A DNA stretch of 64,000 nt from a virus, in IMG/VR virus record IMGVR_UViG_3300050821_005035, positions 11,134-75,133 of that record, one strand, 5' to 3'. Positions within the stretch are counted from its first letter, which is position 1, and every line of letters starts with the position of its first letter. Position numbers and translations under genes: made by a program. Below the pieces are notes generated by a model. That model saw nothing but the letters and a program-made list of their open reading frames with translations, searched no databases and was not told where the DNA came from. Shown here one piece after another: positions 1 through 64,000 of the stretch.

Positions 1-174
1 CAGTACCTTGGCCGCCTTGTTGGTGATGTTCACCAGGTCAAGCTGACCGACCTGGGGGAGGATGCGGCGGTCTAGCAGGGACCGGTAAACGGCGATAGTG
101 TTCCTCTTGACCGGGTCACACTGCCGGGTCGCGATCTCGTTCATGAAGCATTCAGCTTGGGTTTGGAATGTCAT
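1..174 (-). CDS. tyrosine integrase, N-terminal part (runs off window)
   Basis: Manual translation MTFQTQAECFMNEIATRQCDPVKRNTIAVYRSLLDRRILPQVGQLDLVNITNKAAKVL fits the SAM-like core-binding domain pattern (TF...K..T...Y...L...ILP..G...L..IT); GGAG RBS and its own promoter. The catalytic domain is not in the window. Confidence 0.7.
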   Translation of the reverse strand, partial: MTFQTQAECFMNEIATRQCDPVKRNTIAVYRSLLDRRILPQVGQLDLVNITNKAAKVL

Positions 175-189
175 ATAATCTCCAAGGCA

Positions 190-218
190 ACTGTCTCACA
201 CTTTCGAATACTTGTCAA
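190..218 (-). promoter_or_regulatory. sigma70-type promoter of the integrase
   Basis: TTGACA-17bp-GACAGT with TGTGA just before the -10. Confidence 0.6.
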
Positions 219-221
219 GGG

Positions 222-250
222 AAAAATGAGGCGGCAGCTTCGCCGCCCCC
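222..250 (-). terminator. intrinsic terminator
   Basis: GGCGGC/GCCGCC stem followed by a T run on the minus strand, right after the stop of 254..442. Confidence 0.6.
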
Positions 251-253
251 TGA

Positions 254-442
254 CTATTTGCCTGGGATAGCGAGGCAGTAAGGGATGTTCCACGGAATCG
301 GAAGCAGCAGACAAGGCAGCACGTTCGGGTTCGAAGGCTGCTCTCCCTCCACCGTCGGTGGGGGCGCTGTCCCGTTTGCGAGCATCGGTTTGGTTGAGAA
401 CAGAAACATAACTGCCAGAACTACCGCGAGCGACTTTTTCAT
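254..442 (-). CDS. small secreted peptide
   Basis: Signal-peptide-like N-terminus MKKSLAVVLAVMFLF; GGAGG RBS. Confidence 0.5.
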   Translation of the reverse strand: MKKSLAVVLAVMFLFSTKPMLANGTAPPPTVEGEQPSNPNVLPCLLLPIPWNIPYCLAIPGK

Positions 443-790
443 AGTTCCTCCTAGATTTTACTTCTACTTGGCCTGACTAATATCGTGACGTGGTACCTCG
501 ACACCCGGACCATGTGGGTCCCGTAAATCGCGTCGATCAGCCGGGCGGTGTACATCCCGACGGTGAGAAATATGGCGACGGTAATCAGCGTGGCGGCTAA
601 GTAGATCAGTGCGCGGGTGTGTTTCATTGGTCCTCCTGAGGACAGAACTTGTGCTTGAAGCATCTGTCTTGACAGGCCCGGTCACCGCGCGCACACTGAT
701 TGTGGCACTGCGACTGGATGTAGACCACGGTGAACGCCCACACGAGTATGCAGGCGCCTATGAACAACGACAAGCCTAAGAAGTGCTTTT

Positions 791-1183
791 TCATATGCGG
801 GTTCCAAATAAGTAATCACCGAGCGGCAGCCAGACGTTCCAGTTTCCCTCTTTCAAATCCGCGTGGTGGGTCATGTGGTGACCCCTCAAGTGGAACCTAT
901 GAATCAAAAGATGGACAGCCTCCAGCATGACGAAGTAGTAGAACGTGAACACCGCCAACGGCAACCAGCCTAGGGGCGCGAAGAGCAGCGCGTTTCCGCC
1001 GATAAGCAGCGTGGCGAGCAGCGCGCCTCTCAGGTTGTGGACGAAGAGCACCGTGTGACTGGAGTCGTTGTGGTGACCGGAGTGCTGGTTCCACAGCCAG
1101 CCGTGGAGCATCCACCGGTGAATCGCGTACTCTAATAGGTTGGCGTAAACGAGGAGGCCGATGATCTCTAATACTGTTTTCAC
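791..1183 (-). CDS. fatty acid hydroxylase / sterol desaturase family protein
   Basis: His boxes EYAIHRWMLH, HSGHH, HLLIH, HHMTHH and C-terminal NWNVWLPLGDYLFGT; hydrophobic segments. Confidence 0.8.
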   Translation of the reverse strand: MKTVLEIIGLLVYANLLEYAIHRWMLHGWLWNQHSGHHNDSSHTVLFVHNLRGALLATLLIGGNALLFAPLGWLPLAVFTFYYFVMLEAVHLLIHRFHLRGHHMTHHADLKEGNWNVWLPLGDYLFGTRI

Positions 1184-1340
1184 TTGCCCCTCGCGTTCTG
1201 GTTTACAAATTCGACATCGCTTAAGTGCTTTTGCTTATCTGCCAAGTTCTGCCAGTGTCGGGCGGCTGCTTCGGCAAAATTCTGCGACACTACCGCGCGA
1301 AGGTTCATCTCCCGCCAGGTCAGGATTACTTTGTCCGGTC

Positions 1341-4202
1341 TCACTTTGCCTCCTGTTTCAACGCGTTCGTGGCCGGGAGCAGTGCCTCGTAGAGGTCACA
1401 CGCGGCGTCGTAACCCAGCCTGCCGGTCAGATACTCGTACCAGATCGCGACCTTGACGCGAAGCAGCGTCATTGACTCCATTGTTTTAATCACTGATTTC
1501 CCCCCTAACTTCCACCTCGACAACCTTGGCCGCGTAACGTGCTGCGTTCATAGCCTTCTTGCGGGCCGTCCATGCTGCGTGTGCTGCGGGGTTCTTCCTC
1601 TTCGTGTGTGACTTTGAATCGTTGCTCTTCGTCTTGGTGTTCATCTTATCTCCCTTGCCTCGAATAGTAATCTTCCATGATGATATCGTTCCACTCATAG
1701 ATAATCGCGTTCACCTTGTCTATGGCAATTTGTACGTTTCTTCTCAATTGTTTGGCCATGTTGCTTTCAAGATAATCTTCTAACAACTTTTCTTGCCGCT
1801 TGCACTTCTTGCTGGCTATATTTTGTCGTCTTTGGCAGTCTGCAAGTCTTTCCTGTTTTGTCATACGGCCTCCAGCCAGCTTATAAAAGATTTCCACTTC
1901 ACAGACTTCGTGTCGATGATTCTCATTGTTCCCTCTCGGTAGAAAGCGCGTCATGAATCTCCCGGCGAACTTCGTTGCGGCCCTTCGCCAAGGCGGCTTG
2001 CACCAGCCGGTAGGTGAAGTAGTCGAGGTTCCGGCGTTCCGGGGCGCAGTTGTCGATACTGACTATGACGTAGGTCAAAAATTTTCCTTCAGATACCTCT
2101 TCCGTCTTCGCTTCAAATAGCCTCATTCGCCCTCCACTTTATCCAGCCACTTTATAAATGTCTCCCACTTCGGAGAGTTCGTGTCGACGTAGTTCGTAAC
2201 GCCCGAGTTCGGCCACTCGATGTTTACCACTGGCCCAACTTTGACAACCGTTCCTATTTCGAATCCCTCACCCTCCAGCCGTACCCGGGCGCCGAGAGGT
2301 AATTTTGCTAGTTGTTCTGAAGTCATGGCATCTGCTCCGAGTAGTTGTCGATGATAAGTTCCCGGAACGCGCCCTGCGTGTCCAGGTTAATCATGCACGC
2401 GCGCCAAGCACGACCGTGGTCGACCTGCTGGCCCAGCGTCATGTCGTGCATCCAAGTTTTTACGTGGCACTGCTCGTGGAGCATCGTTTGGTCTGCGATA
2501 CGGGGCGCGGCGACGTATTTCGGATTGAAGTGGATAACGCAGCTGCCGTCCGGCTCGCACATCGTGCTAGCCATATTTCCCTGGTCCGGTTCCAGTAGGT
2601 CGATAACGACGTCCTGGGTCAGCTTGTTTTGGAAGTAGCCCTCGTTGTAGTCGGCGTAGATGTGCTTCAAGTAGTCGACGGTGGTGGTGCCGTCGGCGGG
2701 CGCGGGGATGCTGACCCAGTGTTGCTGGGAGCAGCCGCCGAGCCAAAACCATATAAACGCCAGCAAGATTGTGAGGAGAACCTTTTCTCTAAGACTCAGT
2801 TTCATCTTTTACCTCTTCCTCAAGTCGGATGATGTCTTGATGCTCGTACAGGCTATCAGAGTTTTGGTCGGTTGTCAAGGGAAATAATTCGACCTCGGGA
2901 AGTTTCGGCTGGGTGAGCAGTGGCGAGTCCGACGGCAGGACTACGAATTTAGGCTTCACCATAACCCACTCGTGGGTCTCCGAGTCCTCCCGGTAGATCA
3001 CGGCCTCCGCGACGTTGTAGCGGTTCGGGACGGTCTCGTCCGGCTTCAAGACGACGCGCGCATCCCGAACGCTGCCACCGGGCTGGTAGCCGACGATCAC
3101 TTGGTTGACCCGAAGAAAGAAGCAAGCCAAAGGATTGAGAATACGACTATGCAGAAACCAAGTGATACGATGCCATCTTTATCGTGGACCCACACGAAGT
3201 GAAGGAACGATATAAGTGCCTCGATTATTAGCAGAGTTAGAAGTCCGTTGAACCACTGCGCGCTTTTCATTGTCGGTCATCCTTGTGCGCCCAAAGAAAG
3301 TCCACGATCTCCTGGGTGCAGTTGACGTCGAAGATCGCGTTGTTCAAAGTGCCCCAAACGTACTTTCTCCAAGTGGGGCGGTACTCAATGAAGCCTAGTT
3401 GTCCCGCGTTGGAACCCTGCGCGGCGGCAACGTTCACAATTATCCACCGACACGTCTTATTGCCAGGATTGGCGACAGGTTCAAACCGTAGATGTGCCAT
3501 CTGTTCCCTCGTCTGGGAGCGTTGGTCCCTCGATGATATTTTTCAAAGACGTGTTCGCTGCGGCCAACTCCAAGTTCGCCGCGTCCAAGCTGCGGAGGAC
3601 GGCTGCGGTCGCCTGTTGGCTAGGATAAATTCCAGACTTCAAGTCGATGCGGAGTAGGCGAATCAGTTCCTCGTCCGGGATGACCTGCTTCGCTGTCTTC
3701 TCTTCTGTACGGCCTTGTGATTTTGACATGTTTCCTCCTGAATTTTAAACTTGAAACCAATCCTTGCAATCTCTGTTCTTCGGGTGCGGCGTGAAGTGCG
3801 TCTTGCACGCTCCCAGCGCGACCGCTTCCTGTTCGAACACATACGCGGTATAGCTTTGCTTGTCCCCGGTCTTTACCACGGTCATATCGTAAAAGCCGCC
3901 ACCGATAGACCTGACCGCGTCCACTTCGATGCCGCCTATCAGATATCGCACTGTTCGTTCTCATAATCGTGGTCGACGTCGTCGTAAAAACTGTCGTCCA
4001 TACTATATTGAGAGTCCGCGTTCGCCTTGACCAGTTCGAAATCTTTGACCGAGTAGTCGGCGGTGAAGCTGATATTAGACCGGAGCGCCTCCGCGTGCAA
4101 GTCGTTCAACTCATTGAACGCGTCCACGGGTGTGGTCAGTCCGGCCTCCACCGATGCGATGATTCCTAAAAAGTTTCTCTGCACTGTCGTCAACGATAGC
4201 AT
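1341..4202 (-). other. run of small, tightly coupled hypothetical phage ORFs
   Basis: Overlapping start/stop codons and RBSs, e.g. 1923..2126, 2123..2326, 3267..3500, 3481..3729, 3745..3951, 3939..4202. Confidence 0.6.
2323..2805 (-). CDS. SprT-like zinc metalloprotease, probable lipoprotein
   Basis: TMLHEQCH plus downstream DHGRAWR motif; N-terminal hydrophobic stretch ending in the lipobox-like LGGC. Confidence 0.7.
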   Translation of the reverse strand: MKLSLREKVLLTILLAFIWFWLGGCSQQHWVSIPAPADGTTTVDYLKHIYADYNEGYFQNKLTQDVVIDLLEPDQGNMASTMCEPDGSCVIHFNPKYVAAPRIADQTMLHEQCHVKTWMHDMTLGQQVDHGRAWRACMINLDTQGAFRELIIDNYSEQMP

Positions 4203-4226
4203 TAAGCCCTCCTGATGAACGATCTC

Positions 4227-4255
4227 ACCCTACCACAATAAAGCTGAACTGTCAA
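4227..4255 (-). promoter_or_regulatory. sigma70-type promoter
   Basis: TTGACA-17bp-TAGGGT with TGTGG extended -10, in an intergenic gap upstream of 3939..4202. Confidence 0.6.
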
Positions 4256-4341
4256 GAACAAAATTCCTGGGTCGCTGCCGACCAGCAAACGGAAGAGATT
4301 GGGGATGATACCGTGCTGAGGGCAAAAGAAAACTTCGTACA

Positions 4342-4680
4342 TTAGTATTTCTTTCCGTGCTTGTAAGGTCTGGACTCGTTGAACTCAATCTTCGCAATAA
4401 CAGCCCGAGCTACATCTAGATCGAAGTGATGCGCTGCGTCCATAATTCGAATGATGACGTCCGCGAACTCTTCCTCGACACCGCTGAACTCCGGTATGTG
4501 ATCGCTAGGAGGGTCGCCGTGTCGGTTAGCCTCCAACGCCTCGGATAACTCCGCGTGCATCAGCGCGATAACTTCGCCGAAGTTTTTCGGTTCCTCGTGG
4601 AAGCCGTGGGCCTTGGAGCACTCATAAGCCCTGCGTTCCTTGACCTGAAAAGATGCAACAAATGAATCTTGGAATGTCAT
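4342..4680 (-). CDS. MazG-like nucleotide pyrophosphohydrolase
   Basis: LMHAELSEALEA...EEEFADVIIRIMD...KIEFNESRPYKHGKKY. Confidence 0.85.
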   Translation of the reverse strand: MTFQDSFVASFQVKERRAYECSKAHGFHEEPKNFGEVIALMHAELSEALEANRHGDPPSDHIPEFSGVEEEFADVIIRIMDAAHHFDLDVARAVIAKIEFNESRPYKHGKKY

Positions 4681-7600
4681 TACATTATCCTCACTGCGAC
4701 CATAATCCCGGTCGCGCTTACCCAGTACAATACCCGTTTCCAGTCGCCTTGAAGGCCGTAGCCGATTGCCGCCAAGACGTCTAGCACTATTCCTGCGGAG
4801 ACAAAGAAATTGCCCCAGTTGATCGAGTACAGATTCATGGGCGCTCCCTTAGCCTTGCGGAGATTATAACGAACAAGTTCATCCCGTGAAGGACTATAGC
4901 CGTTGCGATGAAGAGCGCAAAGAAGGTGCTCATCGGGGGTACGAGTTCAGCTTCGCAAAAGGGTTTTCCAGTGTCTTGGTATTTTCCAAGACGGTGAGTA
5001 GAATCGCGCCGAGTCCGACGGTCAGTCCGGCTTGGGCCACGGGCGGCTTGCCGGAGTATTCTTTCCGAATGACCTTCTTCAAAACCTTCACGAGTTGGCC
5101 GTGAGACAATAAAGGCAACGTGCGACCGAACGCCTCCACACGATCTCGTTCCACTTTGGCTTCCGCTTGGGCCTTCAACTTCGCGGCCTGGAGGGCTGCG
5201 AACTCTTCCTGGGTCAGGGGTGTTGCTGGCTTCTGGGACTTCTTGTAAGGCTTTTTATCGCTCATGGTTTACTCCCTTTGATGGAATCATTTCACCGCCG
5301 TTACCGTCTACTAAATGCCCGTCTACAACCGAAACAAATTCAAAAACTCCGTGCGGGTCGTGGTCTCCTCCAAAAATGATCTCCACGATGTCGCGGGTCC
5401 AGTTCGTTGGACAAGTGTGCTCGTCGTAGAAATACTGCTGATGGCTCGCGTAGTCTTCCGCCGAATCTTCCTGACTGTGAGAATACTTCCAGGTGTTCAG
5501 CTTCAAGGTTATCTTTGGCTCTGTGATTGACTGCAGGGTCACGGTCACGGGGGTTTGTTTCCGTCCGTTGGATGTGACCTCGAAATCGCTGTAGGTAAGC
5601 CGTTCGATACTCGACTCGTTGTAACACTTGTCGCAGGACCACGTGGTCTTGAATCCGACATTGATTTGGTCGGCACGCCACTTGCCCTTGGTGCAGCTAG
5701 AGCATGGGATGTACAGTTGAATCTTGGCTTGAACTATCACGTAACCTCCCGTCTAAGATAAGTTCTTCAAACTTCCCGGCCCGGTTCTTCCACTTCCAAA
5801 CTTCCTCTGAATCGAAAAAGACCGCCTTGTGTTTGCACACGTAGCACTGATGGCAACGGGAGCACATCCATATGTACTCCCCCGCGTTGCCTTGCAGCTT
5901 GCAGTTGTGGGTCACGCCCACACCGCAAACGTGTCCGGCTCGAAGCACCTGATATTTTCCTGGTGCCTCTTATACTCGGCGTGAGGGATTCTCTTCGCCT
6001 TATGAAAGTGCTCCGTCCAAAAGATTCGTCCGGTGCGGAGCACACCTTCCAGATACTTAGGCGACTTCTCCCTGACCAGGGCCACGAACATCGGGTGGAT
6101 ATCGACGTTGATATTGTCGATGAAATCTTTGCCGTTGGTCTCGTTGTAATCTTGCATATAAACCGTCGCCAGTTCGTCCAGGTCGTGTCTCCAAGGAACT
6201 TCCTTGACCTTGTCCTCGGTCCAGTAGACGGCGTCCGGCTGTCCTTGATCGCGAATTTTGAGGTAGTTGTCCAGGTACTTTTGGGCCACCGTGTGAATTT
6301 CCGACATGCTCCTCTTTTCAGGTTCGTTAGAACCACCATCTGTAAAGAGAGTATCAGAGTTCCTCGGACTTGTCAAGTGTTATTTTTTCACACCAGATAC
6401 ACATCGCAAAAGGAACTAGTAGCTCGTAGAAATAGACAGGGCACGCGCAGATGATGCACTTCTCATCGGGTGGAGGGGGAGGGACGTACTTGTTAACCTG
6501 GGGCGGTTGGGGGGAGAGGTCTTCCTTGTCGATATAGCCTTTCTCGGGGATGACCAGAGCGTGCTTGATCTGTTGTACTACGTCACGCTTCTTCTTTACG
6601 GACTTGGTGTACTCTTTCGCTTCGGCCTTGATCTTCGAATTCTTGGCCTCCATCTCCGAGATGGACGCGTAGTTGGCCTTAGCCTCTGCGGTTATTGTTA
6701 AACCGCTCGGCGGACGGTTCTCTCTCAGCTTCTGTAGCGGCGCGGCCTTGGATGTCCACCAGACCCACGCGCCCGTGCTCATGTCGGGCTTGAATCCGGC
6801 AGCTTTGACGGCGCTTAAATCTCCGGAAAAATCTTGAGAGAATTCGGCCTCAAAACGATTATTCCAACGGAGGTTCATACCTGCTCGACGTAACGGGCGA
6901 ACCCCTTCATGGCTAACTGGTCTAGGGTGTAATGATTCAAGTGCCCGCAGTCGTACCAACCGCCCCCACAAACGGGGCACGGAATCTTGGCCAGCAATTC
7001 CAAGGGCGGCTTACCGATCACGCGGACGACCAGATTATCCGCCTGGTTGATTCTAAAGACCCGCCGTATCATCCGCCTAAGTTTGGGGATCATAATTCCA
7101 GCGCGTTTCTCGTCAGCTGCAGCTTGCGGCGCAGGTCGGCGTTCTCTTTCAAGAGGTCGTCCATAGCCTGGTCCAAAATTTGCCACTGCTCCAAGACTCG
7201 GACAGCGATAGTGGTATCGCCTCCAGACTTCTCCACATCCGAGGCCGCGTGCTCCAGTTCTGAGCCTAGCCAACCTTGGGCGAACATGATTGTTTTTATG
7301 TCGTGTCTCATTTTTACAGTCCCATCCTTTTGCGTCGTTCCGGGTCGTTGAAATCCTTCTTGTCCCGGTCGTCCATTTCCTTGAAGTAGTTCCTGTTCTT
7401 CATCAAGTAGTTCGCGTACAGCGCGTACCACATATCATAACAAAGCAAACAAACAGGATGATTGGCGGCGCCGTACACCTGCTTGCACGTGCATGCTGTA
7501 TCCTTGCAAATGAAGACCAGTTCTCTCACGGCCTTCTCGTCCCTAGACACAGTCGCGTCGCAGATTGTGCAGCGGGTCTTCAAGACCATACGGACCCGGT

Positions 7601-7706
7601 CGTACTCGTGACAGTTTAAAAACTGGGTCCTCCCGGTCTCCGGGTGCTTCAGCCCGGGAATCCAGGAGACGATTGTTGCCATCCACGCCTTACCCATTGT
7701 TATCAT
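4680..7706 (-). other. hypothetical ORFs, several with CxxC zinc-binding motifs
   Basis: 4680..4838 (small membrane protein, manual translation), 4930..5265, 5255..5740, 6354..6878, 7314..7706; promoter TTGACA-17-TACTCT at 6348..6376. Confidence 0.55.
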
Positions 7707-8179
7707 CAGCTGTTGATGCGCCTTACCCAGCCGCTGACGAAGACGCTCGTCTCTGGCTTGTTGTTGACCACGTTCATGCAGTGGTTTATTAAAATCGTGC
7801 GGTACGCGGGGAGCAGGTTCGCGTTCTGGTTCACGGCAGACAGCGTGCCGGGGCCGAACTCGCCGTCGGTGACCAGACTGACTTTGTTCACCAGCGTGAT
7901 CTGCAGCATCTTGACAGCGGTCTTGACTCCGAAGAGCACGCCCATATCGAAAAGTTTTTCAGCTATCGCCTGGTCGACGATCTGGGTGTAGAACTGGTTC
8001 CAGTAATGCGCAGCGTAATAAGCAATGGCGTGTTCCTGGGTAACGGTTTTCATATCGACTCCAGGCATGTCGGCTTGGGTGATGCCGTATTTCGTAGCCC
8101 CTCCTGGGTCGTTCGGGCTGTCAACGAATCCACCCTCGTGAATTAAGGTTTTCTGAACAGCCTGAGTAAAGTCTGCCAT
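7706..8179 (-). CDS. endolysin, glycoside hydrolase family 108
   Basis: HEGGFVDSPNDPGGATKYGIT catalytic motif, DG.FGPGTL and C-terminal F..GW..R; start re-assigned to MADFT behind a GAGGAG RBS. Confidence 0.9.
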   Translation of the reverse strand: MADFTQAVQKTLIHEGGFVDSPNDPGGATKYGITQADMPGVDMKTVTQEHAIAYYAAHYWNQFYTQIVDQAIAEKLFDMGVLFGVKTAVKMLQITLVNKVSLVTDGEFGPGTLSAVNQNANLLPAYRTILINHCMNVVNNKPETSVFVSGWVRRINS

Positions 8180-8940
8180 AGTGATCTCCTCTCGATTTTG
8201 AATTCGGAAGTCTGACGGCCCTTCCAGTTGGTGCCCATCCCGGCGTCTTCCGACTCCAAGTGGTAGCATACAATTTCTGGAACAAATCCGCGCCTGCCGC
8301 GAGGCCACTGCTTAGCGAACAGCATATCAGTGCGGCCCGCGTCGCTGTGCGCCTTCGGGTAACGGTAAACGCTGCTGACCCAAGGGTGCCACAGCTGGAA
8401 GAATCCTATCGGTATCCACCCGGTATCGTGCGCCATGACTCGGGTCGCGATATCGAACTCGCAGTTGTTCAAGTGGATGTAAGCCTCGTCCTCGTGTTGA
8501 AGCTTGGGGGAGTGGAGGAAGTTGCCCCACGCTCGGGCGCCCTTGACGTTGAAACGGTCGGAGCCGTAAATCATACCCTTATCGAGGCAGGCGCGCTCTA
8601 AAAGTCTTCGGGTTTGGGGAGGGAGCCAGATGTCTGCGTCCAAGTGTAGGACCCAGCCGTCCAGGTCGAGGTGAGAGAGGCCGAGGTCGATAGCGTCGCC
8701 CTTGAACATCCCGGGGTCGCTCAGCTGGGGGCATATCACGCACTGGACGTGGTAGAACTCGCACAGCTTCCGGGTCTTACGATCTTCCTTGCTGGTGACC
8801 ACCACCAGCTTATCGAACAGTTGTTTGTTGTTGGGGAGGGTGTAAGCGAGGAAGTCAGAATATTCCCGGCACACGATCACGCACTCTAGCTTGAAGTTCT
8901 TTTCTCTCTTCTCTTCTCCGCACTTTTCCATATGATACAT
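8143..8940 (-). CDS. GT-A fold glycosyltransferase (GT2-like)
   Basis: FKGDAIDLGL...WVLHLDADI (DxD motif); own promoter TTGACA-17-TACGGT at 8966..8994. Confidence 0.7.
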   Translation of the reverse strand: MYHMEKCGEEKREKNFKLECVIVCREYSDFLAYTLPNNKQLFDKLVVVTSKEDRKTRKLCEFYHVQCVICPQLSDPGMFKGDAIDLGLSHLDLDGWVLHLDADIWLPPQTRRLLERACLDKGMIYGSDRFNVKGARAWGNFLHSPKLQHEDEAYIHLNNCEFDIATRVMAHDTGWIPIGFFQLWHPWVSSVYRYPKAHSDAGRTDMLFAKQWPRGRRGFVPEIVCYHLESEDAGMGTNWKGRQTSEFKIERRSLWQTLLRLFRKP

Positions 8941-8990
8941 CCGGCCCCCTATTAGCGACTCCCTTACCGTATCACACTTTCGGAAATTTG

Positions 8991-9935
8991 TCAACCTATT
9001 TCTAGCTCCGCGTCGATCATCATCCGGACCAGTTCGTTGAATCGCACTTTTGGCTCCCAACCCAGTACCCGGCGAGCCTTGCTAGAGTCGCCGATCAGAA
9101 CGTCTACCTCGGTTGGGCGGTACAGCCTCTCGTCGGTCTCAACGTGCTTCCGCCAATCTAGGTTGAGATATCCGAATGCCTCGTCAAGAAACTCTTTTAC
9201 GGAGTGCGCTTCCCCTGTTGCGATCACGTAGTCGTCCGGGAACGGCTGCTGGAGCATCAGGTGCATAGCCTCCACGTAATCTCCTGCGAATCCCCAATCT
9301 CGCATGGCGTCTAGATTGCCGAGGAACAACTTATCTTGCAAGCCTCGGGAGATGCGAACTGCGGCTTTCGTTATCTTTCTCGTAACGAAAGTTTCGCCGC
9401 GCCGGGGTGACTCGTGGTTGAAGAGGATGCCGTTGCACGCGAAGGTACCGTAAGCCTCCCGATGATTTACTGCAGACCAGTACGCGAACAGCTTGGCGAT
9501 AGCGTACGGTGAGCGGGGGTGGAACGGGGTGCTCTCGTTAGTGGCCGTCGTATAGACCCCGCCATACAGTTCCGAACTGCTGGCTTGATAAAATTTTATG
9601 CCCTTTTCTTTAATGGCTTCCAGTATGTTAAGGGCCGCGATCCCTGTGGCCTCTGCGGTGACGACCGGGATGTCGAAGCTGGTGCGAACCTGGCTTTGCG
9701 CGGCCAGGTGATAAACCTCGTCCGGCCCGATCATGTCGATGGTGTTCGTGGTGGAACTGGCGTCGGTCACGTCGCCGTAATGCAAGTGCAGGTCTCTGAA
9801 TATGTGGTCAATCCGGCTGGTGTTGATCGAGGAGGAGCGGCGGATAATCCCGTGGACCTCGTAACCTTTGGACAACAAGAGTTCTGCGAGGTATGAGCCG
9901 TCCTGCCCGTTTATGCCCGTTATCAAAGCCTTCAT
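8991..9935 (-). CDS. gmd: GDP-mannose 4,6-dehydratase
   Basis: [66 protein letters not shown]. Confidence 0.97.
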
Positions 9936-10738
9936 GACGCCCCCTCCAAGTTCAGCTTCTCAATCAGCCATTTCGTCTTCAATGTGTGGTATTCAGGTGA
10001 GCGGTGGTTCCAGTTCGACGCGCGCAAGTAGTGAATCCCGATAGGCTTGTCGTTTATGGAAATATTCTCGTACTCGGACGGATGAAAGTCGGTCGTCGGG
10101 TCGTCTGGAACGAAGTACTGCTGGATAAGAGTCGGATTCAGTTCCGGGTGAGATTGCAAGTAGAAGAAGCTCTGCCCTCCGATGTCTGTGACTATCCCGT
10201 TCACGAAGCTGCCCCACCAGTTGATTTGCTCCGGGTTCGGAAGTCTCGACATGTCGGCCAGCACCAGCGCGTCGTGCATGTGAATCCCGCCCAGGTTGGG
10301 GCGAGACTGCGGTATAAAGCACAGCGGCGTCGTTACCAGGTAGTCAGTCAGCTTGATAGGCTGGGTGAAGAACATGTCCGGGTGGAGGAGGCAGATGGCG
10401 CCCTTCTCTTTCATAATGTGGAACTCCCACGTATAAAAGCACCCGTAACAACCAGCGCAGTTGGGATTGCTCCAAGAGCCTTGGCGGTTGAATACCGTGC
10501 ACGACTTCTCTACAGCGTTGCACTTGTCTTCCAAGGACTGGACCCGCTCGACGTCGAATACCGCGATTCCAAGCCTCCTGCATGTCTCGTCGATCTTGAT
10601 ACGTTCCGCTGGACGGTCAAACTTGGCGTTGTTTAAGATCGTAAACGTGAAGTCCTCTTGGATATACTTCCAGAAAGACTTCAGCTGCAGTTCGATTAGG
10701 TCCGACCGGTTGCTCGTGAACGCGAATATGTTAATCAT
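9932..10738 (-). CDS. putative GT-A glycosyltransferase
   Basis: Position in the glycan island; degenerate DxD region LLHPDMFF. Confidence 0.45.
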
Positions 10739-11667
10739 CTGCTCTCCTGTGCTAGCTTGGCGCCGTCCAATAGGTTGTCGATTTTGTTTAAGTAGGTGTG
10801 GTTTTTGGCGACCTCATCCATCAGCGCGTGGAGAGTTTCCGGTGTGGTTCTAGATAGTTGTTCTCTCGCGTCATAAAACAGCGCGCGTGTATCCCAGTTA
10901 TAAATCAGCTTTCCACGGAAAATCTCGTTAGCCCAAGGGTTGTTGGTCGCGCACATCTGGCCGTAAGACAGCGCCTTGAAGACCCGACACGGCATGTACC
11001 CGACCTTGATTTGATACGCTAGGGAGATCGCTGGCGCGATATATGAGGCCTGCACCAGACGTACGTTCTCTTCCACAGATACGGGGGAGCCGCCGAATCC
11101 GCCGACCAGCTTAAAGTTGATTCCACTTTCTTTGCAGGCTGCAGCGAACGGAGCTAGCTCTGGTACCGAAGTGCCCACGTAGTTGACGTCCCGGCTCCAG
11201 TCTCGAAAGACCTTGCTCGGCTTGTTCGCCATAATCTCGTGAGGCAGGAGGTCTGTGGCCCAGCGGAAGACTACAGCGTCGTAAGAGTCCCAAGGCTGGG
11301 GGAAGAAGAACGCGTCCTTGCTCAGTTCCACCGCGTTCGAGGGTAGCTCCATGCTGTTCACGTAAAGGCCGTAGTTGATAGTTAAAAAGCCCTTCGTGTA
11401 CTCTTTAGCCCGGGCTTCCATGTTGTGGACCGCGTAAATGCAGTCTGTCCGTAGAGGCATCCCCTTTACAGCGTACTCCATGCTGATGAAGAAGGTGTTG
11501 GAGAAATCTATCTTAGAGATGTCGTCGTGCGCGTCCAGCCAAAGGACCTGGCGCTCCGGGAATCTGAACTTAAGCGCGCGGTAAAAGGCCTCCAGTATGT
11601 GACGGAAGGAGTTGTACGCTCCGCTTTTAAATCCCCAAACGCAGAAGTTGCAGTTCTCCAGCTTCAT
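10735..11667 (-). CDS. putative GT-B glycosyltransferase (CgeB-like C-terminus)
   Basis: NYVGT, PCRVFKALSYG and HTYLNKI motifs. Confidence 0.6.
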   Translation of the reverse strand: MKLENCNFCVWGFKSGAYNSFRHILEAFYRALKFRFPERQVLWLDAHDDISKIDFSNTFFISMEYAVKGMPLRTDCIYAVHNMEARAKEYTKGFLTINYGLYVNSMELPSNAVELSKDAFFFPQPWDSYDAVVFRWATDLLPHEIMANKPSKVFRDWSRDVNYVGTSVPELAPFAAACKESGINFKLVGGFGGSPVSVEENVRLVQASYIAPAISLAYQIKVGYMPCRVFKALSYGQMCATNNPWANEIFRGKLIYNWDTRALFYDAREQLSRTTPETLHALMDEVAKNHTYLNKIDNLLDGAKLAQESR

Positions 11668-12845
11668 TTGTATCCCAGGAAATATCCGTGAATAAGCTCG
11701 CCTACGTATCGAATGTCTTCAGGAGTTAGGTTCTGATGAATCCCGATCATGAACCCGCTGCGGGCCAGGTTTTGAGAGACCGGGTACTGCTCCATCATCC
11801 GGGGGAAAAGTTTCCTGTATGCGGGACTTTCCAAAAGTGGAAACATGTGGCGGGTTTCCACGCCGTGCTCTTCCAGATACATGAGCAGCTTCTCCCTGTC
11901 TACATACGGCTTGCAGATAATCGGGAACATCATCCACGAGTGAGTCGAGTCGTAAGGGACGTAAGGAAGTTGAATCTCCGAGATGCCGGAAAGAAGATTT
12001 ATCAGCTGGCTCGCGTTCGCCTGCCGTTTTGCTGCGTTTTGAGAGAAGTGTCCCAGTTCCGCTAGCGCCAGCGCGGCCTCTATTTCCGTTGCCCTGTAAG
12101 AATATCCGACCCGGTCGAACTTGAATCGGCGCTCGACTATGTTTTGAAGACCAGAACCTGTCAGCCCGTTGGCCGCGTCGATGCTCGAATACACGCTGTC
12201 GCGCCCGTGAGCCATTAAGGAGCGGCACAGTTCGGCCAGCTTACCATCGTTGGTTGTAACCAGACCGCCTACGCCGCCGACTATGTGGTGGTTGACGTAT
12301 GTGCTGAAGCATCCCATGTCCCCGAAGCTACCCACTGACTTTCCGTCAACTGTAGACCCAACCGATTCGCAGCTGTCCTCGATGACCTGCAGGCTGTGAC
12401 TCTCGGCGATGTACATAATCTCAGGCATCTCTGCGGGTAGTCCGAAGAGGTGAACCGGGATAATTGCGCGAGTTTTCCGTGTGATCTTCTCTCCTATTTT
12501 GCCTGAAGCCATATTGAAGGTTCTAGGATTGACGTCGACAAAGACCGGGACCATGTTGTTTTGAAGGACGATGTTGGATGTTGCGATGAAGGTCGTTGCG
12601 GGGACCAGAACCTCGTCGCCGTCTTTGTATCCGTGAACTTCTTTCAACGCTGTTAGCGCGACTTGGAGCGCGCTCGTTCCGCTGTTCATGAAGATGCCAT
12701 GCTTGCAGCCGTGCATCGCTGCGAACTTCTCCTCGAACTCTCGCGTGTACTTTCCGTATGAAAGCCTGTTCGTGTCGAGGCAGTCGTTCACATACCTCTT
12801 GCCTTGATCTGAGATAGACAGCGTTCCCAGCGTAATTTTTCTCAT
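11664..12845 (-). CDS. DegT/DnrJ-fold PLP/PMP enzyme, ColD-like sugar 3-dehydratase
   Basis: NSGTSAL, IEDSCES; FSTYVNHHIVGGVGG has His where aminotransferases have the Schiff-base Lys; no Cys cluster after HGRD as in RfbH/E1. Confidence 0.75.
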   Translation of the reverse strand: MRKITLGTLSISDQGKRYVNDCLDTNRLSYGKYTREFEEKFAAMHGCKHGIFMNSGTSALQVALTALKEVHGYKDGDEVLVPATTFIATSNIVLQNNMVPVFVDVNPRTFNMASGKIGEKITRKTRAIIPVHLFGLPAEMPEIMYIAESHSLQVIEDSCESVGSTVDGKSVGSFGDMGCFSTYVNHHIVGGVGGLVTTNDGKLAELCRSLMAHGRDSVYSSIDAANGLTGSGLQNIVERRFKFDRVGYSYRATEIEAALALAELGHFSQNAAKRQANASQLINLLSGISEIQLPYVPYDSTHSWMMFPIICKPYVDREKLLMYLEEHGVETRHMFPLLESPAYRKLFPRMMEQYPVSQNLARSGFMIGIHQNLTPEDIRYVGELIHGYFLGYK

Positions 12846-13411
12846 CGTCCCCCCGTGAACATGCTGTTCGGTCCTAACCACGATTCTCTGGCGGTTCTGG
12901 CGAACTTGTCACGGTCAGATAGAATCGGGTTATCCGTCAAAGGCCAGTCGATGCCGATGTCTGGGTCATTCCAAAGGACCGCCCGGTCTTCGCCGACGTA
13001 CTCGTCGCAGTTATATAGAACGATTGTGTTGGGTTCCAAGGCGCAGTATCCGCGCGCAAATCCTGCTGGCGCCCAGACTTGATAATTATTACGCTCGTGA
13101 GCGATGACGTTGTGGTACCTCAAAAATGTGGGAGAATTCATGCGGATATCGACGGCCACCAGGTAAGCCGCGCCGTTGATGACCTGCATCAGCTTCCCCA
13201 TCGGCGGGTCTAGCTGGTAGTGAAGGCCCCGGATGACTCCGCGCTCCGAGCGGGAGACCATCTGTCGAAGGACGCGGGACGGGAAACAAAACAGTGGGTC
13301 GTCTTGTAGCCGGGTCACAGTTAACGAGCCTCGGTTATCTGAGAAGGTTGTTGGTTGAATGACCTTGACTTCTCCGTTGAAGTGCTCGTCTACAATTTCA
13401 AAGAGTCTCAT
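12842..13411 (-). CDS. rmlC: NDP-4-keto-6-deoxyhexose 3,5-epimerase (RmlC family)
   Basis: DNRG, GVIRGLHYQ, VAVDIR..SPTF, WAPAGFARGY, WNDPDIGIDWP, LSDRD. Confidence 0.9.
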   Translation of the reverse strand: MRLFEIVDEHFNGEVKVIQPTTFSDNRGSLTVTRLQDDPLFCFPSRVLRQMVSRSERGVIRGLHYQLDPPMGKLMQVINGAAYLVAVDIRMNSPTFLRYHNVIAHERNNYQVWAPAGFARGYCALEPNTIVLYNCDEYVGEDRAVLWNDPDIGIDWPLTDNPILSDRDKFARTARESWLGPNSMFTGGR

Positions 13412-14397
13412 AGTCCACCTTTATGCCACTCGATTGTGTTTCTTAATCCCTCTTCCAGTCCCACAAAATGTGCTTTCTTAAACTCGTTCATAACCCGCCA
13501 GACGTCCATCACGACGTTGCCTGACGCGCCTGCCATCTGGTTTGAGCCGGTAAAGAGTCGGGAGCCGGATAGCCGGGCGATCTCGCAGGCGACGTTCTCG
13601 ATGGTGTAGCTGTTTGGAGAGCCGACATTGTACACGGCCTTCGTGCCGTGGAGGAGAATATTCCACATGATCTCGACCGCGTCTCTAATGTAGCAGAAGG
13701 TACGTAGCTCGTCCCCGGAAAATTTCATCGCAACCACCCCGTCTTTCAAAGACTGGTCGATGAACGTGCTGACCGCTCTGGAATCGCCTCGTCGAGCGCC
13801 AGGCCCGTATACGAGAGACAGCCTTGCAGACTGCGCGTCGACGACTCCGGTTTCACGGAACGCGTTTACGACAGCCTCTCCGCAGCGTTTGCCTTCGATG
13901 TACCCGGCCCTGGGGTGATACGGGTTAGTGGTTCCGATCTGATACTCGTCCGCGTTACTCAGCCCGCTGTAAACCTCGGAGGAGCTAGCGAAGAGAAACT
14001 TTCCACCAGGCTTCAAATATTGTAGCAGCTGGCGGGTCCACTCCACGTTGATGCGAATGGTCTCCGCTGGATTCTTTGTGAACCGGGAAGGCTGCGCGTA
14101 CCCGGCGAGATGAATCACCGCGTCTAGGTCGGTGAAGACATTCTGTTCTGATAACAGCTGGATATCATCCAGGCAGGCGATCTCCTTGGTGTGGTCCTCT
14201 GGCTCCGAGTGGCAGTAGCCGTACGCCTTAATCTTCATACCGTCGTTCTTCAAGAGACCCAGGGTCGCTAGGAAGTGCGTCCCGATCTGGCCTGTGGCGC
14301 CGGTGACCAGGACAGACTTTCCCTCCAGCCAGCTGAAGTCCACGGCCTCGATGACCTTGTGCGCGTCCGAGTAGATGATGCCAAGCCTATTTTTCAC
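13408..14397 (-). CDS. NAD-dependent sugar epimerase/reductase (extended SDR)
   Basis: VLVTGATGQIG, HLAG, FASSSEVY, YIEGK; GTG start behind GGAG. Confidence 0.9.
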   Translation of the reverse strand: MKNRLGIIYSDAHKVIEAVDFSWLEGKSVLVTGATGQIGTHFLATLGLLKNDGMKIKAYGYCHSEPEDHTKEIACLDDIQLLSEQNVFTDLDAVIHLAGYAQPSRFTKNPAETIRINVEWTRQLLQYLKPGGKFLFASSSEVYSGLSNADEYQIGTTNPYHPRAGYIEGKRCGEAVVNAFRETGVVDAQSARLSLVYGPGARRGDSRAVSTFIDQSLKDGVVAMKFSGDELRTFCYIRDAVEIMWNILLHGTKAVYNVGSPNSYTIENVACEIARLSGSRLFTGSNQMAGASGNVVMDVWRVMNEFKKAHFVGLEEGLRNTIEWHKGGL

Positions 14398-14926
14398 TAT
14401 AGTAGTCTCCGAATTCCACGCATATAGTAGCACGTCCGTCCGTTCTTGTCAAGGCCTTTTCGTAGGCCGGGAAGATGTCCTCTGGCTCGTCTAGCCGGAT
14501 GACCTCGACCGTCGTCAGCATTTGTCTCAGCGGTTCTGTGAAGTCGCCGACATGCTGCGCTTGAGGATGCAAAGGCCTTTCACTCCCTATTCCCACTCGA
14601 ACAATTACATTAGGGCAATAACCATTCTGGCTCATTTGAGAAAGTTTGTCAAGGTGTAAAATCAGCTGATTCATGGCGAGCAACAAAAAGTTGTACCGGG
14701 GATATATTGTCACCGGGATGAAGCCAGCGAGGGCCAGACCGATACTCGCTCCTAGCTGTAATTCTTCCGCAACGGGAAATTCTGTGAGCTTTTCTTTAGG
14801 AACATTGACGAGCGTGCCGCTCATACCGGTTCCAGGATAAGCGACCGCTTGCCCTAAGAAAATCGTGCGAGGGTCGGCTCCCAGATAATCCATAGCTCTG
14901 GTTAGTTCTTGTTGGTATTTTCCCAT
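14387..14926 (-). CDS. ThDP-dependent enzyme, pyrimidine-binding subunit (E1-beta/transketolase-like)
   Basis: IFLGQAV, EFPVAEELQLGASIGLALAG, AMNQL, QH motif; lacks the C-terminal domain. Confidence 0.85.
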   Translation of the reverse strand: MGKYQQELTRAMDYLGADPRTIFLGQAVAYPGTGMSGTLVNVPKEKLTEFPVAEELQLGASIGLALAGFIPVTIYPRYNFLLLAMNQLILHLDKLSQMSQNGYCPNVIVRVGIGSERPLHPQAQHVGDFTEPLRQMLTTVEVIRLDEPEDIFPAYEKALTRTDGRATICVEFGDYYSEK

Positions 14927-15555
14927 CAGAAGGTCACTCTTTTCCCTGCCCCAGCGTGGGGCCACTTCTCGGCCTTGTATCTAAAATGCGTAACGTGATC
15001 TGAGAACTTACTTTTGTGTTCTGCGTCTGTTGTAAACTCGTCGCCGAATTCGTTCTTCAATCCCCACGCCAGTCGAGTATCCGTGCAGACAGAAAGGTTG
15101 TTGTCCTCGACGTGGAAGTATACTGGTAGATCAAAATTTTCTACGTACTTAATGCTTTCGTAAGCTATCCCTGTTTCGGCTGTCATGTCACCTAGAAAAA
15201 TATGGACGCGCTCATTACCACATCTGCGCTGGATAGCCATGCCAAGGCCTACACCGATGGGTAAAACCCCACCAATGATTGCACTAGATAAAATGCGGTA
15301 CTCAGGAAAGCTGAGAGCAATTGAGTATCCAGCCATAATCTTGGTTTTCAACTCTGCGGGAGGCACTCCTTTTAAAAGGCAGGGGTAATGGCTTCTCCAC
15401 GAACAAAGCACCCAATCTTGGGCGCGTATGCCTTTGAAGATTTCGATCAGTTCTTTCTCCCCGCCAGAGTAAAGATGAGTAGGACTTCTTATCAGACCAG
15501 CGTTAAACTCAGCGGCGATGTCATCTTCGAATGCTATTAGTTCTTCCGGTGTCAT
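14926..15555 (-). CDS. ThDP-dependent enzyme, diphosphate-binding subunit (E1-alpha-like)
   Basis: HLYSGGE, WRSHY, SAIIGG, GDMTAETG...EDNN thiamine-diphosphate motif. Confidence 0.85.
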   Translation of the reverse strand: MTPEELIAFEDDIAAEFNAGLIRSPTHLYSGGEKELIEIFKGIRAQDWVLCSWRSHYPCLLKGVPPAELKTKIMAGYSIALSFPEYRILSSAIIGGVLPIGVGLGMAIQRRCGNERVHIFLGDMTAETGIAYESIKYVENFDLPVYFHVEDNNLSVCTDTRLAWGLKNEFGDEFTTDAEHKSKFSDHVTHFRYKAEKWPHAGAGKRVTF

Positions 15556-15556
15556 G

Positions 15557-16354
15557 TTATCTCCAGAGGTCCGGGTGCAGCAGGTGAATCAACCGCACCA
15601 GTCCGCCGTGTACTTTCGTGGCTTGTGTTATCATAGAAACTTTTTTGACTCGGTAGTGGAACAAAGGCTCGTTTACCACCCCGACGGTCCAACCGCGCTT
15701 CAAGATGTCGAGCCACATATTCCAGTCCTCGTATCCGAGAACTTTCGTGCTGCCCGCGACGTCGACGAAGATAGTCTCGTATCCGGGGGTTTGTTCGAAG
15801 GCCGTGCGGCGAATCAAAGAGCATACAGGAAGGTCATTGCTGACCATCTCGCTCGCGAGAGACAGTCCCTTCGGCGGGATGCGGTTGTGCAACAGTCCCT
15901 CGTACTGCATGTCCGTCGACACGATGCCGATGCCTTGGTTAACCATCAAGGGAACTGTGCGCTCCAAGTAGTTGGCCTCGATCCAGTCGTCGGAATCGAG
16001 GGGGAGGATAAACTCTCCGTCTCCAGCTTTTATGCCCTCGTTCCTGGACGTTGAGAGGCCTCGGTTCTCCCGGTCAATAATTTTCAGATTCCCGTTGAAG
16101 TTCCAGCACCCGGGGACTGGTTCCATCATCTCAGCTTCCGCGTAACGCTTGACCATCAACTCTCTCATCTCTCCGTTCCAACGGTCTACTATCTCTCGCA
16201 CGACCACCATCGAGTGGTCCGTGGAGCCGTCGTTGACTAGGGTTACATCGAAGTCCGGGTACGTCTGGGCCAACGCAGAATTCAAGCACTGCTCGATAAA
16301 TTCCTCTTGGTTGAAAAGAGGAATCACGATGTTGACTTTGCCGACCTTAATCAT
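15557..16354 (-). CDS. glycosyltransferase family 2
   Basis: IVIPLFNQE, VNDGSTD, NRGLSTSRN, LDSDD, YEDW. Confidence 0.92.
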   Translation of the reverse strand: MIKVGKVNIVIPLFNQEEFIEQCLNSALAQTYPDFDVTLVNDGSTDHSMVVVREIVDRWNGEMRELMVKRYAEAEMMEPVPGCWNFNGNLKIIDRENRGLSTSRNEGIKAGDGEFILPLDSDDWIEANYLERTVPLMVNQGIGIVSTDMQYEGLLHNRIPPKGLSLASEMVSNDLPVCSLIRRTAFEQTPGYETIFVDVAGSTKVLGYEDWNMWLDILKRGWTVGVVNEPLFHYRVKKVSMITQATKVHGGLVRLIHLLHPDLWR

Positions 16355-17064
16355 AGCCTGGTCCACCTTTCGGGTACGATATCCGAGTAATCTACATCTG
16401 GATTTGAGAACCACTTCTTCGGCGCCACAACCAACTTCTGGGGGCCGAGCCACGCTCCCCACCACCCATAGCTGCTGTTGGCGATCACTTGGTACTCGCA
16501 GCTGGAGATAAGCGTTAAGTCCTCGTACTTGTTTCCGCCCTCGATGACCTTGAAGTCGGAGGGAAAGTTTTCCTTACACCATTGGCGGTCATCGGAGAAT
16601 ACCATCACAGGAACAAGTGCTCCCACTTCGCGCCGGATATGGGCGACCCCTTCTCGGTAATAGTCGAGAGTCGGCAGGCCGTGAAAGTGCTCCAGTCCGA
16701 CGTAGTCTTGGCGACGGACGTGAACTGCGATAAAGGGAAGCAGAGGCCTGTTATTGAGAGGGAAGGCCAGACGAACCATCTGAGTGAAATACTTTTCTGA
16801 CTGCCAGTAACCAATCATCGTGCAGTCTTCTGTTGGTTCCAGGTAGCTGGGGTTGTACCTCATGCCGTCTTCATAGACTTCTCTGCCACTCGATTTACCG
16901 TCGGCCTTTATTCCGAAGTATCCGAGAGAGTACTCGCGATGGGTGCCCTCGATCAAATAGGACCTGTCCAGCTGGACCTCATAGCCTCTGTCTTGCAGCG
17001 TCATAGCGAAGGCACACTGAAACATCTGGTTGCATAACCCGCCAAGTAGTCGTACCGTAATCAT
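16351..17064 (-). CDS. glycosyltransferase family 11 (alpha-1,2-fucosyl/colitosyltransferase-like)
   Basis: GGLCNQMFQ, GYWQSEKYF, AVHVRRQDY, FSDD, IANSSYGWWGAWL. Confidence 0.92.
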   Translation of the reverse strand: MITVRLLGGLCNQMFQCAFAMTLQDRGYEVQLDRSYLIEGTHREYSLGYFGIKADGKSSGREVYEDGMRYNPSYLEPTEDCTMIGYWQSEKYFTQMVRLAFPLNNRPLLPFIAVHVRRQDYVGLEHFHGLPTLDYYREGVAHIRREVGALVPVMVFSDDRQWCKENFPSDFKVIEGGNKYEDLTLISSCEYQVIANSSYGWWGAWLGPQKLVVAPKKWFSNPDVDYSDIVPERWTRL

Positions 17065-17756
17065 CGCGCGCCCTTATTCAGCGCCAGAATCTTTGGCGTG
17101 ACGTTCAGTCCCGCTGCCTTCCACTTGTCTGTGTAATACGCGGACGCGCTTTCCGGGTAGCAGTAAGAGGGATCGAGAACCGTACAAGGCGGGTGCTCGT
17201 GAAGGTAGCGATTCAAGTGCGATTCGTCATGCCATACTGCGAGCACTCCGCAAGATTCATCCACACTGATGTGATAAGCTAGATCGGTAGCCATTCTCAA
17301 AAATGTTGAGGTTGCGCCGCCGTTGAATCCCCCACAAAAGTATTTATTTGCAGAACCTGGAGCAATAGAGGCCACTGAGTGTATTCTCCGTTCCGGAGTC
17401 CCGCACGAGCCAACGTATCCTGGGTGCAGGGTAGCGGTTATGCCGTTGGAGAAGACTTCCTCCCCGACCGGAGCGACAAATCGCATATCAGAGTCTATCC
17501 AAAAAACTTGGTCGTACCCTTTCAATAGCCACTCCTGATTCAGAATTGTGTGATACCTGTATAGCGTTTCCTTGGGGAAACCGAGAGCTTTCTTGGTTAG
17601 TACAAATTTCGCATCGAAGGTGCTGGCCGCTTCCAGAGTATCCGTCCACACAATCGCATCGTGTTCGACAAAAAACTCTTGAGCAGATTCCAAAAGTGGT
17701 GGTACGAATGCATGGTACTTTTCTCCTGTGGCGATCACGAGCAGAGCGGTCTTCAC
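17061..17756 (-). CDS. glycosyltransferase family 6 (ABO-like alpha-1,3-Gal/GalNAc transferase)
   Basis: IATGEKY, DSDM, LHPGY, YFCGGFNGG, AVWHDESHLNRY, LDPSYCYPE. Confidence 0.9.
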   Translation of the reverse strand: MKTALLVIATGEKYHAFVPPLLESAQEFFVEHDAIVWTDTLEAASTFDAKFVLTKKALGFPKETLYRYHTILNQEWLLKGYDQVFWIDSDMRFVAPVGEEVFSNGITATLHPGYVGSCGTPERRIHSVASIAPGSANKYFCGGFNGGATSTFLRMATDLAYHISVDESCGVLAVWHDESHLNRYLHEHPPCTVLDPSYCYPESASAYYTDKWKAAGLNVTPKILALNKGAR

Positions 17757-18442
17757 GAATTCACCGTCCGGTACACGAGGTCCGCTGTTTCCATCCAGCG
17801 GTACTCAAGCTTATACCCCGACTTGTACTGCGACGACGGGAAGTGCGACGAGTAAGAGTTAGCAGGCAGGTCGAGCGCGATCATGTCGCCTCTTGCTAGT
17901 TCCTTGCCGAGCACCTGGCCCACCCATAGGTCTTCGGCCCACCCGTGAGGGAACGTGTCCGCGATCACGCACATCGCGTCTCTAGAAAGGAAGTAGCCAA
18001 AACCGCCGCTGGCCCAGGGATAGCACTCCGGGATGTGAGTAACAATGCCACGGCGATCAATCGCGTCGTAAGGGAAGGTCTCGCCTATCGGCTTGCTGAT
18101 CTTGCCCGTGTAGTCGTAACGCTGGTAGCCGCAGGTCAGCAGCTGGTTCACCTTCACGTACGTGTCGGTGTCCGCTAAAAACAGATGATCTACGTTCTTC
18201 CCAAAGGCCCACTGACATATCGCTCGTGTCTTTGATGGCAGAGAATTGTAGTCATCTTCTGTATCGACTACGACCTCATCGCTTTTATAAACACGACTAG
18301 TCCTTCCATCTCTTTCTGCTCCCACGAAAAATTTTAGATGCGCTTTGCCTCTCAGTTCCTGCCCCCACGTTTTTCTAATCACGTCGTGGTACCCGTTATC
18401 TAAGTCGGCCTTGCAGCTTTTAATTGCTATAATTAGGCTCAT
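17753..18442 (-). CDS. glycosyltransferase family 31 (beta-1,3-galactosyltransferase-like)
   Basis: IRKTW, FFVG, DDYNSLPSKT, DTDTYV, YPWASGGFGYFLS, EDLWVG. Confidence 0.85.
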   Translation of the reverse strand: MSLIIAIKSCKADLDNGYHDVIRKTWGQELRGKAHLKFFVGAERDGRTSRVYKSDEVVVDTEDDYNSLPSKTRAICQWAFGKNVDHLFLADTDTYVKVNQLLTCGYQRYDYTGKISKPIGETFPYDAIDRRGIVTHIPECYPWASGGFGYFLSRDAMCVIADTFPHGWAEDLWVGQVLGKELARGDMIALDLPANSYSSHFPSSQYKSGYKLEYRWMETADLVYRTVNS

Positions 18443-18939
18443 TTTATCTCCGGTTTGAAAGACGTTCCACAATTTGGGCAGCATACTTTACGTACTCGAT
18501 TACCCGCTTGTTCTTTTGATGTTGCCCATCGAACGTTTCCTGGTTCGTAATTACCATCATTATCAATTCTATCGACAGAGTGTTTTAAACTAGGTCGAGG
18601 TCCAATATCCTGAATAAACTCGCGGAAATCTGTGAATAAAAATTTTATTCCACGGCCTCCGTAGTTCATCCAAGCCTTGTGCTTCGGATTCGTACACAGC
18701 AGCTTTGCAGACGCAAAAATTCTGTGCTCTCTTGTTCCGTAAACTCCGTGCGTTATTTTGTAGCAGGTATGGCACGCTTTTGTATCCCCGCTATTTAAAG
18801 CCGCCGTTCTAACTTTGGCAGTACGTCCACATATACAAAAACACAGCCACACGGTCGCTCTTTGCTGCCTTCCTGCAGGCCATGCAACCGTTAGTTTTCC
18901 AAAAATCATTCCTGATAAATCTTCGAAATCCGACCTCAT
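18439..18939 (-). CDS. HNH homing endonuclease
   Basis: FGKLTV, WLCFCICG, YGGRGI, SVDRIDNDGNYEPGNVRWAT; AT-richer than its flanks. Confidence 0.88.
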   Translation of the reverse strand: MRSDFEDLSGMIFGKLTVAWPAGRQQRATVWLCFCICGRTAKVRTAALNSGDTKACHTCYKITHGVYGTREHRIFASAKLLCTNPKHKAWMNYGGRGIKFLFTDFREFIQDIGPRPSLKHSVDRIDNDGNYEPGNVRWATSKEQAGNRVRKVCCPNCGTSFKPEIK

Positions 18940-19703
18940 AACTTAACCTCTTCGTCGAAGCCAAAATATTTCTTAATTCCCCGCTTCTTCATCATCAGCG
19001 CGTGCCCGGTCGTGAGGGCACGTTGTCGGAACGCTTTGTATCTGGGGTCCTGCTTCGAGGCATCATATTCCATCTGATTTATATTTGCTTCCTGAAGGAA
19101 CGCGACTACGATTTTTGCGGCCTTCAAATCAAGAAAGAAATCCACGTGTTCCCCGCCAATTTTAACTATACTTTCATCCCACGGTACGGCTCGAAGAATA
19201 CTGGTGCGCGCTAGAAAATAATTGGCCGCGATGTCGACCTTCCAAAGTTTGAACGGCAGAAGACGAAAAGGCAAATCCCCTAATGGGCGGCGATGTTCTT
19301 TAATATACTCGCCTGGTACGTATTCAAGGGTTCCTTCATAACATCTATCATTGACTCTGCCAGCGACTACGTCGATTTCGTATCCCATGTTTACTTCTGA
19401 TGAGCTTAATGCCTTTTCCATCTTGATAATCCCTTCTCGCGCTTCGTCTGTTGAGAAGTCAAAATCATCTGAGCCAATTAGCGTGTACCGCGTTTGAACT
19501 TGCGCGACGCCCGCGTTCCGCTTTGCGGTGAGACCTGAGTCGTAGGGCAGATAAATCTCGTTCGCCGTTTGAGGAATCACTCCGTCGTCCGATACGACTA
19601 TGACATCGCACTCCGGCAGGTTCTCCCGGATGCCAGCGAGGCAGTCCCTTAGGTAGCCTCGACGGTGGAATGTCGGGATGACGATTGTTATGTCACCTAG
19701 CAT
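18936..19703 (-). CDS. GT-A glycosyltransferase resembling the GT12 (B4GALNT) catalytic domain
   Basis: ITIVIPTFHR, GLTAKRNAGVAQVQTRY, DDFDF, NYFLART, EHVDFFLD. Confidence 0.7.
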   Translation of the reverse strand: MLGDITIVIPTFHRRGYLRDCLAGIRENLPECDVIVVSDDGVIPQTANEIYLPYDSGLTAKRNAGVAQVQTRYTLIGSDDFDFSTDEAREGIIKMEKALSSSEVNMGYEIDVVAGRVNDRCYEGTLEYVPGEYIKEHRRPLGDLPFRLLPFKLWKVDIAANYFLARTSILRAVPWDESIVKIGGEHVDFFLDLKAAKIVVAFLQEANINQMEYDASKQDPRYKAFRQRALTTGHALMMKKRGIKKYFGFDEEVKL

Positions 19704-20040
19704 ACACGTCCTGATTTCCCGATGTACCTTATGCAGCGCGATATTTCCTTAGACGTTGGAGGTGTGTAAACCGGATAAAATGTCTGCTTCACCGTGACGT
19801 CGTACTCGGCTGGACTCAAGCATCCACCCGGGCCATAAACTCGGAAACGGTAATTGTAAGAGGCTCCGTCGTGATAGAAGCCGGGAGGGAACTCTGCCAT
19901 ATCAGCTTCCGGCTGCTTCTCTTTTAATGCGGTGAGCGATAGAGTGTATATCCATCGCTCAACGGACTCAGCCGCGTACTCGGAGAACTCTTTCACCAAC
20001 TCTTTCGAGTCGGTCTTGTGGACGGAGTGGAACTCCCAGT

Positions 20041-21260
20041 TCACAACAGTCCTTTGTTGATGCGCTTCGACACGTCAGCGCGGCGCCGGGCTGCACGGTC
20101 GCTGGCCTCGCGCTCTTCCCTGATATCTCGGGCGGCTAGCACGCGTGAGCGTTGGAGGTTAGCCTCGAACGATTCCTTCGAGCCGTCGAGCAGGAAGTGT
20201 AGGGATTCAAATACTTCCCTGGTCTTCTGGATGAGAATCAGCTTGATTCGTGAGTAATGCGGCTTCAGCCTTTTCTTCGCGTAAGACTGTCGGCCCATGA
20301 CCTGGCCTCTGGTAGGCTTCTCGTCCGGTCGCATGCAGGTGCGGTAGTCGGGGACCAACTCGCCCTTGTCATCCTCTCGGAAGTATTCGTAGTCGCCGAT
20401 ACTGTACGTGAAAACTTGCTCGCACTTCTTCTCGTTCTTCCGGTGACGGGTGCTGCAGATGTGGCACTTGAACATTTTCCCAAGTTCCGGGTGACGCTCG
20501 CTGTAAGACAGATTTCCAATGCTGGCTAGCGCCTTGTCAACTGCTGCCTGCAGTTCTATTGATGCGATAAACTCTTCCATTAAACTGACCTCCCGTAGTC
20601 AAAGTCTCGTCCTTCTCCGCGCATCGCGTTGTTGTCCGGCTCAAATCTGATGGGCACTGGCGAGTAAGGCGGGTAGTTCGCGTCCTCGTACTCGGCCCAG
20701 GCCTCTTCGAACTCTTCGTTGGTCACGCCGACAGCCAGCTGGCGAAGGCGGTCTTTGATAATCAACATCCCGTACTCCTCGATTCTTTCCACGGCCTCTT
20801 TGACTCCTGAGACATACGCGCGCTCGATGTGCTCACTTTCAATCGTCGCCACGCGGGGTGTCTTCGGCGCGAGCCACTTGCGCTTCTTCCTCTCGCTCTC
20901 GTCGACCGAGTCAGCCGAGGTGTAAACTATGTCGGTGCCGGGGATGTCTTCCGTATAAGACTCCTCCTGCTTCCCGGTTCCGGAGCACTTGGCGCAAATC
21001 TTAACGTCCTGCCCGCCCTTGCAGTGGGAGCAGATAACGTCTCTAACGCCACGGGTGCGCGACACCACAATCCACTTGGCCTCGCCGCGCTTCACGATGG
21101 CAGTGGCCTCCGTGATGTTGATAATCAGGCGGCAAGAGCACTTCGGCGCCGGTGGTTCTTTCTCTTCTAAGACTACTGCTTCCTGCCCACGGCATGAGTG
21201 AATTTTCGAAACGTACATAGGGTCTCCGGTGTTGCTCACCAGTTCCCCCGTTGGGGTCAC
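20041..21260 (-). other. two hypothetical zinc-finger proteins (20041..20580, 20580..21260)
   Basis: CxxC motifs, one DnaJ-like (CSHCKG...CAKCSGTG). Confidence 0.55.
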
Positions 21261-21673
21261 ATATTCGGTGGTCGTCTCAGCGGTCCGGTATTATTGGCGC
21301 GCTGTCCTCTGGCGACTCGGCGCATGATTTTAAACGCCATCTTGGTTGCGTTAAGGGTCATGCCCATCTCCTTGGCTACCTGGGAGTTGGACATCTGGAC
21401 CCGATAGTAGAGATGAATAAGGCGGACCCAGCGGCCCGCACGGATAGCTTGCGCGTTGTTGGTGCGCAGCTTCGGGAAGGAGCGGAGAAGAACGGTCCGG
21501 ACTTCCTTGTCGCTCAACGTCCACTCTGGTATATTGCGCTCCCTGGTGCGAACCTTCTTGATCTTGTGCGCGCTCATGAAGCCGTCGTCTGTGTCCAACC
21601 GCGACCGTAGTTTCTTCATATCCCTTCTTCTCTGGTCACTTGCCATCGGCTTCCTCCAGTGTTCCGTTGTCAT
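21257..21673 (-). CDS. HTH protein (sigma region 4-like)
   Basis: LYYRVQMSNSQVAKEMGMTLNATK. Confidence 0.55.
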   Translation of the reverse strand: MTTEHWRKPMASDQRRRDMKKLRSRLDTDDGFMSAHKIKKVRTRERNIPEWTLSDKEVRTVLLRSFPKLRTNNAQAIRAGRWVRLIHLYYRVQMSNSQVAKEMGMTLNATKMAFKIMRRVARGQRANNTGPLRRPPNM

Positions 21674-21787
21674 TCAATTCGGGTTCCTCCTGCAGTCCAA
21701 GCTGGCGCTCTCCCAGCCCGTGACTTTTTAGCACGTCCTCCCAGTACGGGAAGTCCTCCCTGCTCAAATCCGGCTTACTTATCGCTC

Positions 21788-22987
21788 TCATATTGCCTCG
21801 TTGTCTTCTTCCGCGAAGATGTCAACGTCTTCGTCGGACTTGGTGAAGTTCAGTTCCTTGTATCCTTGCTCTTTCAAGACGAACGCGCGGAAGTACGGGT
21901 CGCTGCGGTCGTCGTGCGGGTATCGTACGCTAAACGTGTCCGGGTAGCTCTGTGACTTCCACGCGTTCACGATGCTGATAATCTGCCTCTGCGCTACCTT
22001 GCCCGCGTCTTCTGCCGACTCTACGGTAACGAATCCGGCGTTGAATTGCAAGCGTTGTTTTGTTACAGACTCCTCTTGCGCAAAGGTTCCGTTCTCTTCC
22101 AGCCACTTCGCGCGTCGTTCCTTCGCGACATTGGTCTGCTCCGTCTTCCCGTTCTTCTGCCCTTGGACGCGCTCCATCTCCTCGACCATGAAGTCGTTCG
22201 GGAGAAGCCAGATGCCCTCGTCTTCCACCAGCGCGATCACGGCCTCTGCCCCGGCCTTCATGAACCCGACGTCTTCGAGCAGCGTGACCGAGTAGCCCTT
22301 CTGGATGCTCAGCCCCTTTTTAACGAACCAAGCCATCGCGACATCGCGTATGCCGCTGACCCACGAATACAGTCGCAGCTGTATATCGTACGCAGCGATG
22401 CCGTACTGCTCCGGGAAGTCTGCCCCAGCTGTCTTGATGTCAACGATGATTGGCCGGAAAGCGCCGTACTCAGGCTTCCAATCCAGCTTAGGTAACATAG
22501 GATGCTGGGGTTCAACGAAGGCGACGATGTCGAGCCTTCCTTCGAATTCGATCTCACCATAATTGGCGTCTCCTGGAAATACTTCCTTGCCGTATATTCT
22601 TTGGAACACAGCTTGCCCGCCGAGCGGAATAGGAAGACTCGGCTGGCGAATAGCGTACAGCTTCAGCCAATCCGTTCCGATGCGGAGGCACTGCGCCCAG
22701 TCTTTCTCGACTCGGGTGAACTGCAGTTCCTTGTTATCTCGGAACGCGTTCCACTGGGTCTCGAAGTGCTTAAGCGTCGAGGCCAGGTCGCCTCGGTTCT
22801 CGTGGTAATACTGGAACGACGACTCGAAGGCCTTTCCAAGTTCGAACCGTGCGAGCTTGTTCTTCTCACGCCAGCCTAGAACCTTCTGGAGGTAATATTT
22901 AAAATTTGAGTGGTCCCAGGTAGACCCGGCGCTGTAGCTATGTTTGCGGTGCGGTCTTCCGGTCGGTCCTATGTAAAGGAATGCCAT
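21788..22987 (-). CDS. PD-(D/E)XK exonuclease (RecB/AddB-like)
   Basis: HSYS, FEGRLD, IVDIKT, QLRLY. Confidence 0.8.
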   Translation of the reverse strand: MAFLYIGPTGRPHRKHSYSAGSTWDHSNFKYYLQKVLGWREKNKLARFELGKAFESSFQYYHENRGDLASTLKHFETQWNAFRDNKELQFTRVEKDWAQCLRIGTDWLKLYAIRQPSLPIPLGGQAVFQRIYGKEVFPGDANYGEIEFEGRLDIVAFVEPQHPMLPKLDWKPEYGAFRPIIVDIKTAGADFPEQYGIAAYDIQLRLYSWVSGIRDVAMAWFVKKGLSIQKGYSVTLLEDVGFMKAGAEAVIALVEDEGIWLLPNDFMVEEMERVQGQKNGKTEQTNVAKERRAKWLEENGTFAQEESVTKQRLQFNAGFVTVESAEDAGKVAQRQIISIVNAWKSQSYPDTFSVRYPHDDRSDPYFRAFVLKEQGYKELNFTKSDEDVDIFAEEDNEAI

Positions 22988-22989
22988 TC

Positions 22990-23463
22990 TTAGTCCTCCC
23001 ACTTTTTTATGTACTTGATTATGGCGTATAGAATTCGTGTATCTTCTTGGGAGTGTCCAACTATGAAATTACAGTTTACACACAGCAAATCTCTGCAAGT
23101 GCCTTCTCTCCCATGCTTGTGATCTACGTTAGGGGGTCCTGCCACTTTTCCGAATACTCTCTGGCAAGCGGCGCATCTGTTTCTTTGTTTACGCTTTTTC
23201 TCGTTAAAGGTGGCGACTGTTAAACCATATTTCTTTTTCAAACGATGTCGACGATATCTTGCCTTTGCTCTTTTTGGATTTAGCTTTGCCCACCGTCTTC
23301 TAAGAAACGCTCCGCGTTCTTGGTTTAAACTCTCCCATACTTTGACTCCGTCACAATCGAGACAGTATTTTCTATGAGCATTAGCGTAACGAGTCCCTAT
23401 TTTCTTAGTTCTCACTAAGAACCGCTTTTTGCACGTTTTGTTTTGACAAATTTTACTGCTCAT
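22990..23463 (-). CDS. endonuclease VII family protein
   Basis: KYGLT, CAAC, VDHKH, RDLLCVNCN; AT-rich. Confidence 0.8.
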   Translation of the reverse strand: MSSKICQNKTCKKRFLVRTKKIGTRYANAHRKYCLDCDGVKVWESLNQERGAFLRRRWAKLNPKRAKARYRRHRLKKKYGLTVATFNEKKRKQRNRCAACQRVFGKVAGPPNVDHKHGREGTCRDLLCVNCNFIVGHSQEDTRILYAIIKYIKKWED

Positions 23464-25075
23464 TGGTTTCACCAAAAATCTCTATGTCATCTATGAACTG
23501 ATTCAAAAATTGGCTTCTGTTTTTTGAGAAAGAAATCTGTAATTCATCTGAACTCCTACTGCACGCGACGAAGAATATGCGGCTCTCTTCCTGCAGTTCC
23601 CCGTCCTTGTGGGGCATAGTTCCCTGGTTGCACCCGACCACGAAGACGTGTTTGAATTCCCGGCCCTTCGCCTGGTGTACGGTCGATAGCGTCAGAATCG
23701 GCTCCGTCTTGGAGCGGCGCATGAACGTGATCTTGCGTAGCCAGTCTAAGAACTGCGGGACAGTCAACGGCAGGCCTGTCTCTTTACTCTTGCGTCCGGC
23801 CATTCTCACCACGTCATTCATATTCTCAATCGGGTCCTTATCCATGCCGCCCTTGGTGTTGGTGTACCGGTAGACCAGGTTGTGCTCTCGGATTAGTTCG
23901 GTCATCACCACGGCGGCGGGACGGGGGTCCGAGGTCTTTTCCTTCGTCAGGTCGATCAGGTGCTTGACCTCGTTCTCCTGCCATACATTTTTCTTGCCGA
24001 GTATTTCTGCCTTGATGTTTCTAGACATCGCGCGCCGTTGAATCAGCTGCAGCTGGCGGTTGGTGCGAGCCAGCACGGCGGACTCTTCCGCGATGTCGCG
24101 GCTGTTGATCTCGTTTAATACCTCGTTGGCCTCTTCGTCCTCGCCCTGGTATCCGATGAAACGGACCTCGTCGCCTACGGGGCGCATCGAGACCATGCGG
24201 CTCGCCAGGCCGTTGTCGACCGGGAGAATCTTCTTCAAGAAGTCTACAAGTCTAACAGTCGACCGATAATTAGAGCCAAGGTAGAGCGTCTTTGCTCCGG
24301 GGAAAGTTTTGGCAAAGTTAGAGAGATTTCCAGCTTGTGCTGATCTCCACTCGTAGATAAGTTGATTTTCATCTCCGACCACGAAGATGTTTCCTCCGTA
24401 GATGAGTTTGAGGAGTTGGAATTGAGTTGTGTCGGTGTCTTGGCACTCGTCGACCGCAACATATTTACGTACATTTCGAAGTCTGACTCCATCATTTTCC
24501 TCCAAAAGTTTGACCGTCTCTTTAATCAGGCTGTCGAAGTCGAGCCAGCCTTGCCTTCTGCACTGGATTTCATAATCTCGGAACGCGAGAGCGTAGAAGT
24601 AAGTTACCCCGCCGCTGAACTCTTGTTCCATAGCTTGTTCCGGACTCACGTTCCCGGCCTTCCACTCGCTGATGCGCTCTGACAGCGCGCGGTATGAGGT
24701 GATAGGCGGGTAGGTCTTGAGTAAATCTTTCATTAAGAGGAACTGCTCCCCGCGAACAGGGATGATCGAGGGGCAGGTCGGGAAAGACAAGTGCTCTCGT
24801 TCTCTTTTGAGGAGGTCAAGGCAATAGGAGTGGAATGTTCGAAAGACCTGGGTCGCGTCGAGGTACTGGCTCACGCGCTCGACCATTTCCTTGGCGGCTG
24901 CGCTCGTGAACGTCAGGTTCAAGATATCGGTGTCCGGGATGCCCGCCATTCGCATCTTCAGATAACGCTCCACCAACACGCGCGTCTTTCCCGCGCCAGG
25001 ACCGGCTATCGTAACGAAATCTCCGTTGATAGAGTCGACGCAGATTTGTTGTTCCGGGTTGAGTTGTAAGGTCAC
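23453..25075 (-). CDS. UvrD/Rep superfamily 1 helicase
   Basis: AGPGAGKT, TFHS, VDECQD, VGDENQLIYEWR, NYRS, TVHQAKGREF. Confidence 0.93.
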   Translation of the reverse strand: MTLQLNPEQQICVDSINGDFVTIAGPGAGKTRVLVERYLKMRMAGIPDTDILNLTFTSAAAKEMVERVSQYLDATQVFRTFHSYCLDLLKREREHLSFPTCPSIIPVRGEQFLLMKDLLKTYPPITSYRALSERISEWKAGNVSPEQAMEQEFSGGVTYFYALAFRDYEIQCRRQGWLDFDSLIKETVKLLEENDGVRLRNVRKYVAVDECQDTDTTQFQLLKLIYGGNIFVVGDENQLIYEWRSAQAGNLSNFAKTFPGAKTLYLGSNYRSTVRLVDFLKKILPVDNGLASRMVSMRPVGDEVRFIGYQGEDEEANEVLNEINSRDIAEESAVLARTNRQLQLIQRRAMSRNIKAEILGKKNVWQENEVKHLIDLTKEKTSDPRPAAVVMTELIREHNLVYRYTNTKGGMDKDPIENMNDVVRMAGRKSKETGLPLTVPQFLDWLRKITFMRRSKTEPILTLSTVHQAKGREFKHVFVVGCNQGTMPHKDGELQEESRIFFVACSRSSDELQISFSKNRSQFLNQFIDDIEIFGETNEQ

Positions 25076-25298
25076 TTAGCCTTCGGCTCGTCGGCTGGGT
25101 AAACCACGCCCGCCTTGCGGTCTATGTAATAGTCCGCGTCTTCCACAGCCGTAACGTAGATGACATCGCTGCTTGGATACTTCGGATGAATCATGTCGCA
25201 CTTTACCAGTGTGCATTTGGTGTGCTCGCCTTCCGCCCTCCGGTCGAGCTTAGAGAGCAGGGTAAGAAGATTGCGTCGGGTCAGATATAGTTGTTGCA

Positions 25299-26612
25299 TT
25301 ACTTCACCCCCAACGAGTCGTTTATGTATTTCACAAGGCCCTTAGATGTATTGGTCGTAACGAAACTTTCGAACCAGACCAGCATCGTGTCCCACTGAGC
25401 GGTCGACATGAATTGAGGCGCGGTGCCGGATGTCTTGGTGATGAACGCGCGCATCTTTTGGACGGAGCCTATCCCCTCGCTGCTGGGCAGTTCGGATGTG
25501 TAGACCGAGACCCGCTTGCGATAGTCGGACATTTGTAGGTCGGTCGGCTTGCCGAGGAAGTCTGTACCCTGATTGGGTACGCTCGTACCCGTTGTGGGTA
25601 CAGGCGTCGATATTGTTTGTGACGAAACCCCCTCGGTAGGGGGGATTTGTGCAACAGAATGTGCTTGCGGCGGTGCAGCAGCTGCGGCTTGTATCGGCTC
25701 GCGGCGCAGTCCATCAAAATTATCGTTCGGCACATCAACGGGTGCTGGCTTGGAGACCGTTTCTGGCTCCACGTCCATGTTCACGGTGTTCTTTTGACGT
25801 CTGGCGCGGCGGGGGCGCGTGGGTTCCTCGGGGCTGCTCTCAAACGCCTCTGGCTGCTCCACGGCGGGCTGTACAGCGACTTCATCCCAGGTCTTGAGGA
25901 AAGCAGCCGCCTCAGACGAAAGGCGCGCCTGGTTGGCTACAAACTCGTTCTGAGCCTCTTCTGGTGTGAGTACCTTTCCGTCTCGGATGTATGGCTTTCC
26001 GTTCATATTGGCCGATGTCCAGCCAGATACCGTCTCAGGGGGCGCTGCTGTTGGGGTGACGTCGCGGCCCGGTGCGTTGTTTACGGAGACGGGCGCCGGG
26101 GGGATGACCATCGGACTGCCAGAAAGTGTCACTTGGGAGGCCGGATTCGAAAGGTCGGCCACGGTCGCGCGGAGCTCGCTCTCGTCTAGGATACCGAGGG
26201 AGGTGAACTGCATCGTAAGGCGGCGTTGCGCGCGGGTGCTCGCGGTCATGATCGAGTCGTCCAGCGCCTTGCCAGTAAGGGTGCCGAGGTGCTTAGAGCC
26301 TGTCGCGATCTCCTGCCTGCCTATCTCGTTCTTCCCGGTCGCGGTGAAGACGATAGAGCCGTTGACCATCTTGTCGGTGAGCGAGGTGACGTTGATACCC
26401 AGCTTATTGCGGAGCACTTCGGCGGTGCCACGGCGTGCGTAAATGACCAGCGACTTGCCGGGTCCCTGCTCGTTGTCCATCCAGATTGTATCCAAAGCGT
26501 TCAAGTCTGGATCGAGGCCAATAAATTCGCTGACGTCTCGGAGGTACTGGTGAAGCTGTTCCGCGCTCATCTTGGAAAGGTCGTGCTGAATGACTAGCTT
26601 AGGTTTGCTCAT
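25299..26612 (-). CDS. putative single-strand annealing recombinase (Bet/RecT-like N-terminus, Pro-rich tail)
   Basis: GLDP, YARR, MTASTRAQRRLT...LGILDESE; next to helicase and nuclease; promoter TTGACA-17-TACTAT at 26629..26657. Confidence 0.55.
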   Translation of the reverse strand: MSKPKLVIQHDLSKMSAEQLHQYLRDVSEFIGLDPDLNALDTIWMDNEQGPGKSLVIYARRGTAEVLRNKLGINVTSLTDKMVNGSIVFTATGKNEIGRQEIATGSKHLGTLTGKALDDSIMTASTRAQRRLTMQFTSLGILDESELRATVADLSNPASQVTLSGSPMVIPPAPVSVNNAPGRDVTPTAAPPETVSGWTSANMNGKPYIRDGKVLTPEEAQNEFVANQARLSSEAAAFLKTWDEVAVQPAVEQPEAFESSPEEPTRPRRARRQKNTVNMDVEPETVSKPAPVDVPNDNFDGLRREPIQAAAAAPPQAHSVAQIPPTEGVSSQTISTPVPTTGTSVPNQGTDFLGKPTDLQMSDYRKRVSVYTSELPSSEGIGSVQKMRAFITKTSGTAPQFMSTAQWDTMLVWFESFVTTNTSKGLVKYINDSLGVK

Positions 26613-27311
26613 GTGCCCTCATTTAGAAATAGTACCACATAAAATCGAAAATGTCAAGACGTTTTTCTCTTCCGCGCCTGATTCACGCTCATCAGACGAG
26701 GCCACCCGGAAGCTATCTGTGCCATTGCCTTATCTGTTATGGGCCTCCCCCCGCCGCCCTCAAGCTTTGTTGAGTCGACCCACTTAGGCTTCGCGGTAAT
26801 TTTTGGCTTAGGCAACGGGTCGCCTTCTTCCCGAGGAGATAGACGACGGACAAACGAGTCCGTAACTTGGAGGACGGTTCCGGACTCTAGGCGCAGGGTG
26901 GTGGTGGCGCCGGAGACCATGACGTACGGAAGTTCTGCCATGAATTCGAAGTAGGTGGGTATACGTCCGCCGACGGAGGAGTAGTGCTTCAACCAGGTTC
27001 CAGGAGTAATCATTGCGGCCCGTCCAAGTGGTTCGGCGGCGCGTTCAAGACGTCCGGGTCGGAGTCTTTGTTGCCGAGGCCGAGGAGGATGAGCACCCGG
27101 GCGTCAGGCGCGTGTAAGACCTGCCAGCGGTGATCTCGGGCGATCTGGCGTAAGATGTCTTGGGTCTCTGTCCAAGTCTTGCCGGGCTGGTATCCGTGAG
27201 AGACGAGCGCGGATTGAATCTGCTTCAAGCGTTTCCCGTCCGGCTGCAGCTGATTTGCATTAACAAGGCCATGAAAGACGAACACGGCCATGATAATTAA
27301 AATTGCTCGTC

Positions 27312-27857
27312 TCATTGGTACCTCGCTGCGGTCAGAACTTTAGTCGAGTACGTGTTCGTGTGGTCTCCGAATCCGTTGTAAGCGTGCAGCCCCTCTTCCA
27401 CCCCGTACCGCTTGATGTAGCCTTTCAAGATTCCACATCCGACCGCCATGTTAACGGCTGGGTCTAGAAGCTGCCGCTTAGAATACCGCTTGTAAAGAGG
27501 GTAGTGTACCTGCATCAGCCCGATGTCTTTCGTGCTGGATTCTGCGTTCGGCTTGCAGGAAGATTCCACGAAAATCAGCGCCGCTAAAATCCTGGGAGAG
27601 ATTCCCATCTCGACAGCAAACTTACCGGTCAGCAACGAGTAGTCGTCACCACAGCCGTTGTAACGGTAGATGTCTCGTGCGATCTTTGCCGCCCTTGCGT
27701 ACTGCTTCTCTAGCCGTTCCTGCTGGATGGATTCCTTTATCTGTTCTTGTGTGAAAGGCTGCGCCAAGACGGTCTTAACGTCCGGGGTCCCGTACTTGTC
27801 GTGGAACAAGGAACCGGACATGCATATTAGAAAAACCAGAGTCAGTAGTTTGCTCAT
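27312..27857 (-). CDS. lytic transglycosylase (SLT domain) with N-terminal signal/anchor
   Basis: VESS, GLMQV, DPAVN, AYNG; promoter at 27864..27892 implies a leaderless start. Confidence 0.88.
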   Translation of the reverse strand: MSKLLTLVFLICMSGSLFHDKYGTPDVKTVLAQPFTQEQIKESIQQERLEKQYARAAKIARDIYRYNGCGDDYSLLTGKFAVEMGISPRILAALIFVESSCKPNAESSTKDIGLMQVHYPLYKRYSKRQLLDPAVNMAVGCGILKGYIKRYGVEEGLHAYNGFGDHTNTYSTKVLTAARYQ

Positions 27858-28072
27858 GGTCAAAGCGTAGCATACACCTACCGGGTTGTCAAGCTTTATT
27901 TGCAGCGGCAGTCCTCTATAGGAATTCTGTCGCCGTCTTTGACGTTGCATGGCAGGCAGTCATAGACGCCAAACATGCTGTGAGACAGCGTCCCTATTTC
28001 CACTTTGAATTCCTTACCGCAGACGCATACCCAGGTTACCATTGGAACAAATTTAATTTCTTCCATAATCCC

Positions 28073-29215
28073 TCACTTGTGAAAGTACGTGCTTTGAAAT
28101 CCGTCTGCCCCTAATAAAAGCCCCGGCGCCCAGCTGACTTCCTTGCTCATTATTTCAACCATGTCGTGATAAGTCGGGCTGAGCAGGTCGTCCTCGACCA
28201 AGGCAATAGCCTCGTCGTGGGCGTGGCCGGTAACGGGCATTTCGGCCTCTTCGATCTCCACCATCTTGACCGCGAACACATCTCTCGCTATGCCTTGTAC
28301 GGCATTCTGAAAAGTGTGCCCGCCGTGCGTCGAGATGCTGTTGCACCACTGCTTAGTCTTCTGATTCATGCCCGCATAGATTAGCGAGTCGCGGTAGACG
28401 TCGATCTCGTTGCCCTCGTCGTCCTGGGTCTTCCACGGCATCATCGTCAGTTCTAAGCGCGCGTCCAGGTAGTGTAGGTATCGCCCGCTGGGCAGGCGCA
28501 TCCTCATCATAGACTCCCGTTCCTTGTTGCCTTGGGAGTCGATGAAGTTAACCTTGTCAATCACCACGCATCCGTTCGGCCCCAGCTTCCGTACCGTCGC
28601 AGGGTGGTCCGGGTGCATCACGTCGGCAACAGCGTCCTCGAATTTCCTCCAGATGCCAACCTTCGGGTCGCAGATTTCTGGATAAGAGTCTCGGAAGATA
28701 CGCACGACTTCCGCCGACTGTTCCTGTGTCATCTCTATTCCCATTCCGTCAGCGTATCCAAAAAGGCCTGTCTTGACGCGGTCTCGAACCTCTTCACAGT
28801 GGCAGTACTTCTTGCCGACCTTCTTGATCTTTCCATTCTGCTGGGTGTAAGTGTCGTCCGCGTCGCACAAATCGCCGTGGTCCTTATACGCGTTCGGACT
28901 CTTGCCCCAGCCGCCGCCTGACTGTCGGTAAACTGCGGCCAGGACTCCAGGCTTAGCGATCTGGCGCATTCTCTTAGCAGCCAACTTACGTTCCTTGCCG
29001 TTCTTCCCTGTGTAGTCAGCCCAAAGCTGCTCGTAAGTCATTCCGTACATCTTTGCTGCGAACGCGACATATGGGTCGCGACCGTTGCGCCAATGTACTC
29101 CAAACTGGTCTGTGTAAGGCTGGAAGACGTTCATTAGGTCAGTGCAGCCTGATAGCCACGCGGACACGCGTGTTTCCACACCGTTAAGGTCGCACACGTT
29201 GAAGCGGGTTGTCAT
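28073..29215 (-). CDS. DNA polymerase family A, C-terminal catalytic part
   Basis: Motif A DLNGVETRV.AWL, motif B RQIAKPGVLAAVY, NAVQGIARD, motif C HAHDE. Confidence 0.9.
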   Translation of the reverse strand: MTTRFNVCDLNGVETRVSAWLSGCTDLMNVFQPYTDQFGVHWRNGRDPYVAFAAKMYGMTYEQLWADYTGKNGKERKLAAKRMRQIAKPGVLAAVYRQSGGGWGKSPNAYKDHGDLCDADDTYTQQNGKIKKVGKKYCHCEEVRDRVKTGLFGYADGMGIEMTQEQSAEVVRIFRDSYPEICDPKVGIWRKFEDAVADVMHPDHPATVRKLGPNGCVVIDKVNFIDSQGNKERESMMRMRLPSGRYLHYLDARLELTMMPWKTQDDEGNEIDVYRDSLIYAGMNQKTKQWCNSISTHGGHTFQNAVQGIARDVFAVKMVEIEEAEMPVTGHAHDEAIALVEDDLLSPTYHDMVEIMSKEVSWAPGLLLGADGFQSTYFHK

Positions 29216-30420
29216 GACGCGACAAAGACCGTACGAATTAGTGATTTTACAACTAAGAGAACGCTCAGATATTTCTCCTTGAGTCCTTCATAATTTTCCG
29301 CGTACACCATCGCGCGTGCGTCTTGAACGACCGCTTGATCTTCGAAGTCGTATCCGGGAAAAGTATCCGTCTTCCCTACCACGCCGGGGCGGGCCATGTT
29401 CTGGAGTTGCACAGCGTTCCCCGACCAGCGACCGCAGCGGGGAGAACCCATGAAGATAAATTGCCCGCGTAGCATTCCGTCCGGCGAGACCGATTCCAAT
29501 ATCTTGCCCAGCTTCTGATAACTCGTGCTGGCCGCTTCCGCGCGCATCTTCAATGCCGTTCTGCACGCGTCGGTCAGCTTGATGTCTGGGTCCTTCAAGA
29601 CCGATGTAACAGTGTCCTTGCGCAACGTGCTATAAGGATAGCCTTGTGTCTTCGCCCACTTCTTAACCTGGTCCGGAGAGTTGGCGTTTAGTACGCCGGT
29701 CATCTTCTCGAAGTTCAGCTTTGCCTCTTCCTTCGCTCGCACGGCCAGCTTGTACATCTTGCGAACGAATTCAACGTCGACGGGCATCCCGCGATCATTG
29801 ATCTTTTGGTCCAGTATCCACAGCTTCTGTTCAAACTCGGGCAACGGCAGGGCCTTCAAAATTCGCATCCGACGGAGTAGCTCTCCCTCCGCGATAACGT
29901 CCTGCTTTCCATAAGCAAGAAACTGCTCCCACTCTTTCGGGTGCGAATTCCAGTCGTTGTAGTATTCTTTCGCCGGGTTCTTCTTAGTCGCCTTCACGAT
30001 GACCTTGTCGCAGAAGAGCTTAATCAGCGCATCTCCGCGCTCGTCCTTAGATAGATGCTGTGGGACTCCCAAGACTTCGCACTGCACTTCCAAGCTGGCA
30101 GGCAGCGATAGATAACGACCGCCGACCTGGGGGTCGATGAAGCGGCTGGCGGGGATATCGTATCCCAGCTTGCACATCATATATCGTTCAAAGCAAGAAT
30201 TAAAGGCCACAAGAAATACTTGTGGGTCTGCTAGCGAGTACATCAAATCGTTCGGGATAGGCTGCTTTTCCCAAATACGCCAGCACTGATATTCCCCATT
30301 GCCGATACGGTACCATAGGAAGAGAGCCTCGGTGTCTTTGGAAAAGATGTAATTGTGGAGGCCACGATCAGACGGGCTGAACGTGCTTCGGCTTTCAAAG
30401 TCGATGTGGCACTCAATCAT
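29212..30420 (-). CDS. DNA polymerase family A, N-terminal 3'-5' exonuclease/thumb part
   Basis: IDFESRS, AFNSCFER, YGKQDV, DQKINDRG, GRWSG..VQLQN, IRTVFVA. Confidence 0.9.
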   Translation of the reverse strand: MIECHIDFESRSTFSPSDRGLHNYIFSKDTEALFLWYRIGNGEYQCWRIWEKQPIPNDLMYSLADPQVFLVAFNSCFERYMMCKLGYDIPASRFIDPQVGGRYLSLPASLEVQCEVLGVPQHLSKDERGDALIKLFCDKVIVKATKKNPAKEYYNDWNSHPKEWEQFLAYGKQDVIAEGELLRRMRILKALPLPEFEQKLWILDQKINDRGMPVDVEFVRKMYKLAVRAKEEAKLNFEKMTGVLNANSPDQVKKWAKTQGYPYSTLRKDTVTSVLKDPDIKLTDACRTALKMRAEAASTSYQKLGKILESVSPDGMLRGQFIFMGSPRCGRWSGNAVQLQNMARPGVVGKTDTFPGYDFEDQAVVQDARAMVYAENYEGLKEKYLSVLLVVKSLIRTVFVAS

Positions 30421-32458
30421 TGTCGCCGCCGAAAGCCATGTCTCTGGTCAAGCTTAGCATCTTCGGGTCGCCCTTGCATCCCTTGCCAGATTCTAATACG
30501 AACCCCTCTTGCACCAGCGCCCAAAAAGATTTGCGCCAGATTGACAGGCCGTACTTGTTCGCGTTCAACGCGCGCTCCACGTCCCGCTTCTCCATCGTCC
30601 CGCCGTTCTTTTTCAATAGCCGGACGACGCCTTGTTGAATCGCGGACTCGTCGTTCTTGGCCTCGAAGGTCATGAGGTAGTCCTTCACGGACTCCTCGTA
30701 CTTGACCATCTCGATGCCGCGCGCTACGCAGTCCTCGTCAATTTCATCGAGCGATAGGTCAATCGAAAAATACAGTGCCCATTTTTCTGCGCGGGCTGCG
30801 GTGCGGTTGCCGTAGACTTCCAGGATTCGCTGCAGCGGAGTCTTATCGAAGAACTGGTACGTTCCCTTGGTAACAGCTGCGTCGATCACCTTGCGGGTCG
30901 CCAGCGCGGCCTCTTGGTAGTTTACCGCGTGCTCCAACTTCAAGTCTGGCAGTGTCTTCGGTTCCAACACCCAGGTGAACCGGTCGTTTAATCCGGTGTC
31001 TTCCCCAGCGAGTTGAGACCACAGTTCAGCGAACTTCCGGTCGGTGGTCGCGGTGATAAGGGACGCGCAGTACGTGTTCGGGTCGATATTGAACGTGTCC
31101 TTCTTGCTCTTGATCGAGTTTGCGAAGTTGTTCGAGTCGTACAGCTTTAAAAGCGCGCTGCTCATCCCGCTGCCCTCGATGCGCGCCTTGCCGACCAGCG
31201 ATGAGAGTTCGTCGTAGAACAGCACAGGGTTCTTGCAGTTGGTGCGCATCATGTCGGTGCCGAGTCCCTCCGGAGAGCCTGCTTCCCACACGAGAGACTT
31301 GCCGTCGGCGTTCTTAATATTCTTGGAGTACATCGAGAGCACGCTGGCGTATTCGAGGAACTTCATCCCGTCTTTAATCGAGGACGATTTATTCGCGCGG
31401 CCCTTCTTGCCGATCAGAACCATGTAGAAGCTGGGCTTCCAAGACGCGTAAGGAACCGAGACCTTGGTGCCGAGGTAGTTCATCATCATCACGGCTGTAG
31501 GCATCCATAAAAAGTAATCTATGCGTGAATTTACCGCGCAGTATGGTTTAACGAAACCCTCATATATGCTGGTCCCAAAAAGAACGTGACGGGGGAATAC
31601 TGGATATTCAATCGGGTCGAAGTTAAGCGGTTCCGCTTGTTCCGCGAGCGGTTGCGCGGTAGGGACTTGATCTAGTACAAGGCTTGTGTCTTTGCCTTCC
31701 GGGAAGTTGCATATTGAGCGGGACATCTGGATAACTTTCGAGTCGTCGATAGGCTCTTCGCACTGCTCGTGGACGATTCGAAGCAACGCGATCTTGATCT
31801 CTTCTTGCGTGAGGCCTGCGTTGCGCAGACGTCCGGCTTGAGATAACATGAAGCCGTGAATTCCGCCGTGGGCAACTTTTCCGCGCTCGTTTCGCGGAGC
31901 GTCTACGACCGCAGCGGAGGCGCTCTGTTTCTGAATCTTCTGTGATATCAGCCACTGGACCAGCCAGTCCGGCGCTTCTGCAATAGGCACGTTCCAGTTC
32001 AATGCCTCGTACGGCTTTCCGGTGTCTGGATGAATGCTGCCGGGACCGACAACATATTCTCGGTTGGTTCTAACGGACCAGTCCTGGCCTACGACATACG
32101 TCTGGCTAATATTTCCCATCGCGATAGACGCGGGCGTGTGGCGAAAATAAAAGTGTCCGCGTCCTGGTCGAGAGCGCACCATAAAAGTTGCAGGCATAGT
32201 CTGCCCTGTTTCTTTTTGTAAGCGGGGAAGGACGCTGGTGGAATCTGTCTCGAAGAACCAGACGCCGCCCTCTTCTGCGCGGGCGACACAAGCGACGTTG
32301 CAATCCGGGTGTTGCACTGACCAAACGCCAATTTGATCTAGGTCTGTTGTTGCGGTGGTGGGAAAGTCTGGTAGGAAGGCGCGCTTTGTTCCGGGGCGCA
32401 CGGGTGTAACGGGTACACCCATCTTTGCAAGCGGTTCGGATATATCTCTAAATCCCAT
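30413..32458 (-). CDS. bifunctional primase-polymerase fused to a helicase-like domain
   Basis: PVRPGTK, GRGHFYF, YVVGPGSIHP, PriCT-like helices, GKKGRANKS and YDE; promoter TTGACG-19-TATAAT at 32476..32506. Confidence 0.8.
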   Translation of the reverse strand: MGFRDISEPLAKMGVPVTPVRPGTKRAFLPDFPTTATTDLDQIGVWSVQHPDCNVACVARAEEGGVWFFETDSTSVLPRLQKETGQTMPATFMVRSRPGRGHFYFRHTPASIAMGNISQTYVVGQDWSVRTNREYVVGPGSIHPDTGKPYEALNWNVPIAEAPDWLVQWLISQKIQKQSASAAVVDAPRNERGKVAHGGIHGFMLSQAGRLRNAGLTQEEIKIALLRIVHEQCEEPIDDSKVIQMSRSICNFPEGKDTSLVLDQVPTAQPLAEQAEPLNFDPIEYPVFPRHVLFGTSIYEGFVKPYCAVNSRIDYFLWMPTAVMMMNYLGTKVSVPYASWKPSFYMVLIGKKGRANKSSSIKDGMKFLEYASVLSMYSKNIKNADGKSLVWEAGSPEGLGTDMMRTNCKNPVLFYDELSSLVGKARIEGSGMSSALLKLYDSNNFANSIKSKKDTFNIDPNTYCASLITATTDRKFAELWSQLAGEDTGLNDRFTWVLEPKTLPDLKLEHAVNYQEAALATRKVIDAAVTKGTYQFFDKTPLQRILEVYGNRTAARAEKWALYFSIDLSLDEIDEDCVARGIEMVKYEESVKDYLMTFEAKNDESAIQQGVVRLLKKNGGTMEKRDVERALNANKYGLSIWRKSFWALVQEGFVLESGKGCKGDPKMLSLTRDMAFGGDND

Positions 32459-32548
32459 GTGCCCTCGATTCGAATATTATACCACGCGCTCTGGCGTGGG
32501 CGTCAAGTCTTCTTTTTACCGGAGGACTTTCTCCGTTCGAGGGAAACT

Positions 32549-33208
32549 CTAGAACGCTTCTGGTGGAGGCGGTGCGGTCGCAAACGACACGTTATTCGGT
32601 GCCGGTGCCTGCGAGTACTGCGGTTGTTGTACAGGCTGTTGCTGGAATTGCTGTTGGATATGTGGCTGTGCAGGAGGAACTGCGTACGTCTGCACAGGAC
32701 GGCCTTGGGGTCCGGCTTGGGTCTTCGGCTTATCCTTGCTGCGGACGAAGCCCTGGGGCGCCTGAGGTGCTACGAAACCCGCCTGCATCGGGAGGATGCC
32801 GACGACGTTGACGTAGAACTCGTTAGCCTTGTTCGGGTTCGCTTCTTTCGTGACCATCAGGATATTGGAGCGACCCATCAAAATTTGCTCCAGCTGGGTG
32901 GTCGAGGTGAGCAGAGGAGGCTGCTGTCCGTTCAACACGCCGACGATCACCTTGTAAAGGCTGCGGAACAGCGGCTGTGTTGACTTCTCGTTCATCGCTG
33001 CGGTAACGTAGACGATGACTTCATGCGGCAGGCCTTCGGGGTTCAGATACGGCGCGCCGTTCATCTGGCTGATGACCCACTTGATTAGAACTTTGTTCTT
33101 GAGTCCGTACGCGGTCGCGACCTGGGGTTTGTCCACCACGTCAACAATCGTGCCGAGATACGTTCCTGCTTCCGGTGAGAAAAATACTTTGCCTTGGCTA
33201 ATATCCAT
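32549..33208 (-). CDS. putative single-stranded DNA-binding protein
   Basis: GTYLGTIVDV OB-like start, Gln/Pro-rich tail ending in F; replication context. Confidence 0.45.
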   Translation of the reverse strand: MDISQGKVFFSPEAGTYLGTIVDVVDKPQVATAYGLKNKVLIKWVISQMNGAPYLNPEGLPHEVIVYVTAAMNEKSTQPLFRSLYKVIVGVLNGQQPPLLTSTTQLEQILMGRSNILMVTKEANPNKANEFYVNVVGILPMQAGFVAPQAPQGFVRSKDKPKTQAGPQGRPVQTYAVPPAQPHIQQQFQQQPVQQPQYSQAPAPNNVSFATAPPPPEAF

Positions 33209-33223
33209 GTTTCTCCTTTGATT

Positions 33224-33949
33224 TTAGTCCTTGCTATCTTCCAAATCCTCCGGTAGGAGGTCTAGAACTTGTAACGCAAACTCGTTGTTGACTGCCTTTG
33301 CTAGCGCGTCAATGTCGCACTCCTTCACGGCCTTCCACCAGATACTCTGCTCGGGATTCCAGCGAAACTTATGCTTCTTAGCCTTGTTGTTCTCGTTCCG
33401 TCGCTGCATAGATTGAACCACGACGATAGGACTTTGCGCCCTTTCAAAAACTGTTTGGAAGTCAAACTTCGCCACCAGCCGAAGCATCGCGCCAACGTCC
33501 GCGCCTGCCTCGTGCGGGTCGTAGTAAATTCCCATCTTGGCACACATCGTGATTAACTCTTGTCCTCGCATCGGCAGGTCGGTGAACGGGTCGATCAGAA
33601 GTTTGTTCGGAAATTCTTTCTTAACCCTCTTGGCCCAAGCCTGGCACATCGGAACGTCGAACCGTCTGCCGTTGAAGGCTACTAGAGCCTCGCCCTTGTC
33701 CATGAAGTATAGCATCTCGTCGAACGCGTCCGCTGGCTCGTATCCAAAGCTGTCGAGCATCCCGGGAGTGATACCTGTGATCTGCGTAATTTCTTCAGTC
33801 ACGGGGACACCGTCGGACTTGATAAGTAAGGCACGGGTATCGAGGCTACGGTTATATTTCGTAGTCCACACGGCGGCGCCAACTTCTATTGGGCGATCTT
33901 CCACCTTGTCGAGTCCGGTGCTTTCGATGTCAAATCCGACCAGTATCAT
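33224..33949 (-). CDS. DEDDh 3'-5' exonuclease (DnaQ-like)
   Basis: FDIESTGL, AFNGRRFD, HEAGAD. Confidence 0.88.
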   Translation of the reverse strand: MILVGFDIESTGLDKVEDRPIEVGAAVWTTKYNRSLDTRALLIKSDGVPVTEEITQITGITPGMLDSFGYEPADAFDEMLYFMDKGEALVAFNGRRFDVPMCQAWAKRVKKEFPNKLLIDPFTDLPMRGQELITMCAKMGIYYDPHEAGADVGAMLRLVAKFDFQTVFERAQSPIVVVQSMQRRNENNKAKKHKFRWNPEQSIWWKAVKECDIDALAKAVNNEFALQVLDLLPEDLEDSKD

Positions 33950-34719
33950 AATTTGTTTCCTTTAACGTTCACCAGTTCCCTAGATGGGGTCACAATATTA
34001 GTGCTTCACAGGCTCCGTTCCGTTTTCCAAACGCTCCACTCCGTCGTTGTCCGGCATCGTCATCTCTCCGGTCATAGGAAGGACGTCGACATCCATTCTG
34101 GTAATCCACTTCATCGGCACTACCATCCGGTCGGCTGGCATCTTGTTCATGTCGATAATTGCGCCCTGGTCTTTCTGACATATCATCGCCTGCATTCTTA
34201 AGAACGCGCCCGTCTGGGCCTCGATGGCATCGTTGTACAAAGTTCGGTCGTAGCCTTTCATAAGCAGATAGGCATAGATTACGGAAGGCAGTCCGTTCGA
34301 CTGCCCTTCCCAGGATACGTATCCGTTGAATCTGATTACGTGGTCCATTTAGCTCAGCTGAACTTTGGCGGGCTGTCCGGTTTTGATAGCCTCGTTGGTC
34401 TGGCGTGCGTTCGCGGCGGCTTGTGCGGCTGCTGCGATTGCTGCCGGGTTGCCCACAGCGATCTTCGGCTGTTCCAGAATGTTGTGGACTCCTGTGCCGA
34501 TGGCCTTAACTTCGCAGACGTCTGAGCAGTAAACAAGGTTGCGTCCGTCAGCGGTTTGTGTTACGCGTGTCGCGCGCAGCCAGACGTTCTCCGCTAGCTC
34601 GAACGTTTCCTTCTCGGTCTTGCGGTCGTAGATGATCTGTTTTGCGCAGCCGGGGCCGTCGCAAGAGATTGCTCTGATTTGTGTGTCGGTGATTCCCATG
34701 TTATTCTCCTAAACTATTT

Positions 34720-35271
34720 TTAAAGTTGTGGCCCGCCGTAGTGAAGGATGTCGTAGAACCGGTCCAGGAATAACGCCTTGTTCACCCGGAACGATGTCTC
34801 CACGATCTTTACATCGGCTGCTACCTTGTCCTTGCTCCACGAATTCTTCCACTCGGTCGTCGGCATGATCTGCGCCTTCTCGGCGTAGAGCATCTGATTG
34901 TCGATCTCGTGGATTATCTCTGGGTCCTTCTCGTCCAACCCAAACCTGTTGTAAATCATCCCTTGAAGAGGCCCCTCGATCTTGCGGTATTCGGCGCCTG
35001 CGGGCGTGAAATGTTTCAAAGGCCTGTTTACATCGCCTATGTACGTTTCGCTGGCGTCGTGCAAAAGAAACCGCATCGCGTACCACCTCGGCACAAGATA
35101 GCTTCCGAGTCGGCTGTGCTGCGATACCGGGTAAGGAAAGCGGCAGTGTCCGGTGAAACGGTTGCACTGGCTCAACGAGTGCGCGATATCCTCGATGCAC
35201 ACCATGTCCGGTGTCGGCTCCAAGATATCGAAGGACAACCCAGTCGATGTAACAATCGTTGCTTGGCTCAC
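34720..35271 (-). CDS. HD-domain nucleotidase (YfbR-like)
   Basis: IEDIAHSLS..NRFTGH, VSQHS, LLHDASETYIGD. Confidence 0.85.
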   Translation of the reverse strand: MSQATIVTSTGLSFDILEPTPDMVCIEDIAHSLSQCNRFTGHCRFPYPVSQHSRLGSYLVPRWYAMRFLLHDASETYIGDVNRPLKHFTPAGAEYRKIEGPLQGMIYNRFGLDEKDPEIIHEIDNQMLYAEKAQIMPTTEWKNSWSKDKVAADVKIVETSFRVNKALFLDRFYDILHYGGPQL

Positions 35272-35801
35272 TTCGTCTCCAATCTTCCCGCGTACTCCAA
35301 ACTTACTAGGTCCCAGTACAGAGACAGGGTGTTAATCTTCAGCTGCTCCAGCGTGCCGTTGTTGTCGATCACGTAGTTCGCCATCTCTTTCGTCACAGAG
35401 CACGATGTCGGCGGCTCCGGGGCCGCGTGCTTGCTGCGGTCGACCCAGATGCTGTAATCGTACAGTCCCTCTTTGCGTACCGCGTTTAGTTCGGCCTCGC
35501 TTCTCATGCCGACGTAGATGTCATTGTCAGCGTAAATTTCCCTAGCGAGTCGCGCGCAGTCCGGCGTGTTGAAGGCCTTGATCTGCGCGTACCAGTCTTG
35601 GCGGTGGTTGACCCGGTCGGCGTAGCACTCGTCCAGGCTGGCGTACGTGATTCCCTTGGATGCGAGGAACGGTACCATAACCCTCTCGGCGGCGGCGAAG
35701 GATGAAGACGCAAACTTAAGCTTCAGACTGTCACGTAATATTTCTGCGACCGTATCTTTGCCGTGGCGAGCGTGGCCTAAAATCATTAGCTTCAATTTCA
35801 T
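35268..35801 (-). CDS. deoxynucleoside monophosphate kinase-like protein
   Basis: P-loop GHARHGKDT, GMR..AE, IDNNGTLEQL. Confidence 0.75.
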   Translation of the reverse strand: MKLKLMILGHARHGKDTVAEILRDSLKLKFASSSFAAAERVMVPFLASKGITYASLDECYADRVNHRQDWYAQIKAFNTPDCARLAREIYADNDIYVGMRSEAELNAVRKEGLYDYSIWVDRSKHAAPEPPTSCSVTKEMANYVIDNNGTLEQLKINTLSLYWDLVSLEYAGRLETK

Positions 35802-36251
35802 TTAGTCTCCCGATTCCAGTTCACGCCGACGCTTAAGTCTAGCTGAGTAGAACAAGTCTAGCATATGCGTACCGACTTCGATAGCCTTATTTTCTTTCAT
35901 CTGGTGCTGCTTCGCCAGGTGCCCGATCAGAGAGAGCGCGAATCCGGTGCGAAGAAACTGGTGACAGTCCTTGCACTCGATGACGCCGTACCCAGGCAGG
36001 TCGATATGCGCGGGCTGGGCCTTGGGTCCAAACATCCAACGGTGAACCATTGATAGCATTTTTCTACGCGCCTCTCTTGATTGCTTCTCTGATATCGTTC
36101 GGCTCCGAGCAAATCGAGCACGGTACGACCTTGCGCTCCGGGTTCAGGTCGACTACCATCCAGAAGCCAGCGCACCGTTGACAGCCCAGCTTGCCGTTGA
36201 AGTAAATCACGTTCTTGGGTTTCATGTCTCGTTTCGGTCTGCGTTCTTCGC

Positions 36252-36863
36252 TCATTTCTGTAACCTGCCCTTTGCCCATGTTTTAGCTGCATGAAGATGA
36301 CTTGCGTTCTCGCCGTTCTCTTTCAACTGCTTGTATCCCACATCTACCATTTCTACTGCCAACATTCTTAGCTGCTCAAAATCATCAACAGGCTCGCTCC
36401 TGTTCTTCCGTTTCTCTGTATGTGGCTGAGATTTTAGAAGACCAGATGAACTAATTTCGCCTCCCGCTTTGGTGACGTCTTCGACGTATTTTGCTGCTGT
36501 ATCCTCTGGTACCCGTGACAGCTTTTGCCAATACTGGGCTGTCCTTTCAGACGTATCGGTCTCTTTAAGGGCTTTAGAATAAGCACTTTCTACAGGCGCA
36601 GCCGTTGCGGGAGTAGATTTTTTCTTGGTAGGCTCTCCGCCCTTTGACTTTTCTAGCTGACCAAGTAGTTCTCCTGCCCGCCGAGCGGCTAAGAGAGCTA
36701 TCTCGGCTGCGTAATTCTGAGACTCTCGACCTAGATGAGCAGCCTTAGCATAAACTTTTGCCGCTTCTGCTACGTCCTTGATCTTGAGGACCTCAGACAA
36801 AGTTCTAGATTCTGATAAGGCTAGACGCGCTCTATCAAGTTTTGCTAGTGCGAATTCGCTCAT
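36252..36863 (-). CDS. hypothetical helical/HTH protein
   Basis: ATGA-coupled to the Mom-like gene; N-terminus resembles the helical domain often fused to phage methyltransferases. Confidence 0.5.
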   Translation of the reverse strand: MSEFALAKLDRARLALSESRTLSEVLKIKDVAEAAKVYAKAAHLGRESQNYAAEIALLAARRAGELLGQLEKSKGGEPTKKKSTPATAAPVESAYSKALKETDTSERTAQYWQKLSRVPEDTAAKYVEDVTKAGGEISSSGLLKSQPHTEKRKNRSEPVDDFEQLRMLAVEMVDVGYKQLKENGENASHLHAAKTWAKGRLQK

Positions 36864-37639
36864 GCTGCCTTCTTGGGGTAAGACCGAATGCCCCAATGTA
36901 GGATAGATTTGTCCTGGCTATCTGCAAACCAAACGTACCTGTGTTTTATGCTGCGAGAAACTCGAAATACCCTATGCTCTTTTCCAGAGCTATCTGTTAA
37001 AACGTCCTTCGAAGCCCACTCGCGTTTGTTTGTTTTCTTAGAAGGCTCCCCGCACTTGGGACAGTTTCTAAGCAGCGGGATATTCCCGTCTTCTACATAA
37101 GGTGAAACAAATCCGCCGTGCTCCCCACACTTGTAAATAAATCCGCCTCGTAGATACTGAGGAACGCTTCTGTAGTCGACAAAACCCTCGACGGCGATAT
37201 CTATGAACGGCGTAGATGACCCTGTATAAATCCAATTTGTAGCTTGATAAACATATCCGACATGTCCCTGCTTACCGTCTGCATAACTGACCAGAATTGC
37301 AGAGGGATTCTTCTTTCGGAGTTCCTTCAAACACCAGGCTATGAATCTGCTCTCGCTGTTTCTTGGCAGGCTGTCATCGAGCCATAGCCTGTTTAATTCA
37401 TAAACATCGTGTGTCCTAGCCGCTGGATTCTTCATCTGGAGTTTATTTTCTCCAACCAGTCCGCACGAGGTAGACCATGACGCGGGCTTTCCTATCGTTA
37501 AAACACCCTTTGTTTCTTCGCCAATCTTTATACCCCACGCATACGAGATTGGGCATTTTCTGTGAAGATAGTGTTTCTCTATCACTAACTCGACTGCTTC
37601 TCTCTTCTCTATTTGAACAAAATTAGGATTGGATGTCAA
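36860..37639 (-). CDS. mom: Mom-family (GNAT fold) DNA adenine modification enzyme
   Basis: HYLHR, ELNRLWL, PRNSESRFI, LVSYAD..QGHVGYVYQATNWIYTG, K.RY; Cys/His insertion. Confidence 0.8.
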   Translation of the reverse strand: MTSNPNFVQIEKREAVELVIEKHYLHRKCPISYAWGIKIGEETKGVLTIGKPASWSTSCGLVGENKLQMKNPAARTHDVYELNRLWLDDSLPRNSESRFIAWCLKELRKKNPSAILVSYADGKQGHVGYVYQATNWIYTGSSTPFIDIAVEGFVDYRSVPQYLRGGFIYKCGEHGGFVSPYVEDGNIPLLRNCPKCGEPSKKTNKREWASKDVLTDSSGKEHRVFRVSRSIKHRYVWFADSQDKSILHWGIRSYPKKAA

Positions 37640-38205
37640 ATCCCCTCCCCTGATTCTAAGACGCGAACGTGAGGTAGGACTTTCAGTGCAAATTCTTTCC
37701 TACCGATCTGGTAATAGCCAGAAAAAAGACGGATTGGATTGAAGTATATGCCTGTTTTCAAATCTATGTCGGGGATGTTAGGGTCGGGGATAAGGAGGTC
37801 ATACTTCGCGCCGTGGGTGCTTTCGGCTACAGTTTTCACGTAATCAGGCGCATTTTCCAGACCTGCGTCGGACAATTCTCTCTGTGTGGTTTCTACGCTA
37901 TCTGGAGAAGCGCTGACAGTCAAAATCCAGTTAGAAGATGCTTGAGAAAGCAGTTCGTCCATACCGTCTTTTGAAAAGTCAACAGGGGCATCAAATGTAC
38001 TCTCGTTACCCTCGTAGGGAGCATATTTACTAGCGAATATTGGCGTGGTCACAATCGAGCCAGCGATTACCCTAATTTTTGACGGCCGGATAGACAGTTG
38101 ATTTCTTTTAATCCAAAATGGGCCTTTTTCACTATAAATTTGCGCTAGAGATGATGTGAATTGAAGTATATCGACCTTTTGCAAGCCGTAATATGCTGTT
38201 AACAC
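37636..38205 (-). CDS. hypothetical protein between the tRNA-like gene and mom
   Basis: 189-aa ORF with GAGG RBS; its stop overlaps the mom start. Confidence 0.6.
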   Translation of the reverse strand: MLTAYYGLQKVDILQFTSSLAQIYSEKGPFWIKRNQLSIRPSKIRVIAGSIVTTPIFASKYAPYEGNESTFDAPVDFSKDGMDELLSQASSNWILTVSASPDSVETTQRELSDAGLENAPDYVKTVAESTHGAKYDLLIPDPNIPDIDLKTGIYFNPIRLFSGYYQIGRKEFALKVLPHVRVLESGEGI

Positions 38206-38224
38206 ATGAGCCTCTTTCTAAAAA

Positions 38225-38302
38225 TGGAGCGAAGGGGTCGGAGTTGAACCGCCGTCCGCAGGGGGTTTAAGCCTGCGTGCTCTACCCTTGAACTACCTCC
38301 GC
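38225..38302 (-). tRNA. non-canonical tRNA-Gly-like gene
   Basis: Acceptor GCGGAGG/CCTTCGC + T-CCA, D-arm GTTC/GAGC, T-loop TTCAACT; 11-nt anticodon loop and bulged T-stem. Confidence 0.8.
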
Positions 38303-38309
38303 ATTTAAG

Positions 38310-38338
38310 ACAATATCACAATCGAGCCTATTTGTCAA
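38310..38338 (-). promoter_or_regulatory. promoter of the tRNA-like/mom cassette
   Basis: TTGACA-17-TATTGT with TGTGA; predicted start falls at the tRNA 5' end. Confidence 0.7.
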
Positions 38339-38347
38339 GAGTTATTT

Positions 38348-39955
38348 TTACGCTCTCCATTTTTCTGCGTAAATTGTGGCTAACGCTCTCTTGCCGTTCG
38401 GGTATGTGAAGATGTGCGTGTGAGACCAGTTGCTAGGGCCTTGGTTGTAATTCCACCGAAGATTGGTGCTCGTTCCAGCCACGTAGAGACCGCCGTAAAT
38501 TCCGCAGCTGTGGGTGTGCGCCGTGTTGGCCTTGCGTGCCATCGTTGCCAAGTTCAATGGGCTGCCCCACCGTCCCGCAGGACCTAGATGGCCGTGTTGC
38601 CCGTTCTCGATCTTCTTCCCGCACGTCAGGTAAGACTCGTCGGAGAGTAGAAACTTTGTCCGAGCATTATATCCTGCGTTCTTTAAGAACCATTCGAGCA
38701 TGTTCACATCTCGGACCATCTTGCCCTTTCGCAATTCCGAGTACATGTACGCCTGCGCTTTCAAGAACAATTCGGAGTTGGCCGGGTCTTTTCTGTAGTC
38801 GTATTTTTGCAGCCAGGACTTCAGCCACGGGTCGTCGTGATTCGAGTAAACGATCACGGTCTTGGCGAAGTCGTAGTTAAACCAGTTAAGAACTCCTACA
38901 GTCTTTTCCAGTTCTGCGTCGAGTCGGGTAAGACCACGCATCCAGGTCATAAAGCGCGCGTGAGGATTGTCGGATTCGTGGTGGTTTACGGACGCACCCT
39001 CCATTACGTCGTGGAGGAAGATGTGCTTAGGTTTCAGTGTTGCGATGATATTTCGAGAAATAGACATAACGTCTGGGTCTATTTGAGTTGCGTGAATGTC
39101 GCCCAGGGTGATTGATTCAATACGATTGCCTGTGGTGACCTTGCCGTTCTTCGAGACGACGTCGAGGTCTTGTATAGTGCCACTCTCGTCTTCGTTTAGT
39201 TGCCGGACCCACCAGTTGCCGTCGGAGTTAACCTCGACGAGAAGGCCGCCGTAGATGTGGTGAAACTCCGCGATCATGCCTTCTCGCTTCTGGATGTAGT
39301 TGCGTTGGGTGATGGTGCCCGTGGTGTAGTTCATCTTGACGCCTTCGCCCTGCATCGTAGCGATGGAGCGCATCGCTAGCTTGGCGTGGGGGAAGATTGC
39401 GCTGTTGCGACCTGTGTAAGATTCCAGGGACGCCAGCGGCTGCACTGCGGTCGGGAGGATGTTCATCTCTCCGCACCACACCAGGCCGGGGGCGAGTTGA
39501 ATGCGGCGGTCTTGGATGTGATCGGTAATTTTTGGGTCGTACCAGAGTTCTTTCTCTTCCATCTTGTCGGTGCCGCGCTTAACGCTCAGCTTGCCGAATC
39601 GGTTCTGGTTGTACGTGTAAGTGCCGACGATGATCTCCGCGTTGTAATGCTTCGCGAGAGCGTTCAAGTTCCTCCACGCTGACTCGTGAACGTACGTGTT
39701 GTTCTGTGCTGACGTCAGGACGTATCGACGAACCTCGCCCTTCACCGGCAGCTTCTGCTTCTCTGCCTTGGTGCCGTCGATGGTGCCGGACGCGAGAGGC
39801 TTCTTCATCAGGCCGAGCGGTGTTATGATGCGGCGCACGGTGTGGCGGCTGATGCCTAACTCTTTCGATGTGGCGCGGACGTTGCCGCCGTTTCTCTCGA
39901 AGGATGCTGCGACTACATCTTGGGGCGTGCGATCTCTTTTCTTAACTGCGCTCAT
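38348..39955 (-). CDS. calcineurin-like metallophosphoesterase with N-terminal HTH
   Basis: GDIH, HD, SNHD, HGH, AHTHS; N-terminal ATSKELGISRHTV. Confidence 0.75.
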   Translation of the reverse strand: MSAVKKRDRTPQDVVAASFERNGGNVRATSKELGISRHTVRRIITPLGLMKKPLASGTIDGTKAEKQKLPVKGEVRRYVLTSAQNNTYVHESAWRNLNALAKHYNAEIIVGTYTYNQNRFGKLSVKRGTDKMEEKELWYDPKITDHIQDRRIQLAPGLVWCGEMNILPTAVQPLASLESYTGRNSAIFPHAKLAMRSIATMQGEGVKMNYTTGTITQRNYIQKREGMIAEFHHIYGGLLVEVNSDGNWWVRQLNEDESGTIQDLDVVSKNGKVTTGNRIESITLGDIHATQIDPDVMSISRNIIATLKPKHIFLHDVMEGASVNHHESDNPHARFMTWMRGLTRLDAELEKTVGVLNWFNYDFAKTVIVYSNHDDPWLKSWLQKYDYRKDPANSELFLKAQAYMYSELRKGKMVRDVNMLEWFLKNAGYNARTKFLLSDESYLTCGKKIENGQHGHLGPAGRWGSPLNLATMARKANTAHTHSCGIYGGLYVAGTSTNLRWNYNQGPSNWSHTHIFTYPNGKRALATIYAEKWRA

Positions 39956-39968
39956 GAGTTCTCCGTTT

Positions 39969-40661
39969 TTAAGGCTTCAAAAGCGTGCGACCGATAAACC
40001 CTACCACTACTCCGGCTCCAAACCACTTCAGCTTACCCTTGCGGCATTCGTCCTTCGCGGCCTTCAGCACTTCGCCGTCAGTCTTGATCTGTCCGGCTAG
40101 CACGACCGCGTCCTGTTTGATGATTCCGGCTTGATCTGTAATCGTGCCGAGTTGGTTCTTGATAACGCCAGCTTGCTGTACAACGGTCTGAGAGTCTGCC
40201 AGTCCCTGGTCCAGCTTTGCTACGATCTCTTGACCGAGCGGGAGCGGAACAATAAGATTCTGGGACGGGTCGAGGGTGATTGTGTTTTGTTTGAATCCGG
40301 TTAGCGTCTCGATGCGGTGCCCCAGTTCCGGCGCCGGTAGCGCTTGGTCGTGGATAATCTGGACCTTGGTCTGGGATTGAATCTGCGCGATAGACGCGAG
40401 GAAGGTCGCGTTCTCTTTTTGGCGTTCCGCTTCGTTGGCCGCGTACGCTGCCGCGAGTTGTGACGAGTGATCTTTCTCTACCGCTAGCGCCTGCTCAGCG
40501 GCTGTAGCGCGTGCTTCCTGGATAGATGCTAGCTTTCCCTCGACCTCGTAAATTCCAAAGCCTAGAGCGCACGCCAGCGCCACGTAGAGCACAACGTGGT
40601 GGGCTGTCAGGAAGAGTACCGCTTCGGCTTCGACTGATTTAATTTCCGTTGGAACTGTCAT
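39969..40661 (-). CDS. membrane-anchored coiled-coil protein (possible spanin)
   Basis: N-terminal TM segment, coiled coil and C-terminal hydrophobic segment. Confidence 0.4.
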   Translation of the reverse strand: MTVPTEIKSVEAEAVLFLTAHHVVLYVALACALGFGIYEVEGKLASIQEARATAAEQALAVEKDHSSQLAAAYAANEAERQKENATFLASIAQIQSQTKVQIIHDQALPAPELGHRIETLTGFKQNTITLDPSQNLIVPLPLGQEIVAKLDQGLADSQTVVQQAGVIKNQLGTITDQAGIIKQDAVVLAGQIKTDGEVLKAAKDECRKGKLKWFGAGVVVGFIGRTLLKP

Positions 40662-41082
40662 TCTTTTCCCTCGCTTCCTTCTTCAATCTTTTGCGGTGCG
40701 CCTTCGTCCCGGTCCTCCCGGGATATCCGAAGTGGTCTCTGCCTAGTGCCTGCCACGCAGGCGTTAGTTTCAAATACTGTCCGACTCTGCACACGAACGT
40801 TGCCACGCTCAGCGTCACGACCTTGCCGAGTCCGTACCTCTTGTACGCGTTCTCGATCTTGCCGAGCAACGGATTACACCGGCTGCAAAGTAGGCCGCGA
40901 ATCTTTCCGTCGGCGTGGTCGTGGTCCACAGACAACCTTCGGCCCTTTACTGGTTCCGGCTGGTCGCAGACGTAACAAACGCCGCATTGAAACTGCCAGA
41001 TGAAATCGTACATCTCGGGCGTCAGCTTGTACCCGTCCATAAGACGCTTAGCTCTTGCGCGTAACTTTGTTTTGTCTTCCAC
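40639..41082 (-). CDS. endonuclease VII family protein
   Basis: QCGVCYVC, LSVDHDH..GKIRGLLCSRCN. Confidence 0.85.
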   Translation of the reverse strand: MEDKTKLRARAKRLMDGYKLTPEMYDFIWQFQCGVCYVCDQPEPVKGRRLSVDHDHADGKIRGLLCSRCNPLLGKIENAYKRYGLGKVVTLSVATFVCRVGQYLKLTPAWQALGRDHFGYPGRTGTKAHRKRLKKEAREKNDSSNGN

Positions 41083-42324
41083 ATAAGTTACGGGGATGGG
41101 GTCACAACAGGTCCAATACTCCCTCCCCCAGTTTTGGTTTCCAAGGTCCGAAAAGTCTTACCGACCTTTTCTATAAGTCCGGAAGGTTTTCCGGCTTAAT
41201 TTCGGCGCCTGTGGTGTCGGAATAAAACTGGTTGACGGAACGGGTCGGGTCTTGCTCTACAAGTTTGGCAGAGCACTCCGCGCAATATGGCGGTGTGTCG
41301 ATTTGCAGCATCATCGCCTCAATATTCATAGACGGTACCAGTTCATGGTACCAGCATTCAGGCGCGCGGGAATCGCCTGTCGACGCTACGGTATATTCTT
41401 CTGTGCCGCCCGGGCCTGTGTGTCCGCATCCGGTGCAGACCAAGGTCAGAGCGGGGCCGACAATAAGTGTCATCTTCACAGTGCCGCCTCCGGGTAAGAA
41501 TTTGGCAGTCGTTCCTTCTCGATCTCGTAATACCAGTCATGTGCCAGAATGACGGTGATAACTTCGACCTCGGGGCCGTCATCGGTCGGGTCATACATCT
41601 TCGCAAAAGCAAACTCGCGATTCTGGTGCGCCCAATATTCCTCGTGCACTGTCAGCGGCTCGAAGATGTCGCCTTCGCCTTGGAACTTGTTTTCGCCATA
41701 GTTCCCGGTAATGTATCGGTCCAGGTCCTGCCGTTGTCTACCGTCCACTTGTGGCCTCCTGGGGGGCTTGTACGGCCTCTCTAATCTCTCGCTGGGCTTC
41801 GGCCTTGATAATGCGGTCGATGGCCTTCTGGGGCGTCCCTGACGCTTCCCGGCTGTACGGCTGCTTCCATGTCTTACTCATGACTGGATGTCCTCCTGGG
41901 CGACAACCTGGGCTTGCCCGTCGATCTCGACCAGCACTTCTCCGTTGCCGAGCAGGCCTAGAATAAAGCCCTCGACTTCGGTACCGCGTTCCCTGGTGAC
42001 TCGAACGACCTGATACTTTTTAAACGGCTGCGACATTGTCTTCCTCTTTCTTAAAAACTACTTCCTTGGCGCACTTTTCGCACGCGTCGAAAACTTGTCC
42101 CCGTTCTATGCGCCCGAATCCAGCGACGTTGCGGGAGTCCTGGGTCGGGTGAGTCTTCTCACTCTTCCCGCAAAATCCGCACTTGTCTCGGTCGTATGGT
42201 CCGACGAACTGTTGTTCACTCATCGGCTGCGCCCTTCGCTGCGTCCCATGTCAATCACGGTGATTGCGGTGATTAAGAAAAGTATCCAGAAAATAATCCA
42301 ACCGCCCATGTATCCTCCTGTGCA

Positions 42325-42651
42325 ATTATTGAAAAAGTGCCGAGAACGTGCAATCGGCGAAAATTGTTGGAGGCGTCTTTTAAAGACTCACTGGCCCCAA
42401 CTGGTGGTAACCAGTAGCCTCCTGAGTCAATCTTTGTGATTCGCGGCGCATATCAGGTCGGACATCGTCCGTTTACTCTCTTCCGAGAGAATCTATGCGC
42501 CTTGCAGTAACGTTAGAGGTCTAGGGGCGTCCCGTTTAGAAGCGGGCCTAGTCTTTGCGAGGGCGGTGCCTTGCCGCCTACGTCATAACGTTACTGCGAG
42601 AAGCACTGACTGGTGCCCCGGGTCTCTCAGGTCCGGGGCTGCTCTCCCACT
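42325..42651 (-). ncRNA. putative structured non-coding RNA
   Basis: About 330 nt without a minus-strand ORF, between a promoter and a hairpin plus T run; several long closing helices. Confidence 0.55.
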
Positions 42652-42710
42652 GAAACCAGCTTACCACCGATCTGGTTTTCATGCAATAGTACTTCGGTAC
42701 TGTTTTGGTA

Positions 42711-43160
42711 CTACCGGGCGACCGAGGCGCCGTACCGACCGACCTGTTGACGGACGAAGTGCAGGTGCTTGCAGTTAAGCTTCTTCGCGAACTTGCTCAG
42801 CAGGAAGCTTTCGCAGGAGCAAATCCAGCCGCGAAAGTTTGGACGGCGGAAGTACGCGAACTTGTAGACCTTGCCAGACTCGCCTTTCACTTCGCCGTAC
42901 ACTTTCAAACTCGTGTCATCGTTCTTGGGACGGGTAACCTTCAAAATTTCCATCACGCTGTCGGTGACGGTGGAGCGTTGAACCTCGTCGAGGGTAAAAG
43001 CGCCTTGACGGCCTTTCGCAGCGCCTGTTAGCATTTTCACGCTTACGGCTTCTCCGAAGTTCTCGTCAGCTTCAAAAACTTGGTCAACGGTCCCAGTGCC
43101 TGTCCAGTAGATATTCGCAGAAGCAGGGATAAAAACCTTGTCTCCGATTTCGTATGCCAT
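42711..43160 (-). CDS. SWIM zinc-finger protein
   Basis: WICSCESF...CKH. Confidence 0.7.
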   Translation of the reverse strand: MAYEIGDKVFIPASANIYWTGTGTVDQVFEADENFGEAVSVKMLTGAAKGRQGAFTLDEVQRSTVTDSVMEILKVTRPKNDDTSLKVYGEVKGESGKVYKFAYFRRPNFRGWICSCESFLLSKFAKKLNCKHLHFVRQQVGRYGASVAR

Positions 43161-43230
43161 ATTAAACTTCCTCCTTCGACTTAGAGTCGAACTAGAGAGG
43201 CAAGCCCTCGCTTGCCCCCTTGATTCGCTT

Positions 43231-43554
43231 CTAGGCTTTACGTACCGTGTTCGATGTCTTATCTACTACCATGCCGTCAAAGTACATATCGCGCTCGATC
43301 TTGAGACCGAATTGCAGGCGAACAGACTGCAGTTCTGAAAGGGCAAAGTATCCCAGTTCTTTTTCTTGCAGGTCCGCGAGGCCGAAGAAATTCCAGTCGC
43401 CTTCTTCCGTCTTCTCGGCTTCCAAGACGTACCAGCTGCCTGAGCCGCAGGGGTTGAAGAACTTAACGATCACGGGGGCCACGTCCAATTTTTCGGTCGA
43501 GTACAGCGGGGTCTTCTCCAGCTGTTTAATAATCGCTGCGGTCAGGAGTTTCAT
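43231..43554 (-). CDS. DUF2958-like protein
   Basis: VKFFNP.G...WY..E, FFGLADL..KELGYF.LSEL, IERD.YF. Confidence 0.75.
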   Translation of the reverse strand: MKLLTAAIIKQLEKTPLYSTEKLDVAPVIVKFFNPCGSGSWYVLEAEKTEEGDWNFFGLADLQEKELGYFALSELQSVRLQFGLKIERDMYFDGMVVDKTSNTVRKA

Positions 43555-45244
43555 TACGACACCTTCGCAATCAGGCCGTTGGACATCGTAACGCTGGCGA
43601 ACCACTTGCGCTGGGTGGGGCTGGGTCCGACCACGCAGAACGTGCCGTCTGCCTTATACTCGGGACCGAAGAAAGATGTTTCCTCGTATCGCAGCGACTG
43701 TCCGACTGCGGCCTTAAGGTCCTTCTTTGATTTGTAGCTTGCTCCCATCATCGGTGTATCCTCCAATGAAAGAATTGTCTCATACTTCCCGAAATACGTC
43801 AATGGTACTTTAGTACTGGTTCGACTCCCATATAGCAAATATCGCCTTGCGGTGCTTCTCTGGCTTGCTGCGCTTGTCCTCGATCTTGCGTGTCGCTCCT
43901 GGCTTCTGTGCCTGGTTGCGTGCCACGCGGCGCGCGTTGGTGGCTTGGTCGAAGACTCCGCTTAGAGTTCCGTTTCTGTTACCTTGTACGGTAAATTTTC
44001 GCTTGCCCACTTTTGAGCCTCCTCGTGTGTATCGAAGCGTGCCTCGATTTTTCTCTTGCCAATAAAGCCTACCCACTTGCCAGTAAACCGATTATACCCA
44101 AAGTGGCGGCGCTGGCTGTGCGGTACCACAAGCTCGACGGGTTTCTCTTCCTCGCCCAGACAGTCTGATATAGCTTCCTTGATACTGATGCCGACCTCGT
44201 CATCTAAAATCTGCGCGTAAGGCGAGAGTTCTTGGTCGCACTTAAAGTGCTCGTTGATCGCCTCCAGAATTTCAATCGCCCTTCTTATTCTGCTCATTTT
44301 CTGCCTCCGTCTTCCTAATCTGTGTGTACGTCACGTCTAGAACTTTTTTGAACGTCCCGGTGCCGCGAGCGTGTGCCCGTCTCTCGACGCATCGAACGCC
44401 CGTTGCTCCGAAGCCTAGCCAGCACTCCCGGCGCTTTTGTCCGCAGCGGGTGCAGAATCCTTCTGTGTATAAGTCGCTCACGGTCTCCTCCAGGTGTAAG
44501 TCTGTGATGGTAAAGATAACAACATGCATCCGAGATAACTTTGTCGCCAATATCCCCACAGCGTTGCTATGCGGGACTGGCCTATGAGACTGAGTCGGCG
44601 CTGGCCGAGGCCGTGCAGGTACCACGATGTGCTGGTGGCCTGGGCGGGGTCGGTGTTGTCGACCTCGATTACTTGGAACGGCGCGCGTATCTTCATGCTG
44701 CTCTCCTGGTTGCTTTCAATTCTTCGTTCATCGAATCCGCTTCCAGCCGCAGGTCCCTGGCCTTCATCCGGCCTGCCTCGCTCTGTCGGTCTTCGAAGAG
44801 ATTCGCTTCCCGGTAGAGCATCGAAATCTTTGCGCGAATTGCGTAACGCTCGCCCTTGCTCACGATTTTACCCTACTGATGACTGCTACACAACGCTTGT
44901 CGGGAGTAACTTGAACGTGCCCGATGATGATTTTACGGCTGGCTGCTAGTGCCTGTAATCCGCGCCATGCGGACGTTCCTTGTAATTTCACTATTTCAAA
45001 TGGCGCTTTGATCCTCATTACGGCCTCCCTGTGACGATGAAGTACCACACGATACTTGCGACCACGACCGCCAGCATTATAAATCCGATGTTGCCGTCCA
45101 GCCAATCGGCGATTGCGGTGATGCGGCCTTTCAGGACTGCTATCGAAAGTGCTATCAGGTAGCTCATCACTTCCTCCACTGTCAGAAGTGTACCGCGAGT
45201 CCGAGTTTATTGCAATAGTACGGAAGTACCGATCTTTGCTAGTA

Positions 45245-45793
45245 CTAAAGCTGGGCCAGCTTCGCGGCAATGGCGCGGCGCTGGTACTCTTCCGCTGAGA
45301 ACCGGGGGCGGTCGGTGACCACCGGTTGAACCGCGATGTAGGGGTTGACTGCAGGCATCAGGGAGGCCGCTGGGACCTCTTTAGATGTCATAGTGACCTG
45401 TAGAGCCACCCGCATCCTGGCGCGTGTCTTCGAGCCTTCGATGTTGTCGTACAAAATTCCATCAGTGTAGGCGAAGGCGTGGGTGGTGCAGCATAGAAAG
45501 AAACGGCCAGCGCGAGGAAGACGGTATAGGAAGTGCGAGACAGTGGGGCGCATATGCGAGTTTGTAAAGATTGATTTGTACTCTGAGACGATACCCTCAG
45601 CCTTCAAATCGGCCAGCACCGCGTCGATCATAGGAAGTTTGGTGCCACGGCGCGTCCTGCGGCCTTTGGCCTTGAGTCTGGAATGGATGTCGGCGTACGG
45701 AAGGCCTGTCGCGTTAGCCAGCGCGATGACGCCGCAGTCGTTCGTCTCTCCGGGGATTCTGTCCTTCGTCGCGCCAGCTGATGTCTTGAACAC
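45245..45793 (-). CDS. putative papain-like/C39-like peptidase
   Basis: NDCGVIALA...Y and HAFA..DG..YD give a candidate Cys-His-Asp triad. Confidence 0.45.
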   Translation of the reverse strand: MFKTSAGATKDRIPGETNDCGVIALANATGLPYADIHSRLKAKGRRTRRGTKLPMIDAVLADLKAEGIVSEYKSIFTNSHMRPTVSHFLYRLPRAGRFFLCCTTHAFAYTDGILYDNIEGSKTRARMRVALQVTMTSKEVPAASLMPAVNPYIAVQPVVTDRPRFSAEEYQRRAIAAKLAQL

Positions 45794-48509
45794 TTGGTGT
45801 TCCTCCACTGGATACATGGTCTCATGGAACCGAAATTGGTGCAATAGTACTAGTAGACAATTCTTTGGCACCCGGCGTGCTAGCGGCCTCGGGCCAGAGT
45901 AATCAGTCCCGCGTGGTCGAGAAGCTTGGCGGCAAAGTGTGCGTTGGCGCCCTGGGGGTTCTCGACGCCGTCTATCTCACCGTTCTCGCATGCGTCTGAG
46001 AACCAGCCTAGAATCTTCTCGGCTGATACGACGCGGTTGTCGGGGTATAGGATGTGGAATGTCTCGGACATTACTCGGCCACCCTTTCCGTATCCTGGGA
46101 CCACTTGCAACCGTGAATCGTTCCGTTTTCGTTAGTGTCAGTGCAGTCGCAGTCTTCTTCTTCGGTGATTGAGACCACATCAACGTGGCTGGAGGAGCAG
46201 TTCATGCAGCGAACGACTTCGTCGTCCATAATGAACTGGGGATTCGTTTCGCCGTTCAGCGTTCCGTTACCGCAGTCCTTGCAGATTGCAATGATGTTCA
46301 TGGTGTTCCTCACTGGATGCATTCTCTCACAACCCTGGAAAGCTTGCAATAGTACTTTAGGTTCAATTTTCACTAGTACTACTTGCGTTCCTCCTCGACC
46401 TGCATAATGCAGCAGCCGCCGTAACTGTACCGTGAGACTTGGAAGACCTCTTGGCCGTCGATAGGACGGGTGCAGCGTGCGCAGCAGAGGGTCAGGGCGC
46501 CTTTGACGCGTTGGACGGTCTCGTGTGTGACCTTAGTTATAGGCTTCATAGTCCCAGCCCGGCATTTAAAATTACGATCTCGGAGTCTGATAACACGCGC
46601 GTTGGCGGTATTCTGTCGGTTAACTTTCTTATTGCTCTCCTGGTGCGCTTGTCTTGGAATGACATTCGTGTTTCGCCTTTCAGCTGGTCATTCTCAGGCA
46701 TACGGGAGAATGCCGCGCGAATCAAGTTAATCTCTGCCTGGGATAATTCTACGATGAATGCTGGGTTCATCCGGTCACCGCCGACAGTTCGATATTGTAC
46801 ACCTTGCTGCCGTCGGTCAAGGTTTCCTCGACCAGTTTCAGCTTGACGCTGTCGGAGTTAATGGTAACGTACGTGGTGTCATCATACATCGAAGGACATC
46901 CGAGTAAGTCTTCCAGTGCCTCGATAAGTTCCTTAGCCGTTGTTGCTCGTGCGGTGTCGATCAGCTTTTTGCTCATCCTCGTATTCCTTTCCACAAATAG
47001 AACAGAACGATTTTGATTGCGAAGAGAACCACGATGCGCTTATCCGTTGACATAAGCCACCACTTCCCACCGGCCAGACTCCATACGGTAAAAGGATGCG
47101 GTCAGCCAGAGGCCTTCTCCGATTTCTTCGTGAATTCCTTCATCCGCCCACGTGCCTAAGGAAGAGACAACGTCAAAGTCGTGCAGGCCGAGGATAGAGT
47201 TAATCTGGTAGAGAGGAACGCCGTCGTGGTAGGTGAGGCCGAGCTTGTGCAGGTCGGCGTTAACGGCCTGTTTACGTGCCCTCAGGCTTGGAATTTTTGC
47301 TTTGCAGTTGGTGCAGAGTGTCATGGTCAGTTGCCTCCGTCGTAAGGCTTGACTACGCCGAAAAATACCATCGCGTCGAAGGTGTGGGTCATCACATTGA
47401 CCTTAAGGTCCTGGACGGCTATGTCCAGCTGGCGGTTCATCTCGTGGATAGCAGCGGGGTGCGCGAGGGTGCGGATGTCCTTCGCTAACAGCTGCGCGAA
47501 TAATGAGACGCGAACGACTGAACTAACTGCGTTGTTGTTTTCCATGTTCGTATTCTCTCACCGATCCCGATTTGTGTCAATGGTACTCGTGTAGTACTTT
47601 TGATCGGTACTAATCGACCCAGGTCCCGCAGCAACCTATCTTAGCATCATCGGCCATCGCGCCTAACATCCGGTCGCCCTCCTCGTTGTCGCTGATGCAC
47701 ATAGGCTGAATGTCGACCAGGTCGCCGAGGGTGCCGTTGTCGTTGACTTCGAATTCAAACGTGATGGGCACAAACTCATCGAGGCCATTGCAAGGCCACG
47801 ACTGCGCGAACGTTGCGACCTCCGCTGCAGAGTAGCGAACTTTTTGAAAGCCTCGTGCGCTCATGACTTCCTCTCTTTCATTGCTCTGGCAATCTGGCCC
47901 TCGTCTGGTCTATTGCTCACTTCCAATCGTAGTACGGTGGTGACCTGTTTGCCGTCGGCCCAGGTCTCTTCGAACTCCCGGCAGGTGCGGCCTGACGCTG
48001 CAGCTGAGACAACGAACGCGTTGCGTTGGTCTTGTCCGGCTGGTGTGTTGGGGAAGGTGAAAGTGTCGGTCATGCTGCCTCCGTCGGGGAAATAGGTGCA
48101 ACCAGTTTCATTCTCGCGATTGCCGCGTCTGTCTCGGGTGTTGCGTAGCAGCCGCCGATTGAGAAAAAGTTGGACGGCGATGTGTGGTCAAGCTTGTAGA
48201 ACGTGTAGGTGCCGCCGAAACGTGTCCGGAATCTAATGTGGTGAACGTCCTTCGGGTCCAATGCCTCTATCATCGCAACCTGTGTTGCAATCGTTGCGCA
48301 GCGCGCACAGTCGATCTCTAGTCCTATAATAGTGGTGTCGGGGAACAGGTTGTAGTTTCCAGAGTACTCCTCGTGCCCACAAGACAGATGCGCAACATAC
48401 ACGGTACCGAATCCGCTTGATGTTGGGTGATTGGAGAAGCTGAGAATTTTGCTCACGTTGTTCCTCACTGGTTGCATCGTCTCACGCATCCGGATTTCAC
48501 GCAATAGTA

Positions 48510-48674
48510 CTACTGGCTAATTCTTTGGCCCTCGGATTGCTTGGCATCTTTGGACTCGAACCACTCGGACACGATGAGTCTGACCAGGTGCGCGACCGAG
48601 ACCTGGTTGCGGTCGGCTGTGCGCTTGAGTCGGTCGAGCAGTTCAGGCGGCATGTGGAGGAGGAATGGCTTCAT
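48510..48674 (-). CDS. ribbon-helix-helix regulator (not in the ORF track)
   Basis: Manual translation MKPFLLHMPPELLDRLKRTADRNQVSVAHLVRLIVSEWF; ATGA-coupled to the upstream gene. Confidence 0.75.
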   Translation of the reverse strand: MKPFLLHMPPELLDRLKRTADRNQVSVAHLVRLIVSEWFESKDAKQSEGQRISQ

Positions 48675-49147
48675 TGGAATATGTCCGGCCTCAGGAGCAT
48701 GTAACGATAGAAGTGGTCGAGTCCTCGCTCTTTCAGAATCCTGTATGGCGGGATGATACCGAATTCTAGAATCAACTCTTGAGCAGTCGCGATGTGCATT
48801 TTTCTCTCTTCGTCCTTGCGCTGCAATCTTGTCTTAGAACCATTTGTGTCGCTACCACACAGCGCACATCGTCTGTTGTATACAGGATGATGCTCATGAA
48901 TAAGTCTGTCCTCTTCGTTCCTTGCCTCTTCCACGGTCTCGAAGAAGTCGACCGAAACCTGGTCGCATTCTGTAAAGGCCTTAGATCGAAGTCCTTCCTT
49001 CTTGAGTTTGCCTCTAAGCACTCGGGAATACCCTATAGACGAAGAACCAACGTATGTCGGCTTGCCTGCCTTGCTGACCACATAAGTGCAGGGAGACCAA
49101 AACATGCGTAACGACTCTTTGTCTATTATGGTGTTGCCAGTTCTCAT
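48671..49147 (-). CDS. GIY-YIG-like nuclease domain protein
   Basis: CTY...YVGSS...R...E.RLI....PVYN. Confidence 0.6.
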   Translation of the reverse strand: MRTGNTIIDKESLRMFWSPCTYVVSKAGKPTYVGSSSIGYSRVLRGKLKKEGLRSKAFTECDQVSVDFFETVEEARNEEDRLIHEHHPVYNRRCALCGSDTNGSKTRLQRKDEERKMHIATAQELILEFGIIPPYRILKERGLDHFYRYMLLRPDIFQ

Positions 49148-49154
49148 GTCGGGA

Positions 49155-49401
49155 AGCATAGCAAACCTATATAGGTTTGTCAACGCCAAACTCGCAGAAT
49201 TGTGTCCAATATGATACCCCATTTTATGACACCTTGTTGGGGCAGGAAAGTAGAGGACAGTGCCAAACACGGTGTCATGAAAGTGGCGGTCTGGGACACG
49301 AGCTCGCTGAAACCTATATAGGTCTCGTGGAAGTCAGGTCAATAGTAACTAATTGAACACAAAAAATGGTTCACATAAGGATATTCAAGACCTATATAGG
49401 T
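49155..49401. promoter_or_regulatory. three ACCTATATAGGT palindromes (putative operators)
   Basis: Copies at 49165..49176, 49312..49323 and 49390..49401; the first lies in the spacer of TTGACA-17-TATGCT. Confidence 0.7.
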
Positions 49402-49878
49402 TTGAAACTTCGCGCGTCAGGCCCGGACGCCTTTTCCGTATGACACAATCCAATCGCGCGCTGGTAAGTCCTTCCGCGTTGATATGTTACGAGCGGATTT
49501 TTCCAAAACACGGTGTCATACAGGTCAAATGACACAATCCTGTGACGCGCTCGACCTCCGAATGTCCGAAAAACTCCCCATTCTTCGAACATAGACACAA
49601 AGTGTCAACTCGATCACGTCAGAGCGGCGCCCAAGGTCAAATCATTGCAGTGACCCCAACCGCGATACTTTTGACAGCTTGCGGGTGACCTTACCCAGTG
49701 ACGAATCACTCCGATTCAACCCAACAGAAACACTCGGCACCACGCGCAACCTGCTTAATCTTAAAGACTTACAAGATGTGACAACACATGGGCAGCGAGC
49801 CGCGATTGTCAGCAAATTCTTAGAGAGCGATTTTCTCGCCGCAACTCCAGCATTTTCAACGATTTCCCACTTCGGCAA

Positions 49879-50124
49879 CGATCTTGCTCCCCCAGCAAGC
49901 CAAGGGCCAAAGCTTAAACCACTGATTCGACGGCATTTAGCCTCGATCTGGCAGTTTGTCATTTAATAGTGCATTAATCGCCAACCCTCCTTGCAAGGGT
50001 TCGGGCAACGATCTAGGTCTGGGCAGCTGGCCCGAGCATAGAGCGCCGACTTCCTTGGCGCTGTTGATATCAAACGACTTACGAAATATTTTCGAGTATG
50101 GCCTCGATCTTGCTCCCCCAGCAA
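49879..50124. repeat. 20-bp direct repeat CGATCTTGCTCCCCCAGCAA, two copies
   Basis: Copies at 49879..49898 and 50105..50124. Confidence 0.85.
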
Positions 50125-50312
50125 TTGCATGGCCGGGGGCACTGGCATGCCGCAGTCGCCCCTAGGCGGCCTCGACCGTCCGCCCACGTATTCGTGGCAA
50201 GTGCTCATGTACCCAGGGGATGTCACACCCCCAGGATAAGTACCGCCTTATCTATAGGTTACCCCCGCCACCCTGCCAGGGGGCGGTCACCAGACCCACC
50301 CCGCCTTTTCTC

Positions 50313-50341
50313 TTGACATAGGCCGGGATGTGTGGTATAGT
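50313..50341 (+). promoter_or_regulatory. promoter of the rightward arm
   Basis: TTGACA-17-TATAGT with TGTGG. Confidence 0.8.
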
Positions 50342-50436
50342 GTTTTCAGTATTCAGAAGTTAGGAACGTCCGGCCTGATCTCCGGACGCGCGGTGGGGTG
50401 CTCATATCACCCCACTGCCCCTTATATGAGGAGGCT

Positions 50437-50721
50437 GTGATTAGCAACAATTATGTGGAACCCACAAACCCGTTCGATGTTATTCTACCTGGCGACCCTG
50501 GTTATGTGGAACCCACAAAGTCTAACTATGTGGAACCCACAAAGTCTAACTATGTGGAACCCACAAGCGACCGGCACAGCACCAAAGGATTCACGGTTCG
50601 TGTGGAACCCACAACGAGAGAGCAGATACGAAGGCTCTCCGAGAGAACAGGTTTTTCGACAAACGACATAATCAAGGCATGCATCAAGCGGGCTATGCCT
50701 TACCTGGAAGATAAGTTTTAA
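50437..50721 (+). CDS. RHH regulator with N-terminal YVEPT repeats
   Basis: GAGGAGG RBS; C-terminal FTVRVEPTTREQIRRLSERTGFSTNDIIKACI. Confidence 0.7.
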   Translation: MISNNYVEPTNPFDVILPGDPGYVEPTKSNYVEPTKSNYVEPTSDRHSTKGFTVRVEPTTREQIRRLSERTGFSTNDIIKACIKRAMPYLEDKF

Positions 50722-50761
50722 ACACAATCCCCCTAGAAAGTAGGGGATAAGGAAGCACCCA

Positions 50762-53700
50762 ATGGAAGTCAAACCACAATCGGTCGAGCAGTTCCTCGTC
50801 GAGCAGCTGGACAAGATCGCTCCCGGCAGGTATACCCTCGCGAGCGCGCTGCAGCTTTTCAAGACCCGGCTCCGGTTCCCCTGCAACCACTTGAAGGGCG
50901 GCGGGCGCAGGTACTCCCTCCTGTCTCCGGGGAAAGACTACAACATAAGCATCTTCACGTTCCCTACCGGCGTCACCGAGATCAAGTGCCTTTACAACTG
51001 TGGCCTTAAAGTTCGCAGCGACGAGAAAGAGTTGGTTTCAGCGTACAACGAGATATTCGACCTCCCAACGTCCAACTACAAGGCGTCGGCAGAAGTCATA
51101 ACGCTTATGAAGAACGGCAAAGTTATCCCCTTAGACCCGGGACCCGCGCCGACGTGCTCCGACGACCATCGTAAGTGTATTAGGGAATCGAACGAGCTGT
51201 TCTTAGAATATCTTGAACGAGGCCTCCGCGACGGACGCATCTTACCGAACAACCAGATTCTCGGCGGAACTTTTCCTCACCCGGACCCGATTGAGGCGCC
51301 GGAATCCAGCCTACCGCGTAAGATAGTCGAACGCTTCCGGAAGATGAAGCAACGCCAGGCTATATTGAAAGCAACAGCCTCTTTCCAAGATTTAATCCCG
51401 GCACTAGAACCAGTGAAAGTTAACACCAAGATTCGAAAGGCCCGTAAGACCCAATCCCGCAAACGCGGAAAGTAAGGACTACCCAATGAAAACGAACCTG
51501 AAGACAGCCGAACTGCTGGCGAAGCTCCAAGACCGAATCTCCCGCGTTGCGGAAGAGACGGCCAACGTCGTCGATAAGATCGAAGCCAGGCTCAACAGCA
51601 CCGACCAGGCCGTTCGCAATATCGGCGGGGTGCTCGAAGTTCTAGACAATCGCGTCACCGAGACCTGCCAGGTGCTCGAAGTCCTAGACACACGCATTAT
51701 CGAACTCCGCGACAAGGAATTTGAAGCCAAAAACAACTTCATACGTCTCAACAGCGCCATCGCCTCTACAGCCGAGAGAATCGACGAAGTCCGATTCAAG
51801 AACGACAAGCGGGAAGAAGCTCAGACCTCCCGGGACCAGTCGAGCGTCCAGTCCATCAAGGAGCTCACCGACCGGACCAAGGTAGCATTCGAGAAAGTCC
51901 AGAAAGACGTCGATACCCTTAACAAGTCCGACCAAAGATTAGCAGAACGAGTCTACCAACTAGAGAACGCCCCGGTCGCCGAAGTCCCGGCCCCCGAGCC
52001 GTCCCTCCCGTCTGACCACAAGTGGGTCAACAACAAGCTTGCCAGCGTTTACGAGTACGTGACCGAGTTGGAGACCAGACTGAGCAAGTTGGAAAACCAC
52101 ACCGTCGGCGTAGACTTCGATTACGGCATCCAGGAACCAACGACAGTTTTTGCTCCTCCAGTCGTCAGTAAAGAAGGTTTCTGCACAGACACAGCTTGCA
52201 GTAATAAGGGATTCAACGAACACTATTTCGGCCCCGGATGCCGTTTCTACACGGTAAAGGGATGAGCCGCAAGTCCGTCACGATTCTCGGCGTCAAGATT
52301 CCACTTTCGAATTTGACCCCGGTGGCGGTCGCCCCAACCGACCCTTATACACACTACTGGATATCGTCTGACGGGTCGTCGTGTGGTACTTACCTCGGGG
52401 CAGCGGGCAGGATGTGCGATTGCGCCCTACGAAGTTTCTGGGAAGGCGATTGCGACTTCTGCCGCGACTACCAGGCGCCGCCCGAGCCAGCCAAGAGTTA
52501 CAACGACTATTGCAACTTCTCCACCTTCGCGGTGGACAACTCTTTCGGAAACGATATCATGGAAGCCGCTCGCGAGGCGGGCGCGGAGTACGCTCGACGA
52601 CTCAACAAGCTGGTCGAGTTCGAGGTCGGGATATGAACATATGTCCCGAGCACGGCATAGCGCATTATTCTGGCGACCCAGGGCCGCATACTCACGGAGA
52701 AGACAAGCCGTGTCTCGCGTGCTTCGCGGAGTACATAGAGTTTAATCACGGCCTGCCAACTTCTCCTATGGATTTGGAAGATGAGCTAGAGACGGGGATA
52801 CACGACAAGAATCCGTCCCTCACGGCGTTGATACGGGACCAGTCATGAGCAAAAAGAACATCCTCTCGAAAGAAAAGATTGACAACAACACCGTCCGGGT
52901 AACATTTGAGAATCCCGACGGCCACAGAGTTTACGAATACAAGGGCGCCTCTATGAGAGCAATCCAAAGAGGTAAGGACCCAGCAGGATTAATGGGCGGA
53001 AAGCTCATTGAGCACAAGAGAAAACCATGAGCAAAAGCATAGCCCCAGGCGGCAGCGACACGTTCGAGCACGGTGCGGACGGAGACCCGGAAGATTACAC
53101 GCCCACGTATTACGGCAAAAAGAAACTGGAGAAGTACAGCCCGTCGTACTCGGTCTATCACAGAACTCCGACCGAAGCTGCAGCAGGCGGCTCCGGCGAG
53201 AACCAGAAAGAAGTCGGCGGACAAAGCTACCCCGGGCGCGCAACGCCCCCGTCCCAGGCTGTGACTACGGCCACGGAACAGTCTGGCTCCACGGTTCGAC
53301 AAGGCCAGAAGCAGACCGGCTTGAACCGGTACCCGATTAACGAGCACGAAGAGAAAGCGAAACATCACGGCCCGAATAACTGAGTATCAAAAGGATAAAA
53401 CAATGTTCACATTTTCCGTCGTAGCAATCGTAGTTTCCGCCGCTCTAGGTTTCGCAGGCGGGCGGGTTCATCACCCGGCGAACTTGAAGCTCGTAGCCGT
53501 CAAGGCCGAGATTGTCAAGATCGAAGAGGAAGTCAAGGCATACGTGATCGCTAGCGCGATTGTCGTCCGCCTCAAGAAGCTTCTGTAATTTTAGCAGTGG
53601 CACCCGGTAAAGGCCAGGTAGCCAAGGAACCACACCATGTCTTCAGCAAACACCACACCAGCGTCTATGGCGCACTCTCCGGAGAAGCCGTGCGGCGGCG

Positions 53701-53924
53701 ACCAGCCCCACGCGCACAAGTATCCGGGACGCGCGACACCGAAGGCCGAGAAGGTCTCGGACGCTTCCCACGACGCGGCGGCACTTAAGGCCGGACGCTC
53801 TCTCTCTATGGGAGTTAGCGCCAGCGGTTCCCACAAGGGAATCCCCACGAGCATGGAAGAGGTTGGCCGTCACACGACGCAGCCCGCCACCCCCAAGTTC
53901 GCGCACAAGTACCCTGGGGTCTAA
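50762..53924 (+). other. hypothetical ORFs (Cys-containing protein, coiled-coil protein, small disordered proteins)
   Basis: 50762..51475, 51486..52265, 52845..53030, 53027..53383, 53403..53588, 53637..53924. Confidence 0.55.
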
Positions 53925-53932
53925 GATTCCTC

Positions 53933-53961
53933 TTGACTTCTAAGGGAAACTGTGGTAGGAT
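53933..53961 (+). promoter_or_regulatory. promoter of the zinc-ribbon ORF and RNA cluster
   Basis: TTGACT-17-TAGGAT with TGTGG. Confidence 0.65.
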
Positions 53962-53970
53962 GGTATCACG

Positions 53971-54156
53971 ATGAAGACATACGAGACCGAGATGTGGATT
54001 TCGGCGAAGAACGGTGTCGGCATCCCTCCAAGGTTCCTGCAGTGTCCCGAGTGCGGAGACACGATGCGCCCTCGCCCCGGCCACCGATACGTTTGCGGTG
54101 ACTGCGGTACCGAGACGACGCTGGACATGACGCCGTTGGAGCACAAAGTTTTCTAG
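53971..54156 (+). CDS. zinc-ribbon protein
   Basis: CPECG...CGDCG. Confidence 0.6.
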   Translation: MKTYETEMWISAKNGVGIPPRFLQCPECGDTMRPRPGHRYVCGDCGTETTLDMTPLEHKVF

Positions 54157-54348
54157 GGCGGCAGGAGCAGCACTGTGCCGTCCTCAATCTCGGGCGTAGG
54201 CCTCTGGACCACAGGGCCGCGCCTCGATTTTCTAACCGAGCCGCTTTGTCTGGCGGATAAGACACTCGGGGCAGAGCACCCACGGGCCTAGTCGCCGTAA
54301 GGCGGGTAACGGTTGCTCTTTGAAAGGCCCAAACTTTCTGCCCAGCGC

Positions 54349-54434
54349 TGGCCTGTGGCTCAACCCGGTACAGCATCTGGCCGTTAACCAGACAGTCCGA
54401 AAGGACATTGGAGGTTCGAATCCTCCTGGGCCAG
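54349..54434 (+). tRNA. tRNA with GTT (Asn) anticodon and long variable arm
   Basis: TGGCCTG/TGGGCCA acceptor, TCTGG-CCGTTAA-CCAGA, GGAGG-TTCGAAT-CCTCC; no encoded CCA. Confidence 0.8.
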
Positions 54435-54664
54435 CGGTGTGCAGAACAACTTTAGAAGTACGACGTTGTACAACAGAGAGAACAAAAATCCCAGGGTAGC
54501 TCCCGTGGGCCTGTATCCTCGCTAGGATAAGTTCTCTCGCTCATCACAAATGAGCCAAGCGCCGCCCGGGGCGCGCTGATAAAATCCGGGAAGCTTTGAT
54601 TGTCCCTAAAGGCGGACGCTAAACAAGATAGTGGACACCTTTGGGGACATTACAACAATTTCTG

Positions 54665-54755
54665 TGGGCTGTGAGTTCGAAGTGAAACGAATAGCTAACG
54701 CGAAGACTAGTCAGTAACGTTAGAAGGTTGGGGTTAGAATTCCCCACCAGCCCAG
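54665..54755 (+). ncRNA. tRNA-like RNA with enlarged anticodon arm
   Basis: TGGGCTG/CAGCCCA acceptor-like stem, CTAACG/CGTTAG arm with a 17-nt loop, TGGGG/CCCCA T-like arm. Confidence 0.55.
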
Positions 54756-54867
54756 AATTTTCCGGAGCTACGATGTCAACCATATTCGAACTGATCGCTG
54801 GCACAATCTTCGTGCTGCTGCTCGCCGCCTGGTTCTTTAAGGCACCGAAGGGCGAATAAATTTCTGT

Positions 54868-54941
54868 GGGCTGTTAGTTAAGCGGGATAACAGTTGCCTT
54901 GCACGCATCAGTCAGGAGTTCGATTCTCCTACGGTCCACCA
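54868..54941 (+). tRNA. tRNA-Ala(TGC)
   Basis: Cloverleaf, G3:U70, CT-TGC-AC loop, A73-CCA. Confidence 0.92.
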
Positions 54942-55271
54942 ACTTTCATAGGTGATCTATGACGATATCAGACGCAGCCTCACTCGCAGCACTGGTGGTC
55001 GACCTGGTCGCCTTGTATTTCCTAATCAAGATATTCAAGGACGACCGTGTTATGAGAGTCACGGCGGAAGAGTCTCTGCAAGTACAAAAAGATTACCTAG
55101 GAATGCGACGCAGGTGGTATGAAGGCCGCATAAAGAAAAAGGACGAAAAGAATGTCGCTCAGCTTTGACCAGAAAATGGCCGCAACGCGCACTCTATGCA
55201 ATCTCGTCGGAGTCATCATCTCAATCATCTACGTTGTCTGGGTGATGAGCAAATAAAATTTAGGAGAACAA

Positions 55272-55619
55272 ATGTACACACCCCCAGCAGGCACATGGAC
55301 GTCGGAACAAACGGTCTTCTTGGCAGTACTTTGTTTCACCACCCTCCTCACGGTTCTCGGCGACGCTTACACAACGATGATCGGTTTGGAACATGGCTTC
55401 GTGGAAGGCAACCCGGTCATGAAGTTCCTGTTCGCCAAGATCGGTCAATCACTCAGCGCGTTCCTCAGCGCGGTTGCCGTCCTCGGCGTCGGTGCCGTTA
55501 TCGCAGCACATAACCTCAACGCGGGCTATGTGTACTTCGGAGTTGTCTCCGTCGGCGAGGGAGTTCGAACTCTTCTGAACTACCTGAAGTTGAAGGCAGC
55601 AAAAATTTCTTTGAAGTAA
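55272..55619 (+). CDS. membrane protein (DUF5658-like)
   Basis: DAYTT.IGL..G.VEGNPVM between TM helices. Confidence 0.6.
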   Translation: MYTPPAGTWTSEQTVFLAVLCFTTLLTVLGDAYTTMIGLEHGFVEGNPVMKFLFAKIGQSLSAFLSAVAVLGVGAVIAAHNLNAGYVYFGVVSVGEGVRTLLNYLKLKAAKISLK

Positions 55620-55627
55620 GGTTTTGA

Positions 55628-55702
55628 GCATTGATGATCTAGCGGTCATGATGTCGCACTTGTAATGCGAACGCCGAGGTTCGACTCCTCGTCGATGCTC
55701 CA
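55628..55702 (+). tRNA. tRNA-Thr(TGT)
   Basis: GCATTGA/TCGATGC acceptor, TCGCA-CTTGTAA-TGCGA, TTCGACT, CCA. Confidence 0.92.
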
Positions 55703-55944
55703 ATTTTATGAGAGAACGAACAGTAGAACAAACGTTTTCCGGTTACCGTCTTAACCTTCCAGAAGGTCTGACGCTCACCGTGCGGGACAACGTCATACCA
55801 TTTACGGTCGTGGACTTGTCCGACGACTTGTCGTACTGGATGCGGCAGTCTTTCACATCTATTTGTAATCAGCTTATTGACAACCGATTCACAATCGACG
55901 CACCATTCGACGCATCATACTGATTTTAGATTTACGGAGACACC

Positions 55945-56340
55945 ATGTCAGCAGCAACACCCACAGCAATGTATTCGACGAACAGTTCTCAGTCCGGTTT
56001 AAACGTTGCGGGTGCTTTCCCCCAGACGACAGGCCAAGGCGTCGGCGGGCAGAACCTCGACCTCATCCAGATCGTCGGCCTCGGCGGCAGCATCCTGTTG
56101 AACGTTGACTATCTCGGCACCGTGCATAACCCGGCTGTCGCACCCACCACATCTGCAGGCGGAATCGGCCAGACGCGCGTCGGTCAATTTCAGACCAATC
56201 TTTCTTCCACCGCAACGACCGCTCAGCTGTTCGCGAGCGCGTTCGCAAACCCCTCTCTGTTGGACATCCTCCAGATCGTGAACGAGGGCGGAAACATCCA
56301 CTACAACTTGAACTACCTGGGCGTCGCAAGCGGTTCTTAA
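55945..56340 (+). CDS. Ser/Thr/Gly-rich putative virion protein with an internal repeat
   Basis: LDLIQIVGLGGSILLNVDYLG / LDILQIVNEGGNIHYNLNYLG. Confidence 0.5.
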   Translation: MSAATPTAMYSTNSSQSGLNVAGAFPQTTGQGVGGQNLDLIQIVGLGGSILLNVDYLGTVHNPAVAPTTSAGGIGQTRVGQFQTNLSSTATTAQLFASAFANPSLLDILQIVNEGGNIHYNLNYLGVASGS

Positions 56341-56468
56341 CGCGGGCATAACGGTCCTCTAAAGGGGGAGCGGAATGTGGGAACGTCTATGTGGTCAGTG
56401 TCGTCGCCTTCTCAAGAAGAACAGTGGCGAAGTAAAAATTTGCAGTTGCGGTTGGACTTGGAGATAAC

Positions 56469-56765
56469 ATGGCAGGCTCAACAATAAGCGGGAACGTCGG
56501 GGGCGCGGCAGCTTCCGGCGCGCAAGTGCAGTGCTTGAACGTTGCGACCAAGCTGGTCAGCTTCGCAGCAGGCGACGGTTCCGGTAACTATACGGTCCCC
56601 GCTCTCGCAGCAGGCACGTACGTGATCTCAGCTTTCCTCTCCTCCAACGTCTATTACCACCCGGTCCAAGTCATCGTCGACGGCGTGGCAACATTCTCGG
56701 GAATCAATTTGAACCCGACTGCTCTAAACGCTTCGAACGTTCCCGCGTGGACGAGCAACTTTTAA
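56469..56765 (+). CDS. carboxypeptidase-regulatory-like beta-sandwich protein
   Basis: TISGNV...GAQV...DGSGNYTVPALAAGTYVISA. Confidence 0.65.
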   Translation: MAGSTISGNVGGAAASGAQVQCLNVATKLVSFAAGDGSGNYTVPALAAGTYVISAFLSSNVYYHPVQVIVDGVATFSGINLNPTALNASNVPAWTSNF

Positions 56766-56869
56766 ACGACTTTTGGCAATCCACCCAGCACCACTCCAAG
56801 GGTGATTCCCGAAACAGCGTCGCCTCGGCGGTTTCCCGTTGCGGCGGCGTATAACTTAAGGAAAACACA

Positions 56870-57475
56870 ATGAGCAACGTTCTTGATTTTCAGGTCTCTG
56901 GCGCATTCCCATCCAAAGTGGGCGGCACCGGAACCACAGTTAAGTATTTCCCCCGACCCATCGGCCCGTCCATCGGCGTAGCACCTTCCACGCCGTCTTC
57001 GACGAGCGCGGTTGGCTCGCTATTTCTCCCCGGTCAGAACACTCTGAACGGTCAACAGATTTCCGTTCTCGCAACTGGCTCTTTCGGTTCCGACACTGGC
57101 GATCCGTCAGGAACAGTGACCGTGAAATTGTACGCGGTAACTGGCACCTTGACAGCCCCGGTTTACACCGCGCTGGCTTCCACCACTGCATTCGCCCCGA
57201 CGTTCAACGCAGCTGAGTCTTGGGCAATCACTGGCAACTTCTACGGCGATACGAACTCCGGAGTTTTCGGCGGCGAGTATTCCGCATACGTTCAGGGCGC
57301 ATTGAACAACACCACTCCTAAGACCTCGGATGCTATCATCTCCGGTCTGAACTTCAACACGGGCAACCCGGCGTTGTCGCAAGGCGCAGTCATGGGCCTC
57401 GTGGTCGGCGTGACGTTCGGCACCAGCGACGCGTCCAACACCGCGTCCTTGTTCCAGTTCACAATCGAAAGCTAG
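56870..57475 (+). CDS. Ser/Thr/Gly-rich putative virion protein
   Basis: Composition, beta-rich pattern and AAGGA RBS; followed by a hairpin. Confidence 0.5.
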   Translation: MSNVLDFQVSGAFPSKVGGTGTTVKYFPRPIGPSIGVAPSTPSSTSAVGSLFLPGQNTLNGQQISVLATGSFGSDTGDPSGTVTVKLYAVTGTLTAPVYTALASTTAFAPTFNAAESWAITGNFYGDTNSGVFGGEYSAYVQGALNNTTPKTSDAIISGLNFNTGNPALSQGAVMGLVVGVTFGTSDASNTASLFQFTIES

Positions 57476-57940
57476 AAACAACGGGGGCGGCGTCGAGTCG
57501 CCCCACATCTTCCCCTTGGCTGGGACGCAAACAAAAACGCGACCACCAGGGCTTTCTGTGAAAGCCAGAGCATTGAATCGTTACAGCCGATTCTAAATTT
57601 TCGATATACGAATGGCAGTAAAGATAATGTTTGATTGCGGGTTTCTCGTATATCAGATGTGTCAAAGGCTAATCATGTTTGACCCAGCAAGTTTAACCCT
57701 GGGACAGATTTCATCTGTCGCCAGAGACTTTACGATTGTCGGAGTCCTTCTCACGAGCGCGTGGAAAGTACGCGGCGTTTATGAGTCAGTGCGGCACTTC
57801 TTTGCAAGGCTGACCTCGCACATGGACAGAATGGAAACGGGGATGAACACGCTCCTCAGCAATCACTTGAAACACATCGAGATGGACTTGAAGCTGCTAT
57901 CTGGCCGCAGAGACGGCGACATAAATTCAACGGAGTAATC

Positions 57941-58126
57941 GTGCCAGCAGAATCGAAAGCGCAACGCATCGCGATGGCAATCGCTGAGCATCATCCCGAA
58001 GACCTGAACGAGAAGAACAAAGGCCTGGCGGATATGACGCACAAGCAACTGCACGAGTTCGCTTCGACGCCTGAGAAAGGTCTACCCTCATACAAGCACG
58101 CTCGTAAGGCGCGCAGAGATGAGTAA
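57941..58126 (+). CDS. DUF3008-like small protein
   Basis: MPAESKAQ...MTHKQLHEFAST..KGLP. Confidence 0.55.
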   Translation: MPAESKAQRIAMAIAEHHPEDLNEKNKGLADMTHKQLHEFASTPEKGLPSYKHARKARRDE

Positions 58127-59024
58127 GAACTGGCCTGTAATCATAGAGGGACTCAACAGTCTAATCTCCCGGGTTGGTCCTATCTGGCCCAAGAGCACCA
58201 AGCTGGCTGGGTTCGCTTCCGACGGGCCTTATCATTGTGCGGATTGTGAATATCTAAACGAAGCGGGCAACCGATGCAATCAGGAAGTCATGGTTGCTGA
58301 CCCGGAAGTCCAGCACGACGAGAAGGGCCTGGCGATCATCACCGACGCCGCTCACCAGTGCTGTGAGTTCGTAGAGCCGGAAGACGAGACAGAACAGGAA
58401 CCACAAGGCGACAAGCTGGCCGCTATGTTTATGCGCCACGGTCAAACGCAGTTCAATAAAGAAAAGAGATTTCGCGGTCAGATGGAAGTTCCCCTCGACA
58501 GCGTAGGCATTCAACAGGCGCTGGACGCCCGTCGCTTCCTCGCCGGATTCTTGGGCGACAAGCCGTTAGGCAATTCATACCGCAGCAGCAAGGACCGCAC
58601 CAGACAAACAGCCGAGTTAGTTCTAGGAGACCACACTAAGGTGGTCAAGAACTTTGACGCGCTGAACGTCGGCAAGTTCTCTGGTCAGTTGAAGAACGAC
58701 GAGAACATGAAAGAGATTTTGCATTACCAGAAGTACCCCGAACAGAAGATTCCAGGCGGGGAGCGCATCAACGACTTCCGAGCCAGAGTAAACCCGGAAC
58801 TCAAAAAGGTTATCGAGGAAGGCGAGAAGACGGGCCGTCCCACAATTTCATTTGTTCATAGCTCTACAATTCATCAACTCAGTCACATGCTCCACGGCGA
58901 CCATAACATGATTAAGGTTCAACCGGGCGGCATCGTGGGCGTGTACAAACGTCCTAGCGGAAGCTATTACGTGAGACCGCTTCTCGGCGAGAGCACAGGC
59001 AAGCAAGACAACTTGATGAGCTAA
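58119..59024 (+). CDS. histidine phosphatase family protein with a Cys-rich N-terminal domain
   Basis: MRHGQT.FN...RFRG..EVPL, RTRQTA, PGGE, VHS; N-terminal CADC...C...CC. Confidence 0.85.
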   Translation: MSKNWPVIIEGLNSLISRVGPIWPKSTKLAGFASDGPYHCADCEYLNEAGNRCNQEVMVADPEVQHDEKGLAIITDAAHQCCEFVEPEDETEQEPQGDKLAAMFMRHGQTQFNKEKRFRGQMEVPLDSVGIQQALDARRFLAGFLGDKPLGNSYRSSKDRTRQTAELVLGDHTKVVKNFDALNVGKFSGQLKNDENMKEILHYQKYPEQKIPGGERINDFRARVNPELKKVIEEGEKTGRPTISFVHSSTIHQLSHMLHGDHNMIKVQPGGIVGVYKRPSGSYYVRPLLGESTGKQDNLMS

Positions 59025-59508
59025 GGTTTAAGAAACACGGAGATCGCATGGCGAAGAAACACCACAAATTTACTCACACACACGTAGAGCATCATGCAGA
59101 TGGCTCTCACACAGTTCATCACGTTCACGTTGAAGGCCCTCACAAAGATGTAAAGGGCGCGACAGCTGACCACGATGGCATGATGGACCACATCATGGAC
59201 CACACGTCTGCACCAAACACGGGCGAAGGCATGAACGAAGCCAACGCACCGATGGCGGCGCCAGCAGGCGCTCCTGCAGTGGCCCCCGGCGCACCGGGCG
59301 CAGCACCAGCGGCGGTGTAAGATGGCATCCAAGACTTCTTTCTATCGCTCGATGCACCACCTCCGAAAGGGCGGACTGCACGAGGCGTTGAACATCCCGA
59401 AGGACCAGAAGATTCCGGCAGACCGTCTCGCGTCCGCCAAGAACTCCCCGAACGCTCATGTGAAGAAGATGGCCGTCCTGGCCGACAACATGAAGCACTG
59501 GGGCTAAG

Positions 59509-59787
59509 ATGAACTTTCGTCCAGCCCTCGGATATCTCAAGGCCGCGTTCAGCGACAACGGCACGCCGAGTTCATCTCGGCTATTGACACTGCTTCACAG
59601 CACTGTCGCCACTGGCGTATTGATATTCTATGTCGCGAAGACCCACCTGATTCCTGACGGGACAGTACTTGCAGGCCTCGGCGCTTTCACGACAGCGCAC
59701 TACCTAGTCAACCGAGCCACCACGGCTTTCGGTAAAGACCAGACCGCACCAGCACCAGACCCTGCAGTACCAGACGCAAAAGTTTAG
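59509..59787 (+). CDS. holin-like membrane protein
   Basis: SDNGTPSSSRL followed by two hydrophobic helices. Confidence 0.45.
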   Translation: MNFRPALGYLKAAFSDNGTPSSSRLLTLLHSTVATGVLIFYVAKTHLIPDGTVLAGLGAFTTAHYLVNRATTAFGKDQTAPAPDPAVPDAKV

Positions 59788-59850
59788 ACGTATCGGCAAC
59801 AGGGGACGAACAAGGCTCCATTCCTCTCGCCGGATTCAAAGGCAACATCC

Positions 59851-60267
59851 ATGAACATTCTTCGCAAGTTTGCTTACTGGTACCTGATCGTCGTCCCTGC
59901 CCTGATTCTCGGGCTGGGCATTGCATCCAACCAGCTTGTCTTGGTTGCTAATCACGGGAAGTTCCCTGTGATGATGAACGAAATCCAAATGGAAAAGTTT
60001 TGTTCATTGGCTGACGTTGACCCGGCTGACGTCCCCCAGATTCCTGCAGCAGCTTGCATGAAAGGCGGGGAGATGATTGACCCGGTCCACAGCGTCATGG
60101 GTCCGAACTCGCACTTGAAAGCACTCGCGGACATTTTTCCTCTCGGGCGTAATATTTATAGCGTCGGAGACGGCCTGATTTACTTGGGCCTCTGGCTTCT
60201 TTCCTTCACGCCCTACATGTGGCTTGCGCTAACTATCAGAAAGGTATACGCTCTGTTGAACTTTTAA
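59851..60267 (+). CDS. DUF5317-like membrane protein
   Basis: SNQLVLVANHGKFPV...LADI...YSVGD.LI. Confidence 0.6.
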   Translation: MNILRKFAYWYLIVVPALILGLGIASNQLVLVANHGKFPVMMNEIQMEKFCSLADVDPADVPQIPAAACMKGGEMIDPVHSVMGPNSHLKALADIFPLGRNIYSVGDGLIYLGLWLLSFTPYMWLALTIRKVYALLNF

Positions 60268-60579
60268 GGATACAATATGGCCTCAGACTTCATAACATCG
60301 GCTCTCGCGAACGCCCACAAGGCGCTCGACACGGCCAACAACTCAAGCGTCGGAACTAGGTCGGGACACTCCGGTCTTATCCCAGAGAAGCCCGCCGCAC
60401 CCGCCGCATCCAAGACCGATTACTCTCACGCCCGCACCGCTAGAACATCAGAAGGCAGCGGTGAATTCATGGGAGTGAAGTCTGACTCAGGGTCAGAGCT
60501 AAAGGCCGCAGAAGCAAATAGAGAAGCGGCTAAGAAAGTATTGAACCAATAGGGGCATCCGCCTCTCAGAGGCACCCCA

Positions 60580-62901
60580 ATGGCAACAGCAGAGCAATCA
60601 AAAGAAGCAGCACGACGCAGAAAGGCCAACCAACGCGCTCGCGAGAAAGGAATGCCGGAACCTTATCCGGTAATAGATTTCTCAGCCGAAGAGGAAGAAA
60701 AATCTCGACGGCAGGAAGAGCACGAGGGGAACCTTGAGTGGGCATTGGTACAAGACGGCACCAATCTCTTTTATAAGAGCGAGTGCCGTAGTGCTATCCA
60801 GTTGCTCACAATCTACGAGGGTGGTGCGGTCTCTGTTGTCAGCGAAGAAAACGAAGCGGTCATAGATACCAAGACCGGGAAGAAGAAGAACAACATTCCG
60901 GTTCCGGTCTCTCAGAAGATTCAGATTCGAGCGATTGAAATAGACGGGCAGTGCATCGACCCCAACAACATCGAGCACAGAAAGACATACGAAGTCGACC
61001 AGGTCGTCTCATTCTTTGAGTGGCTCGACCTCCGAGATAAGGCCCGCAAAGACCTATTCTGGCTTGGCCGTTTGCTGGGGCGAAGTCTGTTCCACGATAC
61101 CCACCGCGTAATATGCGATGCCTTCGTGCAAAAGAATTTTGACGGGATGTATTTCCCAGACTGCACCTTCGACGACATACACGAGGGAATGATAGGCAAG
61201 CAGAAGCGTTTCGCGGCAGATGGCTCAGAGACACGCACGCTGATGCTGTTCGCCCCCAGATCGGGATATAAGTCAACAATCGACGGTTTGGATACGGCGC
61301 AGTGGATGTTAAACTGCCCAGACATCCGTATCATGATAATGACGTCGATCAAGAATTTGTCCAATCAGTTGATGGGCGAGGTCAAGCGGTATTTTTATTT
61401 GCCCCCTCGCGGCAAGCCGTCTGCGTTTCAGATGCTTTTTCCTGAGTACATTTTGACGGGTGTGGACGGGCGCTCGGAACAGCCTATCACCTGCCCAGCG
61501 CAGTTGTTCGACTCAAAGGAACCCCACGTCTGGGTTACGTCGCTAGACTCGTCCTTCGTTGGTCAACGTTGCGATATTAGAAAGCTCGACGACATCGTCG
61601 AGGATAAGAATTCATCGGATGAAGAACTCCGTGAGAAGTTGAAAGAGAAAGTCAAGTCAACTAACGCACTAGTAGAGCCTTGGGGATTTACCGACGTGAT
61701 CGGTACCCGCTACTTTACAGTTGACTGGTATGGCTGGCGCATGGGGCAAAATGCAGACGAGGAAGATGTCGTCTCGACCGAGCCATTCAAATATTTGAGC
61801 CTCTCCTGCTGGGAGATAAAGCCCGAGTTTCAGGCCCTCTACTCTCAACTTCTAGAAAAGCCAAACGGCCTCTTTGAAGTTACAGAGAACATGGTTGAAC
61901 TGTGGTTCCCATATAAGCTGAACTGGAAGGCGCTTCGCAGCAAACTGAAAGAGTACAAAGAGCGCGGTTTCAAGAACCAGTATTTGAACATCGCCACCGA
62001 CCCGATAGAAATAAGTGACTCCGTCGTTCACTTCGATGTAGAGACGTTACGACGTCACACATACGGCTCGTCTGCAGCGCCTGCAACAGGAGAGCTTCTT
62101 GTAACACTCGATTGGGCGTACTCGGACAGTAAGACAAGCGATTTTTCTGTTCTAGCCGCCATACGTCGTCACATTCGAGAAGACGGAACCCAGGAGTTGA
62201 TCGTTCTGGATGTTGACTACGATAAGTGGAAGGCATCAGACTTGGCCCAACACACAGTTCTATTTTTGAGAACACACAGACCCGACCGAACTTTTATAGA
62301 GAAGTCTCTCGGCGCAGACCTCTTTCTGATGGCCTTACAAGCATACGCAACTAAGTATGGGTGCTTGGATGTATTAAAGACCATTCAATGGGTGGGCGCG
62401 GGAAACACTTTAAACGAAAAAGCCAACCGCATCAAAACTTTAGAAGTCCTGATTGCCGATGATCGCCTTCACTTTGTTTCTGGTCCCTGGATTGATGAAC
62501 TTTATAGACAGTTCTCAAGGTTTACAGGAGACACAAAAAAGGGAAGAAAGGACGACATACCGGATAGCATTTCTCGCGCGTCTAGAACGCTTCCTTCCAG
62601 CATGTTCGTAAGGGCAAGGATAACGCCGGAAGAAGAAAATTTGCGTTTAGAACAAATGGAAAGAGAAGAAAGAAGACTTCTTCAACAGTTCCATTATAAC
62701 CGGATACACGGTCAACAACTCGGTGGTACCCGGAACAATCCGGGGGCGCCAAGTCATCAGGCACCTAAGCTTAGCCAATGGCGACAAGGGAAGAGAAGCG
62801 ACGAGGTCGCGCCTCCCCCCGCTCCTATATCTTCGGAGCCGCCTAAGCCCCAAGACCCCCGTATGCGAATATTTGGTAACAAAGGACCGTGGCGACTGTG
62901 A
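60580..62901 (+). CDS. terL: terminase large subunit
   Basis: APRSGYKST Walker A, LDD Walker B, IGTRY, QYLN, LDWA...SDFS, DDIPD nuclease motifs. Confidence 0.9.
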   Translation: MATAEQSKEAARRRKANQRAREKGMPEPYPVIDFSAEEEEKSRRQEEHEGNLEWALVQDGTNLFYKSECRSAIQLLTIYEGGAVSVVSEENEAVIDTKTGKKKNNIPVPVSQKIQIRAIEIDGQCIDPNNIEHRKTYEVDQVVSFFEWLDLRDKARKDLFWLGRLLGRSLFHDTHRVICDAFVQKNFDGMYFPDCTFDDIHEGMIGKQKRFAADGSETRTLMLFAPRSGYKSTIDGLDTAQWMLNCPDIRIMIMTSIKNLSNQLMGEVKRYFYLPPRGKPSAFQMLFPEYILTGVDGRSEQPITCPAQLFDSKEPHVWVTSLDSSFVGQRCDIRKLDDIVEDKNSSDEELREKLKEKVKSTNALVEPWGFTDVIGTRYFTVDWYGWRMGQNADEEDVVSTEPFKYLSLSCWEIKPEFQALYSQLLEKPNGLFEVTENMVELWFPYKLNWKALRSKLKEYKERGFKNQYLNIATDPIEISDSVVHFDVETLRRHTYGSSAAPATGELLVTLDWAYSDSKTSDFSVLAAIRRHIREDGTQELIVLDVDYDKWKASDLAQHTVLFLRTHRPDRTFIEKSLGADLFLMALQAYATKYGCLDVLKTIQWVGAGNTLNEKANRIKTLEVLIADDRLHFVSGPWIDELYRQFSRFTGDTKKGRKDDIPDSISRASRTLPSSMFVRARITPEEENLRLEQMEREERRLLQQFHYNRIHGQQLGGTRNNPGAPSHQAPKLSQWRQGKRSDEVAPPPAPISSEPPKPQDPRMRIFGNKGPWRL

Positions 62902-64000
62902 GCGATATCGACCAGAAGATAGCGGGATTAGAAACGGAAAAGGCCAATGAGATCACTACGGAAAATACGTACATTGACTCGGAGACTGGGACCGTTCAGT
63001 TTAACGACACTGCTGCGATTAACCTCGTTCTTAGCAATACGGAACTAGCTGACAACTTTATCAACATCAACCAGTGGGCGAGCGGATGGACCATGTCCGA
63101 CTTGTTGTATCAATCGCCCATTTCTACCAGCAACTACGACACCGGGACCGACGTAGCAAACTCGGCGGTGCCGAAGTTCATGGTATCGAATCACATTAGC
63201 TCTATCGTTCCGAAGCTGATGGGCGGACTCTTCTACGAAGACCCGTGCTTCCTACTCAGGCCTAGCCCGGGCACTTCTCCGGAAATCATCCAAGCCAAGA
63301 CCGCGATGTTCACGTTCCAACTCAAGGCGATGCGCTTTGAGGAAGAAGTTGAACGCGGGCTGGAGCAGATGGCCCTCCTCGGCACAGGTATTTGGAAGTG
63401 GGGATACACCGAGTACGAGAAGACAGAGAAGAAGTACAAGCGTTACGCGCCAAAGATTCAGGTGCCCGACGGCATCGAGACCACGCCGATTGATACGCCT
63501 GACTCTGACGACTTCGAGATCGAATTTTATCAGAAGACCGTATCGCATCCGTGGATTAAATTTTGCGATATCCGAACAGTCCTTGTGGACCCAGGCTGTC
63601 GAGTCGGCGATATTCGTGCGGCGAAGTGGGTTGTATACCGCGACTACGCGACCTACGAAGATTTGAACCGCCTACGCGGAACAGAGGGTTACAACATTCC
63701 CAGCGAAGAAGTTCTTCGCCGCATGTTCGAGAAGGCAACCTCTCCCGGACCCGACAACATTTCTATGACCATCCCGGAAGGGATGATGGGCTATTTGCAG
63801 CACGCGAAGCCCCGCAGCTACAAGACGTCGGCTGACCCGAACAAGGCTCCGCTGGAACTCTTGGAGCATTGGGACAATGATAAGGTTATCGTTGTTCTGA
63901 TCTACAACGGCCACAACATTCTAATTCGCAACGAAGCCAACCCGTACGGAAAGATTCCTTTCTACTCGGCTAACTGGCGCAACATCCCTGACAGCTTTTA
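62898..64000 (+). CDS. portal protein (runs off window)
   Basis: Reading frame starting at a GTG that overlaps the terL stop; ...EQMALLGTGIWKWG... and LVDP motifs typical of P22-like portals. Confidence 0.75.
   Translation, partial: MSDIDQKIAGLETEKANEITTENTYIDSETGTVQFNDTAAINLVLSNTELADNFININQWASGWTMSDLLYQSPISTSNYDTGTDVANSAVPKFMVSNHISSIVPKLMGGLFYEDPCFLLRPSPGTSPEIIQAKTAMFTFQLKAMRFEEEVERGLEQMALLGTGIWKWGYTEYEKTEKKYKRYAPKIQVPDGIETTPIDTPDSDDFEIEFYQKTVSHPWIKFCDIRTVLVDPGCRVGDIRAAKWVVYRDYATYEDLNRLRGTEGYNIPSEEVLRRMFEKATSPGPDNISMTIPEGMMGYLQHAKPRSYKTSADPNKAPLELLEHWDNDKVIVVLIYNGHNILIRNEANPYGKIPFYSANWRNIPDSF

Follow-up and report, generated by a model that had tools for sequence, protein, structure and literature searches.

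The locus lies in an uncultured soil phage with a record of 75,133 bases. Positions are counted from the first letter of the window, that is, the whole stretch of 64,000 nucleotides within this record that was analysed. The window also carries phage genes for the terminase, the portal protein, a split DNA polymerase, a primase, a helicase and an endolysin. The six putative pathway genes are all on the minus strand, and neighbouring co-oriented genes have stop/start overlaps and are translationally coupled. Every element named by an earlier sequence-only reading (Gmd, a DegT-fold enzyme, an RmlC-like epimerase, an SDR and a ThDP pair) was found on this strand in its expected place, while two ORFs within the same range (9932-10738 and 10735-11667) are absent from that reading. 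The genes, with two glycosyltransferase genes lying upstream, are as follows.

8991..9935, minus strand: Gmd, GDP-mannose 4,6-dehydratase, 314 aa, the last gene of the module (TIGR01472, PF16363)
9932..10738, minus strand: GT-A-fold glycosyltransferase-like protein, 268 aa (AF2 model and Foldseek; no Pfam hit)
10735..11667, minus strand: GT-B-fold glycosyltransferase-like protein, 310 aa (AF2 model and Foldseek; no Pfam hit)
11664..12881, minus strand: ColD-type DegT-fold enzyme, predicted PMP-dependent GDP-4-keto-6-deoxymannose 3-dehydratase (PF01041, His for Lys)
12842..13411, minus strand: RmlC-like cupin epimerase, 189 aa, predicted C-5 epimerase acting on the 4-keto-3,6-dideoxy intermediate (PF00908)
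13408..14433, minus strand: extended SDR of the UXS lineage, 341 aa, predicted NAD(P)H ketoreductase (family profile against hUXS1)
14387..14965, minus strand: beta subunit of a ThDP enzyme (E1-beta-like), PYR domain only (PF02779)
14926..15555, minus strand: alpha subunit of a ThDP enzyme (E1-alpha-like), PP domain only, 209 aa (PF00676)
15557-16465, minus strand: GT2 gene, immediately upstream of alpha and in the same direction (PF00535, 87.9 bits)
16351-17064, minus strand: GT11 gene, upstream in the same direction (PF01531, 71.4 bits)

The GT11 family takes in fucosyl- and colitosyl-transferases. The order of the GT2 and GT11 genes is the same in two divergent phages, L004 and L007. Their products may use the sugar donor, and the two genes belong to the context of the pathway rather than to the pathway itself. 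The AF2 model of the 9932-10738 product (pLDDT 92.5) is matched by Foldseek to xyloside xylosyltransferase, the UGGT catalytic domain, LARGE1 and ABO GTA/GTB (prob 1.00, TM about 0.4-0.48), and in the Atlas this ORF occurs only in viral clusters. The model of the 10735-11667 product (pLDDT 96.6) is matched to SenB, OtsA, FUT9 and AviGT4 (prob about 1.0, TM about 0.5); PF13524 is present in some of its homologues, and the Atlas lead is Glyco_trans_1_2. Hence the modelled folds, GT-A and GT-B respectively, rule out a tailoring role for these two proteins.

The gmd assignment is clear. The TIGR01472 score is 479.4 bits (478.6 bits in the genome-wide search), the equivalog cut-off being 415, and PF16363 yields 429.7 bits. 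The translation contains ASSSELYG and YAIAK, whose SSE and YxxxK, corresponding to Ser/Thr-x-Glu and YxxxK of E. coli Gmd, we take to be catalytic. In the whole 75,133-base record PF01370 matches only Gmd and the extended SDR, and hence there is no third SDR of the GDP-fucose-synthase type, as the sequence-only reading had said of the immediate neighbourhood. A profile search of the whole record yielded no radical SAM protein. The RmlC-like protein scores 143 bits with PF00908, above the cut-off, and 151.7 bits with TIGR01221, just under the cut-off of 155.75. A PDB search matches it to RmlC 3ryk (124 bits), the His in RGLHYQ and the Lys in GKL being aligned.

The DegT-fold enzyme scores 329 bits with PF01041; its top NCBIfam match is RfbH, at 242.7 bits, which is below the cut-off of that model. 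The start of this gene is likely Met13 at 12845, forming an ATGA overlap with the stop codon of the RmlC-like gene. A His (..FSTYVNHHIVGGVGG) stands where GDP-perosamine synthase (..FSFFGNKIITTGEGG; 3dr7/3bn1) has its catalytic Lys in the alignment, and the same position is His in the orthologues from L004 and L007. To our knowledge, the replacement of Lys by His marks every characterised sugar 3-dehydratase of the DegT fold. The alignment of 58 sequences of the neighbouring DegT family has only one conserved Cys column, and hence the four-Cys Fe-S motif is absent. No flavin reductase-type gene that might serve as an E3 partner was seen among the scanned ORFs, and PF07992 does not occur in the record. 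We predict that this enzyme is a 3-dehydratase of the ColD type, with His for Lys and free of Fe-S.

The closest solved relatives of the DegT-fold enzyme are GDP-perosamine synthases (194.6 bits, compared to 181 for E1 and 150 for ColD). This order speaks against the branched 3,6-dideoxy sugar proposed below and for an aminotransferase yielding a 4-amino-4,6-dideoxy sugar (perosamine or one of its relatives), in which case the ThDP pair would supply or modify an acyl group. ColD-type enzymes can transaminate some substrates. However, His takes the place of the catalytic Lys in this enzyme as in its L004 and L007 orthologues, the scanned ORFs include no gene for an N-acyl- or N-acetyltransferase, and acyl delivery by E1-type ThDP enzymes requires a lipoyl-E2 acceptor, none being encoded in the record. 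We regard an amino sugar as a very improbable product.

The alpha subunit scores 44 bits with PF00676. Its WRSH and its ThDP/Mg motif GDM...EDNN align to YRAH and GDG...NN of human E1-alpha; the family retains WRSH and G-D/E-M...E-D-N, and has an invariant C-terminal motif, PHAGAGxRVxF. The beta subunit has PF02779 (30 bits) as its sole domain and resembles E1-beta of 1um9 and 1ik6; the Pfam search yielded no Transketolase_C domain. At least 95% of 80 family members retain the cofactor-activating Glu67 and the His138 of beta. From the GTG start beta has 192 aa, the family median being 179 aa; the more likely start is Met14 at 14926 (179 aa), overlapping the alpha stop codon. Judging by the motif residues, the ThDP machinery of the pair is intact.

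Two other assignments of the pair were considered. One is E1 of a 2-oxoacid dehydrogenase. The C-terminal domain of E1-beta is the E2-docking domain; here it is missing, and none of PF00198 (E2), PF07992 (E3) and PF00364 (lipoyl) occurs in the whole record. This agrees with the earlier remarks that there is no E2 or E3 nearby and that the E1-like genes are probably not pyruvate dehydrogenase. In principle the host could provide the E2, E3 and lipoyl partners. The other is a YerE-type single chain of the POX/ALS kind, with the TPP_enzyme_N/M/C domains; it was rejected as well, Pfam yielding E1_dh and Transket_pyr on two chains.

The alpha/beta family is large (6392 homologues, 223 viral contigs, 149 bacterial species genomes) and spans phages, the Verrucomicrobiota, Planctomycetota, Burkholderiales, Nitrospirota and Bacteroidota. 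Among 80 viral and 80 bacterial loci sampled, a His-type DegT gene is situated near alpha in 130 of 160 (60 viral and 70 bacterial), the median distance being 1.7 kb; the loci where it is not seen are mostly truncated. Of the 57 DegT ORFs adjacent to alpha in the viral loci, 54 have His in the catalytic column, as do 73 of the 75 bacterial hits, Lys-type proteins being rare (two or three of the 57 ORFs, and one gene in the bacterial loci). The link to 3-dehydratases holds even in loci lacking the UXS-like SDR. The cassette of Gmd, alpha, beta, UXS-like SDR and His-type DegT recurs in the divergent phages L004 and L007 and in the bacterial locus L157, an O-antigen-type cluster of the Bacteroidota with Wzm/Wzt, a GDP-mannose hydrolase and a Fcl/ColC-like SDR. 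In the cyanophages S-SM2 and P-TIM68 alpha and beta are fused in a single polypeptide (phrog_34187), again inside sugar clusters. We found no paper describing the cassette, and alpha/beta is a large family without earlier characterisation. The gene content of its neighbourhoods follows the logic of yersiniose synthesis, a 3-dehydratase and then ThDP branching, like DdhC (E1) and YerE.

The profile of the SDR family covers hUXS1 at full length (155.7 bits, the next match having 122 bits), and SSSEVY and YIEGK, with the T/S-S-E triad and YxxxK, are invariant in six family members. The Arg of hUXS1 QKRKPD (R361 by our count), which we equate with R619 of ArnA through the shared RKP motif, is replaced by V or L in all six. 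A strictly conserved Arg identifies glucuronate decarboxylases: R619 in ArnA, with the aligned Arg in CalS9, AviE2 and EvdS6 (PMC10338323). Since this Arg is missing, the SDR is more likely to be a ketoreductase than a glucuronate decarboxylase. It is the sole reductase candidate in the 75-kb record, and its gene directly follows beta in every case of this cassette type (L004, L007, L074, L137, L141, L157).

The UXS ancestry and the constant adjacency to alpha/beta would also fit the production of two separate sugars. The SDR would turn host UDP-glucuronate into UDP-4-keto-xylose by oxidative decarboxylation and alpha/beta would acetylate it at C-4, following the eurekanate logic of EvdS6 and EvdU5/EvdS3, whereas Gmd, the ColD-like enzyme and the RmlC-like epimerase would feed another GDP-sugar. 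A proposal for everninomicin couples a UXS-type enzyme to a PDH-like ThDP pair (PMC10338323), and L157 has a full set of colitose genes even if alpha, beta and the UXS-like SDR are disregarded. On the other hand, the decarboxylase Arg is missing in all six SDR family members, the GDP branch in the phage would stop at a keto sugar with no reductase, and alpha/beta remains linked to 3-dehydratases where the UXS-like SDR is absent. We thus consider two sugars improbable.

Our preferred reading, which we hold to be somewhat better than an even bet, is that the six-gene operon makes a rare GDP-3,6-dideoxy sugar with a two-carbon branch: 4-keto-6-deoxy, 3-deoxygenated, 5-epimerised, acylated at C-4 and reduced. 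Gmd would convert host GDP-mannose to GDP-4-keto-6-deoxymannose, and the His-type ColD-like enzyme, with PMP and glutamate, would strip the 3-hydroxyl to yield GDP-4-keto-3,6-dideoxymannose. These two steps rest on strong family assignments; the three that follow we infer from sequence and gene context. The RmlC-like cupin would epimerise C-5, beside the keto group. Alpha/beta would decarboxylate a 2-oxoacid, assumed by analogy to be pyruvate, and transfer the acyl-anion equivalent to the C-4 carbonyl, producing a 4-C-acetyl tertiary alcohol. Finally, like YerF, the UXS-derived SDR would reduce the ketone of the new side chain, leaving a 1-hydroxyethyl group. Such a pathway would end in a GDP-linked relative of yersiniose, probably of the L-series; the stereochemistry of this sugar is not derivable from sequence. 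Neighbouring glycosyltransferases (GT11, GT2, the GT-A and GT-B ORFs, and others) would then pass it to an acceptor. The branched rather than plain colitose-like product, the donor 2-oxoacid and the carbonyl reduced by the SDR are each putative. The GDP-linked colitose- or yersiniose-like 3,6-dideoxy sugar put forward by the sequence-only reading thus gains genomic support from the gene identities and from the linkage to His-type DegT genes in the sampled loci.

A route of the colitose type needs just four of the six genes. The phage has no ColC/Fcl-type SDR, and the gap left by the bifunctional ColC could be filled by the RmlC-like epimerase together with the SDR as the C-4 ketoreductase, giving GDP-colitose or a C-4/C-5 epimer; alpha/beta would then act on another keto sugar or a non-sugar. 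The adjoining GT11 gene is consistent with such an unbranched product, and enzymes of the UXS lineage reduce a C-4 keto group in their second half-reaction (PMC10338323). The colitose route of L157, given the Fcl/ColC-like SDR, is complete without alpha/beta, which also speaks against branching. However, a plain colitose-like product assigns no role to a translationally coupled, catalytically intact pair tied to His-type 3-dehydratases, and the SDR gene always lies directly after beta in this cassette type. Moreover, in L157 the UXS-like SDR coexists with the ColC/Fcl-like one, and so there it is not simply the C-4 reductase. Overall, an unbranched sugar seems unlikely.

One more observation against branching comes from the more distant, fused cyanophage form: in S-SM2 and P-TIM68 it resides in heptose-type clusters, without a His-type DegT hit at a distance of up to 12 kb. 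Hence the substrate of the alpha/beta family is not uniform. With the branched reading retained for the phage cassette, a broader generalisation may be offered, tentatively and at somewhat less than even confidence: alpha/beta may form a third, widespread class of ThDP enzymes for sugar C-branching, beside YerE and AviB1/B2, acting on the products of ColD/E1-type 3-dehydratases, and the phage product may be an undescribed GDP-linked L-series 4-C-(1-hydroxyethyl)-3,6-dideoxyhexose. If so, the nine or so glycosyltransferases of the phage would build this sugar into a virion or host-surface glycan.

ThDP branching has several precedents: YerE with YerF (yersiniose), AviB1/B2, Pau11/12 with Pau7, and EvdU5/EvdS3 (PMC4753412, PMC4425429, PMC5399914, PMC10338323). 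The pathway of yersiniose A in Yersinia pseudotuberculosis (DdhA-D with E1/DdhC, YerE, YerF) is CDP-glucose based, whereas the phage one starts from GDP-mannose with a bona fide Gmd. Its E1 requires an Fe-S cluster and the E3 reductase, while the phage dehydratase is of the ColD type without the Fe-S cysteines. The ThDP enzyme of that pathway, YerE, is an acetolactate-synthase-like flavoprotein made of one chain, unlike the two-chain E1-like PP and PYR pair, and the phage cassette, in addition, encodes its own RmlC-like epimerase.

With the GDP-L-colitose pathway (Gmd, ColD, ColC; E. coli O55, Y. pseudotuberculosis O:6, O:7, O:10) the cassette shares Gmd and a His-type, Fe-S-free GDP-sugar 3-dehydratase. 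A GT11 gene is adjacent in the phage, and the related L157 cassette is accompanied by the Fcl/ColC-like SDR and GDP-mannose hydrolase genes. However, ColC is replaced by the RmlC-like cupin and the UXS-lineage SDR, the DegT enzyme is distant from ColD (150 bits), and the ThDP pair has no role in colitose synthesis.

AviB1/AviB2, Pau11/Pau12, EvdU5/EvdS3 and the phage pair are all two-subunit, E1-alpha/E1-beta-like, and encoded in sugar clusters with no E2/E3. The actinomycete pairs were proposed to attach a pyruvate-derived acetyl to the C-4 position of a 4-keto sugar before a ketoreductase (Pau7) acts (PMC4425429, PMC4753412, PMC10338323). The likeness to AviB1/B2 suggested by the earlier reading stands for the presumed mechanism. 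It probably does not extend to family membership: the characterised homologues Pau11 and Pau12 are full-length, 325 and 345 aa (PMC4425429), whereas the phage subunits have 209 and about 179-192 aa, beta being without the C-terminal domain and alpha without its C-terminal third, and the family has its own conserved PHAGAGxRVxF tail. The actinomycete pairs serve TDP/UDP antibiotic sugars, while the minimal family occurs in phages and the bacterial groups listed above.

Another close counterpart is the cyanophage "transketolase central region-containing protein" (S-SM2 SSM2_198, P-TIM68; phrog_34187). Its two domains are those of the soil-phage pair, with 36-40% identity, and it too is found in phage sugar-nucleotide clusters with GT11 genes. 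However, it is a single fused chain of about 400 aa rather than two chains, and it adjoins a Zn-alcohol dehydrogenase and heptose-type genes (phosphoheptose isomerase, kinase, nucleotidyltransferases).

The virus record comprises 75,133 bases, of which the window covers 64 kb. The window carries genes for a large terminase, a portal, a family-A DNA polymerase in two pieces, a primase, a helicase, a DNA-transfer protein and a GH108 endolysin, and is therefore a tailed-phage genome. The closest terminase of a deposited phage is at most 27% identical to its own, and a nucleotide search of cultured and deposited phages with the region yielded nothing beyond short matches at the level of Gmd. The phage DNA occurs in soil metagenomes, the only sequencing runs listed in a run search being DNA runs of that origin. 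A Mom-family protein (PF25680, 135 bits) is encoded at 36860–37639 on the minus strand, in an AT-richer stretch, and has no relation to the sugar genes.

The latter form a run of minus-strand genes with overlapping stops and starts, situated between the endolysin gene (7706–8308) and the replication genes. In the order of transcription, the run consists of:

18936–19703, minus strand, GT2 glycosyltransferase, the first gene
18439–18939, minus strand, HNH endonuclease (phrog_374, 143 bits)
17753–18484, minus strand, GT31 glycosyltransferase
17061–17756, minus strand, GT6 glycosyltransferase
16351–17064, minus strand, GT11 glycosyltransferase
15557–16465, minus strand, GT2 glycosyltransferase
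14926–15555, minus strand, E1-alpha-like ThDP subunit (alpha), 209 aa
14387–14965, minus strand, E1-beta-like ThDP subunit (beta)
13408–14433, minus strand, SDR
12842–13411, minus strand, RmlC-like enzyme
11664–12881, minus strand, DegT-fold enzyme
10735–11667, minus strand, unnamed ORF, 310 aa
9932–10738, minus strand, unnamed ORF, 268 aa
8991–9935, minus strand, Gmd (479 bits, curated equivalog cut-off 415), the last gene

The sequence-only reading had described the Gmd, DegT, RmlC, SDR and ThDP genes as a putative route to a branched 3,6-dideoxy GDP-sugar; family searches bore out its description of the genes, Gmd passing the equivalog threshold. It missed the two unnamed ORFs. These fold confidently (pLDDT 96.6 for the 310-aa and 92.5 for the 268-aa protein, from 38 and 30 aligned homologues, respectively), the former resembling the GT-B enzymes SenB, OtsA and FUT9, and the latter the GT-A enzymes xyloside xylosyltransferase, UGGT, LARGE1 and the ABO transferases, which confirms the Protein Atlas leads for both. 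Judging by the models, both are probably further glycosyltransferases and not tailoring enzymes, which would leave six genes for the sugar synthesis.

The HNH endonuclease gene, which interrupts the series of glycosyltransferase genes between GT2 and GT31, probably represents a mobile insertion, because tblastn does not find it at the corresponding place in the near-identical phage L004. Downstream of Gmd, the minus-strand ORF 8143–9060 is 86% conserved in L004 and has no match in Pfam, NCBIfam or PHROG; by eye it is GT-A-like (VIVC...DFL..., HLDADIW) and may encode another glycosyltransferase. Its true limits are shorter, as it runs into Gmd at its listed start and into the long version of the endolysin ORF at its end. 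None of the window ORFs scanned is a Wzx, Wzy or ABC-transporter gene, so the acceptor of the sugar could be a virion protein, a host lipid or something else.

Alpha and beta are a shortened E1-like pair. Alpha aligns with the PP domain of human E1-alpha (WRSH with YRAH, GDM...EDNN with GDG...NN), and beta with the PYR domain of E1-beta. Throughout the family both ThDP motifs of alpha are kept, and alpha ends in an invariant C-terminal addition, PHAGAGxRVxF; in beta, the cofactor-activating Glu67 and His138 of the E1-beta "QH" motif are conserved in at least 95% of 80 sequences. Compared to E1, the C-terminal third of E1-alpha and the entire C-terminal domain of E1-beta are missing. The latter domain docks E2 in dehydrogenase complexes.

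The two parts are fused into a single polypeptide of about 400 aa, encoded inside sugar clusters, in two cyanophages, Synechococcus phage S-SM2 (L002:11983–13191) and Prochlorococcus phage P-TIM68 (L003:12049–13194), and hence alpha and beta work together. The fused form is annotated as "transketolase central region-containing protein" and belongs to phrog_34187, "unknown function". It adjoins genes for a Zn-alcohol dehydrogenase, a phosphoheptose isomerase, a kinase and nucleotidyltransferases, and no His-type DegT gene lies within 12 kb of it in either phage. Both phages are cultured isolates, in which the function of the family could be tested. Taken together, the fusion, the kept motifs and the missing parts of E1 indicate that the pair is one enzyme, catalytically intact as judged by its motifs, and not a component of a 2-oxoacid dehydrogenase. 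That the pair is a genuine E1 of pyruvate or acetoin dehydrogenase was rejected, as the beta C-terminal domain, E2, E3 and a lipoyl gene are all missing and the neighbours are sugar genes; the same observations bear out the earlier doubt that the pair is pyruvate dehydrogenase. Nor was the reading mistaken in seeing no E2/E3 or GDP-fucose synthase nearby: the 75,133-base record contains no E2, E3, lipoyl domain or third SDR. It also contains no radical SAM gene.

The family has thousands of members, with 6392 alpha homologues of about 190–225 aa in a metagenome protein collection and alpha relatives in 223 IMG/VR contigs and 149 species genomes. They come from soil, freshwater and marine phages and from bacteria, mainly Verrucomicrobiota, Planctomycetota, Burkholderiales (Piscinibacter, Rubrivivax, Ideonella), Nitrospirota and Bacteroidota. 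We sampled the neighbourhoods of alpha in 80 viral and 80 bacterial loci. Beta follows alpha in almost all of them. A His-type DegT gene accompanies the pair in 60 viral and 70 bacterial loci, its median distance to alpha being 1.7 kb; the loci lacking it are mostly truncated. At the catalytic position of DegT, the ratio of His to Lys is 54 to 2 or 3 for the viral loci and 73 to 2 for the bacterial hits. Likewise, the phage DegT enzyme has His at the position of the Schiff-base Lys of GDP-perosamine synthase, and its family has no conserved Cys cluster, in line with the His and the missing Fe-S cysteines noticed from the sequence; an Fe-S dehydratase of the E1 type was rejected for this enzyme, since the cysteine cluster is not conserved. 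The His-type DegT enzymes are the sugar 3-dehydratases ColD, E1/DdhC and SpnQ. Thus, the ThDP pair is genetically tied to a maker of 4-keto-3-deoxy sugars. His-type sugar 3-dehydratases are reviewed in PMC8987622, and the yersiniose route has the same pairing, E1 followed by YerE (PMC4753412).

The cassettes are of two types. The common one, found in 53 of the 80 bacterial and about 70 of the 80 viral loci (L084:4780–16397 and most of L084–L163; viral example L036:8467–9987), comprises an SDR, an HddC/ManC-like nucleotidyltransferase, an HddA-like GHMP kinase, alpha, beta, a His-type DegT enzyme and a B12-binding radical SAM enzyme of roughly 500 aa, the step of the latter possibly being methylation of the branch. 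In the Verrucomicrobiae MAG L084, this cassette adjoins genes for flagellin, an L-2-hydroxyglutarate-oxidase-like FAD enzyme and a PRK05849 protein resembling PEP synthase, a setting that hints at flagellin glycosylation. Two viral contigs, L082 (1275–2444, 9164–10295) and L083 (2112–3281, 10001–11132), carry two different alpha/beta pairs each, 44% and 48% identical to alpha of the window and each with its own DegT and SDR neighbours, which points to two branched sugars in a single phage.

The window has the rarer type, formed by Gmd, alpha, beta, an SDR of the UXS (UDP-xylose synthase) lineage directly after beta, and a His-type DegT enzyme, with neither kinase nor radical SAM. It is also seen in L004, in the divergent phage L007 (52–64% identity, same order, again accompanied by GT6, GT31 and GT11), in the phages L071 and L074, in the Desulfatiglandales MAG L141 and in the Bacteroidota MAG L157. 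In a quick tree of alpha, the window groups with L004 and L005 (support 99), and the distribution of the cassettes with the UXS-like SDR suggests, with weak support, that they are scattered among the radical-SAM cassettes. Most proteins of the module are 82–95% identical between the window and L004, the outliers being the RmlC-like enzyme (49%) and the SDR (70%) (window 12842–14433, L004:11123–12669). This looks like replacement of the epimerase allele, which could alter the sugar stereochemistry.

In L157 the cassette sits in an ABC-transporter-type polysaccharide cluster with Gmd (546 bits), an Fcl/ColC-like SDR (410 bits, under the cut-off of 500) and a NUDIX protein of the GDP-mannose hydrolase type. 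Here alpha/beta and the UXS-like SDR seem to extend a colitose route by two steps, as would be predicted for a "branch, then reduce" module. Precedents for such a module are YerE/YerF and Pau11/12 with Pau7 (PMC5399914, PMC4753412).

For the phage we propose a route of five steps. Gmd, by its strong family assignment, would convert GDP-mannose to GDP-4-keto-6-deoxymannose, and the DegT enzyme, by its active-site signature, would yield GDP-4-keto-3,6-dideoxymannose. The RmlC-like enzyme would then form the 5-epimer, before branching, because the keto group is needed. Neighbourhood and precedent point to alpha/beta for attachment of a 4-C-acetyl group, pyruvate being the assumed donor, and the SDR, given its position and the lack of another reductase, would reduce the acetyl to 4-C-(1-hydroxyethyl). 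A 3,6-dideoxy GDP-sugar of some kind is the probable product; the entire chain to the branched sugar is only slightly favoured. It is improbable that the product is plain colitose, with the RmlC-like enzyme and the SDR standing in for ColC, as an intact, coupled ThDP enzyme would then have no job.

The ancestry of the SDR allows for another scheme. A profile of six members of its family matches human UDP-xylose synthase end to end with 155.7 bits (the next hit has 122 bits), and the family retains SSE and YxxxK. The arginine in QKRKPD of hUXS1 (R361 by count), which we equate with ArnA R619 because both belong to an RKP motif, corresponds to V or L in every one of the six members of the profile alignment. 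R619 is a strictly conserved arginine that marks glucuronate decarboxylases (PMC10338323). In everninomicin, a PDH-like ThDP pair receives UDP-4-keto-xylose from the UXS-type enzyme EvdS6 (PMC10338323). By the same logic the phage could make two sugars, its SDR being of the UXS type and passing a 4-keto-pentose to alpha/beta. The retained motifs and the full-length match agree with this, but the diagnostic arginine is missing, and the GDP branch would stop at a keto sugar with no reductase; hence we rate it low compared to the single branched sugar.

Yersiniose and other branched 3,6-dideoxy sugars are rare and antigenic. No more than two types of enzyme that attach the two-carbon branch have been documented (PMC4425429). 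If the route is correct, the third would be a compact, roughly 400-aa ThDP enzyme; a systematic mis-annotation would be corrected, such enzymes now carrying the label "pyruvate dehydrogenase E1" or "unknown function"; and small biocatalysts for tertiary alcohols on sugars would become available. It would also mean that whole pathways to exotic sugars exist in phages, with consequences for the glycosylation of virions, the masking of receptors and immune recognition. In the open-access literature we found no paper on this family of minimal ThDP pairs or on phage genes for making a branched dideoxy sugar.

Among the known systems, yersiniose synthesis follows the same logic, but the front-end enzymes of the phage are of the colitose type, and YerE is an ALS-type ThDP enzyme, whereas the phage pair is E1-type. 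The likeness to AviB1/AviB2 suggested earlier holds in that they provide a precedent for branching by a two-chain ThDP enzyme. However, Pau11 and Pau12 of that group have 325 and 345 aa (PMC4425429), and the phage pair, being shortened and having its own conserved tail, is set apart by length and tail from the AviB1/B2 group as characterised.

Follow-up and report, generated by a model that had tools for sequence, protein, structure and literature searches.

Several described systems come close to the locus presented here. The Prochlorococcus phage P-SSM2, a marine T4-like cyanophage, carries a cluster of gmd, epimerases and glycosyltransferases of families GT2, GT1, GT11, GT6 and GT25. Many bacterial GT6 enzymes bear an NxN motif and are metal-independent. 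DxD was described as the rule for the phage/Parachlamydia clade of this family (PMC3516806). A related DxD enzyme, PaGT6, requires metal and transfers GalNAc to the H trisaccharide, giving the A antigen, but not to LacNAc (PMC3516806).

Among bacteria, E. coli O86 and the A-antigen enzymes of H. mustelae and B. ovatus resemble our locus: a GT11 alpha-1,2-fucosyltransferase and a GT6 alpha-1,3-Gal/GalNAc-transferase, together with a supply of GDP-6-deoxyhexose, cap a Gal-beta1,3-HexNAc core with a branched blood-group structure. The blood-group-B O-antigen locus of E. coli O86, reportedly described by Yi et al. in 2005, is said to contain WbnH/J/K/I with gmd and fcl. In animals, a pair of B4GALNT1 and a GT31-type enzyme makes GalNAc-beta1,4 and then Gal-beta1,3, and the whole ganglio-series/ABO pathway (B4GALNT1, B3GALT4/5, FUT1/2, ABO) draws on the same four CAZy-type families as the phage. 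Finally, the capsid and tail-tube O-glycans of mycobacteriophages and the capsid or fibril glycans of chlorovirus and mimivirus depend, like the island described below, on soluble viral glycosyltransferases and nucleotide-sugar pathways without membrane export genes; the pathways of the chlorovirus and mimivirus systems include viral gmd and the synthesis of rare sugars.

Results

The window, that is the whole stretch of DNA analysed (64,000 nucleotides), comes from an uncultured soil phage with a genome of ~100 kb, represented by a 75 kb contig of ~74% completeness in which most structural genes are missing. The original prediction placed consecutive, coupled genes for GT12-like, GT31, GT6, GT11 and GT2 enzymes, interrupted by an HNH gene, at 15557-19703. 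The minus-strand reading frames were confirmed there, each of the five enzymes scored above the curated Pfam cut-off, against which profile scores were judged, with catalytic motifs intact, and ATGA or GTGA start/stop overlaps at all junctions indicate translational coupling of the island genes. This stretch is the glycosyltransferase half of a larger glycan-synthesis island, which occupies 8143-19703 (~11.5 kb) on a single (minus) strand and encodes at least seven glycosyltransferases together with sugar-precursor genes:

18936..19703, minus strand: GT12-like (B4GALNT1-like) GT-A glycosyltransferase, 255 aa; Pfam Glycos_transf_2, 26.9 bits (cut-off 23.3)
18439..18939, minus strand: HNH homing endonuclease, between the GT12-like and GT31 genes; phrog_374, E 2e-41
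17753..18442, minus strand: GT31 (beta-1,3-Gal/GlcNAc-transferase family); Pfam Galactosyl_T, 40.6 bits (cut-off 23)
17061..17756, minus strand: GT6 retaining alpha-1,3-Gal/GalNAc-transferase, minimal 231-aa DxD type; Pfam Glyco_transf_6, 86.1 bits (cut-off 25)
16351..17064, minus strand: GT11 alpha-1,2-fucosyl/colitosyl-transferase-like, 237 aa; Pfam Glyco_transf_11, 71.4 bits (cut-off 23.9)
15557..16354, minus strand: GT2 glycosyltransferase with LDSDD motif; Pfam Glycos_transf_2, 87.9 bits (cut-off 23.3)
14926..15555, minus strand: ThDP enzyme, E1-alpha-like half; Pfam E1_dh, 1.4e-11; TIGR03182, 4e-17, far below cut-off
14387..14965, minus strand: ThDP enzyme, E1-beta-like half; Pfam Transket_pyr, 4e-7
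13408..14433, minus strand: extended SDR (nucleotide-sugar reductase/epimerase); Pfam Epimerase, 2.5e-39
12842..13411, minus strand: RmlC-like cupin 3,5-epimerase; Pfam dTDP_sugar_isom, 7e-42; TIGR01221, 151.7 bits (cut-off 155.75)
11664..12881, minus strand: ColD/E1-type PMP-dependent nucleotide-sugar 3-dehydratase, DegT fold; Pfam DegT, 5e-98; best NCBIfam match RfbH
10735..11667, minus strand: GT-B-fold glycosyltransferase without Pfam family, 310 aa; AlphaFold pLDDT 91.8
9932..10738, minus strand: GT-A-fold, GT8/GT6-like (retaining-type) glycosyltransferase without Pfam family, 268 aa; AlphaFold model, pLDDT 73.5
8991..9935, minus strand: GDP-mannose 4,6-dehydratase (Gmd); TIGR01472, 479 bits (cut-off 415); Pfam GDP_Man_Dehyd, 1e-128
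8143..9060, minus strand: last island gene, possibly a further GT-A enzyme (weak); Pfam GT2, E 0.012, below cut-off

Two reading frames extend beyond the likely gene starts: that of GT31 is open to 18484, with the likely ATG at 18442 overlapping the upstream HNH stop, and that of GT2 covers 15557-16465, with the likely ATG at 16354 forming an ATGA junction with the GT11 stop. No transmembrane segments were predicted in any island protein. A GH108 endolysin gene (7706-8308; GH108 and PG_binding_3) directly follows the island end, and replication and recombination genes adjoin the island; the phage carries its own replication machinery and also encodes a Mom-type DNA modifier (135 bits).

The GT12-like label was borne out. 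The single sequence matched human B4GALNT1 (PDB 9h6j) with an E value of 7.5e-10, its DDF being aligned to DDDF of the human enzyme, and the profile of the 17-member family reached 2.6e-23 for 9h6j vs 5.5e-5 for the next solved glycosyltransferase; the enzyme is therefore not a generic GT2, and the grouping of 18936-19703 with generic GT2, named in the original prediction as an outcome that would speak against it, was rejected. Among glycosyltransferases, the GT31 profile matched GT31 structures only (B3GALT5 at 8e-10, B3GALT6, C1GalT1, B3GNT2), and the DTD and EDLWVG motifs align with the family. The HNH gene separating these two genes has no homolog in this slot in any relative; the sole HNH match among relatives (in L094) lies ~7 kb away from its glycosyltransferase pair, and in L002, with no HNH gene between, the stop codon of the GT12-like gene overlaps the start of GT31. 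We regard the HNH gene as a selfish insertion that takes no part in the glycan pathway.

The GT6 enzyme is far closer to BoGT6a (4ayj, E 1.3e-31) and human ABO (~1e-23) than to bovine alpha3GT (merely 1e-12), with scores of 113 and 85 bits for ABO/BoGT6a vs 46-51 for alpha3GT. In the alignment its DSD falls on N-A-N of BoGT6a, and WHDES, the catalytic motif, is intact. The DxD motif emphasised in the original prediction is thus present, but it is no surprise, as it had already been described for this clade. For the acceptor it has the same set as BoGT6a and human GTA (His, Gly, Thr, Tyr, Trp and Glu), and its donor motif C-G-G-F compares with L-G-G-F of GTA and A-G-G-L of BoGT6a (both GalNAc-specific) and with H-A-A-I of alpha3GT; donor and acceptor residues are thus of the A-transferase type. 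The fucose-clearance site is probably occupied by Ala (Ala225), as placed by its offset from the conserved C-terminal Lys.

The GT11 protein matched phrog_2644 over its full length (E 1.8e-42) and contains HVRRQDY, GGLCNQMFQ and SSYGWWGAWL motifs. As to the two enzymes without a Pfam family, nearly all top Foldseek matches of the first were GT-B enzymes (SenB, tll1591, OtsA, PimA; TM 0.5-0.6), while the GT8-like protein matched XXYLT1, LgtC, LARGE1, glycogenin and BoGT6a at E 1e-6 to 1e-5, and its nearest Atlas clusters are mostly those of giant viruses, a further likeness to the giant-virus systems.

Gmd would open the donor route. In the 3-dehydratase, His replaces the Schiff-base Lys (FSTYVNHH aligned to FSFFGNK of perosamine synthase). 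The best NCBIfam match of the SDR was dTDP-glucose dehydratase (84 bits, far below cut-off), and no recognisable GDP-fucose synthase was found within the window, whereas fcl is present in the E. coli O86 locus. Since a ColD-type 3-dehydratase is present and GDP-fucose synthase is absent, a 3,6-dideoxyhexose is a likelier donor sugar for GT11 than fucose, and the 6-deoxy sugar is probably colitose-like. A natural alpha-1,2-colitosyltransferase, WbgN, which also accepts GDP-fucose, has been described (PMC12723683).

The same gene set recurs in at least seven related viral contigs, at 41-92% amino-acid identity, so its occurrence is no matter of chance; the four animal-type families, whose coincidence had been considered striking, are indeed present together and jointly conserved in one phage lineage. 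From one relative to another the genes stand in shuffled order, which therefore does not reflect the sequence of assembly steps. Accessory sugar genes vary widely: a C-methyltransferase, a CapD-like dehydratase and RmlD occur in L003, while the E1-alpha-like gene and the 8143..9060 gene (85% identical) have homologs in L002 only. Within 10 kb of viral GT6 genes, GT11 was found in 64 of 80 loci (62 on the same strand), gmd in 44 and the GT-B protein in 17. The GT12-like and GT31 genes are adjacent in four bacterial or MAG loci, Terriglobales genomes being among the carriers of the pair, and fused in single bacterial proteins (the 1525-aa ORF of L090, and the proteins P0129, P0130 and P0133), which fits consecutive action. 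In deposited phage genomes, GT12-like matches were limited to Salinibacter phages, and GT31 had none.

Discussion

P-SSM2 shares with our phage a minimal 231-aa DxD GT6 (35% identical) as well as GT11 and gmd in one cluster. It differs in habitat, has an unrelated backbone and gave no tblastn match to the GT12-like or GT31 proteins of the window; ColD-type and ThDP sugar genes are missing from its cluster as annotated. The bacteria named above synthesise the core with GT2/GT4 enzymes and export the unit through Wzx/Wzy, whereas the phage core would depend on the GT12-like and GT31 enzymes, with no membrane machinery. The likeness to animals lies in these enzymes and in the GTA-like residues of GT6: among solved structures, the former is best matched by B4GALNT1, with no other strong match, and the latter by B3GALT5/6. 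Unlike their animal counterparts, the phage proteins (~25-35% identity) are minimal soluble catalytic domains without stem or membrane anchor; a Golgi glycosphingolipid acceptor is impossible, and the deoxy sugar is probably colitose-like. The glycosyltransferase families differ from those reported for mycobacteriophage and giant-virus glycosylation.

We propose, tentatively, a pathway whose steps are deduced from enzyme families and motifs, gene fusions and co-occurrence. Since specificity is not settled by the family to which an enzyme belongs, the donors, linkages and acceptor (virion or host surface) are putative. All island proteins are predicted to be soluble, so that at least seven glycosyltransferases would assemble a hetero-oligosaccharide in the cytoplasm of the host. 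The B4GALNT1-like and GT31 enzymes, as a pair, would make a HexNAc-Gal core. GT11 would then cap O-2 of Gal with a GDP-activated 6-deoxy-L-hexose, a colitose-like and possibly C-branched 3,6-dideoxy sugar supplied by Gmd, the ColD-type 3-dehydratase, and the epimerase, SDR and ThDP branch enzyme. Metal-dependent GT6 could add alpha-1,3-GalNAc onto the capped Gal, producing a branched cap similar to blood group A, and the GT2, GT-B and GT8-like enzymes may contribute further residues. An H-like and then A-like cap is plausible. The predicted A/B-antigen-like glycan thus gains from the GT6 residues, the co-occurrence of GT11 and gmd, and the GT12-like/GT31 fusion, but the product should be larger than the A/B tetrasaccharide, given at least seven enzymes, and a true H or A antigen is unlikely unless the host supplies GDP-fucose, for which the window has no synthase. 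As acceptor, a phage virion protein is our leading guess, as in mycobacteriophages and giant viruses; no Ser/Thr-rich candidate was found in the contig, from which most structural genes are missing.

The same enzymology could instead serve a glycoconjugate of the host envelope (lipid-linked O-unit, LPS core, capsule/EPS or membrane glycolipid), with initiating transferase, flippase and ligase provided by the host, and act in superinfection exclusion, in avoiding adsorption of progeny to debris, or in lysogenic conversion. We consider this somewhat unlikely, though bacterial blood-group mimics on LPS (E. coli O86 WbnI/WbnK, H. mustelae BgtA, B. ovatus BoGT6a) do use soluble GT6/GT11, and the lack of transmembrane segments is compatible with a lipid-linked acceptor, because the glycosyltransferases of O-antigen synthesis, too, are soluble or peripheral. 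Lysogenic conversion is possible in view of a weakly scoring tyrosine recombinase (28.8 bits) that borders the window on the left, and the Terriglobales pair likewise speaks for the host surface. Such clusters were taken as cell-wall modification in the cyanophage literature (PMC12801897), and GT6/GT11 as glycosphingolipid genes in a soil-phage paper (PMC12016548). However, no membrane glycan machinery was found in the contig; neither it nor the complete relative encodes a priming transferase, Wzx, Wzy, WaaL or Gtr-type membrane protein, and proteins with at least five transmembrane segments are absent from the 75-kb contig and the complete 101.7-kb relative. The phage's own replication machinery and contiguity of the island with the lysis gene argue for use in lytic growth, and a foreign O-unit made by seven glycosyltransferases would require a tolerant host export system.

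It is doubtful that the genes form no H-then-A assembly line at all, being a mixed toolkit whose labels reflect only fold ancestry and whose GT6 acts on a non-fucosylated acceptor in unrelated glycan(s). The GT6 family does include alpha3GT, iGb3 and Forssman synthases, which need no fucose, and the unconserved gene order, the divergent accessory genes and, in G004, the fusion of another GT6 domain with GT32 and GT2 domains would suit such a toolkit; but the GT6 scores far favour ABO/BoGT6a, its residues are fucose-compatible as in those enzymes and not Gln/Trp/Trp as in alpha3GT, and 80% of the viral GT6 loci also contain GT11. That the island serves to attach an oligosaccharide to phage DNA, a hypermodification of the kind seen in glycosyl-5hmC and arabinosyl-5hoC systems, is highly improbable: LPS-related phage GT-A/GT-B enzymes are known to decorate DNA with mono- to trisaccharides (bioRxiv 10.1101/2023.12.21.572611; PMC13326640) and replication/recombination genes are adjacent, but no pathway for hydroxylated bases was found: the contig and five relatives lack a thymidylate synthase (ThyA) homolog (the complete relative G004 likewise), neither the contig nor G004 encodes a C5-methyltransferase (present in one of five relatives), TET/JBP dioxygenases are absent from the contig, a Mom-type modifier is already encoded, and all known GT6, GT11, GT31 and GT12 cases have sugar acceptors.

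The reading we prefer, if cautiously, is thus a cytoplasmic hetero-oligosaccharide with a GT12-like/GT31 core and a deoxyhexose and GalNAc cap resembling that of blood group A, which may be carried by a virion protein. DxD in phage GT6, and gmd, GT11 and GT6 together in P-SSM2, were already known; what is new is the conserved pair of GT12-like and GT31 enzymes in a phage lineage.

Position of the island in the phage genome

The window is bases 11134-75133 of its source contig (75,133 bp, IMG/VR), which is estimated to be 74% complete, and from about 49 kb of the window down to position 1 every gene lies on the minus strand. The glycosyltransferase (GT) genes form part of this long array, which is arranged as follows.

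Minus strand, in this order: PrimPol-helicase, split family-A DNA polymerase, SLT lysozyme, UvrD helicase, endonuclease VII, PD-(D/E)XK nuclease
Minus strand, after the nuclease: four small genes of no assigned function, then the glycan island (8143-19703), then a GH108 endolysin
18936-19703, minus strand: GT12-like enzyme
18439-18939, minus strand: HNH protein
17753-18442, minus strand: GT31 enzyme
17061-17756, minus strand: GT6 enzyme
16351-17064, minus strand: GT11 enzyme
15557-16354, minus strand: GT2 enzyme
Minus strand, downstream of the GT block and coupled to it: split ThDP enzyme (E1-alpha-like and E1-beta-like), extended SDR, RmlC-like epimerase, DegT-fold enzyme, two proteins without a Pfam family (10735-11667, 310 aa; 9932-10738, 268 aa), Gmd, weak GT2-like protein
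Plus strand, right end: terminase and portal

The PrimPol protein has remote phage matches only, which indicates that the backbone is without a cultured relative, and none of 50,697 phage records matched the island in a megablast search. In a search of sequencing runs, the DNA runs containing this stretch were all from soil except for one aquatic run, a small share; no RNA run was listed. An integrase search found no serine recombinase; a weak match to tyrosine recombinases (28.8 bits, in a 305-aa frame) is present just left of the window, at 10477-10917 of the source contig (G000:C1), and homologous weak matches occur in two relatives, G002 and G004. Elsewhere on the minus strand the window encodes a Mom-family DNA-modification protein (36860-37639, 135 bits), next to which lies an odd tRNA (38225-38302; tRNA-Leu(taa) according to ARAGORN), and a 535-aa protein with an N-terminal HTH (38348-39955) that matches phrog_1745, 'DNA transfer protein', with E 1.8e-159.

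Composition of the island

All six open reading frames of the original prediction are present as described, with each glycosyltransferase above its Pfam gathering score, and the island proved to be larger than first described. Every junction is a start/stop overlap (ATGA or GTGA), which places the likely start of the GT31 gene at 18442 and that of the GT2 gene at 16354. A promoter and terminator scan of positions 5000-24900 gave counts equal to those of shuffled sequence. Two of the downstream proteins were assigned by their predicted structures. The model of the 310-aa protein (pLDDT 91.8) has GT-B enzymes as nearly all of its top structural matches, so that we are confident in regarding it as a GT-B glycosyltransferase; the 268-aa protein (pLDDT 73.5), which matches XXYLT1, LgtC and LARGE1, is by its modelled fold a GT-A enzyme of GT8/GT6-like type, and its closest clusters in the protein atlas are mostly from giant viruses. 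Together with the GT block, these two folds bring the predicted complement of the island to at least seven glycosyltransferases, accompanied by what appears to be a private GDP-sugar pathway.

Comparison with the relatives indicates that the HNH gene is an insertion. An HNH gene between the GT12-like and GT31 genes is absent from every relative, the sole HNH match among the loci compared (in L094) lying some 7 kb away from the GT pair there, and in the closest relative, L002, whose GT6 is 92% identical, the GT12-like stop codon overlaps the GT31 start. The equivalent slot is filled by a DHH/DHHA1 phosphoesterase in L003 (8356-9312) and L091 (8741-9612), and, as judged by position only, in L004 and L005, where the slot frames are of about 317-344 aa; in L007 such a phosphoesterase (7552-8484) lies just upstream of the GT12-like gene. 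One may speculate that this enzyme clears nucleoside-diphosphate by-products.

The GT12-like enzyme and its pairing with GT31

Before the profile comparison, the GT12-like assignment was the riskiest of the family calls, Pfam detecting only a weak GT2 N-terminus. The concern that this protein might group with generic GT2 enzymes was not borne out, because both the single sequence and the profile specifically favor human B4GALNT1: residues 5-193 align with residues 245-433 of that enzyme (9h6j) at 7.5e-10, and a 17-member profile matches residues 245-432 with 85.8 bits (E 2.6e-23), whereas the next solved glycosyltransferase reaches only 25.8 bits (5.5e-5). The aligned motifs are DDF/DDDF, NYFLART/NFFLART and HxxFFLD. 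The GT31 protein exceeds the Pfam cut-off (PF01762, 40.6 bits against 23). Its single-sequence search of the PDB was weak and yielded nothing useful; a profile of 11 homologues matched, among glycosyltransferase structures, only those of GT31, namely B3GALT5 (8e-10), B3GALT6, C1GalT1, B3GNT2, B3GLCT and Manic Fringe. Its DTD (DxD) and EDLWVG (ED-x-x-VG) motifs align with these structures and vary little or not at all.

With 2349 representative clusters at E < 1e-10, the GT12-like family is large, and it is wholly uncharacterised, the large relatives being all metagenomic and either named 'GT2 family' or left without a name. We found no description of a phage GT12-like enzyme in the literature. 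Among 50,697 deposited phage genomes, tblastn with the GT12-like protein retrieved only a group of Salinibacter phages, nearly identical to one another and about 32% identical to the query, in which the homolog is annotated as hypothetical and every neighboring gene likewise; the same search with GT31 gave no match. A search of genome contigs with the single GT12-like protein found no relative, and the alignment-based search found seven contigs with such a gene, four of them Acidobacteriota metagenome-assembled genomes (Acidobacteriaceae or Terriglobales). A GT31-like match adjoins the GT12-like gene in four of these seven loci, and in one of them, the Terriglobales contig L090, the two are domains of a single 1525-aa multi-glycosyltransferase; more GT12-like/GT31 fusions exist, one of which also has a Gb3-synthase-type domain. 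In the L090 protein (4890-9467 of the locus, on a 300-kb contig), the two domains form the C-terminal part, and the gene lies directly downstream of two encoding proteins of about 700 aa with an eCIS_core (DUF4157) domain. This domain is typical of cargo of contractile injection systems.

Predicted activity of the GT6 enzyme

Membership of the GT6 protein in its family is clear (PF03414, 86.1 bits against a cut-off of 25). It aligns over its full length with BoGT6a of Bacteroides ovatus (E 1.3e-31), with human ABO transferases at about 1e-23, and far more poorly with bovine alpha-1,3-galactosyltransferase (1e-12). The catalytic WHDES segment is intact and aligns with W189-E192 of BoGT6a, and the DSD motif, falling on N95-A-N97 of that enzyme, is an invariant DxD across 15 relatives. 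This motif had been singled out as notable in the original prediction. It is instead what should be expected of a phage enzyme, since a minimal, DxD-bearing, metal-dependent GT6 clade, lacking the C-terminal membrane-binding BHB domain and typified by phage P-SSM2 and Parachlamydia, has already been defined (Thiyagarajan et al. 2012; PMC3516806). The present protein shows the traits of that clade, being 231 aa long (as is the P-SSM2 enzyme) and having DSD with no hydrophobic or extra C-terminal domain.

In BoGT6a, 2'-fucosyllactose is bound by His122, Thr134, Tyr153, Trp189 and Glu192, and alpha-1,3-galactosyltransferase, which rejects fucosylated acceptors, differs at three positions (His to Gln, Gly124 to Trp, and Ile228/Ala343 to Trp); the Parachlamydia enzyme converts H acceptors to A antigen and does not use LacNAc (PMC3516806). 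At the aligned positions the phage GT6 has His, Gly, Thr, Tyr, Trp and Glu, the His and Gly by direct alignment. The small residue compatible with fucose (position A7) would be Ala225, which precedes the invariant C-terminal Lys by three positions and is placed by offset only. With this proviso for A7, the residues corresponding to His122, Gly124 and A7 make up the set compatible with 2'-fucosyl-galactose and not the Gln/Trp/Trp of alpha-1,3-galactosyltransferase, and it is reasonable to suppose that the enzyme needs a 2-O-substituted galactose as its acceptor. The donor-specificity tetrad, C-G-G-F, resembles those of the GalNAc-specific human A transferase (L-G-G-F) and BoGT6a (A-G-G-L), in contrast to H-A-A-I of the Gal-specific alpha-1,3-galactosyltransferase, and UDP-GalNAc is therefore the favored donor.

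GT11 and the probable nature of the deoxy sugar

The GT11 protein belongs by its Pfam score to the family of alpha-1,2-fucosyltransferases (PF01531, 71.4 bits against 23.9), is matched end to end by the phage family phrog_2644 and has the N-terminal GGLCNQMFQ, the HVRRQDY (HxRRxD) GDP-sugar motif and SSYGWWGAWL; a PDB sequence search returned no match. It is the sole enzyme of the island from a family known for GDP-sugar use. Gmd, which scores above its equivalog cut-off (TIGR01472, 479 bits), yields GDP-4-keto-6-deoxymannose. In the DegT-fold enzyme, N-H-H aligns with the N-K of perosamine synthase, so that His replaces the Schiff-base (PLP) lysine, and the best NCBIfam match is RfbH; these two features point to a 3-dehydratase of the ColD/E1 type. 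A Gmd equivalog and a DegT-fold enzyme with His for Lys, the pair that marks a colitose or 3,6-dideoxyhexose pathway, thus occur together in the island, in which NCBIfam models recognised neither a ColC-type reductase nor a GDP-fucose synthase (fcl). Both GDP-colitose and GDP-fucose are used as donors by WbgN, a natural alpha-1,2-colitosyltransferase (PMC12723683). Given this precedent, GT11 as the only member of a GDP-sugar-using family, and the combination of Gmd, ColD-type enzyme, epimerase, reductase-like SDR and ThDP pair with no recognisable GDP-fucose synthase, we infer that the 'H-like' substituent in this phage would be a 3,6-dideoxyhexose, to which the ThDP enzyme may add a C-branch. 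Where relatives have gmd together with an epimerase, the substituent could be fucose or a different 6-deoxyhexose.

The ColD-type dehydratase, RmlC-like epimerase, SDR and split E1-alpha/beta ThDP enzyme lie together at 11664-15555, and this gene content suggests a C-branched 3,6-dideoxyhexose made by a yersiniose-like logic on a GDP scaffold. Among the relatives, the ThDP pair is common to the window and L002 only.

Occurrence in related loci

Co-occurrence was counted in 80 IMG/VR loci obtained in a scan with GT6 as the query. Within 10 kb of GT6, 64 of the 80 have GT11 (62 of them on the same strand) and 44 have gmd; 19 loci have GT31, 17 the GT-B protein, 14 the GT8-like protein and eight the GT12-like gene. 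The five families GT12-like, GT31, GT6, GT11 and GT2 occur together in seven IMG/VR loci (L002-L007 and L010), and also in L091. The backbone of the window is shared by L002-L005, L007 and L091 (UvrD 56-83% and PD-(D/E)XK nuclease 57-90% identical). L091 (CABMCB010000010.1), binned as 'uncultured archaeon LFW-28', has the same island and endolysin, with UvrD 70% and the nuclease 66% identical; on these identities it is clearly related to this phage, and its assignment to an archaeal assembly is probably a binning error.

The order of the block varies, being GT6-GT11-GT2 in the window, GT6-GT2-GT11 in L003 and L004, and GT31-GT11-GT6-GT2 in L091, so gene order carries no information on the pathway. 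Accessory sugar genes differ as well: L003 has RmlD-like, CapD-like and C-methyltransferase genes, L008 an epimerase right after gmd, and L091 none. In L005 (11460-13538), a locus of the complete relative genome G004, another GT6 domain is fused with a GT32-type DXD domain and a GT2 domain in one protein of 692 aa.

A module of gmd, GT11 and GT6 is not new in phages, as one annotated cluster of P-SSM2 holds gmd, epimerases, GT2, GT1, GT11, GT6 and GT25, and GT6 and GT11 figure among the phage auxiliary genes reported in a soil-virome study of 2025 (PMC12016548). The main interest is that in soil phages and Acidobacteriota this module is joined by the GT12-like/GT31 pair, which is conserved and in some cases fused. 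As to the product, the A/B-antigen-like glycan originally proposed stands in part: the best reading of the genes is that an H-like and then an A-like cap would be placed on a core made by the GT12-like and GT31 enzymes. It departs from the proposal in that the sugar of the H-like step is probably of colitose type and that more residues would be added.

Possible acceptors

A virion protein is the leading, though tentative, candidate for the acceptor of this capped glycan: mycobacteriophages and giant viruses offer a parallel, one of the enzymes has its closest clusters mostly among giant viruses, and the island lies immediately ahead of the lysis gene. No Ser/Thr-rich structural candidate was found in the contig, which is without most structural genes. 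The one match of such a search in G004 is P0135 (446 aa; G004 60676-62016, L005:16539-17879), encoded about 3 kb downstream of the glycan island there; it has a signal peptide and a long stretch rich in Ser, Thr, Asn and Gly, and no homolog in the window or the other loci.

The enzymes may instead act on a lipid-linked species of the host and rely on host export; the weak tyrosine recombinase leaves room for lysogeny. An autonomous surface-polysaccharide pathway is counted against by the lack of TM segments in any island protein and of proteins with at least five TM segments in the contig or G004. With no such protein, and no recognised fcl beside gmd, the island differs from a Wzx/Wzy-type O-antigen locus (e.g. 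that of E. coli O86), which has a priming transferase, a flippase and a polymerase; having no TM helices, it also differs from a gtrABC-type serotype-converting module, which consists of the membrane flippase GtrA, the bactoprenol transferase GtrB with its TM helices and a polytopic Gtr(type), and its GT2 protein shows only weak N-terminal matches to GtrB-like PHROGs.

Evidence is against phage DNA as the acceptor, since the phage already has a Mom-type DNA modifier and a source of hydroxylated bases, as in phage DNA-glycosylation clusters, has left no trace in the contig (no ThyA homolog, C5-methyltransferase or TET/JBP dioxygenase), ThyA being likewise absent from five relatives and a C5-methyltransferase present in only one of the five, with neither found in G004, which is complete and terminally redundant (101.7 kb).

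Implications

Taken to its full extent, the virion-protein reading would have soil phages, probably of Acidobacteriota, coating their virions with a branched, blood-group-A-like epitope in which a rare colitose-like, possibly C-branched sugar takes the place of fucose, made by minimal soluble GT12, GT31, GT11 and GT6 enzymes; this phage and soil-bacterial toolkit, with GT12-like and GT31 often fused, would then be a prokaryotic reservoir for vertebrate GT6 and possibly GT12. We consider this whole scenario improbable. The island is in any case a concrete candidate example of complex glycosylation carried out by a phage whose host is of Gram-negative type; to our knowledge, data on complex phage glycosylation have so far come from mycobacteriophages only. 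As a compact group of small soluble enzymes, it could also be used to prepare ganglio- and blood-group-type glycans, and analogues of them with colitose, by chemo-enzymatic synthesis. Phage GT6 enzymes have been put forward as models for the ancestral enzyme of the ABO family in vertebrates (PMC3516806). Here GT6 occurs with GT11 and with specific relatives of B4GALNT1 and B3GALT, which extends the question of ancestry beyond one enzyme to an entire animal-like set circulating among soil viruses and Acidobacteriota.

Follow-up and report, generated by a model that had tools for sequence, protein, structure and literature searches.

A tRNA-Gly-like RNA gene linked to mom in a clade of phages: a putative non-decoding glycyl carrier for DNA modification

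Phage Mu's Mom enzyme transfers glycine from Gly-tRNA-Gly onto the N6 of adenine in duplex DNA, a result that the preliminary description of the locus studied here had put forward for checking and that is indeed published (Silva et al. 2026, PMC13219725). The enzyme accepts all three E. coli tRNA-Gly isoacceptors, rejects Gly-tRNA-Ala, and draws on the ordinary tRNA-Gly of the host, which the authors frame as the scavenging of a readily available resource (PMC13219725). The closest functional analogy to the RNA described below is offered by the non-proteogenic NP1-NP3 tRNA-Gly of S. aureus, which feed FmhB, FemA, and FemB (Rietmeyer et al. 2020, PMC7826273). These dedicated tRNAs receive their glycine from the normal GlyRS and are poor substrates for EF-Tu and the ribosome; transferases related to the GNAT fold that use Gly-tRNA outside translation prefer them, and their D and T arms have distinctive features (PMC7826273). 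The staphylococcal NP tRNAs belong to cells, combine a normal 7-nt UCC loop with a regular T stem, and supply peptidoglycan synthesis, whereas the mom-linked RNAs occur in viruses, their loops measure 3-11 nt, their T stem is bulged, they are physically fused to the gene of the enzyme, and they are proposed to serve DNA modification.

The window, by which we mean the whole 64,000-nt stretch of viral DNA analysed here, carries a mom gene in a cassette headed by a gene for such an RNA, an arrangement that also recalls systems in which a tRNA or its mimic is joined to a messenger. tmRNA and the tRNA-like structures at the 3' end of plant viral RNAs contain a CCA-ending mimic of the acceptor and T arm, which is charged by a synthetase; their amino acid is Ala, Val, His, or Tyr, their roles lie in rescuing ribosomes or in the replication and translation of viruses, and they do not serve as transferase donors. 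As proposed below, the mom-linked RNA would share with them a non-decoding, chargeable, CCA-ended design on a messenger molecule but, unlike them, it lies at the 5' end of, or within, the messenger of the enzyme that presumably uses it. In the E. coli thrU-tyrU-glyT-thrT-tufB operon, a promoter, tRNAs, and a protein gene are co-transcribed, and the tRNAs are freed endonucleolytically. The cassette in the window shares this order of promoter, tRNA, and protein gene; the tRNAs of the operon, however, are canonical and do not overlap the downstream coding frame, unlike the mom-linked RNA.

Table 1. Features of the mom cassette in the window
Feature	Coordinates	Strand	Basis
Promoter-like site, sigma-70-type	38310..38338	minus	TTGACA, 17 nt, TATTGT, TG before -10; 10/12 matches
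tRNA-Gly-like RNA gene, putatively non-decoding, 78 nt	38225..38302	minus	ARAGORN, Rfam, minimum-energy cloverleaf, family model R1
ORF189, 189 aa	37636..38205	minus	no Pfam/PHROG family; homologues found
mom, 259 aa, TTG start	36860..37639	minus	Pfam Mom PF25680, phrog_1384, Mu Mom structure 8bv8

The preliminary description had placed a single promoter ahead of the tRNA-like gene, an ORF, and mom in a visibly AT-richer cassette. All these elements were recovered (Table 1), and the G+C content is 0.46-0.50 over 36001-39000, against 0.53-0.57 in the flanks. The end of the promoter -10 hexamer and the first base of the tRNA-like gene are 7 nt apart. Promoters with at least 10/12 matches, placed 4-7 nt before the RNA, were found in 5 of 36 distinct loci (the window, L119, L105, L101, and L089), compared with 0.2% of 5000 control positions. 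No terminator-like site was found on the minus strand from the promoter to the end of mom. The stop codon of ORF189 and the start of mom overlap in a shared TTGA, with a GGAGG a few bases upstream of the TTG start. The window also contains a cluster of canonical tRNA genes at 54.3-55.7 kb; the tRNA-like gene is separate from it and tied to mom.

ORF189 has 12 homologues at 51-67% identity, and in L082 a homologue lies upstream of the tRNA-like gene and mom. Its C-terminal ~130 residues fall within a conserved family whose members have ~195 aa, and its N-terminal ~55 residues are unlike that family. The AlphaFold model is confident over residues 60-189; in fold searches with it, Foldseek returned nothing at E <= 0.001 and the best Z of VIA-align was 3.8. 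Protein-pattern scans of viral contigs with ORF189 and with the upstream "DNA transfer protein" found no relatives.

The window Mom matched Pfam PF25680 with E 3.4e-39 and 135.1 bits (cut-off 27.1), phrog_1384 with E 2.4e-39, and the Mu Mom structure 8bv8 with E 3.7e-13. It belongs to the same enzyme family as Mu Mom and is a long form, a Mom-family GNAT whose C-terminal half carries a Cys-rich insertion at the place of the helix-turn-helix-like insertion of Mu Mom. Residues R84 (ELNRLW) and S97 (NSES), invariant across 24 Mom homologues, are the probable equivalents of the essential R111 and S124 of Mu, the offset in numbering being taken from the Ser-to-Ala change of the crystallised S124A chain in the 8bv8 alignment. 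On this likeness, the expected donor would have a tRNA-Gly-type acceptor end with U73-CCA, and the expected product would be 6-NcmdA, with an anti-restriction role. The difference lies in the supply: Mu uses the host tRNA-Gly pool, whereas the window and 43 related loci have their own, putatively non-decoding tRNA-Gly-like gene.

The Rfam tRNA model RF00005 scored the window RNA at 24.0 bits (E 0.016), not reaching the gathering threshold of 29 bits; the three other tRNAs of the window reach 47-59 bits. ARAGORN labels it tRNA-Leu(taa) by forcing a 7-nt loop, and the family model R1, described below, scores it at 81.5 bits. The minimum-energy fold is the cloverleaf that had been drawn earlier, and it agrees with most of the anatomy given then. 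The 7-bp acceptor stem includes G1-C72, C2-G71, G3-C70, and G4-U69, and the 3' end consists of U73 and an encoded CCA followed by a U run; the first three pairs, U73, and CCA had been listed as retained. The D stem has 4 bp and the variable region has the 3 nt first counted. The anticodon arm has 5 bp and the expected 11-nt loop or, alternatively, 6 bp and 9 nt. The T stem, GGCGG/CCG-A-CC, had been described as carrying either a bulge or a mismatch at 50-64: it carries a bulge, an A between pairs 51-63 and 50-64, and no mismatch. The anticodon loop terminates in ACCCC and, counting from the 3' side, has C instead of a purine at position 37. Since there are four C in a row, and C and not A at 37, the choice of the two bases of the window loop that serve as C35/C36 is an assumption.

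The fold energy of the window RNA does not differ significantly from that of shuffled sequences (z = -0.97); that the RNA is more than a chance structure follows from its repeated occurrence next to mom, with compensatory changes, in dozens of loci. A second soil contig shares the 11-nt loop, and 4 of its 5 stem pairs are changed on both sides, with full compensation. Matches to the tRNA-like gene were found in three soil DNA sequencing runs stored as contigs, one of which may be the origin of the window, with no RNA run among them. When 50,697 phage records were searched with the cassette at nucleotide level, nothing matched, and the RNA alone returned just short chance matches to ordinary tRNAs. 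The sole exact match to the anticodon arm in viral contigs (L081) was rejected as a chance match, lying within unrelated sequence and forming no tRNA.

A relaxed covariance search around Mom homologues had been suggested as a check. We built the covariance model R1 on the window RNA and scanned it over related Mom loci (~443 kb), and found the RNA just upstream of mom, on the same strand, in 43 of 93 loci. These loci come from soil and peat metagenomes and Acidobacteriota prophages, and in 25 of the 43 the CCA end stands 1 nt before Mom's conserved Phe codon. The RNA lies 227 nt upstream of mom in L172, and 570 nt and one gene upstream in the window; L099 and L100 contain second copies. The remaining R1 matches in the scanned sequence were weak or fell on ordinary tRNAs. 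The closest Mom homologues, P0002 (75%) and P0003 (72%), probably have the tRNA-like RNA as well, since their called N-terminal extensions resemble a translated T arm and acceptor end.

Random decay of the tRNA with no linkage to mom had been named as the pattern that would speak against a functional association, and it is not the pattern found. The RNA is carried by 35 of the 56 distinct Moms and, on the Mom tree, this trait requires 5 changes, against a mean of 17.2 with shuffled labels (0/500 shuffles as low). The Moms that lack it are a whole clade of short forms and several long ones. In L083 and L116, closest relatives, we found a decayed remnant only, so the RNA appears dispensable in some lineages; the D arm is gone in L087, L089, L094, and L127. 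Furthermore, the family model found no such RNA in 80 more distant viral Mom loci, which contain only one canonical tRNA-Gly(tcc), 2 kb off and on the other strand, and one tRNA-Met. The linkage is thus specific to the clade of the window, as far as model R1 sees.

The test was also run in reverse, with a cut-off of E <= 1e-10, on 151 genomes of the same class: the sole tRNA-like match was the known mom-linked one, and the other seven were canonical tRNA-Gly (one of these, in genome G080, was used for the count only). This result bears on the idea that the RNA is a decoy or spare tRNA-Gly against host attackers, such as TacT-type GNAT toxins or anticodon nucleases, and is unrelated to the chemistry of Mom. 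Phage tRNAs with altered anticodon loops that escape host nucleases do exist. It also fits this idea that Gly-tRNA-Gly is the target of GNAT toxins (discussed in PMC13219725). Nonetheless, we hold it to be very unlikely: free-standing copies are absent from the 150 other genomes of the class, a spare tRNA for translation must decode, which the family RNAs probably cannot do, and it would be left unexplained why the site, one base ahead of mom, is fixed across dozens of loci.

Conservation was counted over 37 distinct RNA copies, and pairs and tertiary nucleotides over 27. GCG at positions 1-3 and U73 are each present in 35/37 copies, CCA in 36/37, and a CC in the hairpin loop in 37/37 (36 by automatic fold, and L094 after re-segmenting). 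Pairs 1-3 are invariant in 26/27, while covariation is seen at acceptor pairs 4-7 and in the D and T stems; purine 4 stands opposite pyrimidine 69 in 26/27. The tertiary nucleotides U8, G10, A14, T54, T55, C56, and A58 are retained in 23-27 of 27. Both sides change in 16 of 21 pairs, with 0/500 shuffles reaching any measure and slid controls far lower, and 90% of cells are paired across Moms that are more than 1 substitution per site apart.

A decaying tRNA-Gly pseudogene or an integration-site remnant, left beside mom by descent alone, could also account for an Rfam score under the cut-off, for the remnants in two loci, and for the loss of the D arm in four others; tRNA genes often serve as phage attachment sites. 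We disfavour this explanation and judge it extremely improbable, because the compensatory changes persist across divergent Moms, the identity and tertiary nucleotides are invariant, strong promoters stand exactly at the 5' end, and no long exact matches were found between the prophage tRNA-like genes and the host tRNA-Gly genes of the same genomes.

The anticodon loop varies between 3 and 11 nt; most often it measures 5 or 6 nt, and just 6/37 copies have 7 nt. Exactly two bases follow the CC in 30/37 copies and 0-7 precede it, which bears out the earlier choice of numbering the loop from its 3' side. The 7-nt members have ACC with a pyrimidine at 37 or are without U33, and in 8/37 copies the loop has 8 nt and follows the pattern UUAACCAN or CUAUCCAG, in which ARAGORN reads 4-base anticodons. 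The T-stem bulge is general in the family and absent from the true tRNAs of the same loci and from host tRNA-Gly.

These 8-nt loops, like the enlarged loop of the window, would suit a decoding tRNA with an unusual reading, one that suppresses frameshifts or reads four-base codons (sufD type), as enlarged anticodon loops can read quadruplets. With loops of 3-11 nt among close relatives, however, no single decoding rule fits, and the 7-nt members are themselves abnormal. Moreover, EF-Tu contacts tRNA in the T-stem region that is bulged here, and the gene is linked to mom and not to the canonical tRNA cluster. A decoding role of this kind therefore seems to us highly improbable.

The RNA abuts mom in 23 distinct loci, and in all of them the reading frame of mom stays open across the entire RNA. 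In the consensus 5' half TAG interrupts two frames out of three, and every length variant uses an open frame. The abutting loci have GGAGG at RNA positions 3-7, in the acceptor strand; in 10 of them an in-frame ATG or GTG follows at RNA position 15, in the D loop, 7 nt after the GGAGG, and the others have an ATG 1-16 nt ahead of the RNA. Gene callers carry P0002, P0003, P0013, P0024, and P0025 through the RNA. Separate SD-ATG starts of mom after the RNA are present in L086, L087, L089, L095, L096, L109, and L127, and in 3 of these 7 loci there are stops within the RNA.

Because the mom frame runs through the RNA in many relatives, a cis-acting tRNA mimic has to be considered: a structured leader of mom, or its first 25 codons, that controls mom translation or mRNA fate and is never a free charged RNA. 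Such an element might mask the SD and start, bind Mom or GlyRS for feedback in the manner of the thrS operator, or recruit RNase P or RNase E. The open frame, the in-frame starts, the gene-caller extensions, and the stops that appear where mom has its own downstream ATG all speak for it, as does the translational control of Mu mom via RNA structure (Com); the thrS operator itself mimics tRNA-Thr. On the other hand, a leader needs no U73, exact CCA, pairs 1-3, R4-Y69, CC two bases from the 3' end of the loop, or tertiary nucleotides, and the RNA persists where the start of mom is out of reach (the window, L172, the second copies of L099 and L100, and the seven SD-ATG loci). In the window, indeed, the RNA lies outside any reading frame, with ORF189 between it and mom, is intact, and has its own strong promoter, which indicates that its retention serves neither coding nor the masking of the mom start. 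As a full account of the RNA, a cis-acting mimic thus appears rather unlikely. It is compatible with a glycyl carrier, and the two are not exclusive: the open mom frame, the GGAGG, and the in-frame start in the RNA point to a role in cis as well.

The reading that we prefer, and consider moderately probable, is that the tRNA-like RNA is a non-decoding glycyl carrier for Mom, the two forming a two-component module for DNA hypermodification. What suggests a private glycine carrier is the presence of the same odd RNA directly before mom in dozens of related phages. The carrier would be a derivative of a host-type tRNA-Gly(CCC) that travels with Mom. We infer that the promoter would fire at the first nucleotide of the RNA, or within a base or two, and that the 3' end would be released at the encoded CCA, ahead of the U run. 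The host alpha2beta2 GlyRS would then charge the RNA with glycine. The identity set of this enzyme comprises G1-C72, C2-G71, U73, C35, C36, and purine 4 with pyrimidine 69, and its beta subunit also contacts the T stem (PMC10464925). The constant features of the family match this set, with the loop CC in the presumed place of C35 and C36, as the preliminary description had argued for the window RNA, and the decoding parts vary freely. Charging thus appears possible, given that G1-C72, C2-G71, G3-C70, R4-Y69, U73, the tertiary nucleotides of the L-shape, and, putatively, a 3'-stacked C35-C36 are all kept; the 9-11-nt loop and the 3-nt variable region might themselves impede GlyRS. Owing to the wrong-length 5' side of the anticodon loop and the bulged T stem, the charged RNA would be useless to the ribosome and probably a poor ligand of EF-Tu. 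Being unusable in translation, its glycine would be reserved for Mom, neither drawn from translation nor competed for by it. Weighing against a dedicated carrier are the good activity of Mu Mom with ordinary host tRNA-Gly, the absence of the RNA from the short-Mom clade, several long Moms, and the 80 distant loci, and the decay seen in L083 and L116.

The nature of the hosts is coherent with this glycyl-carrier proposal. Among cellular tRNAs, tRNA-Gly(CCC) of Acidobacteriota comes closest to the family model, with UCC and GCC also among the best matches, and GlyQ (PF02091, of the alpha2beta2 GlyRS type) is encoded in 4 of 5 Acidobacteriota MAGs that are likely hosts. Descent from the staphylococcal NP lineage was discarded in view of these relatives and of the abnormal loop, and the likeness is functional only. 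Separately, a host tRNA-Gly(UCC) whose T stem is bulged (L177) was considered as a mom-linked candidate and rejected, with no mom within 1.5 kb.

More tentatively, the RNA of the abutting loci may double as the translation start region and first 20-30 codons of mom. Each transcript would then either fold and be excised as a glycyl carrier, with loss of the mom start, or remain unfolded and be translated into Mom, giving a self-balancing tRNA/mRNA unit and the first virus-encoded non-decoding aminoacyl carrier for DNA modification. We regard this extension as possible but doubtful.

Mom's use of Gly-tRNA-Gly is already published (PMC13219725); what is new is the mom-linked RNA family, and our literature search found no paper describing a mom-linked non-decoding tRNA-Gly-like RNA. 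If the glycyl-carrier reading is true, some phages supply their own activated-amino-acid carrier for DNA hypermodification, and viruses have reinvented the split between proteogenic and non-proteogenic tRNAs known from staphylococcal cell-wall synthesis. Aberrant tRNA genes rejected by annotation tools could then act as functional cofactors. The 37 natural variants would map the needs of GlyRS and Mom against those of the ribosome and EF-Tu on a tRNA, and the compact two-part cassette could install 6-NcmdA without draining translation. Furthermore, a tRNA fold that overlaps a reading frame and a ribosome-binding site would be a rare case of dual coding, and one that is directly testable.

The promoter, tRNA-like gene, ORF and mom, which the preliminary description had read as one unit, are all present on the minus strand of the window (see the table), and no terminator-like sites were found on that strand within the unit. 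The window is part of a viral contig of 75 kb that comes from soil metagenome data. The cassette has a higher A+T content than the flanking DNA, as had also been claimed. The -10 hexamer of the promoter lies 7 nt from the first base of the tRNA-like gene, and transcription from this promoter would begin at or next to G1. Directly 3' of the encoded CCA come TTTT and TAG, followed by a ribosome-binding site and ORF189, whose stop codon shares bases with the TTG that starts mom. Judged by its sequence matches, the mom product clearly belongs to the Mom family of DNA-modifying enzymes. The three canonical tRNAs of the window are all away from the cassette, at 54.3-55.7 kb; among them, the tRNA-Asn(gtt), unusually long for its isotype, is clustered with tRNA-Ala(tgc) and tRNA-Thr(tgt).

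Positions of the features discussed, in the window or in the fetched loci (L-numbers)
Feature	Position	Strand	Basis or remark
Promoter-like site	38338..38310	minus	TTGACA, 17 nt, TATTGT with TG extension; 10/12 matches
tRNA-like gene, 78 nt	38302..38225	minus	ARAGORN call, Rfam score, cloverleaf MFE fold
ORF189, without family assignment	38205..37636	minus	Pfam and PHROG searches
Promoter-like site inside ORF189	38160..38131
mom, TTG start	37639..36860	minus	PF25680, 135 bits; phrog_1384; Mu Mom 8bv8, E 3.7e-13
Stretch before and across the mom start	37615..37650	minus
Cys-rich insertion of long-form Mom	37050..37130		alignments A1 and A7
phrog_33995-related gene	36252..36896	minus	3' of mom
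tRNA-Asn(gtt)	54349..54435	plus	87 nt; Rfam 47 bits
ORF189 homologue	L082:1184-1582		upstream of tRNA-like gene and mom
phrog_33995-related gene	L099:949-1148; L114:600-1061		upstream of mom in L132, L140, L150 and others
Tandem tRNA-Gly-like genes	L099:878-949 and 1148-1220; L100:843-914 and 1125-1197		upstream of mom
tRNA-like gene, discriminator A (ACCA)	L114:1061-1133		about 440 nt downstream of mom
Chromosomal tRNA-Gly(UCC)	L177:1501-1577		G002, contig C8; Acidobacteriota MAG

The minimum-energy fold of the window RNA is a cloverleaf. ARAGORN labels it tRNA-Leu(taa), through a forced 7-nt loop, and the Rfam tRNA model gives it 24 bits, below the cut-off of 29. The acceptor stem contains G1-C72, C2-G71, G3-C70 and G4-U69. 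A D stem of normal form bears a loop that contains GG; the anticodon arm pairs over 5 bp around an 11-nt loop or, alternatively, over 6 bp around a 9-nt loop; the variable region has 3 nt, and the 3' end is U73 followed by the encoded CCA. The acceptor pairs, U73, CCA, 11-nt loop and 3-nt variable region of the preliminary description were thus all found, and the T-stem irregularity that it had left as a bulge or a mismatch is a bulge, with the stem reading GGCGG/CCG-A-CC and the A bulged. The anticodon loop, apart from its first base, recurs on a 260-nt contig of another soil sample, where both partners are changed in four of the five stem pairs; by this comparison, this peculiar loop of the window is itself conserved.

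The decisive result for the mom-linked RNA is comparative, and comes from sequence. In distant Mom loci on viral contigs (at most 48% identity) no such RNA was found. Closer Mom homologues were obtained by protein search and their loci taken from metagenome and genome collections; there, ARAGORN called a string of "tRNA-???" genes whose "anticodons" have two or four bases; every one is on the mom strand, with its 3' end at the mom start. A family covariance model, R1, was built from nine of these genes with the bulged T stem encoded in its structure. The proposed search of Mom neighbourhoods with a relaxed model bore out the linkage: R1 matches an RNA in 43 of the 93 related Mom loci, at 16 to 86 bits (81.5 bits for the window copy), the lowest scores, 16.4 and 16.6 bits, belonging to copies clipped by a contig end. 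Without exception the RNA lies on the same strand as mom and immediately upstream of it. In 25 loci, CCA finishes exactly one base before a conserved Phe codon (residue 7 of the window Mom); the other gaps are 7-37 nt, and 227 nt in L172. Conversely, when the family model was run over 151 genomes of the host class (E <= 1e-10), the only tRNA-like match was the known mom-linked copy; the other seven matches, one of them from the unpublished genome G080, were canonical tRNA-Gly (six CCC, one UCC).

On the Mom tree, the RNA is present with 35 of the 56 distinct Moms, and the trait requires 5 changes, compared with 17.2 for shuffled labels. Moms without the RNA fall mostly in a single short-Mom clade, the rest being scattered losses. 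The tRNA-like linkage occurs with the long and medium Mom forms only: long forms have a Cys-rich, zinc-ribbon-like insertion with conserved C171, C193 and C196, medium forms are without the ribbon, and short forms without the entire insert. Two loci, L099 and L100, hold two RNA copies each, which differ from one another; the distal copy is of a shortened-T-arm subtype, common to L172, L086 and L096, that retains the bulged base, GCG, U73 and CCA. In L114 the tRNA-like gene lies beyond a phrog_33995-like gene, and the remaining 133 nt of the contig contain no recognisable mom start.

The ORF189 family is conserved (about 195 residues, 12 homologues), and structure comparison found no recognisable fold; the N-terminal 55 residues of the window ORF189 are not homologous to the family, and the ORF contains an internal promoter-like site. 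One of the homologues, P0129, comes from a contig whose length, 51,317, equals that of the contig carrying P0002, the closest Mom homologue. A phrog_33995-related gene, with a C-terminal motif like HLxAAKxWA, lies upstream of the tRNA-like gene and mom, or of mom alone, in many loci. Since this gene precedes mom there and follows it in the window, the cassette is, to judge from gene order, rearranged around a constant neighbour.

Conservation was counted over 37 distinct copies, and pairs and tertiary positions over an alignment of 27 sequences. GCG at positions 1-3 is kept in 35/37 copies, the discriminator U in 35/37 and the encoded CCA in 36/37. Sixteen of the 21 pairs are changed on both sides, and the observed values were reached by none of 500 shuffles and by no slid control. 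Pairs 1-72, 2-71 and 3-70 are the same in 26/27 sequences, pairs 4-7 vary freely, and purine 4/pyrimidine 69 is found in 26/27; the tertiary nucleotides U8, G10, A14, T54, T55, C56 and A58 are retained in 23-27 of 27. The extra base on the 3' strand of the T stem, mostly a purine, is family-wide and occurs neither in the true tRNAs of the same loci nor in host tRNA-Gly. The stem of the anticodon-arm hairpin covaries completely. Its loop, in the 5-bp stem reading, ranges from 3 to 11 nt, with 7 nt in only 6/37 copies, and all 37 have CC in it (36 by automatic fold, L094 after its arm was re-segmented). As exactly two bases follow this CC in 30/37 copies but 0 to 7 precede it, the alignment indicates that the register is kept on the 3'-stacked side of the loop (C35, C36, 37, 38) and is not kept in the U-turn half, which is required for decoding.

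In five Acidobacteriota genomes holding such prophages, the strongest cellular hits of the family model were tRNA-Gly CCC (55-56 bits), UCC and GCC, with tRNA-Lys(CUU) near-best at 53 bits. The family D arm is that of Acidobacteriota tRNA-Gly(CCC), and the host tRNA-Gly genes share with the family the GCGGG start, U73 and encoded CCA; their T stems are regular. A gene for GlyQ (alpha subunit of alpha2beta2 GlyRS) is present in four of the five genomes. The chromosomal tRNA-Gly(UCC) of L177 scores 63 bits, above tRNA-Gly CCC; it has a normal 7-nt anticodon loop, a bulged T stem of the family kind and an odd D arm, its neighbours encode a Kelch-repeat protein and a SpoIIE/HAMP phosphatase, and no mom was found within 1.5 kb.

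According to Silva et al. (Nat Commun 2026, PMC13219725), Gly-tRNA-Gly is the donor from which Mu Mom places glycine on N6 of adenine in double-stranded DNA, so that the donor named in the preliminary description is a published one. All three E. coli isoacceptors were active and Gly-tRNA-Ala inactive; it is the acceptor end that the authors suspect to be recognised. The host pool is taken as the source of glycine, with a possible translation cost noted, and phage tRNA is not mentioned (PMC13219725). The residues essential in Mu Mom, R111 and S124 (PMC13219725), have their counterparts in R84 and S97 of the window Mom, invariant in 24 homologues; the numbering offset was inferred from the Ser-to-Ala change in the crystallised Mu Mom chain (8bv8). 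For bacterial alpha2beta2 GlyRS, the identity set comprises G1-C72, C2-G71, C35, C36 and U73, and the enzyme further requires purine 4/pyrimidine 69 and the entire L shape (PMC10464925).

A rival, or additional, role for the RNA is that of a cis-acting tRNA mimic, whose folding hides the mom start and which Mom or GlyRS might bind. In the abutting loci the mom frame is open across the entire RNA in 23 of 23 distinct cases; TAG interrupts two of the three frames in the consensus 5' half, and every length variant occupies an open frame. Start signals lie inside the RNA in 10 loci (GGAGG at positions 3-7, 7 nt upstream of an in-frame D-loop ATG or GTG), an alternative start being an ATG 1-16 nt 5' of the RNA, and gene callers lengthen Mom at its N-terminus by a DGGS-P-PSLHF-type stretch, in which T arm and acceptor end are read as protein. 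Within one large subclade, then, the RNA apparently also provides the start region and opening codons of mom. Of the 7 loci in which a separate SD and ATG of mom follow the RNA, 3 have stops within the RNA. Against this role, U73, the exact CCA, the GlyRS acceptor set, the in-register CC and the tertiary nucleotides are all needless for a leader, and the RNA persists at positions from which it could not cover the start of mom. This is plainest in the window: ORF189 stands between the RNA and mom, mom has a GGAGG and TTG of its own, the frame across the RNA reads DGGSTPTPSLHF and then stops, and the copy still keeps its high R1 score together with the best kind of promoter. Promoters placed right at the RNA 5' end likewise occur in L119, L105, L101 and L089 (5/36 loci including the window, versus 0.2% of control positions). 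For these reasons we rank a carrier acting in trans above the cis mimic, which we consider unlikely.

At the L082 junction the order is ORF189 homologue, RNA, mom, and the RNA is lost from the homologous junction of the window. There, the first mom codons (T-S-N-P-N-F) and the preceding bases bear a faint likeness to a T arm and acceptor end in translation; given the complete tRNA-like gene in L082, this stretch seems to be what is left of an RNA copy that was moved or deleted.

Overall, we regard it as probable that the RNA is a phage-encoded, putatively GlyRS-chargeable, non-decoding glycyl carrier for Mom. Such a carrier, already proposed in the preliminary description, is supported by every available computational test, the conserved features being the GlyRS identity set and the decoding half of the loop being free. 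Counting against it, Mu Mom does without a tRNA of its own, the short-Mom clade and several long Moms are without the RNA, and the closest relatives, L083 and L116, retain no more than a degraded remnant within a coding extension; moreover, the enlarged or shrunken loops, short variable region and bulge might hamper GlyRS as well as EF-Tu. Searches of full texts outside subscription journals turned up the Mom paper in two versions and no account of a Mom-linked tRNA. The nearest known functional analogue is the non-proteogenic tRNA-Gly of S. aureus, which feed FmhB, FemA and FemB and evade EF-Tu (PMC7826273); membership of that lineage is excluded, the likeness being in function only. On this reading, host GlyRS would charge the RNA with glycine, and the glycylated RNA would serve Mom, not decoding.
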